In this document: positions 1 through 43,007 of the stretch, piece by piece
Layout: each line of letters starts with the position of its first letter
Position numbering within the stretch: position 1 is the first letter of the stretch
Origin: Nemertoderma westbladi
Taxonomy: Eukaryota; Animalia; Xenacoelomorpha
Direction: 5' to 3'
Assembly (NCBI GenBank): GCA_032718475.1
Contig: JAUCBJ010004978.1
Location: 1 to 43,007, forward strand
Length of the DNA: 43,007 nucleotides
Notes under the pieces: model-generated
Databases searched by the model: none
What the model was told of the DNA's origin: nothing
The model's input: only the letters and a program-made list of their open reading frames with translations
Position numbers and translations under genes: made by a program

Positions 1-209
1 TGGCTAATTTACACTGTCCGGTCCGCGTCCTGTTGTTCTGAGCTCTCCAGTTAGAGTTATAAATCAGTTATGCACTGCTTACAAAGTATGAATTTCCCTT
101 CTGCCGAGTTAAGTAGACGTAAAATATATAGGTAGATAAAGTGGTCCCATAAGGTTAGGCTGAAAGGTTATAACATTTATTTATCTGAAAAAGCCACTTT
201 TTTCACTAA

Positions 210-270
210 ACTCAAAATATACTGATTTACATAACATCCTTCATGTTATGTAAATCAGTAGATTTTGAGT
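210..270. repeat. Near-perfect hairpin (28-bp arms, one mismatch, 5-nt loop)
   Basis: actcaaaatatactgatttacataacat-ccttc-atgttatgtaaatcagtagattttgagt. Confidence 0.85.
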
Positions 271-2819
271 GCAAAATCAGTAGATATTGTCGGCAATAAA
301 AATTTCCGAAAGTTTCGTATAGAACCTTGGTAAACCCCCTTGGTACTCATCCAATATACAGTAGGCCTAAGCTTAGCCAATACATCCCTGATGACGCACG
401 TATTGCTTTTAGCCGGCTTCTTAGACTTATAATCATGTTAAAGATAAATGATTTCCTTCTATCACAACCCCTTCACACCCCCCCCCCCCTTCCCCTTCTC
501 CAAATGGAGTGCTGAAGGTGACCCGAATGGAAGTTCCGGCTCACAAAATTATAATTTTCTTCAGTTAATGTTCATTCATTATTCATTTCCTATAAAATTC
601 TCCCTAATGATGTTTTTTCTTAGAATATAGTTATTACATAGGCTTGTTCTATATTCGGTGGTATTATTATATCCAATTATGATACTCCCACCACTTCGTC
701 GTATTAAAAGGTAATCAGAAAATATGTCTAGACACTAGCCTGGCATAGCATAATGCATCTATAGCCTATAATACTGCACACTGTATTATACAGTTATTAC
801 TGATTTCCTGGGTATTAAATGAATCGTAATTATATTAATATATCATTACTACTACTAGATCGAGTGAGCTCGGACAGTGGAAAAAAGTCCTTCCAAGTTT
901 CACGATTCTCAATGATTGTCGTAATTTGGTTTCCTTCACTATTATTAGTTAAAATGCAATAAACAAACTATATGTTTATTGACTAAATATTATCACATTA
1001 TTATGACACACAAATTTGAATCATAGCACTAATAACAAAATAACTATAAAGTACAATATTTGTCTATTACATCACAATCCACAAGTAATACGGAAAAAAT
1101 GTTACCTAAGTTTTATAAATTTCTAGAACGAGATGAATGTAATAGCACAACTTAACAATATTAGATGGTTCATTGTTAAATAGATCCTACTGTACAATGA
1201 ATTCACATATAAAACCCAAAATTTAACCAAAACAAGGGCTACACGTTTCTCGTCTTGCACAGAACAATTATCGCAACACTACGTACCCTCTCTGAAAGGT
1301 GACGTGTCCTGTCCACCCCCCTTTCTCGCTACGTAGGTCATATAAGAGAATAACCGGAAACGTGTAAATAATTTACGATGATAACCAGGTAAATACATAT
1401 TTAATTTACTGTACACGTAATGTAAAGTTAAACCCTTATTAATTATTATATTACTGTAATTTTTAAACCTTGTTGCAGACAATGGTTTCGCACATATCCT
1501 TGCTCTAACTGATTCTCCAGCTGAGCTGCTTATATTTCACGACACGACTTTTCTAAAATCTTGTAGACTTTAGTTTCCGAATTTTGAGCATTTCTGAAAT
1601 AGTGGACATTTTACCATCCCCACTAAAATAAATGGAGACAATAAGTACATATCCTCAGTTCAATGCGAGGCACTAAAATTGCCATATTTGAGATCGATCA
1701 CACCGGTCTACGCAACGCATGTCCCGTAAACATTACAGTAATCACATAATTTTGCCTCACACGCCTCAATAATGGAGTCGTTCTTCAATACAAAAAAATA
1801 ACACTTGCAAAGCACCTAGAAAAACATCAGTTATATAAGTCTGTCGTAAACGTGTAACAAATTCGTTTAAATATTATATACAAAAAAGTGTGACACTGGA
1901 GGGTGCACCTTGTTTCTTGTTTGACACCCAAATACGAGATAATTACAGCATTATGTAAAATACTGTTAGTGCATCGATTATGCATTTATAATTTCTTTCA
2001 GCAAGTAAAATTTTTTCCAACAACCTGCTTTATATAGGGCCTACATAGAACTTCCAGTAATTTGTATCGTAGGACTAAATCATAAGGCTTTTCTAAAGTC
2101 AACAAACATTCCAAAAAAAAGTAACGTAGCCTTATTTGATATTGCCATATCTACCAATAAACCTTATACACAGTAAAACCCTCAACCTTACTACACCCAC
2201 ATCACAAAATAGCAACATAAACGTTCACAAAGGCTAGGAAGATTGAACTTATTTCTTTATCAGAGATAATTATTTATTTTGTTCTGAGGAATAATCTTCC
2301 TAGAACAAACACGACCATCACGGAGTTCAATGAGGTTCCCGGTTTTTCAATTAATACAATTAATTTATTTTTATTTGTCTGCGTTGGAAACCTTTTAGTA
2401 GTCCAGATAAACCAACAACCCTTATTATCTATCCATTTAGGATAACTGGAAATTATCCATCCATTAGAATTCATCAATAACGCCAAACGATTAATCGTCA
2501 ATCCTAACTAATAATAATGTAAATTGTATTGATTTATTATATTGTTACATCTAACTTAATATATTCGCCCGAGTAATAAACCAAATGGTAAATCAGATAG
2601 ATAGATCTACTAAGTTAGGAATAATAGTTTAATATAATTAAACATGGCCTCAGGGAGTTTCGAAACCTAGTTAACTTTCTGTACACCAACTATCAGCATA
2701 CAGGACCTCTATGCCGGTAATTCTAATTATAACGGATCCTGATCCAAATGGCGGAATGAGGTTGGTTGGAGTGATCTGGATCTTAGATGACCTGAGGGGA
2801 ATTAATTCCAAGATAATAC

Positions 2820-4560
2820 TGTATAGGATAGTTATAAATTATGAGATACTACTAAAACATTGGAAAATTCCCGGAAAACGTGAAAGTATTGATCAGCAGG
2901 AAATTTAACACACATGTATTACTCTAAATTGGAAATCCTAAATGTACTCCACGCACAGCACACCCTACGAAAACACCGTAAAACATAGGAAATCACTACA
3001 AAACCTCTTGAAAACAGTGAAAAAATAATCAGCATTAAATTTTAACTATATGCTGCTAAAAAAATAAATTTAAAGAGTCTAATACTACGCAGAACGCAAT
3101 GTTGCCAGGCAACCAAGCCAAGGAACAGGAACCAACCAACATGCTCAGCTCTGTCCTTGTTTTACCGGTCAGCTGGTAATCAGTATATTGATGTATTAAT
3201 TATATTGCATTCCAGTATTATTAGGGTGGGATCCTGTAATTTGTTAAGTGCTGAACAGTTGAAGTGCAGAACTTGCGGTATATTAAAGCCCGGTTTCCAT
3301 GATGCAATATAGTAGCTACTGGGTCGTCGCCCATAGCTAATAGCCACGGCCACTGGCTACTGGCTGCAGCCAGTGGCTACTTGCCGCAAAACCAGTAGCT
3401 ACTGGCCGCGAAGCTACTAGCTATTTGCGAGAGGAAAATAGCCTTCAACCAAGTCGAGCCTTCAACCTAGCCGTGGCTGCACGCTACGTGCCACGCTATA
3501 TATTTTATATACTGTATCTGTTTCACCATATTTTATCTACACAATCTGTGTGTGATACAACATTTTAATCAATAATATTCACTTTTTAATTATTACTAGC
3601 AATAGCAAAGTATATTAATTTATTAACTTTAAATGTTCTACAAAATTTTATCAATTTATTTTTAGAAAAAGTTGTTCTAGAACATATGTATATAGGTTTA
3701 TATATATATTGTTCTAGAAACTGGTTATATTTTGTTCTAGAACAACTGGTGTGGGGTCCATCCACAATTAAACAATTAAACAAAGCCGTAAAAAACCTTT
3801 TATGTGATGGGGGGAAATTAACTGAAAGATACAAAAACGAGAAATTAAAAGGCGAGGACCGAGGAACCATTTCAGATAGCTGTGTGTTTTATGGAAACAG
3901 GGTGTTTCATGGAAACCGGGATGACAGTGTTTCAAATAGCCGGTAGCTACGAGCCGCGGCCAACAGCTAATACTGCTGATATGCCTGCTGAAATGCCTGC
4001 TGATACCAGCTATTTTCAGTGGCCACTAGCCGCATTGTGGCACGTATCTAGTAGCTATGTTACATCATGGAAACCGAGCTTTAGACAGCAAGTGGGCCGT
4101 TTAGGTTAGGGCCTACAGAGATAGTGGCATACCAGTGTTGTGCTGGCAACTTCAGTACTTCAACTGTTCACCACTAAGCAGTGATTACCAGATCCTACAC
4201 TACTCAGCTACTATACAGAGTATCGGCTGACCGATGTTGATTGCTTACTGTTCCTCCCTTGTTTCCCAGACAACAATGATTTCTGCGTAGTATTAGACTC
4301 TTTAAATGTATTTTTTAGTAGCATATAGGTAAAATTTAATGCTGATCTTTTTTCATTGTTTTGCTGAGTGTATGCAGTGATTTCTCTATGTATACGGTGT
4401 TTTCTTAGGGTGAACTGTGCGAGGTATACATTTAGGATTACCAATTCAGTGTAGTACATGTGATAAATTTCCTGCTAACCAATATTTTCATTGTTGTCCT
4501 AATGTTTTACTGTTTTAGTAGTATTTTCCTAATTTAAAACTACCGGTACTAACTGATAGT
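2820..4560. mobile_element. Old diverged foldback/MITE with arms of about 400 bp (about 2820-3270 and 4150-4560)
   Basis: Shared inverted blocks such as cagcattaaatttt...tttaaagagtctaatactacgcagaa; ends approximate. Confidence 0.7.
3286..4081. mobile_element. MITE nested in the centre of the older foldback
   Basis: TIR AAGCCCGGTTTCCATGATG / CATCATGGAAACCGAGCTT flanked by TA; subterminal tagcta/tggcc repeats. Superfamily uncertain (TA or TWA target). Confidence 0.75.
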
Positions 4561-5190
4561 ACAGTAGGCTAAACAGATTATATGCACGGAAATAGTCCAT
4601 GTAAAACTTAATTAACATAATCTCTCCTGCCGTCAATTATTGTCCTGATCGTGTTATAGAATTTGGTTTTTAAAATGCTCAGTTGAAAGTTAATTTGCAT
4701 TCTGTATCCATCTCATACCTCATGTAACTCAATTTAAATCATAAATTATTTATGTTGTGGCAGATGTAGGTTACCCACCTCCATGAGTTTTGATCTCACT
4801 TCGCTTTCACTAGGTCAACTAATGAATGTCAAGATTAAAGCAGAATGCATATCTTATAAATAAATCAATGTTACTTTAGGCTTCGGCTTTCTGGTAAGTG
4901 GATAAGTGCAATGGTGATTTTATTTTTAGTATCAATAAAAAAATCAGCTTGTAAGATATGATTCCAAGGATAGAGATGTTGTCGATCCAGGTAAAGGGTT
5001 GGGAATTTCGACTCGATGAAAATTTATCTCAAGGGGGAATCGACTATAATAGCAGCTGATTACTTCCAAATGTAAATCTTGAACCTGTTCTACCGGGTGT
5101 TCCTATAATGATTGCCCCCCCCCCTGGCCAGCCAAAACTGCCAGATGTACCTTAGTGTATATATGATTTGAAAGATAATTTAATTCTGAG

Positions 5191-6771
5191 TGTTCGCGGT
5201 ATTTCAACTTTCCATAACGCGAGTTGAATATTTTTGTATTTTATTAAAATTGATTATTCCGATATTACTACTGGGTACGGGACCATGGGTTTTGGGCACA
5301 TTCTATAAACTGGGGGCGATTTATGGGCGAACTTTGGGGCAACTTACAGGGTACGGGAATAATTTCATAGTTATAAGGGCCAGGGGGGGATGGAAAATTC
5401 AAGCAGTATTCAGGTTAGCCTGAGTACTATTAGGCCCTGGCCAACTTCCTGCTGCCTGTAGGGGTGGATTTGGTAATGCGCCAGGCCTAAAGGACAAGGA
5501 CTGCCCTTAGCGGTCCCTGGCCAACAGCAGTTATTACGAGACTGAAAAGAACTCGGAACGCTGACTGCTTGTGTCAGGGATTTGCGACGGGAAACGACAG
5601 CCCTTAGTAGCCAAGCCGTTCTGGTTCTCGATGATCGAACCCTTCGGTGTTCGTGAGGGGTGGAACGGACACGCGAACGGGCGGCCGACTAACGACTGCC
5701 CCCTGAGCTAAGCCGTACTGGTTCTCGATGACCGATCCCTTCGGGGTTCGCGAGGGGTGGGACGGACATGCGAAAGGGCTGGCCACAGGACGGGTTTGAC
5801 GAGGACTGCCCTTAGCGGTCTCTGGTCAACGGCAGCTATTACGAGACTGAAAAGAACTCGGAACGCTGACTGCTTGTACCGGGGATCTGCGACGGGAATC
5901 GACGACAGACCCCTTAGCCAAGCCGTACTGGTTCTCAATGATCGTTCCCTTCGGGGTTCGTGAGGGGTGGGACGGACACGCGACGGGGTCGAAAGACAAA
6001 GGACTAGACCCTACTGGCCTACCGACTGTTCGGAGCAGTTTCTCGGCTGCCGAAGCGACTACGAGCCTGAAAGGGACTCGGAAAGCCTAGGTGGGTGGGT
6101 TTCTGCGATGAACCGACGGACCCCTAGCCAAGCCGTTCTGGTTCTCGATGATCGAACCCTTCGGGGTTCGTGAGGGGTGGAACGGACACGCGAACGGGTC
6201 CACCGACACGACAGACTCCTAGCCAAGCCATACTGGTTCTCGATGACCGATCCCTTCGGGGTTCGAGAGGGGCGGTACGGATACGCGACAGAGTCCACCG
6301 ACTGGACCGACCCTTAGCTAAGCCGTGCTGGTTCTCGATGATCGTTCCCTTCGGGGTTCGTGAGGGGTGGAACGGACACGCGACAGGGTCGACCGACACC
6401 GACACTACGGCACTAAGACCAGGACCAAGGGAAAAATCTGGGGAACATTAGGTAGGCTAAAATCTGAGCGAACAGTGGGTAATTAAATAATATACCGTAG
6501 GGATTTATATTATCGTGTATAATTATTTTGAATATTTGGTGTATATTGATTTGGGGAAGCCCAAAATTATTCTTAATCAGGTTCAACAGAGTTCAGTTAC
6601 ATTAAAGAGTATATCCAACTAATGCAGCTTTTTCTCAACCGCAACCCTGCATCTCAGAAATCATTCCTTCTCCAAAATCAATATCCGGTGACTGGCCGGG
6701 GCTCAGTGGTCTGTAAAGTCACGTCTCCAGCATCGGCGTTTTTCCCCCCTGGTGTTGGGATAACGGCAACA
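5191..6771 (+). repeat. 5' LTR of element A
   Basis: tgttcgcggtatttc...gataacggcaaca; matches 17913-19493 with about 10 substitutions and 2 single-base indels counted by eye. Confidence 0.97.
5498..6391 (+). ncRNA. LTR-internal array of structured RNA hairpins (6 k-turn/UUCG units and 3 loop-E/GAAA units); repeated at about 18220-19113
   Basis: Repeated units with pairable arms, cUUCGg and GAAA tetraloops, GAU-bulge/tandem G.A k-turn signature, and substitutions that mostly preserve pairing. Confidence 0.7.
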
Positions 6772-6979
6772 AAATTAAGAATAATTACGGTCAACTTCAA
6801 CTGGTGGAAGTTGAGAATCCTTCAATACTCTTCAAAACTCTCTACGTGCTTGCCAGCACCCACTACGAGGAAACTCTGGTATTTGAGTTGAGACGAAGTC
6901 GTGGTTTAATTAATCAACAAACTCGATCTAACCAACTCGTAGTCGGCAGATCACATATTTGGAGAGTTGTTAACAGGGA

Positions 6980-7171
6980 ATGGAAGTATCGATCACACCC
7001 ATTGATATAATCCAAGTTGAGCCAGGAATCTGGCACGTCGAAGTTGAAGTACAAGGAACGAACGTCGGACGATTCAGGATTACCGTTCGGGTGGTCCAAG
7101 CTGAGTACAATACCTACGAGGAACTGTTTTATGACATCGTGTATCTAGCTATCGACGAGGCGTTACAATGA
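6980..7171 (+). CDS. Short upstream ORF (63 aa) overlapping the gag start (ATGA)
   Basis: ATG at 6980; its TGA (7169-7171) overlaps the gag ATG (7168-7170); sequence looks protein-like but no family is recognised. Confidence 0.35.
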   Translation: MEVSITPIDIIQVEPGIWHVEVEVQGTNVGRFRITVRVVQAEYNTYEELFYDIVYLAIDEALQ

Positions 7172-10100
7172 CGACAAATAACGTATCCGATACCGACGAG
7201 ATGGATCACCACACAGACTCGGAAGCCGACGAGGTACCAAACGTCAAGAACATGACCCGTCGGCTAGGGGCTCTCAAAGGCGGAGTAACCCGAGCGTATC
7301 AACGGATGGAGAAACAACTCAAGGGAGTCAAAACCCCCCTCAATGAGGTACAAACTCAGCTTCAAAGTATCCGAAATATCCTACAGCGGTACGAAAGAAT
7401 GATACAGGCGTACCAAGAGCTCGTTCCCTCCACTGATCAGGAAAACTACCCCAAGTTGGAAGAACACGTTGTACATCTAGATGGGTTCCGCAAACAACAC
7501 CGGAGGACCCTCAGCCTTGTGAGAGGCTATGAAGAACAGTATTACAAGAGGGCTGAAAGAACAGACGCGGAATCAGTACGATCCTCCAGCATCAGGACAG
7601 CAGTACATCGAAAGAGAACTGGGTCCGCTAGAAATCAGCACTCCAGCGCTAGGAGCGAGATATCCGGCTCAGCGCGCAGTTCTCAAGGGGCGCCGCCACT
7701 CCGAGACCAACTGCGAGAACGGAAGGCATTAGCCCTCAAAGCTCGGATGGAAGATGAGTATATTCAACTGCAAGCCGAGCAAGATGTATTAGCCGCCGAA
7801 ACACAAAAGCGAGAGGCCGAACAAGTGGCCGAACGGCAGGCCGAACAACGCGAACAGGAGGCCGAACAACATAGACGAGAGGCCGAACAACATAGACGAG
7901 AGGACGAACGGCAGGCCGAACAACGCAAACAGGAGGCCGAACGGCAGGCCGAACAACGCAAACAGGAGGCCGAACGGCAGGCCGAACAACGCAAACAGGA
8001 GGCCGAACAACGCAAACAGTAGGCCGAACGACGCAAACAGGAGGCCGAACAACGCGGACGAGAGGCCGAACGAGAGATCGAACAACGTAAATGGGAAGCA
8101 GAAATGCGTAAACAACACGCCGAGGCCCAAGCAATTCTCATCCACAAAAAGAATGCAGATATTGCAAAACTCGCGGAATACGAAGCCGCACTTATAGAAC
8201 GAGATATTCAACTCTACGAGGACTGGGAAAGGGATATAGATCAGGAATATGAACCAAGCCCGGTACCGGAATTAGAAAAGTCATTTATACCGACAGCGGC
8301 GAAACTTCCGAAACCCGAGATCCCGCCTATCAAACAGTCTACGCTATCGGCACAAGCACCGGTGTTCCATCCCCCACCGGCTACGCTAAAGAATGAGGAA
8401 CATTATTTCCCATCCAACACCACGACAGCGAGTGTACCCAAGTACGAGCCTGAAAAGGACTCGGAACGGGACGCCACTCCCCGATCTAACAACCCATTTA
8501 CATCCACACCACAAACTCGTAGCCGCGTCATTATTAAAACTCCACCTATTATTGATACATCAAGTATGGGAGTGAGTGCCAATAACTATAACCCTCCGAG
8601 TCACTCCGGTTCAGACGACGTCAGCATCATCCGGGCATTGGAGAATCGCCTTGCCATGCCTAAGATGGAGATTCGCACCTTCGAAGGAGATCCCGTCGAT
8701 TACCTCAGATTCAAGAAACGGTTCTTTGCGCAGATCGGATCAACGGACATAGCCGACGCACAGAAATTGGTATATTTATCGCAATACCTGGGTGACAAAC
8801 CACGCAGAATTATTGCATGTTTTGAAGGAGGTTCTCTTGAGGCATACTATGACGCATGGAAAACTCTAGATAAAAGATACGGAAATACTGGAACTATAAT
8901 TAATAAAACTCTAGAGAGACTGATACAGGACGCGGGATCACTAGGGGACCCACAGAACATCCAGGAATTCTCCGACTCTATGAAGGATGCCTACTATACT
9001 CTGAAACCCTTAAATAAGGAGGACCAGGTGAACAACATTCTAAACCTCCGACAGATCGCCCGGAAGTTTCCCGGATGGCTACAAAGTAAGTGGGCTTATA
9101 AATGTGTAGATCTCCGGCGCAGACATCCAGATCGAGATCCTAGCTTCCTTGAAATGTCGGCATTCCTGTACGATATCTCCGAAGCCATGAATGACTCGAT
9201 GTTTTCAAAACAGAGTCTCGCAAAGTTGGACGGAATAGAGAGCAACTCCAGGAGTAAGATAACCCCTCCGAAACCGAGATTCCGCCCCCCACCGGTGAGT
9301 ACGATGGCCATCACCATGGCCGAGGATTCCGACGACGAAGACTACGAGGAACCGACATCCGCCGAGGAATGGGCATGTTATCTCGCGAGTTGGGCACCCG
9401 AAAGGGAAGGCATCACAAATTCCTTGCTCTGTCTCTTCTGTGGGGAGAAACATAAAGTGGAATTCTGCAGAAAGTTTCAGTTCGCCGAACTCGTCCCACG
9501 CTTCGAGGCGATAATGAAACACCGAGGATGCTTCCGGTGTCTTGGAACAGGTCACTATGTTCGGGAGTGCGACCAAAGATCATGCTGTGCTGTCTGTAAC
9601 GACCAACGCCATCACACGCTCCTCCACATCCCCGCGAACTTCGATTTTACTACCCTCCCCTTTCGGATCGAAGCCAGGCGAAGAGGAGAAACAAACCACG
9701 TCTTCAAAGGAACCCGGACAACCCAACGGAGAGAAACCAACCCGTTTAAAATCTCCACCGATACACCACAAGTAACAAATATTTCGGCCACGATTAATCT
9801 TATAAATCGCCGCTACATGGTCTTCGCAAAGGTAATCCCAGTAAGGATCCAAGGAGTCGGCAAATCTTTGACGACACTCGCGTTCCTCGATAACGGGTCC
9901 GACGGAACCATCATCGACCGGGATTTCCTCGAGCAACTCGGCCTAGAATATGAACCTTGTAAACGGCCCATACAAACCATCACCGATAACAGAGAGGTAG
10001 AGTCCGGGGAGGTGCAACTCCAGATGGAAGGAGTGATGAAGGGCTACGAAACGGTTAAGTTAACCATCAAGAACGCCTTGGTACACACAGACCTCCGGGT

Positions 10101-13100
10101 GCGGTTCCGACAATCAGCCGAGTATGCCCCCCTCATACAATTGGACCGAGACGATGTAGACCTGAGGTGTCCGCAGTTGGACGTAAACCGCATCACCCTA
10201 CTGATTGGACTTGATACACCGGAACTACACATCCCCACCGGAGATATCGCCCGATCTATAAAACAGGATGATGGATTTTATGCTGAACGAACAATAATGG
10301 GATGGACACTCTGCGGCATTAAGGAGGAAACTACTGACACCTATACCTACCTTCCCAAATGTCAGATTAAAGAGAATGCAACCTCTGTGGGTTATTGCTC
10401 AGCTTCGGATCTTGACAAGGATTTGTTTCTGGAAACCGAGAAAACCCAACGAGAGATGACGAAATATTTTAATTTGGAGACCCAGGAGTTCGCGGAAAAG
10501 GACGAAAACCCATCCGAAGAGGACCAATATTGTATGGACATTCTCGACCAGGCCACGTTTAAAGACGGACACTGGTGTTCACCTATGTTATGGAAGGACC
10601 CAAACAAACCAATGGCAAACAACGCCAGCATGGCACTTAGGCGACTTAAAGGGATTCTACGCCGGCTGAATGACCAACCCGAGATAAAGGAGAAATATAA
10701 TACCGTAATCCAAGGATATCTCGATGATGGATTAGCAGAAATGGTACCACGGAATGAACTGCAAGGTGGTAAAAGAACATATTATCTCCCAACCCACTAT
10801 GTAGTAGAAGCCCGCAAAGGTGGGAAAATCCGAGTGGTAAATGATGCTGCCGCTATGTACCAGGGCGAATCCCTAAACAGTCAGCTTTACACGGGACCCA
10901 ACATATATAGTACACTCATCGGGGTATTGATCAGGTTCAGGGAAAACCGGGTAGCATTCACCTGTGACATCAAGGCCATGTTTCATCAAGTTCGTACGTT
11001 ACCAAGAGACTCGGACTGTCTACGTATCCTATGGACGGATAAAACGCTAACTCAACAGGAGATTAGCCAACTCACGATAAAGGACGTAGACGTAATGCGT
11101 ATGGTCGTCAGGATCTTCGGCGCTAAGGACTCGCCGGTAGCATGCAGTGACATGCTAAAGAGGACGGCAACTATGTGCGAAAACGAGTTCCCTCCAACCG
11201 TCATAGAAACCATTCGACGATGCTTCTACGTGGACGACGGATGCGCCGGCGCGGATAATGTGGATGAGGCATATCGGCTAGCAATGGGGATGGTAGAATG
11301 TCTAAAGAAAGGAGGGTTTCCGCTCGTGAAGTTCAGATCCCACGACAAAACACTTATGGAAAAGTTTCCGGAGGACATCCGGCTGGAAAATAACAAAATG
11401 TATTCGGAGGATGTGGAACATCGTGTACTCGGGATTGAATGGGACATAGAATCAGACGAATTCATCTTCAAATATAAACCCCTACCCAAGCCTATGACAA
11501 AAAGGGGATGTTTGTCGATAAAAAGCGCCATCTTCGACCCACTAAATTTCATATCTCCAGTAACCTTGGCCGGAATGAACCTGATTAAGGAAATGTGGAT
11601 AGAAGGACTGGGATGGGACGAAGAGCTCCCCCCACACCTCAGCGTCAAATGGAGAAAATGGACAGAGCAGCTCGAACACCTACATCTTATGCGGATACCT
11701 AGACCGCTCTTCCTCGATAAACTACCCACCGATATCTTCAAGCTCCACACCTTTTCGGATGCTTCGAATACCGGAATCGGCGTAGTCACCTTCTTACGGA
11801 GACTAAGTAACGATGGAAATGGCGATACAAGCTTCTTATTCTCCAAAGCAAAGACAGTATCCGGGGAATTCGTAGCAACGATTCCGAGACTCGAGCTACA
11901 AGCTGCAGTTTGGGCAGTAAGACAGAATCGCATGGTCATGCGGAATCTACGGATCCCCATAGAATCTCAACACTTCTGGGTCGATTCGAGTATAGTTCTC
12001 TATTATCTCCACTCTCCATCACGGCGTCACACCACGTTTGTTGCAAACCAAGCCACGGAGATTAAACAGTGTACCGGCCGAGAACAGTGGCATCACGTGA
12101 ACGGGAAGGAAAACCCAGTGGACTTATCAAGCCGAGGCGCCACCCCAAAACAACTCGGTAAAAATAAACTCTGGCTTACAGGCCCGGAATTCCTACGGCA
12201 GCCACAATTAACATGGAGTACCCGATTCGACCCCGAACTCGATAGCGGAAAATACTCCGAGGACGATAAAGAGATCCGTAAAGTCCATCGAAGCAACGCG
12301 GTGGAAATTTATAGTTGTCTGACTGAGCCTGCAAAGGACTCGGGCAGGCACTATAACGTCGCGACGATCACTCAACTAGCGGCGTCTCTACATCGGTTGA
12401 TCGAGCGAACTTCATCAATGAGACGGCTCGTCCAACACGTTATAACCCTTCGTAACTTCCTACGGTGGAAAAACAACAAACCGATAGTTCAACGGAATAT
12501 ACAAGAACTCATTATCGCGGAGAAGTGTATTGTTAGATATATCCAGAGAGAAAGTTTCCCCGATGAATGGGAACAACTTAGTGCGGGCAAAACATTGAAA
12601 CCGGACAGCCCAGTCTACCAACTGAGACCAATGATGGGAAAGGACGGACTGATCCGACTGAATACCCGGATGGCAAACGCACCGGTCGAATATGAGGTTA
12701 AATACCCGGCGCTTCTGCCCGGAATGTCGACACTAGCTAAGCTATTAATTCTACAATGTCACGAGGACAACCACCACGCTGGACAGAATTGGATTATAGC
12801 TAATATAAGACAAAAATATTGGATCACCCACATCCAGCCACTAATCCGGAAAGTGTTGAAACGTTGCTTCACCTGCAGACGTTACCTAGCACCACCAATC
12901 ACCCAAAAGATGGCCGACCTACCAGCCACCCGTCTACAAGCAGATTCCCCACCGTTCTACGTCACCGGAGTGGACTGTTTCGGACCGTTTACGGTCATCG
13001 AACGACGATCCAACATCAAATGCTGGGGAGCCATCTTCACCTGCCTAAGGTCTAGGGCAATTTACCTAGATATCGTGGTAAATCTGACACAACACGCATT

Positions 13101-13932
13101 CATCAACGCTCTGCGTCGGTTCGTGGCGAACAACGGGACATGCCGCCACATGTATTCCGATAATGGTACAAACTTTGTGGGAGGAGAAAGAGAACTTAGA
13201 GAGGCGATCGAGGGATGGTTTACCGATAACACCGCATCCCAAGTCTGGAAGGAACACCAGATACAGTGGCACTTCCAGACCCCCTTAGCACCCCATACGA
13301 GCGGGGTATGGGAGAAACTGATCGACCTAGTGAAACGATCCATGCGCGTCGCTCTAGGCGATACCCGGGTAACCCATGACACCCTCCGCACAACATTCTG
13401 CGAGATCACGGCTACCCTGAACAACCGACCCATTGTCCCTATCCGCGACGACCCCACAGACCTGGAGCCCCTCACTCCTAACCACATACTGGGGAGACCC
13501 AAAACCCACGTTCTCCCGGAAACCATGTTCCCGGATCCCAACGAGATCGCGAAACATACAAACTGGAAAAAGGCCCAAGCGTTGGCAGCGCATTGGTGGA
13601 GAATTTGGGCCCAGGAGTACCTCATAACCCTCCGGACCAGGAGGAAATGGAACAACACCTACCGGAACGTCGCAGTTGGCGACATGGTACTAGTTAAAGA
13701 AGATCTCAAAGACCGCGTTCACTGGCCTGTGGCGCGGGTCGTGACCATACACCCAAGCAAAGACGGACTTGCGAGGACTGTGACGATACGAACGGCATCG
13801 GGCCACTACCAACGCCCTATCCAGAAGCTGTGCCTTCTTGAAGGCAATGACAGTGGTGATTCTACGAGAGGTGATAAGTTCCCTACTCAAGATCCTGCTG
13901 CGGACATTGGTGACAATTACAAACCCGTGTAA
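7168..13932 (+). CDS. gag-pol: BEL/Pao Gag-Pol polyprotein with one in-frame TAG at 8020-8022
   Basis: ORFs 7168-8022 and 8104-13932 share a frame. Motifs: gag FEGDPVDYLRF (about 8680); three Cys/His knuckles (9430-9630); protease AFLDNGSD (about 9880); RT DIKAMFHQV and FYVDD (about 11225); RNase H LHTFSDAS, TIPRLEL, FWVDS; integrase HHCC, GVDCFGP, SDNGTNF, GVWEKLI; C-terminal GDMVLV...WPVARV...RPIQKLCLL. Confidence 0.95.
7810..8075 (+). repeat. Coding tandem repeat in gag (21/33-bp units, EAERQAEQRKQ coiled coil)
   Basis: Repeated gaggccgaacaacgcaaacag / gccgaacggcag units. Confidence 0.9.
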
Positions 13933-14210
13933 CCCTTCTCATCATGTTGACAAACTCTTTTTAACTGTGATGTATCGACAACAAATTATGGACCCCCCTT
14001 AAACCAACTGTAACCACGCAATGGTATTTGTGTTTCCTCGTGTGTTATGTGGAGTCCAGCGTCACCCTGCAGATGTTTCGACTGACGCAGGGTCGTTTAT
14101 GCATTGTTTACCCTGATTTTGGTCATCGGGACCAACGATATTGGATTATTGGAAATGGTAAAGATTTGAAGTGGAATTCATTGTATTCATTGCAGTATGT
14201 TATGTTGTCC

Positions 14211-14621
14211 GTTGCGTGCGCAGTTCGGGGCGTAGGCGGTGTAACGAGTCCAGCTGTAGATCCCGGATTGCCGCGCAACACCCCCTCTATCCCGTTATTC
14301 TGGTGGGTCCATGGTGCATCCACATGACTTCGACGATAGAGGGTTTTATGTTTCTCAGTCGCGTTATTCTGGTGGGACCGTTGCGTGGATTTTGGGGCGT
14401 AGGCGGTGTAACGAGTCCAGCTGTAGATCCCAGAATGTTGCGTAATCCCATCCCACATGACTTCGTCGACTGAGCTTTATGTTGTTGGGAGTGTTATTCT
14501 GGTGGGTCCCTGGTGCATCCACGTGACTTCACTCCCAGCGTCGTCATTGTCCGTTACGTGCGCAGTTTGGGGCGTAGGCGGTGTAACGAGTCCAGCTGTA
14601 GATCCCAGATTGCCGCGTAAC
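14211..14621 (+). ncRNA. Triplicated covarying stem-loop downstream of pol
   Basis: Three copies (14211-14279, 14380-14446, 14553-14621) with an invariant 38-nt core and compensatory changes in the enclosing stem. Confidence 0.65.
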
Positions 14622-15176
14622 ACCCCTTCCACGACAAAGATTAACCAAAGAAAATGATTGAATATAGTTGGAAATGATGAAAAGGATCAGACAACTCTAC
14701 TATAAACCTGAATGATGACGCGTATGCTGATGAAAATGTAATGATGCGCACCCTGGTGCTGCGCTTATAACCAATGATGATAGCCGGGGGGCTATAAACC
14801 CAATGATGATGTGGAAATAAATAAATGTGAAATAAATGGTGGAAATAAATGTGTTGAAATATATGTGGAAATAAATGAAATGAGATGGAATAATAATGAA
14901 ATGAAAAAAGACAAAAAAAAGGTATAAAAAAGTCTAAAGAAAAGAATTGAAAAAAAGAAAGGACAAAAAAGTCATAACACTGGTTGGATATTAATGTATA
15001 GTTATAGTAACTGTAAATGCTGAATGTATTAGCAATAAGATGATAGATGCCTATATAGCAATGTTATTAATAAACTGAATTAAATAAAAAACTGAATTAT
15101 TCTGCTATCGCTATAGTTTCAGACTTTCTGGACTTATAATTAACTGATCTAATTTGTAACGGATATAATCGTAAAT

Positions 15177-17750
15177 ATGGACCCAAATCGCCAAATTATC
15201 GGCGAATTACGTAACACGATAGATCTACTGGAATATTCGCAACCTGGATCCCCTGACTTTGATACAAATTGGAGCACCCTGCTAAATGAGAACGTGCGAG
15301 TCGTTAAATTCACCGGGCGAGAGGGACCGGATTCCAAGAATCTACGAGCCCTCCGGTTAGCCGATGCTAGTACGAGACTGAAAAGAACTCGGAACGCAAA
15401 GGCAACCGGAGGGGACGATTCGTCGTTTTGGGAAACGTTCCGGCAGAGCGTTTACAGATCCCAATGTTTGATCTACGACAACGAGGGAAACGCGACGCCC
15501 ACCTCGAAAGCGATTACGTTGGCGAGATGTCAAAGTTTCGTCGACGACAAGAGTACGTACCTCGCCCACTGGGGAAACCTGTCGGAGTGTACGGCGACGC
15601 TTCGAGAGGAACGCATATCGATTATCCAAAACCGCGACGACTACCAGGAAAAGTACGGGGCGAAAGAATACGGTCGATCCTTAGTCGTCGTCCTCGGAAC
15701 CCTGGACGGTTTGGTACTGGTGTGCCGAATATTCCCGACACCCAGACAGGAAGTGCAGGCAGCCGGAGCGATCTGGTTGCTACCTCCGGAAATCCAAAAG
15801 ATCCTCTTCGACTTCGACGTCATTAAAATCGGGTCGGATATCAAGGCGGACGTCCGGAACGACTACGCGAACGCTCCTGCAGGAAGAAACCGACGAGACG
15901 ACCTCAACGCCCTTAGCCATTGCATCGACACTCAAACGCTACTAGCCTGATTACGATTCGCCGAGTTCATGCGAGGATTCCAAGAGGTGAGACCGACGAA
16001 ATCCGGGATCGGCTACCTCGCTGTGCTAAACGGCGGCATCAACTTCAAACCCCAGAAATTCCGGGACTATAATAAAATATATGGTGGATACCCGGGATTA
16101 GAAATAAAGAGCGAGCGAGAGGGTCGATGGAAGGACGTTGATCGGAAGTGGACGATACACCAAAGGTGGGAGAATCCCGATCGACGGAACTACGTTTACG
16201 TCGTTATGGAATGCTACACCGTCGCTAAGTTTATCTGTAAAACTCTCGATAACCTTATTACGGCGGTCCCCCTTTCCTTCGTCGACTACGACTGGAACGA
16301 GGTCATACACCACGCGTTCAAAGCGGTCGAGAACATTGCACCGGGAGAGACTAAACGCTCGCCGTTATCGATTCCTGGGACGAGAGCGGACCTTACGACA
16401 TCCCTACGATTACCGAACTTCTCGGTGCAGAGGAGCCTCTGATCTCTTCGGAAGGGGAAGAGATATGGCTAAACGAGGGTGTTCTACTCTCCACCCCGAA
16501 GCGACAACTCGAGCCGGTGGCCGCTTACCAACCGGCCGCAAACGGGTTGCCCCCACCGTACCAACTACGGAAGCAGGCGTTTCCTCACCACTCGGCTTCG
16601 GTAGCCCTGCGAGGGAGTTGGTTACTACCTTCGCGTTAAACGACTTCGGCGTTACGTGCCAAAGGTTATCCCCGTATCCTTTCCCGGGTGGCGAAGACTG
16701 GTCGTCGGAGATTCCGAGTACCAGCAATCAACAGACCCGCTCAGCGATATTGGTCGAGAAGGGCCCCAGCGCTGCGCCGACTCCCGACGATCTCCTCGGA
16801 ATCCCTCCGTCGAAAACCCCGGCACCTCTTTGCCGACAAGCGGTGGCTACTACACCCTCCGTTCCTCAGGATCCCATGCGACTAACCCGTTGGTACGCCG
16901 AGCAAACTGAATGGATCCACCGCCAGAGACGGTCGTCCGAGTTGAGACCAGCGGGACACAAAGAAGGAAAAGCCTAGCATTCCGCGGGCTACCGACCACC
17001 GCGAATATTCCGAAGAGTGACCGACGACTCGAATATTACGTCGGCCTCCCGATTCCGATATTCCCCGGTCGAGAGATGCAATTGGAGGTTTGCGGCAACT
17101 GCGGTTCGGAACAGTGCCCACGCGGTAGAAGGAATCGGGTTACCGATTCGTGCCTCCAGCTCATCGGGATACTCTATTGCCCATACTGCGCGACATCGGG
17201 CCACGACGTTTCCGTCTGCCCGATCCTATATAACCTCTGTACCACATGCAGTTTCCGTGGACATTCCTCTAGCCCCCGCTGCTATATCAAATGTCCAACC
17301 AAAGACGTTACCGCTATGGGAAATATGGTCATGTTTGAAACATACGCAAACAGCCACTTAAAGACCAAGGTTCGGAGAAACGCTCGGAATATCGCGCAGG
17401 AGATGGCGTGCGGGTATTTCTCCTTCCCGGAACGCCTCCACACGTCGGCCATGCTACCTTTCCATTACGTGGATCTGCTACTGAGCGCCGGATTATTCGG
17501 TCCATTTGAAGTCATTAGACGATTATACTCGTATAAAGAGGAGTTCGGTGACGGAGATTGGTTCCTAGAGGCACGCAAATCTGAGTTGGAAAGACGAACC
17601 GACATGATCCCTATGCCATCGAAAGGAAGAGCCGCCAGGAGACAAGCCGAAGCGTTACTCACGATGGATGTGGACGCTCCTCTACCAGCCATAGCGATCG
17701 ATGAGAGTCGACGGGCGAAGAGACGAAAGGTGTATCAGAAAAAGAAATAG
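15177..17750 (+). pseudogene. Extra ORF of element A: DnaQ/WRN-like 3'-5' exonuclease-like domain, linker, Cys/His zinc cluster, basic tail (about 860 aa if repaired)
   Basis: LPPEIQKILFDFDVIKIGSDIKADV, CIDTQTL, SGIGYLA and W...YVYVVMECY follow the WRN/RNase D exonuclease motif order; CGNCGSEQC, CPYCATSGHDVSVC and CTTCSFRGH...C; ends RRAKRRKVYQKKK. One TGA (15948) and about 3 inferred frameshifts. Confidence 0.7.
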
Positions 17751-17903
17751 TGGATCGGGATATTCCAGGAACATTTATCGAACATTTATTTATACAAACT
17801 CTAGGCCAAATTAATTAAAACTATGCAATATTAAATTTGGGTTTTTTATATTGGGAATGACCTACGCAAACTCAATCGACCGACAGACTTCACGAAGGTC
17901 ATT

Positions 17904-17911
17904 GGGGGGGA
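17904..17911 (+). promoter_or_regulatory. Polypurine tract (plus-strand primer) of element A
   Basis: ggggggga ending 1 nt before the TG of the 3' LTR. Confidence 0.8.
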
Positions 17912-17912
17912 C

Positions 17913-19493
17913 TGTTCGCGGTATTTCAACTTTCCATAACGCGAGTTGAATATTTTTGTATTTTATTAAAATTGATTATTCCGATATTACTACTGGGTAC
18001 GGGACCATGGGTTTTGGGCACATTCTATAAACTGGGGGCGATTTATGGGCGAACTTTGGGGCAACTTACAGGGTACGGGAATAATTTCATAGTTATAAGG
18101 GCCAGGGGGGGATGGAAAATTCAAGCAGTATTCAGGTTAGCCTGAGTACTATTAGGCCCTGGCCAACCTCCTGCTGCCTGTAGGGGTGGATTTGGTAATG
18201 CGCCAGGCCTAAAGGACAAGGACTGCCCTTAGCAGTCCCTGGCCAACAGCAGTTATTACGAGACTGAAAAGAACTCGGAACGCTGACTGCTTGTGTCAGG
18301 GATTTGCGACGGGAAACGACAGCCCCTTAGTAGCCAAGCCGTTCTGGTTCTCGATGATCGAACCCTTCGAGGTTCGTGAGGGGTGGAACGGACACGCGAA
18401 CGGGCGGCCGACTAACGACTGCCCCCTGAGCTAAGCCGTACTGGTTCTCGATGACCGATCCCTTCGGGGTTCGCGAGGGGTGGGACGGACATGCGAAAGG
18501 GCTGGCCACAGGACGGGTTTGACGAGGACTGCCCTTAGCGGTCTCTGGTCAACGGCAGCTATTACGAGACTGAAAAGAACTCGGAACGCTGACTGCTTGT
18601 ACCGGGGATCTGCGACGGGAATCGACGACAGACCCCTTAGCCAAGCCGTACTGGTTCTCGATGATCGTTCCCTTCGGGGTTCGTGAGAGGTGGGACGGAC
18701 ACGCGACGGGGTCGAAAGACAAAGGACTAGACCCTACTGGCCTACCGACTGTTCGGAGCAGTTTCTCGGCTGCCGAAGCGACTACGAGCCTGAAAGGGAC
18801 TCGGAAAGCCTAGGTGGGTGGGTTTCTGCGATGAACCGACGGACCCCTAGCCAAGCCGTTCTGGTTCTCGATGATCGAACCCTTCGGGTTCGTGAGGGGT
18901 GGAACGGACACGCGAACGGGTCCACCGACACGACAGACTCCTAGCCAAGCCATACTGGTTCTCGATGACCGATCCCTTCGGGGTTCGAGAGGGGCGGTAC
19001 GGATACGCGACAGAGTCCACCGACTGGACCGACCCTTAGCTAAGCCGTGCTGGTTCTCGATGATCGTTCCCTTCGGGGTTCGTGAGGGGTGGAATGGACA
19101 CGCGACAGGGTCGACCGACACCGACACTACAGCACTAAGACCAGGACCAAGGGAAAAATCTGGGGAACATTAGGTAGGCTAAAATCTGAGCGAACAGTGG
19201 GTAATTAAATAATATACCGTAGGGATTTATATTATCGTGTATAATTATTGTGAATATTTGGTGTATATTGATTTGGGGAAGCCCAAAATTATTCTTAATC
19301 AGGTTCAACAGAGTTCAGTTACATTAGAGAGTATATCCAACTAATGCAGCTTTTTCTCAACCGCAACCCTGCATCTCAGAAATCATTCCTTCTCCAAAAT
19401 CAATATCCGGTGACTGGCCGGGGCTCAGTGGTCTGTAAAGTCACGTCTCCAGCATCGGCGTTTTTCCCCCCTGGTGTTGGGATAACGGCAACA
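17913..19493 (+). repeat. 3' LTR of element A
   Basis: Direct repeat of 5191-6771, same length, directly after the PPT. Confidence 0.97.
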
Positions 19494-19689
19494 CTGATCT
19501 TACATGCAAAAATTTAGGGTCCAATACAAAAGTATAAAAATTTTATAGGCTATTCTTTAACCTATCTTATTTTTCGTTATTTTTGATTTAATCACAATTA
19601 AAAAAATATAATTTATCCAGCGTTTAGTCATCAGCTTTACAGCCATGTTTTCCCTTTGCAGCACGGGGAGCTCCTCAACAGTGGCAAAG

Positions 19690-19718
19690 GATGTTGGCCC
19701 TTAAAAGGGCCGTTTTGG
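19690..19718 (-). promoter_or_regulatory. Histone mRNA-type 3' stem-loop
   Basis: Minus strand CCAAAAC-GGCCCU-UUUA-AGGGCC-AACA fits GGYYYU-UYUN-ARRRCC with an A-rich 5' flank; no histone CDS is adjacent. Confidence 0.65.
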
Positions 19719-20225
19719 TTTGAGTTCAGTTTCATTATGCCACAGAATCACGATCCTCTCTAAAAGTAACATATCTGATTCTGTCAACCATACCGTTTTC
19801 TTCACAGTCATCGAAGATTGCACTGGAACTTGTCATTTTAATTACATCTGTTAGGCCTAATTCAGTAAAATTACCAAAGAAACGCTAATACCGGTAACTG
19901 AATACTGTAATATATTGCAATACAGCAAAAGTCAGGCAGTTATAACTGTTTAAACAGGGTTGCAAATCTGATGACAAACGCTGGATAAATTATATTTTTT
20001 TTAAATTGTCATTAAATCACAAATATTGAAAAGTAAGATGATAGGTTTAAAGAATTGCCTATAAAATTTTTATACTTTCGTATTGGACCCTAAACTTTTG
20101 CATGCAAGCTCATAATTCAATTATCTTTCGAATATTACACTAATTATATTACTATAATTAATTAATTACAATAATTAATTATATACACTATTATATTACA
20201 CTAAAGTACATGTCTGGCAGTTTTG

Positions 20226-21106
20226 TACGGTGGCTGAAAGCGGCCAAACAATATTAATTAAGCGTTTTTTTTTTTAATTTCAACCCGGGTTGAAAATAAT
20301 ATCAACCCGGGTTGAAAATAATATCAACCCGGGTTGAAAATAATATCAACCCGGGTTGAAAATAATATCAACCCGGGTTGAAAATAATATCAACCCGGGT
20401 TGAAAATAATATCAACCCGGGTTGAAAATAATATCAACCCGGGTTGAAAATAATATCAACCCGGGTTGAAAATAATATCAACCCGGGTTGAAAATAATAT
20501 CAACCCGGGTTGAAAATAATATCAACCCGGGTTGAAAATAATATCAACCCGGGTTGAAAATAATATCAACCCGGGTTGAAAATAATATCAACCCGGGTTG
20601 AAAATAATATCAACCCGGGTTGAAAATAATATCAACCCGGGTTGAAAATAATATCAACCCGGGTTGAAAATAATATCAACCCGGGTTGAAAATACTTGCA
20701 TGTGACCAATGACAATTCGTTCTATGAACTCTTTTGTTGATGAGGTGTGGCGGGAAATATAAATATAATATATATATGTAGGTATCACTCAGCCAATGCA
20801 GCAATGCAATGTCCGACTGTAGGCCTACTGCAAACAACTGGAGTAAACAGAAGTATAGCGATACATATATATTTACATTTATATTTCCCGCCACACCTCA
20901 TCAACAAAGAGTTCATAGAACGAATTGTCATTGGTCATATGCAAGTATTTTCAACCCGGGTTGATATTATTTTCAACCCGGGTTGATATTATTTTCAACC
21001 CGGGTTGATATTATTTTCAACCCGGGTTGATATTATTTTCAACCCGGGTTGAAATTAAAAAAAAAAACGCTTAATTAATATTGTTTGGCCGCTTTCAGCC
21101 ACCGTA
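20226..21106. mobile_element. Non-autonomous foldback DNA transposon, IS3EU-like
   Basis: TACGG...CCGTA termini; long near-perfect TIRs; 6-bp TSD gttttg (20220-20225, 21107-21112), which is single in the uninterrupted opposite arm of the host MITE. TAY..RTA ends with a 6-bp TSD match IS3EU. Confidence 0.75.
20280..20692. repeat. 22-bp tandem array (19 copies) with the 14-bp palindrome TCAACCCGGGTTGA; 5 inverted copies at 20951-21052
   Basis: Identical caacccgggttgaaaataatat units, counted directly. Confidence 0.95.
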
Positions 21107-21999
21107 GTTTTGGTTGGCCATGGGGGGGCAATCATTATGGAACACCCGGTATTGACTACCGTGTTTTGTTTAGTTAGAATAACGTGCCACTATAAACTGC
21201 TCTTTTCCCTTCATTTAAATATTTAACATTGAGTGAGATATTATTTCATGGACTAACTTACTTCCGAGAATGAGGCCGTGAGGATCTACCAGAAAGAATT
21301 TAACTCTAAACTTTGTTGGTTACAGTGGTACGTCATTCTAACCAAAACAATAAACTTAAGTCAATATAATATTTTTATTTTTGAGAATAATCAGCTGCCA
21401 TTTGCGTCAAATTTTCGTCGAACTTCCAGTGTGTAAAAAGTTGTAGGACATTAATTTAATCAGAAATGAATATTCTAGAAACGTTACAGAGGATTTTATC
21501 TTCCATCCCCTTTGCTTCAGTTACATAAATATGTAACTACAATATTGTAACATGTCATCAGTCATTATTATGAATTCCGATATCATCGTAATACAACTAA
21601 GCCAATACATTAATGTGCCTACATGATAAAATTGTGATGACTGTATTTGCCATTCATATCTTCAGTTTCCACGTGGAACAGCCAGTTCAGAAACACGACC
21701 ATCACCATCACTAAGCAACAAGGTTAATTTTTATTTTCTGTTACATGGAAGGCTGAGATAGCACCACATTAACTCTCAAGGTTGAACACTCAATAATTAT
21801 GCAATCCGTTTCTTTAATCCCCCAAGCAGAAGCTTCTCATATCGCTCGGCCCGGGATCAAACCGGGGACTTCCAGCTAGATGCAAAGTTTCCACTGTACC
21901 ATATAGCTATTACAATGCAAACATACAAGATGATTCATAAAATAAAAGGAATCATACATAATTAGTACAATTATTATGTTATTTACAATATAAACTAAC

Positions 22000-22524
22000 C
22001 TGATTAGGTTCCCTCAAAAATAACTCCACATCATGTAGGTTTACAATGAGATCACAGCTCCTGAAGTCATACTTCAAGTGGTAATGAAGTTTCCCAACTG
22101 TTTCCTCGCCAATGGCCACCGAACCCCGATGGCGAAGTATCGGGGAGTGTTTGTTGTAGAGATCGATGTTGAGGCCGCTGGAGCTGGCGCTGGGAGACAG
22201 CAGAGTGGGATCTTCGGAGGTGGGTGTGGGAGAGGCCGCAAGGGGTTGCAGCAGTGTTGGAGTCACCGATGATGTCTCCAACGAGAACGATGAACCCGAA
22301 CCTCTGTGTGTTGGTTGGATGGATTGAAGTATGCTTGGCTGTGTGGGTGACTGGGTATCTGAGCCTTCAGCAGGTGGGCTTACACGTATACCCCCTGCAG
22401 GGATCTCTTTGTATTTGCTGTTTATTTTGCGCACCGAGCTGATCTTGAAGGCAAGGACAATGGAAAGGGCGATTATGAACGTTCCAAACAGGACACTGAT
22501 ACTCAGAGCCAATTGGCTGATCAT
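22000..22524 (-). CDS. First coding exon of a synaptotagmin-like gene (N-terminal TM, Ser/Pro linker, start of C2A)
   Basis: Hydrophobic N-terminus followed by basic residues; GKLHYHLKYDFRSCDLIVNL resembles C2 beta1-beta2; acceptor ttttaatag ending at 22573; donor CAG|gttagt at 22000/21999. Confidence 0.75.
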
Positions 22525-25104
22525 TTTTAATGCTTAGTTGCCATGGTAATCATTAAATACACCAGGAAACACCTATTAAAAACATGTAAAATTATATGAT
22601 ATTAGACCATGAAATGAATTGGTTGGTTGAGTGAGTGAGTTATCGAATTCAAAACGTCTCTAATGATTTTCCCAATATCTCTACGCAGGTATATAACCTA
22701 AATCAAAGGTGACTCGCAAAGTTTTCAGACTCAGAGGTTTTCAGACTAGCAATGAGTTTATGGTTATTTTTTCTCCCACCGGGATATGAAGCACCTTCTT
22801 AAATACTTGGAACTTCACCTGAAGAGCAGGATATATAAAGGCAATTTGAAGTATAGACCTATTTTCCTATTATGATTTTAGTTCAATTAATATACTAAAG
22901 AACAGATATTAATTAACAGAAATAAAGTGATTTAGATAAAATACCACAATAAAATAATATATTTGGTAAGTATGAAATAGCTTTGACTAACCTGTCCTAT
23001 AATAACACCTGTAGAAGATGTTGAGACTAACTAATAATGCCTCAATCCCTTCTCTACGAATACCCCCACATGTTTGTCTACCGCAATATCACAATATTGT
23101 GCAAAAATTTCAAATTAAAACAAGCAAAATGGGATATTCAATAATGGGTAAATCAATTGCGATAGTTCCGGATAGGTTTTAGCTCGTGCACGGTGCACCA
23201 ACTGATGCGTTCCGTTCGATTGATCTCCCCTTCAATACGTAGCGGATGGAAGAATATCTAAGGAAGGGGACGACCAACATTGAAAGGTTATAGTTGGGAG
23301 TCAGCCCAGAGGTTGGCATTTATTCTCAATCCTGGAGTTACAGGCCACCCTGCTGAATGCGACTATCTACCTATGTGATTGGTAGTTTCTTTTGCAGATG
23401 CCAGATGTCCAGGTACATTTACGCAGGTAACACCAACTACAGCATTACGTGTGCTGCCATTGGTTGACATTCCTGTTTCTTCAAGGAGCGGGTGTCAGGT
23501 AGTAATACTGCACTCGTCGTGCAATTGTATCTTGCAAGTAAGGGGAACAAGAAGAATGGATGGGAAGCAGGTTCAAATGTATTCATTGTATGCGCCCAGT
23601 GTATGAATTGTGGGACAGGATTTATATTTGAGCTAAGAAGAGTAGGCATGTAAAACGGATGTAAGATGTTGTGTAATATTATTGATATATTATGTTAGCC
23701 ATTTCTAAGGCCAAAGGGCTAAAAAGTGAGATGATCTTACATTTATAATTTTAATTACTAATTGTGAAGGATTTAAAGTTTAAAGTTTTTGACAATGTGC
23801 GAGAGGCATATCGGGAATTATCGATCTCGCCTTAATGGTAAATTGTCCTTTAATAGTGTAAAGGATTTCTCACGCCCTCAGTGCGTGGCAAGCTCCCAGA
23901 CGGCTATTGTTCATTTTGCAAGTAGAGGGGGTTGGGTGGGGGGGAATTTCGAAAAAATAAAGCTGTACCTGTTGTATTGACTTTATTTTATTGTTTTGGT
24001 TAGAATAATCGCAAACGTCGCGATCTTCGCGAAATTTTGTTCTTACGAATACTATAGGTGGACAAATTTGAATAAAATCGTGAAGTGTGCGAAATTTCGC
24101 GATTTTCGCCGCGGAAATTTTCAAAATCGTTGACCTAATGTCGGAAACCTACGCAAAACTGATATAAATAATAACTTGATGCATATTACAGGAAAATCTT
24201 GCATGGTTTATTAAATGTAGGATCATAAATTATGTTAGCAATTCCACCACCTTAGCGTTCAGATACCTCTGCATAGAAATCTACACTACTACTACTAGGA
24301 TCGGCATACTGCATTGCAGCTGCATTTTTAAGAATGCTGTGCCGGCTTGTCGACAAAATTGCGCCGCCACAACTCCCTATCACCCATGACATTTGCATCG
24401 TCAATTCCCTTTAAGATGCGTCTCAAGAAAGTCATGGGCTGTCCACCATGCTTATTCACTCCATGAGGCTGCCAAAGCAAAAGATTATGCACTGGCTGGT
24501 CCTCACGGCGAAAGCAATGTCCTGCAAAGCGGAGGCGAGTTTGTAGAAATTTGTACCTGTAGAAATCTACAGGTACAATATGATTACTGTTATGAGAATA
24601 TTTTAGAATGTTATAACTACCATCATTTTATTTATGCAGTATATATCAATTCAATTCATTAAATAAAATGAAATGAAATGAAATTGAATATAATACCCGC
24701 CATGTTCTGTGAACTAAGTATAGGTTCTATACAGCATATACAATAGCATATAATCATAATCTTTCCCCACCTCATTGTCTATTCCCCACCCCAGTCAGCC
24801 ATTTCGTAAAAAACGAAAATCATAAATCGCTATATTGGAACTAGTTCACTGCATCTGGACCAGTTCACTCTGAATCAGTACAGATCACGCAACACTGACG
24901 ATCTATTCATATGAATTTCTTATTTGGTAAAAAGATCAATGTATCATAAAGGTCACCCGCATCCCTCCCAAATCTAATAAACAAATACGTGCAGCATTCA
25001 ATCGTTGAGTCAGCAAGATGTAATTAACAATTCCCATCGAAGGGCTAGTTGCCAGCCTATAATTATCCTTTAAAAGTCGATATGCACCTGGAATTGCCAA
25101 TTAT

Positions 25105-25390
25105 GGTGTGATCCCGTAGCATTAGGTCCTTTAGCATTTGGTCCCCTTCCATTATGTCCCGTAACATTAGGTCCCTTAACATATGGTACAAATAGAATTT
25201 GGTCCCATTGCATTATGCAAAAACAATAAGAGAGTGTGATGTTGGTTCACTCAGAAACACTATTAAAGAGAGAATGATGTAGGTTCACTCAGAATCAACT
25301 TTATAGAGAGAGTGAGGTTGTTTGACTCAGAATCACCTTTAAAGAGAGGAGTGAGGTTGGTTCACTCTGAAACACCTTTAAAGAGGGAGG
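25105..25390. repeat. Degenerate minisatellites: about 22-bp gcattaggtccc units, then four units of about 39 bp (agagagtgatgttggttcactcagaa)
   Basis: Visible tandem periodicity. Confidence 0.75.
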
Positions 25391-26653
25391 CCACAACTCA
25401 TTGCTTATATTTCTTTTCCGGCAAGTTTTTTTGGAAAATTGAATTGTACATTCGATTTCTAAGGGCTTTTTAGTAATATTAGTCGTTCATTACTTTAAAA
25501 AGATTGACAGCGGGAAATAAAAGTACATTGCTGACCAATCAATGAATCTCCTTTGGTTTGATTTCTTTTCACATGGTAATTATCTGTGATAGATTTGATT
25601 TGTATGTTTAGAAATATGAGCTGCTCAGCTGCCAAGGTTAAGTGATTAGAAATTCGAGATGCCTAGACGTGTGCAACATTAATGCTGCCAAAAATGTCTT
25701 TCCCCTTGTGTATCCGTAGTTCTTCCCTCACCTGACTTCCGGATCCATGATCTCAAGTAGCAGAAGTTATCCACATGCAAGCCATCCCAGGAGCTTATGC
25801 CCTTACGATCACACATTTCTTGGCGGCTGTCAGAGTTTACTATATTATCTATTATCTATATATGTTATCAAAATTTTGGTCTTCTTGGAGTTTACAAAAA
25901 GACCAACACTAGTAACAACCCGCTCCAATGAGCAGAGGATCCTTTTTGGCTCCCTCTAGTTATTCTGACAGTAGGCCTACTCTAGTTCATTTAGGTACTT
26001 AGGTAACAGGATTTCCTCGACTTCTTGAACCAACCGGTAGTGTTATCATCACTCCATCTTTGTTAAGATGGGTATTTACGTAGAACATAATCAACCACAA
26101 TTAGTGACTAAGAATGAGTGTGTCGAGTGTCTCCCATTAGAACTTCGAATGTATATATCCCTATAACATTACTTTATACAGCACTACAACTAATACCAAT
26201 GGTTGATTGGCACACAGACTAAAAGTTATTCTACTGTATATTATAAACGATATCCAAAATGGTGTTTCTTCATGAACCAAACATAATCGAAAATTTGAGA
26301 CGTGTAGTAGTAGTAGACAGAATATTTGCAAGAAGATTCAATGGAATAAGGCTTATTAATATGTATGGATTACTGGTGTGCTTAAAATAATAGCCAATAG
26401 TTGTTTCGTAAGAAGAGATAATTAATGCAATTAAGATGGGAAATATACTATTATTAATAATGATGCATGTGAGTGATAATATCATAACCGAAATAAGACG
26501 ATATTAAATACGTGCTTGAAGGTTTCGACACTTTTGATTTCCTTGAAGGTGTTAGCGCATTTGACAAAAAAGACGTATTTAACCTCTATTTAATATATTT
26601 TGACTCTTTCCGATTGTTTTGTAGAGCACACAAGAATGAGAGTAAAAAACCCA

Positions 26654-27900
26654 TGTAAAGTACAGTAGTATACCGCCTACCGGATCCTAGTAATGAAGTA
26701 CGTTACTGTAGAATCCAGCATTGTATACGGGCTCGTACAGTATCTGACAAGAAATCCCAGTCCAGGGTGTCTAAATAAATAGATACTAAGTATACAAACT
26801 ACTACTGGCGAGGAACGGAGCCTGGTGTCTATTCTAATACTTGGACGAATCAAATGCCCAGGCTAACTAGACAAACAGGATGCCCGGCCTCTAACCGGTG
26901 AGGCAGATGTACAGTCTACAGATACAGACCAAACTCACGGGAAAACAATCCCCGCGTAGCGAATCCTAACTATTGCTAATGGACCTAAAATACTGTAAAC
27001 TTGCTGCGCTGTGATTTATATATATGGGTATAATACGAGCTAGTGGGACAACAGAACTAGCGTAAAACAATACTGCCGACAGGAAAATAGCAGTCAAAAG
27101 GGGTGCCTCTACACCTGAGTAAAACAAATACCAAATTTCTCCTCAAATAATAGAATATTCTTACCGTAAGTCTGCAGCTTAGATCTCAAGACGTGTGTGT
27201 GTGTGTGTGTGTGTTAAGATAAAACAATTTTGGTGTATCGCCGTTATACTAGGTTTTGGTGATTTTATCAAAATAACAATGCTGGGTGCTAGCTACTCGA
27301 ATAAGCTAGTCGCACGCTGTAGGCGCAATTCTTATAAACTGACGTCAAAAGGGCTCTCTCCTCCTTCATTCACAACTCAACCGGGCAATTACGGTGTTAG
27401 TAACTACACCCGTGATCGGCACTAATACCAGATTCTGATTGTGAGATAAGGAAATAGGTGTTAATTTACTAGCTAGCTGTAGTAGTAGTGCCGTAGTAGT
27501 AGTAGTAGCTGATCTGGTATATAATTTGATTCTAGAATTTTGTTACTGCGGTGGGCTGCAGTAAATACCTATCAGTACTTTGCAAGGGCGCGGTAGGATG
27601 TTAGTAACCTCCCTTAGCCAAATGTGTTCTGGTAGCAGAAAACTGCCTCTTGCCTGATCAAATACTTTGGAATCAGACAGGTGAGTCAAACTATAAGGCC
27701 TACAGAGCTAACCGGTACTGTACTGTCAGTACTGCAAATCACCAAATTATAAAGCGTGCTATTCACACCTAAGTGCACTTGCGCAAACTGACGAACAGCA
27801 ATAGCTCGCACCTGTAGGAGATACAGGTTGATCCGGGTTTTTCCCTGTCTCAATCTGAGATATTTGATCCTAAATTTTACGGCGTCCCAGGATGGCGTAA
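26654..27900 (-). repeat. LTR-like direct repeat of element B (3' LTR)
   Basis: Colinear with 37002-38200 from tgtaaagt to ggcgtcccagga; many more differences than the LTR pair of element A. Confidence 0.85.
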
Positions 27901-28234
27901 ATACTAAGTACTGCGTAAATATAAAACCTTCGTACATACATACATACAAATACGGATTTACTATCTAATTTATCAAGGCTTAGTGCATAAAATATAAAAC
28001 TTCGGTAATCCAAATTAAACAAATTAACAAATTAAGGCAAATAATTTCAAATCCTTCGTAATACATATAATATTGCAAATATACATAATAAATTTATCAA
28101 ATGAAATCAGTTCAATATAAACAAAACATAATACGCTAAAATAATTTCCAAATTGAGTTGTGTTAATTTCCAAAAGTGTCCTCCAAGATCTTAAAAGTTT
28201 GTCCTGCTGGTTTCTAGACATCATCTCCTGAGCG

Positions 28235-29885
28235 CTAATCGATAACGGTCCCAATCATGCGCTTAGTAGGATCGGGTTGAGCCTCTGTGACGCTAGGAGG
28301 GAGTTTTAGGGGTGGGACCAACCCGTCCGCCGTCACCTCACTCTCCGATGTCATCTTAACCCTCATTGGTTCGGGCAAAGCCAATCCTGCTTTAAAACCA
28401 TTTTCGCGCAAGACGTCTGCCTCGTCCAATATACACCAGGTCACGCGTTTGTAGTAAAATGCGCTCCGATAAGCCCAAGCAATCGAATGCCAGGCTCCCC
28501 GATTCCACTGTTCGATTCGCAGTTTGTCGAACTCTCCAGCGGGTATCCATGGTTCACCATGGTCTGAAAGTTCCATGTATTCTCATTATCTGGGTGAACC
28601 AGTAGGAAATAGTCCCATACAAACTTAAAGCCACTATCCAATGGCAATATATCTAGTACCTCCTGTCAGTTTCGAATGTGCCATCTCCGATCCATAATCA
28701 AATCGTCCGCATCAGATATCCTTGCAGGATGCAAGGTGCGATATCCGTCCCCATGCAATCAACTTCCTTTAAGTTGGTAAAATGTGGATGCACGTTGCGT
28801 ACGATTTTCTGGACGATTATTCTACGCAACTCCGCCGCCTCTAATACATCGCCAAACGTTACCGATGGGAGGAAATCCAGGTTCGAAATGATCTCTGGAT
28901 GCTCCACTATGGGGATCTCGTAGGTCGTATCCTCTCGAGGCGGTATGCTGATAGGAAATTGGTTGTCCTCGCGACCGGCACTATCGCTTGGGTAGAGTAG
29001 AGTAGATTCTCGCATCATCTCGACGTGAAGTATCTGTAGTTGAGCGAAGGTAATGCTATCAAAGAGTTCGGGTGTCATTTCCTTGGGTTCGGTTTGATCC
29101 TGGGATATCCAATAGAATGGTAGGCTCGCGAGCATTCCACCGAACTTCTCAATCTTACCTTTGTCGTACACCTTGTATCCCCTATATAGGCTAAGAGCTT
29201 CCCGCTTCTCCTGTGTCGACTTGTTGGACTCGTCTACTACCATATTGTAGATGTCCAGTTCGACTAGTTTGGGTTCGTAAATCACAATCTACCCCGCGTT
29301 CGGTCCACTCATCTTAAACGAGTGATACGGATTCATCAAGGGGTATCCACCTTCTTGATAACGCAGACTCTGATGGTTTGGGCATCGCGCTAATATCGGC
29401 TCGGGGTTCTCCGTGTTCAAGTGCATAGGAATCGCATTGTCTTTCGCACGCATACATTCTCCACATTTATAGAACAGTTTATAAATGGAGAATGCTTCCT
29501 TAGTCTCCAGGTCCACTCCTCGAGCACGTCTATAAAGGTGCATCCAATCGAATTTGTCCCTAGCTGCAAGCTAGGGTTCCCTCGCCGTCAAATATTGCAG
29601 CATGTGATATAATCGGCGCATCTCTGTGTCGGTACAGTGTGGATACTTGTTTGGACTTGGTAGGCCTGCGGGCCTTCCGGTGAGTGTCTCCCTTTGTGTA
29701 ATGGGTTTGTCTGAGTCCTTAAGCACTTTATTAATCTCCACGGTCTTACCTTTACTGTCAGAACTCAGTGAGTTGACTGGTAGTAATGGTTTCAGCTCTA
29801 TGGTATCAATGTGTTCCTGTGGGCTCGTAAGCTTCCTAACGTTAGTCATGCGTTTAGCCATAGGCTGTAAGTCTAGTATTTTCAA
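28235..29885 (-). pseudogene. Degenerate extra 3' ORF of element B, unknown product (about 550 codons)
   Basis: ORFs 29571-29885, 29289-29543 and 28698-29285 share a frame separated by single TAGs, followed by frameshifted 28441-28647 and 28235-28576; contains CGEC...CPNH. Confidence 0.6.
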
Positions 29886-30049
29886 TTAGCGGAGTGTGAT
29901 ACCTGTATTTACATTTGGATGGGCACAACCCATACTTGCAATACCTGTAACCACACTATCAAGGAAGTCAAAGTAGGTAAGTTGGTAATACCTAGTTTAG
30001 TACTAGTCTGCTCCAATGGGTTTGCAGCGTCATAGCACATGTCATTACT

Positions 30050-30520
30050 TTCTGGTTGATAGTTTAGTGGAAAGTCTGGTAGACAGTCTGGTGAGGCGTC
30101 CGGCGAACAGTCTGGTGAGATGTCTGGTGAAACATATCACGAAACATCCGGCGAAATGTTCTGTCATAAGTCCCATGGAAAGTCTGGCATAGCATCTGGC
30201 AGAGTGTCTGGTCTAAAGTCTGGTGGACAGTCTGATGGAACTAAATGTTCAATGAAATGAACTGGAACGAAGTGTCTGGTGGAAAATTTGGCGAAATTTC
30301 CGGTAGACAATTGGTCAAAAGATCCAAAAAACAATCTGGCAAAGAATCCAGAGAATAATCTGGTGGACAGTCTGGCGAATAATCTGGCAAGATGTTTGGT
30401 GAACAATCTGGTGAACAATCTGCTGAAATCCCCCACGGAACTTCCGGTGAAAGATTTGTTGGAACGTCTGGTCGAATGTCTGGTGAGACATCTGGCGTAA
30501 TGTCTGGTCTATTGTCCAGG
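30050..30520. repeat. Degenerate 12-bp tandem repeat (tctggtgaacaa-like) inside element B
   Basis: 12-nt period; reads PDxx repeats on the minus strand. Confidence 0.8.
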
Positions 30521-30639
30521 TCATTTGATTTTATTCGTCCTTGTTTCCTCTTGACCTTGGTGCTGGCTTTTGCCTTCGACTTGACAACAGTATCAATTTT
30601 TATCTCAGCACCTTCCCGGCACATTCATTCATCCGATGG

Positions 30640-31725
30640 TCATTGTAGGAAGTCAGGTCCTTTAAACCAGAAGGACTTATTGTCCGGTTTACAAAAGTCT
30701 ATGGGTCACATTCCCCATGACACGATGTCAGCTGGGTTCAGTTTCCCTGGGCAGTGACGCCAGTCTTGTTTGAGCGACCGGTCTATTATTTCAGCCTGCC
30801 TGTTGGCCACGAAAGTCTTGAACTGAAACGTTTCATTATTGATGTACCAAAGTATCAACATTGCGTCAGTCCAATACGTGACTTTCAAGTTAGCCTCCAA
30901 TTTGCGCTGAACTAGACTGACGATATCGGTGGATATTGTCCTGGCTTGTAGCTCTCTCCGAGGTACTGTCATATATTTCAAAGGCATTGTTTTGGCCCTT
31001 GAAGTAACGAAAGACACCTCGTAACTGTAGGATGTCACTTGTCGTCTAAGGTATAGAGTAACCCCCAGCCCATCCTTGCTAGCGTCACTAAAGCTGTGAA
31101 GCTCTAGATCCGCAGGAAAGGTGGCCTGTAAAGGAAAGTATACCCTGGGTATTGTATAGTCCTGTAGGAGTGTCAGTTGAGCCTCCCAGTCCCTCCATTG
31201 TTCGGCTGGCTTTTCTGGGATGGGATCTTCCCATTCCAGTCCAGCCTGCCAGATGCTGCGGAGTATAATCCTAGCATGTAGGATCACGGGACTGATGAAA
31301 CACAGTGGGTCATACAAATGACTCATTGTTGATAAGCAGGTCCTGTTGGTGAGAGGTATCGTCTGGTCGTTGGCCCTTACGCGTACCCTAAAGTTGTCGG
31401 TGTTGGGGTCCCAACTTAATCCTAGGACTTTGGTCGTAGGCAGAGGTTCTAGATCTAGATCTAGGTCACCTCTGCTACCATCAGTAGGGTCATATGAGTT
31501 CACTAGTTCGGAGTTATTGGAAGCGAATTTGGTGAGGTGGAATCCGCCCTCAGCGAGACAGTTCTGGAGTTGGTATGCTACGGTTGTAGCACACTCCAGA
31601 GTGTCACAACTCTTGAGGCCATCATCCATGTAAAAATCCCGCTCCACTGTCCGAACTACTTCTGGGTCTAGTTTGTCACGTCGGTCTAATGCTGTCTGTT
31701 TCAGGGCAAAAACTCTTACCTGCAT
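30640..31725 (-). pseudogene. pol: Element B RT C-terminus and RNase H
   Basis: FYMDDG, GGFHLTKFASN, KVLGLSWD, YDPL, LHSFSDAS, TVPRREL, YWTDA, WRHCPGKLNPAD. Confidence 0.93.
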
Positions 31726-32397
31726 TTGGTAAGTTTCTGGCGGAAGATCTAAATTTCAGTCTGAAGTTGCGCATTGTATTGCATATGGGCCGTCTCATCA
31801 TGCAACAGCTGCTGCCGTATTGACTTAAGTCTTTTCAAGACAAGCGGGTAGTTGTTAACAAGCTTGAGCCATGGCACCACAACATCCCAACTTCGTAGTG
31901 GCCATCGTAGTGGTTGCTGGTAGGCTTGCAAGCCTTCCAGTGTCACTAGTCAGCATCGAAACGTTGTGAGGCGGTTTGACAACCTTTTGATCTGTTGGTA
32001 GGCTCGCAAGCCTTCCAAGATCAGCGATCGGTGTCGAAGCCTTGCAGATGGGGTCAACGACCTACGGATGTGTCAGTAGGCTCGCAAGCCTTTCAAGATC
32101 CTCGTTCGTTGAGACATCCACAGCATCAACCCTTTGGTCTTCGGTAGTCGATACAACCTGTTCCGCTGCAAGTAGCTGTAAGTTAGAGGTCCGTGTGGTC
32201 TCGTCCAAGTCTGTTACGTCGGTGTTGGTAGCGACGTAAGACTGTCGTGGTACTGTCTGTACAGTGGGACCACAGGAATGTGAGGGAGAATTGACTAACG
32301 TAGTAGTTAATAGACTACATGTGCTGAAAACGTCGTCCTCCTGGTCACTTACCTCTAGTGAACGCACAGGCGCTCTCGTATACCAACCCATGGGAGT

Positions 32398-33716
32398 CAG
32401 GGGCGGATGCAGAAATTTAATTTCTATGGTGCGCACAATTTGTGAAGTTTATCTTTTTGTCTAATGGCGCTGCCCAAGCGGTATCCGGGGGGCAGAACCC
32501 CTGTTGCCCTGGTGGTTGGGGAGGGGGGGGGGGGGGGGGATTACTGTGGAAGATCACCCATCATGGTGGTGAACAGGCATTCCTTTAGGAACCAGAATGG
32601 AAGGGTTTACTGTGGAAGATCACCCATCATGGTGGTGAGAATTATTAATAATCGCCTATTTGTGATAACAACAACCGAAAATTAACCTAGTCTAATTAAA
32701 AGGATTGGATTGGGAGTAGGCGCGCTTCATTTTTATAAGAATGGAAACAATTAAAGTAATAAACTTAAAATGTTAGAATATTGGTATAAAGCATTTGGAT
32801 TAGGGTGGTCTATATCGATTTACGTTTTAAACTGCAGCTGTGTCTTAAACTTATATAGTATCGTATCTGCAGCACGCTTCCATGATATATAAAATAACTG
32901 ATTTTCATCACCATTTGGTGTAAAGTCCCTTGTCCAATCATCTTGGAGCTATTGCGTTGTGTTTAGGTTAGGAGACAAAGGTATTTTCTTGTGTACAATT
33001 AATGTGGTTCTGTGCTTAGCTGGCTTCTACACATAAGTATATGAATGTCAAGGTGCTTTCTACCAATGTAGCGCATTGGTCAATGGTCAATGACCAGACA
33101 TTTAGCCAATCTCTGGAGGGTTTGCAGCCGTAGCCTCATTCGTTCCTGGCTGTATTATTGAGGTTTGGGAATTGAAGAAACGGTAAACTTTAAATAGTTC
33201 CCTCCCAGTGGTATGTAGCTAGTACAGTAGTTCACAAAGATAATTGGTTTGGCTTGCATAGATCCGACCCACATAATATAACAGCAATATACTTTACAAA
33301 TAGCCCCATGCTTTACATTACATAGGTTGTTAGTGGTCTTTCAGTTCAGGTAAAGCAAGGCCATGCATACTGTTCCTACAATGTATAGCCAGCCCATAAC
33401 TCCATACTGCTGATCTACAGTATTACGCCAAGGTGATACCCCCCTCCCGCCTACATGGAGCGCGCCTTGAGAAGGTTTACAGCAATTTTATATTGGGGAT
33501 GATGGTATGGAGATGGAAGTTGTGAATGTGGATTCCGCTTGGGGTTATCGAGTGATGACGGCCCTTGTATGTTTTATCATAACTATCAATTAATAGTAAA
33601 TCTAAAAAAAAAATATTTTTATAAATTTTTTTTTATAAATTTTACTCTTTTTATTTTCTTTCTAAAAAAATCTATGGTGCGCATTGCCACGCGCCCCTAT
33701 TGTGGATCCGCGTCTG
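32398..33716. mobile_element. Non-autonomous hAT-type element inserted in element B pol
   Basis: Perfect 8-bp TSD atgggagt (32390-32397, 33717-33724); imperfect TIR CAGGGGCGGATGCA / TGGATCCGCGTCTG; removing it restores PYACRTPMGW, equivalent to FYAERTIMGW in element A. Confidence 0.9.
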
Positions 33717-33725
33717 ATGGGAGTT

Positions 33726-35972
33726 CTACAAGCGTATGGGTTGCCCCACAGATGGGCGTGTCTCCCATACTTGATGCAAGTTGAACTGATCAGTCCCAAT
33801 CAACATCGCAATTGAGCGATAGTTAACAGGAGATTCCAGTATTCCAAGATGTCGGAAATACTTACGGTCTTCCGGAGATTGTTCTGGCACTGGACCAAGT
33901 AGGTTACTAAAGTCCTTGGTGGCAGCAAATGTCAGATTTCTAACCGGAAGTAACGAGAGTTCCTCTCTGCTATGCTCTGCTTTGGAAAGAAGAGTGTCTA
34001 GGGCCAGTTTGACCCTTGTAATGGGTATCAATCTCTTACCATGCTTGCTACTTACGGTATACTGAGCAGTCTTAACTTGGCTCATGTCAGTAACTAAGTC
34101 GGCCACTTGTTCATCAACGTAGCTGTGTGAAGACGCAGAGTCCAAGATAGCGTATATACGCTTGCTCCCTCGGGTTCCGTTGATCTTGATGGGAATCACA
34201 CTGAAACCCTTTAGCTGATTCTGCGTAAGGAGTGTTACAGATGGTTGTTCCTCCTCACCTGCATGCACGTAAAAGGTTTCGTCCTCCGTCTTGTCTTTGT
34301 CTGACGAACCTGATTGGTCCACGTAATCCGTGTAGAATGTACGGACTTCGCACGGTGCGCACTCGTTATAAAGCGCGTTACATCTTGCCGCTTTATCGGG
34401 ATATTCTCATTGAAAATGCTTAGTCGGAGTGTGACTAGTAGTGTGGAACAAAGTGTCGTGGTTGCGTCCACACAGAGGACATGTGTCATCACTTGGACAG
34501 TCCTTCCGGACATGCCCAGGTATGGTACATCTCCAGCAAGAGTCCAATGGGCGGATCTGGAGTCTTTTCTCCTCCACTCCTAGATCCTTAAATGCGCGAC
34601 ATCTGCGCATCTTGTGACCGCCGTATCTTCCACCATTCTGCTCACAAAATTGACATCCAACGAAGTCCACCGGCAACTGTTGGTGGCTGTTTGGTGCCAA
34701 TAGGCATCAGAACCTTGGAGGAATCCATTGGGGTGGCATGGGGTATGCCTTTCACATTCGTCGGAAGTTGTTTGGTCCAATTTGACGCAGCGATCGTAAT
34801 TCCTTCTGCCGCTATGTGATGGTCTGTATAGTTAGACAGCATCTCTACTACAGCCTCTCGCAAGATCAATTGGTAAACATCGATGAGTTTTAATAGTTCA
34901 GTTTTTTAATAGTCCAGATCGAGACCTTATAGATCTATCTCTCGCGTCAAGTTCGAGGTCTTCCTTTGCGATCGCCAACTCGCGCGATCTGCGATTCTGT
35001 TCGAACTGGAGCTGCATCTCTCTTTCGAGTTGACCGACCTGCTCCTGAGGAGCCGCTAACACCGCTTCATGTACGGCTAAACGAGCGTTTATCTGTCGCA
35101 CTTCCAGTTTGGCACGTGTGTCAGAAGCTGACTTGTCTCGCGCTAACTCGGCTGCTGCTGTTTGTCGTGCTAATTCGGCTGCAGCTAATGTTGTCCATTG
35201 CGCTAACTCTTCCTCCAATTTGCGCATTTCTGATGCTTCAAATTCGGCTTGGGCCTGGAGTTGAGCGATTTTCGCATCATCTACCCTGCTTTGTCTCTCT
35301 CCCTCGACAGCAACGTGTGCCATCTGCCGTTGCGCTTCTTCTTCAGCAGTTGTTGGCGTGCGATCTCCTGTTATTGTCGAGTAATCACCGACGTCGTCCG
35401 ACTAATGTCAGCTTCGCTCCGTACGCTGATGAATAATCTATCCAGTTGTGGAATTTGGTAGGCTCGTGAGCCTTCCGTAGTTAGAACTTCCATCGTCCCT
35501 CTCGGTACAACTTCCATTCTTCGATCGGTACGCCGCATCTATAAAGAAAATCGGTGAGTGCCTCTAACTTCCCATCCAGGCAGTATAGTTATTCTTCCTC
35601 TTCGGTTTGCACCAACACGTCGGAAAGAGACTCACCCATCAGTTGATCGAGTTGCTCTTGCTGAGTCGATCGTACGACCGACTTAAACTGAATGAGACTT
35701 TCCCTCGCACTTACCAGTTTATCTATTATCTTTACCTGAGTAAAGTTGTTGCCACGCAACTCTGCGAGTTCGTGTAAAACTCTGAGTTTATCTACGGAGG
35801 CATGTACTCTACTTTCTATTCTCACCTGCAGGGTGTAGAACTCGTATCTCGACATCGGGGCAGTTAGCTCGCGCACGACGCGAAAACCTTCTCTGATATT
35901 TCGAGTTATCTGAGCCATGTGTCCTCCTATACTCCTAATAATGTTCTCCTGGCTCCCAGTCGAACTTACCAT
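33726..35972 (-). pseudogene. gag-pol: Element B gag and protease fragments
   Basis: Coiled-coil gag pieces; CQFC...H...C, CWRCTIPGHVRKDC and CPLCGRNHDTLFH knuckles; protease YAILDSASSHSYV; several stops and frameshifts. Confidence 0.88.
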
Positions 35973-37001
35973 GTCCGGTTCCGCGATCTGGTTTACGGGA
36001 TGGTAAGGAATTCTTCAGTTCTACCATCACCACGCGCTACGGCTTCCGGTATTTCCGTTCGCAGTATCGGCAACGCATGTGGTGTGACATTGGTACAATC
36101 GAGAGTCCTCCTTCTTGGGTCGTCTATTGTCAATCTGTCTGCGTCATACAAGTCATAGTCGGTAGGTGGGTATCTAGTTGAGTGTGGTGTATCACTCATG
36201 TCTGTAATATATACGTCGAATACGGGTAATAAATGTCAAAATGTCAAAACTTACCTCGGTATATATATATACTATATATACCCTAACTGGTACAAATAAA
36301 ATCAAAAGGTATATAATAAAATAATAATAATTCAGCCTACCGACTAAATCTGTACAAATAAGTGAGATAGCGGTATACGCTACCAAAATGTAGATCAACA
36401 AGTACATACAACAGGAAAAACAGCAACGTCTAGGGGAAAATAAGTATCAACAAACACATAAATTAGACAGTGGAACCCATAAATTTTGAGTACTACTGTG
36501 CTCTAAGTTTAAATGACACGAGTCGTAAAACTTATGTTCCTTTGATCTTCCAGTCATACAGATCCCCAGATACAAACCAGATGAGAACTGTTCCGTTTCC
36601 AGCGTCGCGGACGAATCGTGTACCTCCCAAACTTGCTAAAAAATGGCCTAATCTTTCAAGGCGGTCCAGAAATGAGTCCTTGAGTCCTGTAAATTTGAAG
36701 GAGAGAGTTTTACGGAATACTCTACAAAAAAATTTTCCTAGGTACCGATACAAATTGGTCTTTAAACCTTGCGTACCTTCTCAAGTAATGAAAAAAGTAA
36801 CACCACACACACGGCCTAAGACAAAAATAATTACAAACTAACTAGCTATCTACAGCTAGCCAAATACAAAACTACTAGCTAAATTTACAAAATAAGAACT
36901 ATTCTACAATTTACTAATTCTGCTAATGTTAAATTATAAAATAACTCCTACTATACTACAATAGCGAATTTTATATATATTAATATATATATAAATCCTA
37001 C

Positions 37002-38200
37002 TGTAAAGTCCAGTAGTATACCACCTACCGGATCCTAGTAACGAAGTACCTTACTGTAGAATTCAGCAGTGTTAACGGGCTCGTACAGTATCTGACAAGA
37101 AATCCCAGTCCAGGGTGTCTAAATAAACAGATACTAAGTACACAAACTACTACTGGCGAGGAACGAAGCCTGGTGTCTATTCTAATACTTGGGCGAATCA
37201 AATGCCCGGGCTAACTAGACAAACAGGATGCCCGGCCTCTAACCAGTGAGGCAGATGTACAGTCTACAGATACAGACCAAACTCACAGGAAAACAATCCC
37301 CGCGTAGCAAATCCTAACTATCGCTAATGGACCTAATATACTGTAAACTTGCCGCGGTGTGATTTATATGGGTATAATACGAGCTAGTGGGTCAACAAAA
37401 CTAGCAGTTAAAATAGCAGTCAAAAGGGGTGCCTCTATGCCTGAGTAAAACAAATACCAAATATCTCCTCAAATAATAGAATATTCTTACTGTAAGTCAG
37501 TAGCTTAGATCTCAAGATGCGTGTGTGTGTGTGTTACTATAAAACAATTTTGGTGTATCCCCGTTATACTAGGTTTTGGTGATTTTATCAAAATAACAAT
37601 ACTACGTAGTACAATATAGTAGCTAGATACTCGAATAAGGTAGTCGCACCCTGTAGGCGCAATACTTACAAACTGACGTCAAAAGGGTTCTCTCCTCCTT
37701 CATTCACAACTCAACCAGGCAATTACGTTGTTAGTGACTAGACCCATGATCAGCACTAATACCAGATTCTGATTGTGGGATAAGGAAATAGGTGTTAATT
37801 TACTACCGTACATGTAGCTGATCTGGTATATAATTTGATTCTAGAATTTTGTTACTGCGGTGGGCTGCAGTAAATACCTATCAGTACGTGGCAAGGGTGC
37901 GGTAGGATGTTAGTAACCTCCCTTAGCCAAACGTGTGCTGGTAGCAGAAAGCTGCCTCTTGCCTGATCAAATAATTTGGAATCAGACAGGTCAGCCAAAC
38001 TATAAGGCCTACAGAGCTAACCGGTACTGTACTGCTAGTATGGCAAATCACCAAATTATAGAGCATGCTATTTGCACCTAGTACTTGCGCATACTGACAT
38101 ACAGCAACAGCTCGCACCTGTAGAAGATACAGGTCGACCCGGTTTTTTCCTGTCTGAATCTGAGGTATTTGGTACTAAATTTTACGGCGTCCCAGGACGG
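37002..38200 (-). repeat. LTR-like direct repeat of element B (5' LTR)
   Basis: Colinear with 26654-27900. Confidence 0.85.
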
Positions 38201-38819
38201 TGTCACGCTTCACCCTGATCTAAGGAACTTACGGCGGGCAAAGGCATCAAACAAACAAAGTCTTACCTTCCTCTAATGTGGGCATGTTCTCAGGCAATGG
38301 GGCATGCTTCCAAATGGGCGTGGGCGAAGATAATGTGGGCCCTTTCATGCGTTGTGGACATCCCTCCTCCTTGCGTTGCTGTGGTCTAACGGTTTAGGCA
38401 GCCATTCCCCGAAGCATTTGGCTGTCTCAAGATAGATACCTCAAAACTATATGTTCTAAGTTTGCAGTATATTCTTAACGTAAATAATAAAGACTTATCG
38501 AAATTAAACTAAACTTTACAAAATAACAAGAAGTGACAAAGCGAATTAAACTAAAGGAAAGTGAACGAGTGATAACTATTAGTTTAGGATAAGGAGTTAC
38601 AAGTAGTGATAACTGAAGGGCGAACGGCCCCTTATATAGCACATCCTAAGCATGGAATTCATTAGAACATTCTACTACATTCTACGAGCGCACATTGGAT
38701 CAATAAATTATCAAGTGCCCTATGATTGGCCCAACTCATCTTTCCACGTGTTGTAAGCACCCCATTGGCTTATCTAACTTAATGAAACTGAAATAAAATA
38801 GCGCAAAAATACAAATTTA

Positions 38820-38890
38820 CCGACCCAGATTCGAACCCCTGACCTACTTGGAATGTAACCTGCGCATTAACCTACTTGACCACTGCGCCA
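38820..38890 (-). other. tRNA-derived sequence (SINE head or pseudo-tRNA)
   Basis: A-box-like TGGTCAAGTAGG and B-box GGTTCGAATC at tRNA-like spacing; poor acceptor stem. Confidence 0.45.
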
Positions 38891-39919
38891 ATAAAAAATC
38901 AAGCCAAATTATAACTAATGTAGGTGATGTGCAAATTACAACAAACTACAAATCAAGGCAAATACGTCGGAATTTTGAAAGTTTTTACGTAGTACTAATT
39001 GAGATATCTTACTTAACAGTGAAATAATCCCACAACCCAGTCTGAGACACTGAAACGGTAATGGCGCTAGTGTGTGTACCTTCCATGGAAGGCCGCTTTA
39101 CTGAATCACTTTTATTCCCTCTTCCCACAATTATATTGGTGTTCTTGATGTTTCACTCAGTCTAAAACGGTAATTGATCATCTATTATATTTCACTAATA
39201 TACAGTACCGGGAGGGTGTGGCGGCACAATACAATAAGTAAATGTCTGACTAATTATCTATGTAAGGGCTCAAGTCTGGCGATTGTGTTTCCCTTTAGGG
39301 TAAACGTATTGCAACTATTATGTATCTGTTTATATTATTAACGCTATGGTATTCAATTTATGACAACTCTCAATCATGGTGTTATTAATATTAAGAACTT
39401 CACTTGCATTACAGGTCTGAAATATCGCCATAGATTAATTATTTACTGAGTTTGAGGCACGACAACACACATAAATCTGACACAATTGTCCAGGTAACCA
39501 TAATGCTTAGCTATAGAGACCTACCTGGGTTTGGTGTCTAGAAAATATCTTTGATCTCGGGGTATCAGTGATATTATATTAAACCAGTAACAGAAGAAAA
39601 TAAATTGAATTTACCGGTACGATATCAAATATTATAACAAATAATTATAACCAAATTTATAATTTATTTGTAGACAGAATAATATCAGAAAACAGAATTA
39701 AATAATCACCAGTCAATTAAAGTTGACCGGGGTTTTTACCCTTTACGTGGATAAATATTTGCAGTAGCGCCACCTATACATCACAAATAAGGCATTCAAG
39801 CTAAGCTGATTATGTATATAACGACACGAGATGGCGTCAATGTCACAATAAATGGTTTTGAGTTATTAAGAAATATAGAAGATTATGACGCAATTACCTT
39901 ATCAAGAAAAAGGGAACCT

Positions 39920-40400
39920 TAAACTTAAATTGAGCAAAATAAGTTAGCTAAAATCGCAAATAACACATTTGCATTAACAGAAGGCATTCGGTAGTTTATT
40001 CCATAAACGTGTTCCTGATTATGAGAAAGCATGTGACGCTGATACCGTTCGTTTTTGAGGGATTTGCTTGTGGTAAGTTTTGTTACGCAGCAGGCGGTGA
40101 GAGGGCACGTCGAATGCGATCAGATCGCGCTGATAGATAGGTGCTGAGTGGTGTCGAATGTTGTGCATTTGTGTTGGTGGGTCCGCTTGGTAGTCGGCAG
40201 CCAGTTTATTTCCACAAAGTGAGCAGCGATGATGTGGGTCCTAGAGTCGAGACTCAGACAGAATCTGATGCATTTCCGATGGAATGCATCGACTCGGTGG
40301 CGCAGGTGGCTCGCAGTGCTCGGGTACCACCAGGGAGCGGCAAAGGCAATGAGTGGCTGAATTAAGGAGTTGCATAGCAACCGACATAAAGGTCTCTCGA
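39920..40400 (-). mobile_element. 5'-truncated CR1/L2-like LINE remnant (post-RT region)
   Basis: LCNSLIQPLIAFAAPWWYP...HRKCIRFCL...INWLP; downstream FSHNQEHVYGINY-like degenerate terminal coding sequence. Confidence 0.7.
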
Positions 40401-40673
40401 GGACTTGCGAGTTTCGGTGGAGGAGTTTCAGGCATGCATTGCCTAGTCTTGCCTAGCCTTGCCTAGCCTTGCTAGTCAATTTCAATTTATTTATTTCTCT
40501 TCCGTCTATATATATATGATTGCACTCATAGTAATTAAAAGTAGAATATTGAATATATATTTACATACTTTTAGAACTTTAGAGCACAATAATAATTATA
40601 AGGGCGTTATGTACACTACTGGGGGGGAGCAGTAGCAGTGCTAGTAGAGCTCCCTCCATATGTAAGAGTTGAC

Positions 40674-40744
40674 GGGGGGGGGGGGGGGGTGAGGGGGGGG
40701 GGGGGTGGGGGGGGTGGGGGGGGGGGTGGGGGGCTGTGGGGGGT
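40674..40744 (+). repeat. Poly-G / G-quadruplex-prone tract
   Basis: About 70 nt of G runs. Confidence 0.8.
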
Positions 40745-40899
40745 GGATATGGATCGAGAAGTTATCGGTTGTATCCATTACAAATTTTTATTGTGTATTT
40801 TCGATTTTGCTGTTGGTAAATATCCCTGCCGGAAAATGTCCTGGTTTGTCCGAATCCTAAACTGCCGTATCCATCTGCATAATATAATAATCAATTAAT

Positions 40900-43007
40900 T
40901 AATAATTAATAATTAACTTTATTTATTGTAATATAGTGTGTTTATTGAGTATAATTTATTAATCAAATTTCTCTAGGTATTTTTTAAGATAAGGCCTGAA
41001 GGAATATTATTTTAATTCATATGAAAACGAGTTTTTTGATTTAGCATTTTTTATATCGCTAGGGAGGGCATTTCCATATTCTAGGGCCAGTGAATTTTAA
41101 GGATTTCTGGGTGAGGTGTAGTCTTACACGTGGAACGAAAAAGTTTTGTGCAGAATTGATCTGTGTTATATCTGTGGATGGAACTAGTTTGTTCAAATAC
41201 AAAATGCTTTGTAATGCTTTAGTTTTTTTCATTTTTTTAATATCATACATATTTAGCCAAGCTTCAAGTCTTTTTCGAGAGGGAAAATATTTAGGTTTTT
41301 ATAAATTGGGTTAGCATGAGCTTGATAATGGCTGAAAGTTATTGCTCGAACAATTTTATTAACTTTTATTTTCAATTTATCAGTATTTGTTTTGTGTGCG
41401 TTGCCCCAGAGTAGTATTCCGTATAGGATATGTGGATGAACTAGTGCGAAGTAGAGGGTTCTTAACCCTATTAAACCCGGGGGGGAGGAGGTCAATATGA
41501 CCCCCCCCCCCGTGGTTTTTTTATTATAATTCTGAAAAAACGCAGTTGGAAATCTGAAATTTTATGACTTTTCCTAAAAATCTATTGTCTTCTTAGTAGT
41601 GAAAGCCGTTTTCAAAAATATTGGGTAGTTTTCGAGTTATAGCACCATTTTTAACCCTACTTTTGGCACTATTTTCGAGACGTTTTTTGAAAATTACATT
41701 TCATTAAATATTAATTGTAATATCTCTATTTTTGAATTACACCGGTTTTTTGGTGTTAGCAATTCGATGGAATTCATATAAATTGATTTAGAAATTTCAA
41801 ACTTGTTTTTTCAGCGGCTGCCAAATTTTGGTGCCAGCACCAAATTTTGAAATATGTCAATTTTGTAAATTGATTGTTTGAAACTTCTTTTTTACGCAAT
41901 TGGGGTTTTTTGGGGTTCTGGTTTCGAAGAAATATATACGAGTTGCACCAAGCGTATCAAACTTGTATTTTTCAGTGCTGTGTGCAAATTTTGGTGCTAG
42001 CACGAAATTTTGAAAATACATTCAAAAGATAAAATTGCTTGTGACAATTTATTTCTTGCATTTTAGAGGTTTATGGCTGTTCTGAATTCAATGGAATATA
42101 TAATTATCGAACTAGACATATCAAACTTGTATTTTTCGGAAGTGGGTGCAAAATGTGTTGCTAGCACCAAATTTTGAAAACCATCAAATATATCAATTGA
42201 TTGTGTCATCTTGTTTCTTGCGTTATACGGGTTTGTTAGGGTTCTGAATTCAATGGAATCAGTACAAATTTCATAATAAGAGTTTTCAAACTTGTATTTT
42301 TCGCCGGTGGGTGAAAATTGTTGTGCAAGCACCAAATTTTGGAAAATGAGTAAATTGATCAGTAGATAGTATCATCTTGTTTCTTGCGTTATACGGGTTT
42401 ATGAGGATCTTGAATCCGATGGAATCAATAAAAACAGCACTGGACATCGCAAACTTGTACTTTTTGGTGATGGGTAAAATTTGCCAATTTACGCCGAAAA
42501 ATACAAGTAGCAATGATCTGGCATATTTGAAATGTATTCCATTAGAATCAGCGCCCTAGAAATCCTGAAAATGTGAATCTATAGCTTCGTATAAGTGAGT
42601 TAAAAATTTTGTGTTCTAACTGAAAGTGCTGGTTACTTGTGTTTTTCATTTTTTTCCTACGCATAAGGACTAAACAGCCATTAATGGTAATCATAATAAT
42701 TTTGGTGCTGCAATATTACCGCCCCAGTACATTTTTTCGAAAATTTTTTTTTTCGGTCGGATTCAGACTAGTGATACCTACGTACAAACAAAAAATCAGA
42801 CGTTTTCGTTAATATTTGTAGATTTTAGAGGGAGGGGTCAACATGACCCCCCCCACCCCCCCCCCCCCCCCCCCCGGTATTTGTACAGCATTTTATAGCC
42901 CGGTACTAATAGGGTTAAAATGAGCAGAGGTAGAATGTATCTTAATTAATTTTAAAAAATTCCAGTAAGTTTCGAGATTTTTGAGTGTATGTAATTACAA
43001 TGTGTTT
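40900..43007 (-). mobile_element. CR1/L2-like LINE 3' remnant interrupted by a piggyBac-type MITE
   Basis: LRTLYFALVHPHILYGILLWG...NKIVRAI...SLKFTGPRIW; homology continues at 42919-43007 (HSKISKLTGIF) beyond the insertion. Confidence 0.8.
41466..42914. mobile_element. Non-autonomous piggyBac-type element with internal repeats of about 120-170 bp
   Basis: TTAA|CCCTATTA...TAATAGGG|TTAA; subterminal ggtcaaYatgacccc palindromes at both ends; repeated caaacttgtatttt...gcaccaaattttg blocks. Confidence 0.88.

Follow-up and report, generated by a model that had tools for sequence, protein, structure and literature searches.

Introduction

Retroviral RNAs carry cis-acting transport and stability elements, among them RRE, RcRE, the IAP RTE and the MusD MTE. 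Some are structured direct repeats, as in the MPMV CTE and the RSV direct repeats (PMC3856414). Among LTR classes, BEL/Pao retrotransposons ranked second in abundance in a survey of animal genomes (PMC3118150), and we found no description of how their unspliced RNA passes through nuclear surveillance. Some LTR retrotransposons encode further proteins: those of bdelloid rotifers carry an ORF3 with a DEDDy exonuclease (PMC5408684).

Kink turns (k-turns) are bound by L7Ae-family proteins, and most of them fold upon L7Ae binding; C:G at -1 and C at 3b favour folding in Mg2+ (PMC8191799). In vitro selection with Snu13p yielded U.U next to the tandem GA pairs in nearly every case and made few other demands, whereas SBP2 needs a purine-pyrimidine fourth pair and prefers an internal loop (PMC1874613). 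Here we describe a BEL/Pao retrotransposon whose LTRs contain an array of hairpin modules, six of which have the sequence pattern of a standard k-turn.

Results

A young BEL/Pao retrotransposon carries the array

The window, that is, the whole 43,007-nt stretch of DNA analysed, contains a BEL/Pao element on the plus strand (Table 1). Its long ORF encodes DUF1759, Asp_protease_2, Peptidase_A17, Integrase_H2C2 and DUF5641 domains. This Pao-type gag-pol domain set, the paired TG...CA LTRs and a short candidate target-site duplication place the element in BEL/Pao. The two LTRs, equal in length, differ at 12 positions, four of the five bases flanking the element are identical and are likely a target-site duplication, and the element is young. 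Among the 120 matches listed for pol, homologues were 35–39% identical and the named ones came from animals; none in that list exceeded 39%, and hence there was no sister LTR to compare. Two DNA runs gave a summed contig depth of about 3x10^4 to 2x10^5 across the LTR; this does not translate into a copy number, and it suggests that the LTR family is very abundant. At the 3' edge of the LTR (6772–6820, plus strand) no primer-binding site abuts; a TGG-starting candidate at 6802 lies inside a small hairpin.

Other repeats share the window. A second, more decayed BEL/Pao element occupies about 26650–38190 on the minus strand, with LTRs about 93–95% identical and an extra coding region of its own near 28200–29600; the k-turn descriptor described below had 0 matches in it. 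Tandem arrays of 22 bp with a palindromic core lie in opposite orientations at 20275–20694 and 20946–21057 and are possibly the ends of another element, and a 166-bp unit is repeated about three times at 41955–42434. Just outside the element, 19671–19716 on the minus strand weakly matched the Rfam histone stem-loop, at E 0.0086 and with a score under the gathering cut-off.

Table 1 Features of the element and its hairpin modules (positions in the window)
Feature	Position	Strand	Description
BEL/Pao retrotransposon	5191-19493	+	Pao-type gag-pol between two TG...CA LTRs
5' LTR	5191..6771	+	1,581 nt, TG...CA
B1 hairpin	5503..5591	+	shared basal module, long stem, loop-E-like ANUA/GAA, bulged A, UGAAA-type loop; z -3.9
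A1 k-turn-pattern/UUCG hairpin	5598..5684	+	bulge 5630; 3b.3n U.U
A2 hairpin	5696..5781	+	bulge 5727; 3b.3n C.C
B2 hairpin	5808..5896	+	z -3.7; 8 differences from B1
A3 hairpin	5907..5991	+	bulge 5937; 3b.3n U.U
B3 branched module	6005..6105	+	B core at 6058
A4 hairpin	6118..6201	+	bulge 6147; 3b.3n U.U; z -3.3
A5 hairpin	6213..6296	+	bulge 6242; 3b.3n C.A
A6 hairpin	6308..6391	+	bulge 6337; 3b.3n U.U
AT-rich stretch	6470..6630	+	candidate core promoter/poly(A) region; initiator-like TCAGTT 6593, ATTAAA 6482 and 6601
gag-pol, BEL/Pao	7168..13932	+	in-frame stop at 8020-8022
B core in gag	8441..8466	+	z -2.0
Diverged B-type hairpin in pol	12296..12363	+	z -3.9
Three C hairpins	14205..14629	+	located between pol and the extra ORF; variable, covarying stems carry an invariant 38-nt core
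Broken extra ORF	15177-17750	+	exonuclease-like domain, Cys/His zinc-knuckle cluster, basic tail; stop 15948-15950 and further breaks
B-type hairpin near extra ORF start	15349..15413	+	z -6.1; minus strand also folds, z -5.9
3' LTR	17913..19493	+	also carries the nine-module array (about 18225-19113); bulges 18353, 18450, 18660, 18870, 18964, 19059

Nine hairpin modules in each LTR

The first-pass annotation had reported six tandem k-turn/UUCG hairpins built into each LTR. All six are present at the bulge positions given for them (A1 to A6 in Table 1) and recur in the 3' LTR. They do not form the contiguous run over 5600..6391 that had been described: three hairpins of a second type, B, are interleaved, and the array begins at about 5503 and extends to 6391 in the order B-A-A-B-A-B-A-A-A. 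The B hairpins, the C hairpins and the extra ORF described below were all absent from that annotation.

From base to tip, each A unit begins with a basal stem and a UA-or-GA/GA loop, followed by a GC stem of two pairs, a 4x4 loop and a stem of seven pairs. The k-turn pattern comes next, and above it a UUCG loop closes a further 7-pair helix. The basal loop of A1, AGUA/GAA, resembles the sarcin-ricin motif. An alignment of the units bore out the claim that basal stems differ between A copies. The proposed unit consensus held in that all six units fit the k-turn pattern, and it failed in detail: L1 is A in the third unit of the 5' LTR, and the capped helix often contains U.U mismatches.

The linkers between modules are poor in U (8 of 99 nt), and GAC words number 48 in the array against 18.5 expected. 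We took the GAC-rich linkers to be possible SRSF7/9G8 binding sites, an idea for which a literature search found no supporting paper. Enrichment of m6A sites was rejected, with 29 DRACH words per 951 nt of array against 195 per 6,765 nt of gag-pol.

Module number differs between genomic copies. In an 886-nt contig from run X6, which carries a different organism label, 5603 is joined to 6315, so that a single B and a single A module remain. Runs X1 and X3 contained shorter joints that skip A1 to B3, short-sided joints in repeats being unreliable.

The A units share the sequence pattern of standard k-turns

In all six A units, -1b:-1n is C:G, L3 is U, the tandem GA/GA is present and 4b:4n is C:G. 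By sequence rules, the C-helix, 3-nt bulge, G.A plus A.G (at 1b.1n and 2b.2n) and NC helix of a standard k-turn were found in 12 of 12 units over the two LTRs. The earlier statement that 3b.3n is always non-Watson-Crick was borne out, with U.U in four units, C.C in one and C.A in one, so that every A unit combines this feature with the C:G at -1b:-1n, a favourable combination by the rules given in PMC8191799. Eleven of the 12 units retain an unaltered cUUCGg loop.

A strict descriptor of the k-turn hairpin, composed after the units had been seen, matched exactly the 12 LTR units in the 43-kb window and 0 sites on the minus strand. It matched 7 of 20,000 dinucleotide shuffles of A4 and 4 of 20,000 of A2. 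With a relaxed version the window had 13 matching sites, while of 20,000 shuffles each, 127 of A4 and 105 of A2 matched.

Two deviations of A5 in this copy, at 6230 and 6273, were absent from at least 98% of the depth in runs X1 and X3, and its 3n position was not among the 40 variants listed in the contig depth comparison; a further 81 variant rows fell outside that list, and the support for the kink from this comparison is weak. One contig of depth 2 with a diverged C-helix strand, which was unphased, was left out of the analysis.

A slipped register competes with the k-turn

Folded singly and compared with 200 shuffles each, the A units gave z scores from -0.4 to -3.3. Fewer than 15 of 200 shuffles were as stable in one of the six units only, and five of the six reached no better than -1.6. 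ViennaRNA preferred a slipped register over the k-turn: a 2-nt shift in which the GA opposite the bulged strand becomes paired and the bulge grows to 5 nt. The slipped register was 5.0–7.1 kcal/mol more stable in all 11 units evaluated, the twelfth having been skipped because of a deletion. Neither sheared G.A pairs nor a bound protein count towards stability in the nearest-neighbour model. The C-helix in the k-turn register has four pairs only, two of them U.G. With the slipped register favoured by 5–7 kcal/mol, kinking probably needs protein.

We also asked how well the pairs are kept between units. Over 26 hand-anchored pairs, 141 of 156 cells were paired (7 of 20,000 permutations were as high), and four of the 26 pairs had compensatory changes (449 of 20,000 permutations); three of these four lie in the hand-anchored basal stem. 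When the basal stem was removed, the k-turn core showed no covariation, 349 of 500 shuffles being as high. The six A units are paralogues, so there are few independent events. The two registers were paired almost equally, in 91.3% (slipped) and 90.8% (k-turn) of cells, and slipped pairing may be partly automatic for any k-turn with C at -1b. The registers part at 3b and 3n, which change jointly (U with U in four units, C with C or A in two); the k-turn register explains this joint change and the slipped register leaves it unexplained.

The designation as a standard k-turn thus stands in every sequence rule checked; at the level of the alignment the core pairs lack covariation and the slipped register fits equally well. 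We consider a protein-induced k-turn fold of the A units plausible and, on balance, probable.

B and C hairpins extend along the element

B1 and B2 have the same basal module as the A units. On it stands a long stem that leads to an ANUA/GAA loop; beyond this, a short stem containing a bulged A ends in a UGAAA-type loop. We take the ANUA/GAA loop to be of loop E or sarcin-ricin type and the UGAAA-type loop to be T-loop-like. The differences between B1 and B2 all fall in the lower stem, and 8 of 8 preserve pairing, six through G.U wobbles and two as one compensatory pair. On the other strand these wobbles would be A.C mismatches, which argues for RNA and not a DNA cruciform.

Across the whole window, the 26-nt B core had nine matches within 8 mismatches, all on the plus strand and all inside the element: three per LTR and one each in gag (8441), pol (12320) and the extra ORF (15369). 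The gag and extra-ORF copies lie in different reading frames. With a descriptor for ANUA opposite GAA between helices, the predicted sarcin-ricin/loop E motif, eight of ten plus-strand hits were B cores and the minus strand had 0. The pol copy is without the ANUA/GAA motif.

The C hairpins are B-like in their short stem, bulged A and UGUAA loop. Three of their 25 pairs are changed on both sides, and they had no Rfam match. Downstream, the degenerate repeats at 14650–14830 (plus strand) include small hairpins and RUGAUGA at three places, and gave a weak C/D-box Rfam hit (E 0.87) with box spacing that is not snoRNA-like. Coding windows at 13225–13335, 15505–15615 and 17185–17295 (plus strand) had z scores of -2.2 to -2.8; they were chosen from 213 windows and are partly chance.

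An extra ORF downstream of pol

The first part of the extra ORF had two database protein matches (E 3e-7 and 4e-5); a third was spurious, and P0122 is a spurious repeat-protein hit. The atlas look-alikes of one of the two, P0123, include a cluster of 3'-5' exonuclease domains (score 0.94), the three best hits being unnamed. P0123 also matches the zinc-knuckle piece of the window pairwise (E 6e-11), and the extra ORF and P0123 have the same architecture. The first exonuclease catalytic motif is not evident by eye in this copy. Searched by itself, the zinc-knuckle piece had no match at E 0.001 among 795 candidates, and a search with P0123 returned its self-match only.

Probable RNA-level selection and the position of the array in the transcript

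Every base of an LTR is present in sense genomic RNA. The array is therefore transcribed at least once per replication cycle, and the proposal that it is transcribed in sense follows from LTR biology, with gag-pol on the plus strand. The view that it is a selected RNA structure and not a DNA enhancer repeat also gained support: pairing is strand-asymmetric and kept through G.U pairs, compensatory changes occur, and a second hairpin family is dispersed in coding sequence. We conclude that the array is very probably under RNA-level selection.

Its place within the LTR can be read in two ways. Downstream of the array lies an AT-rich stretch with TCAGTT, which we take to be initiator-like, and ATTAAA, presumably of poly(A) type; this suggests that the array is in U3. 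At LTR position 114 the sequence is TATA-like here and is a canonical poly(A) hexamer in 93–94% of the contig depth (runs X1 and X3), by which the array could instead be in U5.

Discussion

The six A units may form a multivalent 15.5K/Snu13 platform that protects and exports unspliced genomic RNA; we give this reading a probability of about 45%. Free A-unit RNA would adopt the slipped register, in which the helix is straighter and has a 5-nt bulge; binding of an L7Ae-family protein would move it by two nucleotides into the kink. The A units, with their bulge and C-G fourth pair, fit 15.5K/Snu13 better than SBP2, and the partner would be 15.5K/Snu13, in several copies per array. Placed in U3, the array would act as a 3' UTR element. 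The B and C hairpins might be sites of a second factor along the genome, perhaps Gag or the extra ORF product. The assembly would work like a retroviral transport/stability element with avidity set by module number, and, by analogy with those elements, export and stability roles are likely. Copied by reverse transcription, the array would expand and contract through template slippage or switching.

The closest competitor keeps the hairpins and gives up the kink. The A units would act in the slipped register, with a 5-nt AUGAY bulge under the UUCG cap, as TAR/RRE-like response elements for an element-encoded protein such as Gag or the zinc-knuckle, basic-tailed product of the extra ORF; their match to the k-turn would be incidental. 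The slipped register is the minimum-energy fold in most units, it fits the alignment equally well, and the element encodes a candidate RNA-binding accessory protein. We nevertheless judge this unlikely, since it leaves unexplained both the joint 3b/3n change and the GA/GA, L3-U and C:G pattern found in only 4–7 of 20,000 shuffles, and since in A5 it puts a G.A mismatch at the bulge-closing pair. The k-turns could also be real and lie in an R or U5 leader, where an L7Ae-family protein would block scanning and shift the RNA away from translation towards dimerisation and packaging; the dispersed B hairpins would then serve as packaging signals. In synthetic biology, k-turns in a 5' UTR do block translation when L7Ae is present; the hexamer of poly(A) type that most contig depth shows close to the start of the LTR, and the spread of B hairpins along the genomic RNA, are in keeping with such a leader. 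It would, however, have to be about 1.9 kb long, and the initiator-like motif, the AT-rich stretch and ATTAAA are all downstream of the array, as in the usual LTR order U3-R-U5 with the array in U3; we rate a leader position lower still.

The remaining alternatives fare worse. Tandem repeats reportedly occur in LTRs, Pao included, copy number varies here and GAC is enriched, all as expected if the array were a DNA-level enhancer repeat or a neutral product of slippage with incidental hairpins. Strand-specific conservation of pairs through G.U, variable stems around invariant B and C loops, the same B core at three ORF positions, and the UUCG and tandem GA motifs make that account very improbable. 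There is the slenderest chance of a self-cleaving ribozyme, for instance a rearranged hammerhead, as the identity or the origin of the modules: GAUGA-stem-GA resembles hammerhead domain II, yet the array has no CUGANGA, the GAAA and cleavage-site strands are missing, and Rfam gave no ribozyme match at E up to 5. Scarcely more probable are SECIS-like SBP2 sites acting as decoys or drivers of UGA recoding. The A units contain the SECIS UGAN/NGAN core (AUGAY...HGA), but SECIS was rejected on the helix and loop, 7 bp with UUCG against the 11–13 bp with apical adenosines of SECIS helix II, and there was no Rfam SECIS match. Canonical k-turns that have a protruding U can be bound by SBP2, and a C-G fourth pair is unfavourable for it (PMC1874613).

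Returning to the 15.5K/Snu13 platform, we also entertain a broader picture, as a doubtful conjecture. The LTR would be an expandable RNA scaffold of interchangeable 3D motifs, in which the k-turns are two-register switches thrown by 15.5K and the loop-E/T-loop hairpins are read by the element-encoded exonuclease-fold zinc-knuckle protein; a snoRNP-like dressing, tuned by module number, would let the RNA escape nuclear decay. If this is a natural k-turn array, it names a host factor and gives a direct test on 90-nt RNAs. If the proposal is true, the targets of L7Ae-family proteins extend to retroelement genomes, and shuffled RNA 3D modules are a route by which an LTR evolves. For k-turn folding rules, the naturally occurring U.U, C.C and C.A variants, together with the competing register, form a test set.

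Searches for relatives returned little. An Rfam scan of 4500–20000 at E up to 5 gave four matches, none in the array, and pattern scans of viral contigs with the A, B and C cores gave 0 each. In metagenome data the A core had two matches, both chance: they fall where a single bacterial gene of a cellulose-synthase-like operon ends, and lack the hairpin. A protein-led search of viral contigs confirmed no related locus, and a second family with the array was found neither there nor in the metagenome. No k-turn array in an LTR retrotransposon appeared in the titles and abstract starts of the literature searched, a scope that left out most subscription papers and Repbase reports.

The extra ORF has its nearest likeness in the bdelloid ORF3 elements, which also have an ORF with an exonuclease-like domain 3' of pol; those belong to the Juno and Vesta clades (PMC5408684), whereas the element here is BEL/Pao and its ORF adds a zinc-knuckle cluster. 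Tandem repeats in Pao LTRs, compared by title only, share the superfamily and the location of tandem units in the LTR; the units here are structured modules of 85–100 nt and of two types. A box C/D snoRNA identity was rejected: the LTR has no RUGAUGA, and no RUGAUGA/CUGA pair flanks guide regions. The box C/D k-turn and the 15.5K-bound intronic klRNAs (bioRxiv 10.64898/2026.08.03.742641) share the UGAU...UGA core with U.U and a 15.5K-type site; in contrast, the A units have C-G as fourth pair, no RUGAUGA/CUGA box pair and no guide. The terms 'LTR' and 'retro' have 0 occurrences in the main text of that preprint.

To our knowledge, no retroviral transport element is built from k-turns or from mixed, interchangeable 3D-motif modules. 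The retroviral elements do resemble this array as repeated, structured cis-elements in LTR retroelement RNA, likely with avidity-based protein recruitment (PMC3856414). With the standard k-turns Kt-7, U4 snRNA and Actinomyces-1 the A units share the 3-nt bulge, the tandem G.A/A.G and C:G at both -1b:-1n and 4b:4n, and the key pairs of A2 (C:G, C:C, C:G) are those of the Actinomyces-1 k-turn (PMC8191799). Unlike those k-turns, the predicted ones here occur in six copies in a retrotransposon LTR, with a short, G.U-rich C-helix and a competing slipped register. Both cis-acting transport elements and tandem repeats in LTRs have precedents; what is new is the modular array of k-turn-pattern and loop-E-like hairpins.

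What the first reader, a model, noticed from the sequence alone, without database searches (positions are those of the whole stretch)
5533..15413. One loop-E/GNRA hairpin recurs in the LTRs and inside gag, pol and the extra ORF
Seen: ANUA-CGAG-(C/A)CU-GAAA-RG-RA-CUCG-GAA at 5533, 5838 and 6058 (and three times in the 3' LTR), at 8441 in gag (KYEPEKDSER) and at 15369 in the extra ORF in a different frame (STRLKRTRN, closed by the 10-bp stem ccctccggtt/aaccggaggg). A variant GAGCCU-GCAA-AGGACUC lies at about 12325 between RNase H and integrase, closed by tgtctg/caggca. Knowledge: GAAA to GCAA keeps a GNRA loop, and AGUA/GAA is the sarcin-ricin/loop-E bulged-G motif. Different frames and non-coding copies point to nucleotide-level selection. 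Inference: dispersed packaging signals or binding sites for Gag or the accessory zinc-knuckle protein, like a Rev/RRE or N/boxB system.
Basis: partly seen in the sequence, partly recalled or inferred. Interest (0 to 1): 0.8.

Follow-up and report, generated by a model that had tools for sequence, protein, structure and literature searches.

The report
One RNA hairpin seeded across retrotransposon
A jumping gene of a likely animal genome carries the same 26-base hairpin sequence three times in each terminal repeat and once inside each of its three genes, and the way its copies vary suggests a folded RNA site that likely lets one of the element's own proteins mark its RNA every few kilobases, a layout we found no report of in this class of element.

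Summary
Observation confirmed: nine copies, all on the sense strand of a BEL/Pao LTR retrotransposon (5191-19493); none arose in 2000 shuffles. Corrections: the pol copy lacks the loop-E part, the bulged base is G in only 2 of 5 contexts, and gag and pol copies share one frame.

Selection on RNA structure is well supported. Outer flanks of coding and LTR copies are largely unrelated yet pair (extra ORF 0 of 358 controls as stable, pol 0.2%, gag not significant). 8 of 8 differences between LTR units A1 and A2 keep pairs. The pol copy sits in a ~20-residue insertion. In sister contigs the 26-base gag core varies at one site only, which keeps its pair; synonymous suppression is borderline (p 0.016 raw, 0.06-0.12 corrected).

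New: each LTR holds nine hairpins (three of this kind, six with K-turn consensus); a third covarying family and a box C cluster precede the extra ORF, which looks like a DEDDy nuclease plus zinc knuckles.

Partner and function are untested; best guess is loading sites for an element protein. No ribozyme match; classic GAAA-receptor docking is disfavoured. No earlier scan note had this motif; one describes a different hairpin array in a Perkinsus retroelement.

The parts
5191..6771 (+). 5' LTR (TG...CA); TATAAA at 5304, ATTAAA at 6482 and 6601
5504..5591 (+). Hairpin A1; motif at 5533-5558 (bulged U, A.A/A inner loop, GAAA)
   Evidence: z -4.19
5809..5896 (+). Hairpin A2; motif at 5838-5863
   Evidence: z -5.01
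6035..6106 (+). Hairpin A3; motif at 6058-6083 (bulged C)
   Evidence: z -1.65
5604..6398 (+). Six B hairpins (starts 5604, 5701, 5911, 6121, 6216, 6311), interleaved with A2 and A3: basal UA/GA-type loop, YAAG/ANAY loop, K-turn consensus, UUCG loop
   Evidence: B4 z -3.82
7135..13932 (+). BEL/Pao gag-pol, interrupted in this copy by a stop at 8020-8022; three Gag knuckles at 9430-9627
8430..8479 (+). gag copy of hairpin A; motif at 8441-8466
   Evidence: z -2.70
12309..12356 (+). pol copy: GCAA loop and bulged A, no loop E; inside a ~20-residue insertion in the RNase H-integrase linker
   Evidence: (z -7.16)
14205..14629 (+). Three D hairpins (14205, 14372, 14547) with a GUA/GUA loop; D1 and D3 differ by two compensatory pairs
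14670..14810 (+). Cluster of four box C words (RUGAUGA) with two CUGA words, followed by seven AATAAA at 14816-15083
15177..17750 (+). Extra ORF, in pieces in this copy (stop at 15948-15950, frame changes between about 16440 and 16980): DEDDy-exonuclease-like front half, two CCHC knuckles at 17178 and 17238
15349..15413 (+). Extra-ORF copy of hairpin A; motif at 15369-15394, 10-bp closing stem
   Evidence: z -6.22
17913..19493 (+). 3' LTR with the same array; A motifs at 18255, 18561, 18781; B units 18327-19120; purine run before it; 5-base target duplication matching at 4 of 5

Best explanation
The 26-base motif sits nine times on the sense strand of a BEL/Pao retrotransposon and is predicted to fold as a GNRA-capped hairpin with a bulged A over a loop-E-type loop, which likely serves as a loading site for one of the element's own RNA-binding proteins, most likely the accessory nuclease-like zinc-knuckle protein, so that its RNA would be marked as self every 2.4-3.9 kb for export, protection or packaging. 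Shown: copies, strand, spacing, unrelated flanks, position of the pol copy in an insertion, pattern of variation. Predicted: the fold and the non-canonical pairs. Inferred: that a protein reads it (six stem pairs and both loops are nearly invariant while the outer stems are free), and that the protein is the element's own (neither the motif nor the accessory ORF had relatives in the searches run). Untested: transcription, binding, purpose.
For: All 9 copies on the sense strand. Sense folds more stably than antisense in 9 of 9 units tested, by only 1.3 kcal for the extra-ORF copy. Cores of the coding copies match the LTR cores at 16-25 of 26 while outer flanks match at 3-11 of 20, yet flanks pair: extra ORF 0 of 358 same-ORF controls as stable, pol 0.2% of 1004. 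A1 vs A2: 8 of 8 differences keep a pair, one double change; P 0.018 (paired positions) or 0.075 (any position). All three coding copies fall among the 20 of 362 windows with z <= -2, the pol copy lowest. The pol copy lies where 60 other Pols have 9-20% occupancy. In contigs of 4 runs (3 samples), 1 of 26 core positions of the gag copy varies at >=2% against 17 of 85 flank positions; that change alters the protein (K to R) but keeps the pair (U-A to U.G); 0 of 9 core third positions vary against 12 of 28. No peptide trace of the motif in 120 other BEL/Pao Pols apart from one loose match elsewhere. The extra ORF has RNA-handling features: DNA_pol_A_exo1-like by Atlas (0.92; 27 of 30 hits) and two CCHC knuckles. 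Spacing of internal copies 2383, 3879, 3049, 2886. LTR-borne response elements for element-encoded proteins exist (RcRE in U3; PMC11379458 passages).
Against: No binding or expression data; no RNA run could be shown to hold it. The synonymous test weakens to p 0.056-0.115 when the deeper cover of the core is allowed for, and rare divergent subfamilies fall below the 2% cut. The gag flank test is not significant (12% of 361). Formal covariation in the six-copy alignment is weak: one double change, 152 of 500 shuffles reach it. Invariant stems can also mean recent copying. The pol and extra-ORF copies were not tested in sister elements (one search showed 40 of 1117 sites). The DEDDy call rests on one Atlas search below its recognition threshold and motifs by eye; Pfam, PDB and phmmer gave nothing and the model failed (pLDDT 33). 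Co-gain of motif and accessory ORF is seen in one lineage only. Copies in both LTRs would be on all transcripts, so they cannot single out the full-length RNA.
Confidence: 0.45

Rival explanations
1. The hairpins recruit host proteins: A is a site for a host export, localisation or stability factor (as CTEs or the I-factor localisation signal are), and the B K-turns and box C cluster recruit a 15.5K/Snu13-type protein.
For: K-turn consensus (RAU bulge, G.A, A.G, C-G below) in 11 of 11 B copies tabulated, 3b.3n U.U in 4 of 6 units (definition PMC5061560 passages). Four box C words in the spacer against 0.71 expected, P 0.006, region chosen after seeing them. Egl-BicD reads bent stem-loops with 3'-strand bulges, needs two per RNA, and the I factor uses it (PMC13186709 passages); A has a 3'-strand bulge. 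Retroviruses swap between protein-dependent and constitutive elements (PMC11379458).
Against: The folding program prefers another register in B (5-base bulge) that also keeps pairs in 9 of 11 copies. No known host-factor sequence matched (Rfam). A itself has no K-turn.
Confidence: 0.25
2. The GNRA loops make RNA-RNA tertiary contacts: six A loops dock into six receptor-like loops of the B units and fold or dimerise the 14-kb RNA.
For: GNRA kept in 6 of 6 contexts. B has a loop laid out like the 11-nt GAAA receptor (C2-G10, A4-A5, A8 in 6 of 6). K-turns usually serve tertiary contacts (PMC5061560).
Against: 4 of 6 B units have C at receptor position 3; measured 3C variants lose >4 kcal/mol (3C9C limit 4.2; 3C7C limit 4.13). 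5 of 6 have C7 (1G7C 3.25 against 1G 0.82; 7C9C 1.6) (PMC10243134 parts 1-3 and supplement 2). Those data are single and double mutants; the B loops carry 3-5 changes. Plain helical receptors are not excluded.
Confidence: 0.12
3. Neutral by-product: template switching or conversion pasted a piece of the LTR repeat into tolerant linkers, and it has not yet decayed.
For: Extra-ORF core equals A1/A2 at 25 of 26; all coding copies sit in linkers or before the predicted nuclease core; corrected synonymous test is not significant.
Against: Three insertions, all sense and all delimited to the same motif; unrelated flanks that pair; pair-keeping variation; no fragment of the twice as numerous B unit in coding regions.
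Confidence: 0.1
4. A DNA-level site (enhancer or integration-complex site) repeated in the LTR and body.
For: Repeats in LTRs are often enhancers (general knowledge); stem sequence is nearly invariant.
Against: G.U pairs, GNRA and UUCG loops, one orientation only, and stronger sense folding point to RNA.
Confidence: 0.05
5. A new self-cleaving or processing ribozyme.
For: Earlier scan notes report many hammerheads in this genome (unchecked).
Against: No Rfam ribozyme hit at E <= 5 (3 weak snoRNA hits only); no hammerhead core or twister-sister-like loop on either strand; cleavage inside gag and pol would destroy the genomic RNA.
Confidence: 0.03

Closest known systems
HERV-K Rec/RcRE and HIV Rev/RRE (PMC11379458, passages read)
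   Same: Structured RNA in the LTR plus an extra element-encoded protein; possible role in export of unspliced RNA.
   Different: RcRE is one 433-nt element in U3; here a 26-nt module is repeated in the LTR and seeded in three ORFs; the accessory protein is nuclease-like with knuckles; no binding shown.
Dispersed packaging signals of MS2, HBV and other RNA viruses (PMC6281560, passages read)
   Same: Several stem-loops with a shared recognition motif spread along the genome, also in coding regions.
   Different: Those share a short loop motif; here 16-26 of 26 bases are shared, with an internal 3D motif; the passages read name no LTR retrotransposon case.
Sarcin-ricin / loop E motif (PMC6633198 and PMC5823408, passages read)
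   Same: A.A, bulged base, U.A and A.G order in 5 of 6 contexts; viroid loop E tolerates a C-to-U change predicted to be isosteric.
   Different: Bulged G in 2 of 5; the cap is an extended stem with bulged A and GNRA; no 3D data.
DEDDy ORF3 of bdelloid Juno and Vesta LTR retrotransposons (PMC5408684, passages read)
   Same: Extra ORF after pol with DEDDy-exonuclease features.
   Different: Here in a BEL/Pao element, followed by CCHC knuckles; no relative found by phmmer; the passages read mention no RNA motif.
Egl-BicD localisation signals including the I-factor ILS (PMC13186709, passages read)
   Same: Retrotransposon stem-loop in coding sequence; 3'-strand bulge; more than one per RNA; reader protein has an exonuclease-homology domain.
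   Different: Those signals share little sequence and rely on U-A pairs at set places; this motif is sequence-fixed and G-C rich.

Membership tests
BEL/Pao LTR retrotransposon | Pao-type Pol domains and three Gag knuckles | tested here: met
   Peptidase_A17 E 4e-38, DUF1759, DUF5641, Integrase_H2C2; knuckles
BEL/Pao LTR retrotransposon | TG...CA LTRs, purine tract, target duplication | tested here: met
   (duplication matches 4 of 5)
GNRA tetraloop hairpin | GNRA loop closed by a pair | tested here: met
   6 of 6 contexts
Loop E / sarcin-ricin motif | A-N-U-A opposite G-A-A between helices | tested here: met
   5 of 6 contexts; absent in pol copy
Loop E / sarcin-ricin motif | Bulged G forming a triple with U.A | tested here: inconclusive
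   G in 2 of 5, U in 2, C in 1 (definition)
Loop E / sarcin-ricin motif | S-turn geometry | not testable with these tools
   needs probing or a structure
Standard K-turn (B units) | 3-nt bulge followed by G.A and A.G pairs | tested here: inconclusive
   consensus in 11 of 11 copies tabulated, but a competing register is predicted
11-nt GAAA receptor (B units) | U3.A8 core pair | tested here: not met
   present in 2 of 6; 3C variants lose binding
Rev/RRE-type response system | Element-encoded accessory RNA-binding protein | tested here: inconclusive
   extra ORF with knuckles and nuclease-like half, broken in this copy
Rev/RRE-type response system | One structured element bound by that protein to export unspliced RNA | not testable with these tools
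   layout differs (nine short copies); binding and splicing unknown
Lambda boxB | Pentaloop with extruded base (recalled, no call) | tested here: not met
   loops are four bases, closed by U-A or U.G
Known self-cleaving ribozymes | Catalytic core sequences | tested here: not met
DEDDy exonuclease (extra ORF) | ExoI-III acidic motifs in an RNase H-like fold | tested here: inconclusive
   DxE, D and YxxxE candidates by eye; Atlas lead; Pfam, PDB and fold uninformative

The most novel reading that the evidence does not exclude
This lineage of BEL/Pao elements has built a response system of its own from rRNA-type building blocks: a captured DEDDy/zinc-knuckle protein reads a loop-E/GNRA module planted every ~3 kb, even at the cost of amino-acid insertions, while a nine-hairpin K-turn array in each LTR recruits 15.5K-type host protein, so that the RNA travels as a snoRNP-like protected particle.
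Probability: 0.2. Interest if true: 0.85.

Novelty: new variant of a known kind. Interest (0 to 1): 0.62.

Why it matters
How LTR retrotransposons outside yeast, fly and mouse recognise their own RNA is little known (my knowledge), and BEL/Pao cis signals did not turn up in my searches. A short, fixed motif with nine natural copies, three of them overlapping protein code, gives a direct bait for finding the partner protein and a testable role for the DEDDy extra ORFs of retroelements, for which the passages read in PMC5408684 offer only suggestions. The LTR array is also a natural set of loop-E, K-turn and receptor-like variants.

Tried and rejected
No assembly is held for this window, so no family-wide model scan was possible. 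Pattern scans: viral contigs 0 hits for A and 0 for B; metagenome contigs 21 hits, 19 of them with 0-1 of 3 inner pairs, none similar to the element by blastn or tblastn, best model score 20.8 bits; prokaryote genomes 1 hit where 0.27 is expected, 23.6 bits; all read as chance. No Pol relative in viral contigs. Nearest Pols are at most 42% identical over residues 900-1500 (120 listed of 1487). Extra-ORF front half: no relatives among longer proteins or among 1.84 billion representatives; near-length and shorter proteins of the larger database were not searched. Single-sequence fold failed, so no fold search was run. No RNA holder listed; the few contigs of run X5 (RNA only by guess) say nothing on expression. 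The wide read-laying showed only 40 of 1117 variant sites. Rfam: 3 weak hits below threshold. Bacterial promoter scan not informative. Rejected: hammerhead and twister-sister-like cores, canonical 11-nt receptor, boxB identity. Literature searches listed no paper on such an array or motif in a BEL/Pao or other LTR retrotransposon; for I saw 20 of 69, 32 and 5224 listings; subscription journals and Repbase reports are not covered.
Full report
Setting. The finding lies in a BEL/Pao LTR retrotransposon: Pol has Peptidase_A17, DUF1759, DUF5641 and an integrase zinc finger, Gag has three knuckles, and the LTRs run 5191-6771 and 17913-19493 with 1572 of 1583 aligned bases identical, so the insertion is young. 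The frame is broken at 8020-8022, and the extra ORF (15177-17750) is in pieces. The host is probably an animal: named hits among the nearest Pols (at most 42% identity) are from corals, sea urchins, molluscs, fish and arthropods. Thousands of variant contigs lie on the element in runs of one organism, so it is a large family there.

Observation. The pattern is present at all eight places named and the core at 12325, all on the + strand; 2000 shuffles of the interior gave no full or core match. A model built from six copies finds the nine and nothing else of note in the window. Three corrections: the pol copy lacks the ANUA/GAA loop; the bulged base is G only in gag and the extra ORF; gag and pol copies share a codon phase.

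Anatomy. Each copy caps a longer hairpin (z -1.65 to -6.22). From the tip: GAAA or GCAA; a U-A or U.G pair and a C-G pair; either C-G plus a bulged A or an A/AA loop; four pairs (CGAG/CUCG); then A.G, U.A, a bulged base and A.A, a variable mismatch, and a G-C-rich stem. This order matches the sarcin-ricin/loop E motif as described in PMC6633198 (passages); viroid loop E accepts a C259U change predicted to be isosteric (PMC5823408 passages; that this is the bulged position is recalled). The geometry is predicted only.

Is it selected as RNA? (1) Flanks: coding copies share 16-25 of 26 core bases with the LTR copies but only 3-11 of 20 outer bases, and still extend the stem. Swapping in flanks from the same ORF, 0 of 358 were as stable for the extra ORF, 0.2% of 1004 for pol, 12% of 361 for gag. 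(2) Paralogs: 8 of 8 A1/A2 differences keep a pair on the fold made from A1 alone; P 0.018-0.075 by two nulls. Formal covariation in the short six-copy alignment is weak. (3) Position: the pol copy fills a ~20-residue stretch that most of 60 aligned Pols lack (60 of 110 spanning hits used), and none of 120 other Pols has its peptide trace there. (4) Folding scan: all three coding copies are among 20 of 362 windows at z <= -2. (5) Sister copies: on 8370-8545, contigs from 4 runs (3 samples) show 18 variant positions at >=2%. In the core only 8456 varies; it changes Lys to Arg and turns U-A into U.G, as in A3. In the closing stems 8433 turns U.G into C-G on one of the two predicted registers, 8436 is then the bulge, 8440 is unpaired, and 8469 would break a pair unless its partner 8438 changes too; two loose-end rows show A there, but linkage is not shown. 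Third positions: 0 of 9 against 12 of 28, p 0.016, but 0.056-0.115 once flank variants are held to the core's deeper cover. Of 12 listed left-hand loose ends, 6 start at 8429-8439, the hairpin's edge, so diverged copies that no longer align upstream still align across it; their rare variants may lie under the cut. (6) Strand: sense folds better in 9 of 9 units. Together these make selection on an RNA structure likely (my estimate about 0.85), though no single test is decisive.

Surroundings. The LTR array has nine hairpins in the order A B B A B A B B B. B units carry a standard K-turn consensus (PMC5061560 and PMC4382518 passages), with 3b.3n U.U in four units and C.C or C.A in two, but the program prefers a register with a 5-base bulge. 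TATAAA at 5304 and ATTAAA at 6482/6601 would put the array in a long R region; untested. Between pol and the extra ORF lie three D hairpins with two compensatory pairs and four box C words (0.71 expected, P 0.006, region chosen after seeing them). The extra ORF's front half resembles DNA_pol_A_exo1 clusters (Atlas 0.92, shares of members 17-40%, recognition below threshold), as rotifer ORF3s are DEDDy nucleases (PMC5408684 passages); its last frame has two CCHC knuckles. It has no phmmer relative.

Mechanism. The inner stem and loops are fixed in sequence while outer stems are free, which fits a site read by a protein. Motif and accessory ORF both lacked relatives in my searches, one copy sits 190 bases into that ORF, and internal copies are 2.4-3.9 kb apart. 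I therefore favour loading sites for the element's own protein, the accessory one before Gag (0.45). Since both LTRs carry copies, the mark would tell self from host RNA rather than full-length from short RNA. A host partner is the main rival (0.25): K-turns and box C words point to 15.5K-type proteins, and Egl-BicD shows how a retrotransposon can use bulged coding-region stem-loops (PMC13186709 passages). GNRA docking into the B loops is attractive (six and six) but measured receptor variants argue against the classic form (PMC10243134, parts 1-3 of 7, supplement 2 part 1 of 3 plus searches; PMC2275092 passages) (0.12). Neutral copying (0.10), a DNA site (0.05) and a ribozyme (0.03; loop definition PMC11620745 passages) follow.

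Comparison and novelty. It would work like a response element (Rec/RcRE; PMC11379458 passages) or dispersed packaging signals (PMC6281560 passages), but differs from both in layout, and membership of neither could be shown. PMC12382478 (passages) added nothing. Ten literature searches listed no such array or motif in an LTR retrotransposon; the library lacks most subscription papers. Collection scans found no outside copy. The scan's earlier notes hold no look-alike of the array and nothing near; one unchecked note describes a different covarying hairpin array in a Perkinsus retroelement, and notes on hammerheads in this genome prompted the ribozyme checks. Verdict: real, likely selected, a new variant of a known kind; interest 0.62.

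Noticed in passing
window 5604-6398 and 18327-19120: Six B hairpins per LTR with K-turn consensus, UUCG loop and a loop laid out like the 11-nt GAAA receptor; one stem position varies as U-A, A-U, A.G and G.A. B1 has a full AGUA/GAA loop at its base.
   Followed up: partly
window 14205-14629: Three D hairpins with a symmetric GUA/GUA loop and a 10-base terminal loop; D1 and D3 differ at four paired sites, forming two compensatory pairs.
   Followed up: partly
window 14670-14810: Four box C words with box D words in C-D'-C'-D order; weak Rfam sR3 hit (E 0.83). Could be a snoRNA-like decoy; guide targets not checked.
   Followed up: partly
window 14816-15083: Seven AATAAA words and an A-rich tract before the extra ORF: possible internal poly(A) site that full-length RNA would have to read through.
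   Followed up: no
window 16911-17750: Last frame of the extra ORF has two CCHC knuckles; Atlas leads under 0.9 include AIR2-like knuckle proteins.
   Followed up: partly
window 7766-8124: 21/33-base repeats coding an EAEQR-rich coiled coil in gag, with the in-frame stop inside them.
   Followed up: no
window 30706-31755 (-) and surroundings, about 28.2-36 kb: A second, decayed Pao element on the minus strand (Peptidase_A17 E 3e-37) with 12-base repeats at 30050-30530; it has no A motif.
   Followed up: partly
window 20187-21145: Tandem array of a near-palindromic 22-base unit, partly inverted.
   Followed up: no
window 26654-27771 and 37002-38080: A ~1.1-kb direct repeat, 93-95% identical, on either side of the second Pao element; possibly its LTRs.
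   Followed up: no
window 41882-42434: Three to four diverged copies of a ~165-base satellite-like unit.
   Followed up: no

Follow-up and report, generated by a model that had tools for sequence, protein, structure and literature searches.

Downstream of the gag-pol gene of a Bel/Pao LTR retrotransposon, positions 14211-14621 of the window (the whole stretch of DNA analysed, 43 kb) comprise an array of two hairpin modules, M1 and M2, which as plus-strand RNA folds beyond shuffled sequences with a z of -4.47. The controls reached a z of only -1.38 for the minus-strand RNA and of -0.53 and -0.34 for the DNA. There is little doubt that the array is a real RNA structure, and it looks like a selected one: its fold and its pairing are observed, while its function is a matter of inference. 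Judged from the sequence, it appears in kind to be a cis-acting structured element of the retroelement RNA, with a build that is new within the searches made.

The host element and the layout of the array

The retrotransposon spans 5191-19493 of the window and comprises the following parts, with the array inside the non-coding gap 3' of gag-pol.

5191-6771, plus strand: 5' LTR with TG...CA ends, paired with the 3' LTR by alignment
7168-13932, plus strand: gag-pol of Bel/Pao type, from Pfam domains and reading frames; an in-frame stop at 8020-8022 breaks this copy
14654-15063, plus strand: AUG-dense, A-rich tract with 30 AUGs against one CAU, every frame at most 15 codons long
14816, 14831, 14844 and 14870, plus strand: AATAAA signals inside the A-rich tract
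15100-15122, plus strand: candidate splice acceptor, pyrimidine-rich, with a CAG end at 15120-15122; its use as an acceptor is putative
15177-17750, plus strand: extra ORF with an in-frame stop at 15948-15950 and frame breaks between about 16,400 and 17,000
17913-19493, plus strand: 3' LTR, from alignment to the 5' LTR

In gag-pol, Peptidase_A17, DUF5641, DUF1759 and Integrase_H2C2 were above the Pfam cut-off, and the occurrence of Pao peptidase, DUF1759, DUF5641 and integrase together in one gag-pol between LTRs identifies a member of Bel/Pao. The closest gag-pol relatives are 35-39% identical, and those with names are animal. The two LTRs are the same in 1572 of 1583 aligned columns (99.3%) and the 5-nt flanks of the element agree at four of five letters; the element carrying the array is young. 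After pol follows a non-coding stretch of 1.24 kb and then the broken extra ORF. In DNA runs from a single organism, short contigs in their hundreds to thousands map to the array region with graded likeness; they suggest a family with many copies, although the read depth gives no copy number.

Several further features were noticed in the surroundings. Right after the 5' LTR (6772-6800) no primer site for a tRNA was obvious by eye. A second, older Bel/Pao element with LTRs about 94-95% alike lies on the minus strand at 26654-38080, and its extra frames at 28235-29288 faintly resemble the exonuclease blocks of the extra ORF of the first element, with no significant BLAST match. Just beyond the 3' LTR, a match resembling the histone 3' stem-loop was found on the minus strand (19671-19716; E of 0.0086, under the gathering score), and 20187-21145 is a tandem array of 22-nt near-palindromic units with one inverted block.

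The array begins 279 nt past the gag-pol stop and is laid out as M1-M2-M2[M1]-M2-M1, the brackets marking the nested copy.

14211-14279, plus strand: M1 copy 1, a long G-U-rich stem capped by the invariant core 14227-14264; 25 pairs, 5 of them G-U; fold z of -4.15
14284-14342, plus strand: M2 copy 1, an 8-bp stem, a U-rich internal loop region and a short upper stem
14354-14474, plus strand: M2 copy 2, its tip replaced by M1 copy 2
14380-14446, plus strand: M1 copy 2, stem diverged and core unchanged; 24 pairs, 8 of them G-U; fold z of -1.30 alone
14484-14539, plus strand: M2 copy 3; fold z of -3.63
14553-14621, plus strand: M1 copy 3; fold z of -4.50; two compensatory pairs compared to copy 1

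Pairing and variation of the modules

The sequence-only reading had described an invariant 38-nt core in triplicate, and its starts at 14227, 14394 and 14569 indeed head identical sequences. A search with a 32-nt part of this core, allowing up to three mismatches, returned three matches in the window compared to 0.00 expected from 100 shuffles. The double changes claimed for the enclosing stem were likewise recovered, since M1 copies 1 and 3 (69 nt) differ at four positions, which make up the two base pairs 14214/14276 and 14226/14265; four differences placed at random would coincide with two of the 25 M1 pairs with a probability of 3.5e-4. The stem letters of M1 copy 2 are as quoted before. 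The second motif, M2, occurs three times as reported, with starts at 14294, 14363 and 14493 and 3' arms at 14320, 14453 and 14519, a G replacing an A in the 3' arm of copy 3, and in the middle M2 the whole of M1 stands where the tip would be. The outer stems of the three M2 copies differ in sequence yet all pair, over 8, 8 and 10 bp. Concerning the register of M2, the earlier proposed form with a 5-bp stem and a 4-nt bulge is better in isolation (-7.2 compared to -4.6 kcal/mol), whereas a form with two internal loops wins in the fold of the full array. No known motif could be matched to M2.

From other copies of the element 11 substitutions were listed, of which five lie in stems and keep the pair, four are unpaired and two fall into a 3-bp helix. 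This helix is broken by the two changes, but it is present only in the minimum-energy fold and absent from the centroid. The summed energy cost of all 11 substitutions was equalled by 1.6% of random sets, while the run of five compatible changes has by itself a chance of 7%. Both core variants from other copies (14588 and 14591) sit in a 7-nt insert described below. In three runs, the listed variable places made up 1.7-2.1% of the array and no less than 5.8-8.3% of the 1.6 kb around it, a 3-5x sparser variation which may be partly an artefact, as repeats shorten contigs. Contig joints at 14184-14547, 14192-14293 and 14193-14493, each seen in one contig per run with 25-38 letters on the short side, weakly hint at copies with fewer modules. 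The earlier interpretation as a modular functional RNA can be retained, because only the plus-strand RNA beats the shuffles and the variants from other copies mostly preserve the fold; of the suggested functions an export element is still the best guess, those as IRES and ribozyme are not upheld, and the Kt-23-type reading of the core set out below had been missed.

Searches for relatives of the array returned nothing of weight. A search of 481 nt against Rfam 15 gave only two chance matches with E values up to 10, and no match lay across the array in a search over 15.5 kb. Pattern scans with M1 and M2 gave no match in viral contigs, the M1 pattern none in metagenome contigs and blastn none against phages; a search for related loci via the C-terminus of pol led to 30 pattern matches in metagenomes, none of them confirmed, and to no usable locus in viral contigs. 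These viral, metagenome and phage collections hold little animal DNA. The repeated modules were not found in the neighbouring Bel/Pao element either. As no homologue was found outside the element family, covariation rests on the three copies and the short contigs. Known classes were considered as well: an exoribonuclease-resistant RNA was dropped, as no pseudoknot or three-way junction was seen; SECIS, SRP Alu and box C/D RNA were dropped for their different layout and for want of an Rfam match; and the single-stranded motifs of Musashi, CFIm25 and Pumilio were set aside, since their consensus is too short for a test.

The likeness of the copies could also be explained by neutral duplications, held alike by gene conversion or hairpin-templated repair. 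Each module has just three copies, the 7% chance of the compatible run is not small, and templated repair can generate paired changes. However, DNA repair would eliminate G-T pairs, while the M1 stems retain 5, 8 and 5 G-U pairs; the stems do not fold beyond shuffles as DNA; and the array varies less than its surroundings, subject to the possible bias by repeats. A neutral origin is therefore regarded as highly improbable.

The core of M1: kink-turn or ribozyme

Kt-23 of the Thermus thermophilus 16S rRNA is reported as a kink-turn of non-standard type that folds with Mg2+ alone and needs no protein; L1 is G, L3 is A, the pairs are G1b-A1n, A2b-U2n and U3b-G3n, a G stands at -1n and 4b-4n is non-Watson-Crick (PMC2790904). 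Comparison of the M1 letters with these published rules leads to the following assignment, given for copy 1; for copies 2 and 3, 167 and 342 have to be added.

14231-14261, plus strand: predicted Kt-23-type kink-turn, from letters, with the geometry inferred
14232-14234, plus strand: predicted non-bulged strand, from letters (1n-3n at 14234-14232)
14235-14237 with 14253-14255, plus strand: predicted C-stem of three pairs
14256-14258, plus strand: predicted bulge, followed by 1b-3b at 14259-14261, from letters
14238-14245, plus strand: helix-23-like loop, followed by the 7-nt insert 14246-14252, from side-by-side comparison with 16S

All three M1 copies carry eight of eight Kt-23 core letters (L1, L3, 1b-3b, 1n-3n), and also the G at -1n and the non-Watson-Crick 4b-4n of Kt-23 in helix 23 of T. 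thermophilus (PMC2790904, PMC5061560). Three C-stem pairs adjoin the bulge, where at least three are required, the first and kink-proximal one being a U-G wobble. M1 does not have the continuous non-canonical helix of a simple kink-turn, for its lower helix contains two extra letters on the non-bulged strand beyond 3b-3n. Complex kink-turns with such letters are on record (PMC5061560), and on account of them M1 is filed as Kt-23-like only.

A descriptor that combined the core letters with a C-stem of 3 bp and a lower stem of 4 bp, with up to two skipped letters and thus loosened to admit M1, matched the three M1 copies alone on the plus strand of the window and one place on the minus strand. 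It matched once in each of three 16S rRNAs, at helix 23, and in none of four 23S rRNAs, compared to 7 and 5 of 20,000 shuffles. A loosened twister-sister descriptor was nearly as rare (20 and 42 of 20,000), so that small shuffle counts for such post-hoc patterns prove little; and since tens of motif classes were viewed by eye, the true surprise of the Kt-23 fit lies nearer 1/30 to 1/100.

As in 16S helix 23, the loop of M1 starts after a short G-C stem, which is common to most of the 13 helix-23 sequences compared (13 of 15 16S loci fit the pattern and two were left out; seven distinct sequences were used to build a model). While the C-stem of helix 23 directly closes an 8-nt loop, M1 shares six of these eight letters and continues with the 7-nt insert; the agreement has a probability of 0.7% at that register and of 5.6% at any. 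Besides the insert, M1 differs from helix 23 by one extra C-stem pair and the two extra lower-helix letters, and it occurs three times over and in retrotransposon RNA. Homology of M1 to helix 23 was rejected by the covariance model of the seven bacterial sequences, which gave 18 weak matches in the window and none at M1, and by plain alignment of the core to seven rRNAs, which was equally good in 66 of 300 shuffles. Neither M1 nor M2 nor the LTR units gave a significant local alignment with rRNA. In the energy model a rival register of the kink region with C-G and G-U pairs is 2.4 kcal/mol better, but this model conceals the kink in genuine helix 23 as well. The printed helix 23 of yeast 18S rRNA differs on both kink strands (PMC5148605), so that M1 is nearer to the bacterial form than the helix 23 of a eukaryotic host probably is, and mimicry of the host helix would be less direct; human and mouse helix 23 are reported to retain the A-U pair (PMC2790904).

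Other repeated units of the element also resemble RNA motifs. Each LTR contains six copies of an 88-nt unit (5601-6397 and 18324-19120) with a UUCG hairpin above kink-turn letters. The letters of a standard kink-turn were found in six of six units, with a 3-nt bulge, G-A and A-G, followed by U-U, C-C or C-A, by a descriptor so loose that it matched the plus strand of the window 49 times. Since these letters are independent of M1, they make a kink-based design in the element more plausible. In the units 91.7% of the cells pair, with covariation not above shuffles, and their second internal loop presumably resembles the 11-nt tetraloop receptor. A GAAA-capped hairpin on a bulged-G-like loop was seen at 5535, 5840, 6060, 8443 and 15371 and at the 3' LTR counterparts, thus three per LTR, one in gag and one in the extra ORF, in different reading frames and with unrelated outer stems. 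At 15369 nine consecutive letters are common to the sarcin-ricin loop of four 23S rRNAs; the alignment of the hairpin to rRNA was not significant, and its pattern gave no match in viral contigs.

The sequence-only reading had also considered an unknown ribozyme and had found no fit to hammerhead, HDV, twister or pistol. The latter is borne out by Rfam 15, in which these and other families including hatchet remained without a match; the former is not, as no Rfam ribozyme appeared at E up to 10 and the nearest class, twister sister, fails when looked at closely. M1 might, from its letters, be a junction-less minimal ribozyme of twister-sister or LINE-1 type cutting between 14259 and 14260. This was suspected because five letters of loop L1 and eight letters of the SL4 loop have counterparts in M1: G5, C6, G59, A63 and U64 of L1, the first four of which were taken as a mark of the class, and eight of nine SL4 letters with a 3-nt insert (PMC5660989). 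A 5x6 internal loop as in twister sister (RF02681; PMC5660989) and in the related LINE-1 and OR4K15 cores (PMC11620745) can be drawn, with the five shared letters and a similar hairpin loop. The two zipper pairs are preserved in M1 through double changes, positions 7 and 62 of twister sister are reported to tolerate change (PMC5660989), the two-loop core can cleave alone (PMC11620745), and viruses are described as using ribozymes for translation (PMC13725137). Compared to this, neither RF02681 and Rfam nor a model from 36 phage ribozymes matched M1 on the plus strand, while RF02681 as a positive control was found at 16 of 20 phage loci. A natural set was gathered from 229 pattern matches with the L1 pairs left free, of which 106 failed the P4 check, 17 were without the 5' strand and 106 were kept. 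Among these kept matches A8 stands with U61 in 103 and G9 with C60 in 102, the swapped pairs of M1 occurring in none, and the spacing from P2 to SL4 is 16-22 nt in 104, compared to at most 1 nt in M1. M1 has no three- or four-way junction by which SL4 could dock on L1, and near-complete double-mutant scanning of the LINE-1 ribozyme gave no pairing signal at the two zipper pairs in the data presented in PMC11620745. Three cuts in mid-genome would moreover harm an element with LTRs 99.3% alike, and the cleavage product would still meet the 30 AUGs. M1 thus departs from twister sister by four changed conserved letters, the absent junction and the absent model match, and we consider such cleavage very unlikely. 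As side observations, twister-sister ribozymes occur in tandem in gut bacteria and phages, with up to four within 1.7 kb, and three of the 106 natural matches share with the LINE-1 core a U at position 7.

On the letters, the kink-turn would require no change in the published core, while the ribozyme would require four near-invariant letters to be changed and the junction to be lost. Altogether, our judgement inclines slightly towards the top of M1 folding as a Kt-23-type kink-turn.

Proposed function and alternatives

The chances that the array serves as a protein-landing site for unspliced RNA are, in our view, about even. A more specific version, by analogy a kinked, multivalent array working like retroviral export elements, is put forward as a tentative proposal with somewhat less weight. 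In this model the top of M1 would kink as a Kt-23-type turn carrying a helix-23-like loop, and the three M1 and three M2 hairpins would offer landing sites for host RNA-binding proteins. First candidates would be uS11, which is reported to bind helix 23 with micromolar affinity (PMC4019466), or a protein of the L7Ae family, as kink-turns are described as protein-binding sites (PMC5061560); L7Ae contacts a G at 2n (PMC5061560) that M1 does not have. The extra ORF would be expressed from an mRNA of its own, probably a spliced one that resumes at 15123; in rotifer LTR elements, spliced messages are said to give rise to the ORF3s (PMC5408684). If so, the array would be present only in RNAs that keep gag-pol, and the bound proteins could keep the unspliced RNA stable and direct it out of the nucleus, or help it avoid splicing. 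The first AUG past the candidate acceptor is the one at 15177; a scan of the leader for a splice donor yielded none that stood out. A host-protein landing array is favoured by the combination of the need of such RNA to escape retention and decay, the retroelement precedents, and the protein binding of kink-turns and of helix 23.

Retroviruses and musD possess structured RNA elements for export, with lengths of 160-1400 nt (PMC11379458). The array resembles the MPMV CTE, the musD MTE (412 nt) and the MER11 element in that all consist of repeated stem and internal-loop modules over a few hundred non-coding nucleotides of a full-length retroelement transcript (PMC11379458, PMC4338338). The three are, however, vertebrate elements with no sequence likeness shown to the array, and the accessible portions of both papers describe no kink-turn in them. 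Cer1 of C. elegans with its CERV protein (PMC10309623) is likewise an invertebrate LTR element with an extra protein that must export unspliced RNA; it is a separate element with a G-protein-like extra protein, and the sections consulted do not describe its RNA element, whereas here an RNA element is seen from sequence. Closest in the extra ORF are bdelloid rotifer LTR elements, whose ORF3 follows pol and likely has a DEDDy exonuclease fold with a Cys/His motif (PMC5408684), although no sequence homologue was found and RNA modules are not described in the available part of that paper. Within the literature searched, with most subscription papers outside, neither an RNA element of Bel/Pao nor a kink-turn array in a retrotransposon turned up, and no structured cis element was found described for a Bel/Pao element.

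The product of the extra ORF contains a Cys/His cluster and an Arg/Lys-rich (basic) tail. ESM Atlas leads were PF01612 (0.92) and a CCHC-type motif (0.88), both under the recognition mark, and judging from these models a DEDDy-type exonuclease fold with a Cys/His cluster is likely. Three sequence searches gave no homologue, no Pfam match of weight was obtained, no solved structural relative was found (best E of 0.16), and the single-sequence structure model had a pLDDT of 33. The array could be part of an IRES for this ORF, as the sequence-only reading had suggested, being upstream, structured and modular. It is, however, separated from the start at 15177 by 555 nt with the 30 AUGs, and because these AUGs, none of which opens a frame longer than 15 codons, precede the extra ORF, an IRES is unlikely; the final 113 nt before 15177 are AUG-free and contain the candidate acceptor. 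Among all readings considered, this one is judged the least probable. The AUG count was reached by 0 of 2000 mononucleotide but 411 of 2000 dinucleotide shuffles. Within the tract, four boxes of AUGAUGA at 14670-14810 are accompanied by short hairpins, by ends that resemble TATAA and by a weak Rfam C/D match (E of 0.87); one of these hairpins (14751) reuses the M2 tip.

Three further functions compete with a host-protein landing array. The modules could be architectural, with kinks, loops and receptors that fold the genomic RNA into a compact or dimeric form, which the element's own Gag would package without a host export factor. Units resembling 3D motifs recur in the element, such as the six kink-turn-like ones per LTR and the GAAA-capped hairpins with their different outer stems; M1 and M2 stand 3:3 in three arrangements; the M1 loop is, as read from the sequence, complementary to the U-rich strand of M2 over 4-5 letters; and Kt-23 folds without protein, as already cited. 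Since loop-loop contacts have no covariation support, helix lengths in the nested copy would probably not bring both loops together, and retroviruses usually have their packaging signals close to the 5' end, this explanation is considered unlikely, though worth keeping in mind. The position of the array, 279 nt past the gag-pol stop and ahead of the four AATAAA at 14816-14870, would suit a 3'-UTR element that enhances translation of gag-pol, shields from nonsense-mediated decay or stabilises a 3' end before an internal poly(A) site. The genomic RNA would carry about 5 kb after the gag-pol stop, and Rous sarcoma virus is reported to counter such decay with a stability element (PMC10309623). On the other hand, an AATAAA cluster is expected in an A-rich tract and no Rfam match was found. 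A poly(A)-binding triple helix, too, needs longer U-runs than the 2-letter ones of M2. Such a role seems rather less probable still than an architectural one.

A response element for the extra protein of the element itself, as the RRE for Rev, would have a protein from a spliced mRNA license export of the unspliced RNA. Precedent is given by Cer1, whose CERV protein comes from a spliced mRNA, contains a Cys finger and a basic localisation signal and is required for export (PMC10309623), and the extra ORF with its Cys/His cluster, Arg/Lys-rich tail and candidate acceptor is in line with this. But the best lead for the extra protein is an exonuclease fold and not CERV-like, no link between this protein and the array was found, and the neighbouring Bel/Pao element has extra ORFs yet no repeated modules, which leaves this alternative with a slim chance.

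A wider interpretation regards the retrotransposon RNA as built of rRNA look-alikes, with three helix-23 mimics, six standard kink-turns per LTR and bulged-G hairpins; it is speculative, and we hold it to be improbable. M1 would then capture uS11, the LTR kink-turns would capture proteins of the L7Ae family and the bulged-G hairpins would be reminiscent of the sarcin-ricin loop; in this guise the unspliced genome might pose as a pre-ribosome and either evade splicing and nuclear retention or recruit ribosomes. An element in the intron of yeast RPS14B reportedly resembles helix 23. RPS14B intron structures are cited as bound by the protein of that gene and as limiting splicing (bioRxiv 10.1101/2022.07.22.501175), and this mRNA structure, bound by uS11 and restraining splicing, may serve as a working model for rRNA mimicry, although it is a single copy in the gene of the protein itself and not in a mobile element. 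No rRNA-mimicry system of a mobile element was found in the literature searched, mostly without subscription papers.

Little is known about the export and stability of unspliced RNA in invertebrate LTR retrotransposons, for which the work on Cer1 found a protein. The array is short, repeated and accompanied by natural variants, and is thus directly testable. If M1 kinks, it would be a natural Kt-23-type turn outside rRNA, on which the published rules of folding could be tested. Binding of uS11 or of an L7Ae-family protein would make this a mobile element that exploits ribosomal-RNA mimicry.

Follow-up and report, generated by a model that had tools for sequence, protein, structure and literature searches.

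The genome of Nemertoderma westbladi contains a BEL/Pao LTR retrotransposon with a third gene (ORF3) between integrase and 3' LTR, and the protein this gene specifies appears to join an RNase D/EXD-like domain of the DEDDy type to a separate cluster of zinc knuckles. The nuclease-like domain has been kept under purifying selection in sister copies of the element, and its first metal-binding motif, ExoI, seems to have been lost along the way, so that the protein may bind RNA rather than cut it. The window, that is, the whole stretch of DNA that was analysed, comprises 43,007 nucleotides of contig JAUCBJ010004978.1 (assembly GCA_032718475.1).

A BEL/Pao element with a third gene

The host element spans 14.3 kb, and its two LTRs are 99.4% identical (10 mismatches and 2 gaps); the 5-bp flanks on either side agree at four of five positions. 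Its gag-pol ORF carries, in this order, DUF1759, protease, Peptidase_A17, an integrase zinc domain (Integrase_H2C2), and DUF5641, with Pfam matches at E 3.9e-38, 1e-28, 3.9e-14, and 6.7e-8. Because of this domain content we file the element as a BEL/Pao LTR retrotransposon, and the paired LTRs and the Pao-type domain order bear out the same assignment in an initial annotation of the window. As that annotation also stated, ORF3 (15177-17750; ATG at 15177, stop codon at 17748-17750) is a sense ORF that follows pol (gag-pol ORF, 8023-13932) and precedes the 3' LTR (17913-19493). All the motifs quoted from it are present, namely LPPEIQKILFDFDVIKIGSDIKAD, IDT, SGIGYLA, YVYVVME, CPYCATSGHDVSVC, CTTCSFRGH, and RRAKRRKVYQKKK. 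The features of the element are collected in Table 1.

Table 1. Features of the BEL/Pao element and of its third gene (positions in the window)
Feature	Position	Strand	Remarks
5' LTR	5191..6771	+	1581 bp, TG...CA
gag, 5' part	7168..8022	+	in-frame stop 8020-8022 falls within a repeat
Remaining gag-pol, same frame	8023..13932	+	DUF1759, zinc knuckle, protease, Peptidase_A17 (Pao), integrase zinc domain, DUF5641
Spacer, non-coding	13933..15176	+	three ~83-nt repeats and an A-rich tract
ORF3 N-terminal region	15177..15551	+	about 125 aa, predicted helical (low confidence), without family match
ORF3 DEDDy-like 3'-5' exonuclease-fold domain	15552..16265	+	in-frame stop 15948-15950 in this copy
Expected ExoI position, IIQNRDDYQE	15621..15650	+	D-x-E absent in either register
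ExoII Asp, D225	15849..15851	+	posterior at least 0.95; all 59 bacterial domains have D in this column
ExoIII-like Y341-x3-E345	16197..16211	+	posterior about 0.5-0.7; Y-x3-E also in both relatives
Pro/Ser/Thr-rich linker	16360..17090	+	three frame changes in this copy
Zinc cluster	17091..17294	+	one atypical Cys motif and two CCHC-type knuckles
Conserved region 3' of the knuckles	17295..17560	+	common to P0002
Basic NLS-like tail and stop	17709..17750	+	a basic tail also ends P0002
G run, polypurine-tract-like	17904..17911	+	directly before the 3' LTR
3' LTR	17913..19493	+	1581-bp direct repeat of the 5' LTR, TG...CA

In this copy ORF3 is interrupted by one in-frame stop (15948-15950) and by three frame changes, which fall within the linker, near 16360-16430, 16540-16690, and 16935-16975, and the copy is unable to make its protein. 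We treat the pieces as one gene because both ends match an intact relative, P0002 (see below), in the same order. At 16540-16690 and 16935-16975 this copy is unlike most sister contigs over short blocks, and the same comparison over 5.9 kb of pol revealed no such divergent blocks. It possibly comes from a minor sub-lineage whose ORF3 was already decayed.

Several repeats accompany the gene. A 27-nt sequence in the 5' part of ORF3 (15371-15397) has identical copies at 5535, 5840, 18257, and 18563, that is, two per LTR, and a 64% copy in gag near 8423-8469; a shared cis-element, or a trace of template switching when ORF3 was captured, could account for it. Within each LTR (5490-6460 and 18215-19185) there are six copies of a ~88-nt unit with a hairpin-like centre, interleaved with ~47-nt units, and an Rfam scan of these units gave no match. 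Three ~83-nt repeats lie in the spacer at 14205-14629, and the A-rich tract follows them. Two AG dinucleotides near 15120-15126, picked out by eye, could provide a splice acceptor for ORF3.

Relatives of ORF3 and assignment of its domain

A HMMER scan of 1.84 billion representatives, for which the query was the N-terminal part of ORF3 only, recovered two proteins at E <= 0.001 (E 3.1e-7 and 3.2e-5). Both P0002 (648 aa) and P0003 (434 aa) are unnamed ENA singletons; P0002 comes from a 9.4-kb contig. P0003 has the nuclease-like domain in common with ORF3, and P0002 has the whole ORF3 layout, with 30% identity at both ends: an exonuclease-like domain, a linker, three zinc knuckles, and a basic tail. 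In tblastn, P0002 matched the window colinearly at 15678-16085 (E 1.5e-14) and at 17082-17546 (E 2.8e-8), and since the HMMER query covered the N-terminal part only, the second of these matches is independent of that search. The part of P0002 that matches the knuckles resembled retroviral nucleocapsid (E 3e-4), which agrees with the zinc knuckles initially proposed at the C-terminus of ORF3; a PDB sequence search with the ORF3 knuckle region itself yielded no significant match.

Direct searches with ORF3 were otherwise negative. The Pfam comparison suggested in the initial annotation found no match in ORF3, NCBIfam likewise found none, and PF01612 reached only E 0.2 on P0002. Only chance matches were returned from PDB sequences. 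A word-indexed protein search of 5.8 billion clusters with the ends of ORF3 detected no close cellular homologue, and another query returned only P0002. The ORF3 family was not found in metagenome, viral, and prokaryotic contigs or in phages, no relative turned up in 301 bacterial genomes, where a helicase match was dismissed as chance, and an Rfam scan gave no match.

We therefore rely on profile comparison for the family assignment, which is transitive, via P0002 and P0003, because the ORF3 domain taken by itself matches the bacterial profile only weakly (HHalign 7.8%, E 0.004) and in hmmsearch does not outscore its shuffles. When a three-sequence domain profile (ORF3, P0002, and P0003) was aligned in HHalign with 59 bacterial PF01612 domains, comprising RNase D, EXD-like, and polymerase exonuclease domains, it matched with a probability of 92%, a pairwise E of 6.3e-7, and a score of 47.2. 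The reversed profile scored 10.5, and 40 column shuffles had a mean of 13.3 and a maximum of 18.0. P0002 alone reached 93%. In Atlas, where a score below 0.9 is a lead only, the P0003 domain scored 0.94, with 24 of its 30 matches in the PF01612 set, and P0002 scored 0.86 to a PF01612 plus zf-CCHC cluster drawn mostly from Euglenozoa; its second match, EXD1-like by name, scored 0.77.

The AlphaFold models were unreliable (mean pLDDT 33 and 35), too poor for the structural check proposed in the initial annotation to confirm the fold. Foldseek with the low-confidence ORF3 model placed EXD2 at all of ranks 1-6, in line with the proposal, but none of these matches was significant (E 0.42-1.0; pLDDT 35). 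EXD2/WRN-type exonucleases (PDB 6k17 and relatives) have an L.D..V.K.G motif in common with ORF3; EXD2 is an active enzyme. Neither VIA-align nor the P0002 model recovered a nuclease, and the VIA-align rows, which reflect the helical N-terminus only, were discarded as evidence of fold. The HHalign profile and the Atlas matches of the relatives, and weakly Foldseek, support the DEDDy/RNase D/EXD-like domain initially claimed, and point to a relationship between the ORF3 domain and DEDDy RNase D/EXD-type exonucleases.

ORF3 had initially been set apart from env on the grounds that it has no signal peptide or transmembrane segment. A hydropathy scan upheld the distinction: neither the signal peptide nor the C-terminal membrane anchor of an envelope gene was found, and the peak in the C-terminal part of ORF3 was only 1.24. 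A caveat is the stretch of residues 168-186, internal to the nuclease-like domain, with a Kyte-Doolittle mean of 2.08. It aligns with a stretch present in both relatives, each of which peaks at only 1.2 over its full length, and is modelled, at low confidence, as a beta-hairpin; for these reasons we do not read it as a membrane helix.

Catalytic residues

The Asp and Glu of ExoI, the Asp of ExoII, and the Tyr and Asp of ExoIII are invariant in the bacterial domains (59 of 59). The corresponding columns read D, E, D, Y, E in P0002 and D, E, E, Y, E in P0003; both relatives, known here from their protein sequences alone, thus keep the ExoI D-x-E, unlike ORF3. The ORF3 sequence has D225 at ExoII, the Asp already recognised in the initial annotation, Y341-x3-E345 at ExoIII, and IIQNRDDYQE at ExoI, where D-x-E was found in no register. 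Its absence had been noticed before, but at TATLREE, which is the wrong place, the true site being IQNRDDYQE near 15621-15650. The register at ExoI is ambiguous: MAFFT selects D155/Q157, the hydrophobic pattern fits Q151/R153 better, and a profile of P0002 and P0003 leaves the ORF3 motif unaligned. As MAFFT sets D155 on the first Asp, D155, D225, and E345, plus E158, could still bind metal. Divergent sister contigs, read by eye in their loose ends, are variable just upstream and keep Q-N-R(-D-D), so the ExoI loss does not seem private to this copy.

At ExoIII, the substitution of Glu for Asp reported in the initial annotation is real, but its interpretation as a sign of inactivity does not hold, because Y-x3-E is present in all three proteins and two of them have an intact ExoI. 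The Glu appears instead to be a conservative, family-wide change and not decay. Judged from the alignments, it is the lost ExoI that would signal inactivity of ORF3.

Sister copies and selection

Sister sequence of the stretch was present in five of the nine sequencing runs listed; RNA runs were absent from that list, which carries no information on expression. Contigs from three runs span all 30 bins, in identity bands from >99% to <90%, and single contigs of run X4 (records 17 and 23) extend from ORF3 into the spacer and into the 3' LTR. Over 15570-15965, 27 of the 40 listed differences (59 in total) were synonymous, where 24-32% would be expected (binomial p no greater than about 4e-6), and the raw differences give a rough dN/dS of 0.15-0.23; 29 of the 40 come from one contig, about 15% divergent. 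Read in the other two frames, the same 40 contain 10 and 2 synonymous changes. No indel was among the sister differences listed for this interval (40 of 59). The check on sister copies by tblastn and dN/dS that the initial annotation had called for is thereby answered for the nuclease-like domain of ORF3, which is under purifying selection. In the zinc-knuckle part three of six listed differences were synonymous, too few to tell. All 12 indels among the differences listed for the wider stretch lie outside ORF3, but one contig or more carries a gap within the linker. We found no intact full-length ORF3 among the sister contigs examined.

A contig of a divergent subfamily in run X4 ends, on the sense 5' side, at 15243, about 60 nt past the start of ORF3, in what looks like a cDNA template-switch oligo. 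Although labelled 'DNA?', run X4 may consist of cDNA, which would hint weakly at sense transcription.

Comparison with known systems

DEDDy ORF3s have been published from the Juno and Vesta LTR retrotransposons of bdelloid rotifers and from Athena elements by Rodriguez, Kenefick and Arkhipova, who already raise 3'-end processing, silencing, and an analogy with EXD1/Maelstrom (PMC5408684); a review repeats the account (PMC5718144). The suggestion that the architecture is new in kind is therefore not supported. New here are the BEL/Pao host, an RNase D/EXD-like domain paired with a knuckle cluster separate from it, and, as the alignments indicate, the loss of ExoI under selection. The rotifer Juno and Vesta elements are Gypsy-like, whereas the present one is BEL/Pao. 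Nematode Cer-type BEL elements were reportedly drawn with an exonuclease domain by Malik et al. in 2000. A literature search, which had most subscription papers outside its reach, found no paper on an exonuclease ORF in BEL/Pao, and the one Cer13 paper that came up was unrelated.

In Juno and Vesta, ORF3 is likewise an RNase D-like DEDDy gene downstream of pol, in the env position and without envelope features, and Vesta2 and Vesta5 are noted to have a Cys-His-Cys motif (PMC5408684). The catalytic acids of the rotifer proteins are intact (DEED), unlike here, where ExoI is lost, and the long linker and the separate C-terminal knuckle cluster of the N. westbladi gene also set it apart. A DEDD exonuclease domain followed by CCHC knuckles recurs in TbRND (Trypanosoma brucei RNase D; PDB 7c42), a cellular, active enzyme with four fingers and a 28-residue linker (PMC7797062). 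ORF3, in contrast, has two or three fingers, a ~240-residue linker, additional regions at both termini, and no ExoI. Structure 7c42 stood at E 4.4 in the search with the P0002 knuckle region, and the TbRND-type link in Atlas (0.86, 163 shared features) concerns P0002 only. EXD1 is alike in having a DEDD fold that lacks the catalytic acids and serves there as an ssRNA-binding module; it differs in being a piRNA factor of the host that has an Lsm domain and a dimerization hook and lacks zinc knuckles (PMC4712191). An EXD1-type Lsm domain had no Pfam match in the N-terminal region of ORF3, for which the structure model is poor.

Proposed function of ORF3

Our best reading, which we hold to be about evenly poised between right and wrong, is that the ORF3 product is a non-cutting RNA-binding helper acting on the element's own RNA. 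We favor a binding module because selection holds the domain after loss of the ion-binding motif, and because the knuckles and the basic tail point to nucleic-acid binding. An ancestor would have taken up an active trimmer of the RNase D/EXD type that had CCHC fingers, a state represented by P0002, and this lineage would then have lost the first metal-binding motif while keeping the fold. The emptied pocket could hold an RNA 3' end and the knuckles grip single-stranded RNA, with inactive EXD1 and the fingers of the trypanosome RNase D as precedents. In EXD1 the DEDD residues are missing and the inactive protein binds ssRNA through its dead core (PMC4712191). The most economical target would be the element's own RNA, which, once bound, might be shielded from 3'-end trimming or small-RNA processing, or be routed and packaged.

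The main rival takes ORF3 as an active but atypical 3'-5' exoribonuclease of the TbRND kind, in which the knuckles hold RNA while a rearranged acidic site shortens element RNA, primer tRNA, or host small RNAs from the 3' end. We consider this possible though rather doubtful. ExoII D225 and ExoIII Y341/E345 are retained; D155 and E158 lie near ExoI, with only a synonymous change at E158 among the listed differences; and P0002 has D-x-E, D, and Y-x3-E. The rotifer acids are altered (DEED) yet intact (PMC5408684), and TbRND binds its substrate with CCHC fingers (PMC7797062). Set against this, no register of ORF3 offers D-x-E, at the end of the hydrophobic strand, where the first Asp normally stands, ORF3 has a Gln, the relatives' profile leaves the motif unaligned, and in TbRND the Asp and Glu of ExoI are described as binding the catalytic ions directly (PMC7797062). 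It is improbable, in our estimate, that ORF3 suppresses host silencing as a decoy of EXD1, Nibbler/Mut-7 or Maelstrom-type factors that sequesters piRNA intermediates or partners, and we think as little of a variant in which a dead nuclease with zinc fingers would bind piRNA/siRNA intermediates or cap the 3' end of element RNA against host trimmers. Were it true, the element would encode an RNA-silencing suppressor from the same fold as host EXD1. The mimicry of EXD1, Nibbler or Maelstrom and the Egalitarian-like adaptor put forward in the initial annotation stand as hypotheses. Orthology to EXD1, Nibbler/Mut-7, or Maelstrom is not demonstrated, and the EXD1-like second Atlas match of P0002 (0.77), which favors the idea, is below 0.9 and hence a lead only; no Lsm, HMG, or other partner domain was matched in ORF3. 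The host does have many divergent copies of the family (3281 contigs in run X1, in four identity bands), and dead DEDD folds are described as acting in piRNA biogenesis (PMC4712191), but the rotifer study found no unambiguous link between ORF3 and copy number (PMC5408684).

Two further readings fare worse. Four breaks in the ORF3 of this copy, although its LTRs differ by only 0.6%, and the lack of an intact full-length sister among the contigs examined might suggest a recently captured host gene or retrocopy that decays neutrally inside the element. We regard such a passenger as very unlikely, and for the nuclease-like domain as largely refuted already, in view of the synonymous excess between subfamilies about 15% apart, the absence of indels among the differences listed at 15570-15965, the sister contigs that join ORF3 to spacer and to LTR, and the failure to find a close cellular homologue in searches of 5.8 billion clusters. 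That the nuclease resemblance misleads, and ORF3 has some unrelated fold or encodes an env-like protein, seems to us scarcely credible: the ORF3 sequence has no direct significant match and contains one hydrophobic 19-mer, but the profile, language-model, and Foldseek leads converge on PF01612/EXD2, the three Exo regions follow one another in the correct order, and zinc knuckles with a basic tail suit a nucleic-acid-binding protein.

The element would extend the DEDDy ORF3 arrangement to BEL/Pao, in a layout like that of the trypanosome RNase D. The jobs of non-envelope third genes in animal retrotransposons are mostly unknown, and the published DEDDy cases were never assayed. One lineage without ExoI yet under selection, and relatives that keep it, form a natural contrast between cutting RNA and only binding it, which therefore becomes testable, as does the question of whether retrotransposons carry their own counter-silencing factors.

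Other features of the window

A second, older BEL/Pao element lies on the minus strand at 26654-38203, with LTRs 87.5% identical and a Peptidase_A17 match at E 2.7e-37. Its pol is truncated before the integrase and gives way to a 12-nt-periodic repeat tract. Broken ORFs with Cys/His motifs at 28235-29885 matched neither Pfam nor ORF3, P0002, or P0003, and may represent a third gene of a different kind. A minus-strand stem-loop (19690-19715) immediately beyond the 3' LTR of the first element resembles the histone mRNA 3' element but scores below the Rfam threshold. Positions 20187-21145 hold a tandem array of quasi-palindromic 22-bp units that includes an inverted block; it is possibly a MITE or a minisatellite. 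The ORF at 21979-22533 (minus strand) has an N-terminal hydrophobic segment and no significant Pfam match; its end resembles the start of a C2 domain, and it is probably a host exon.
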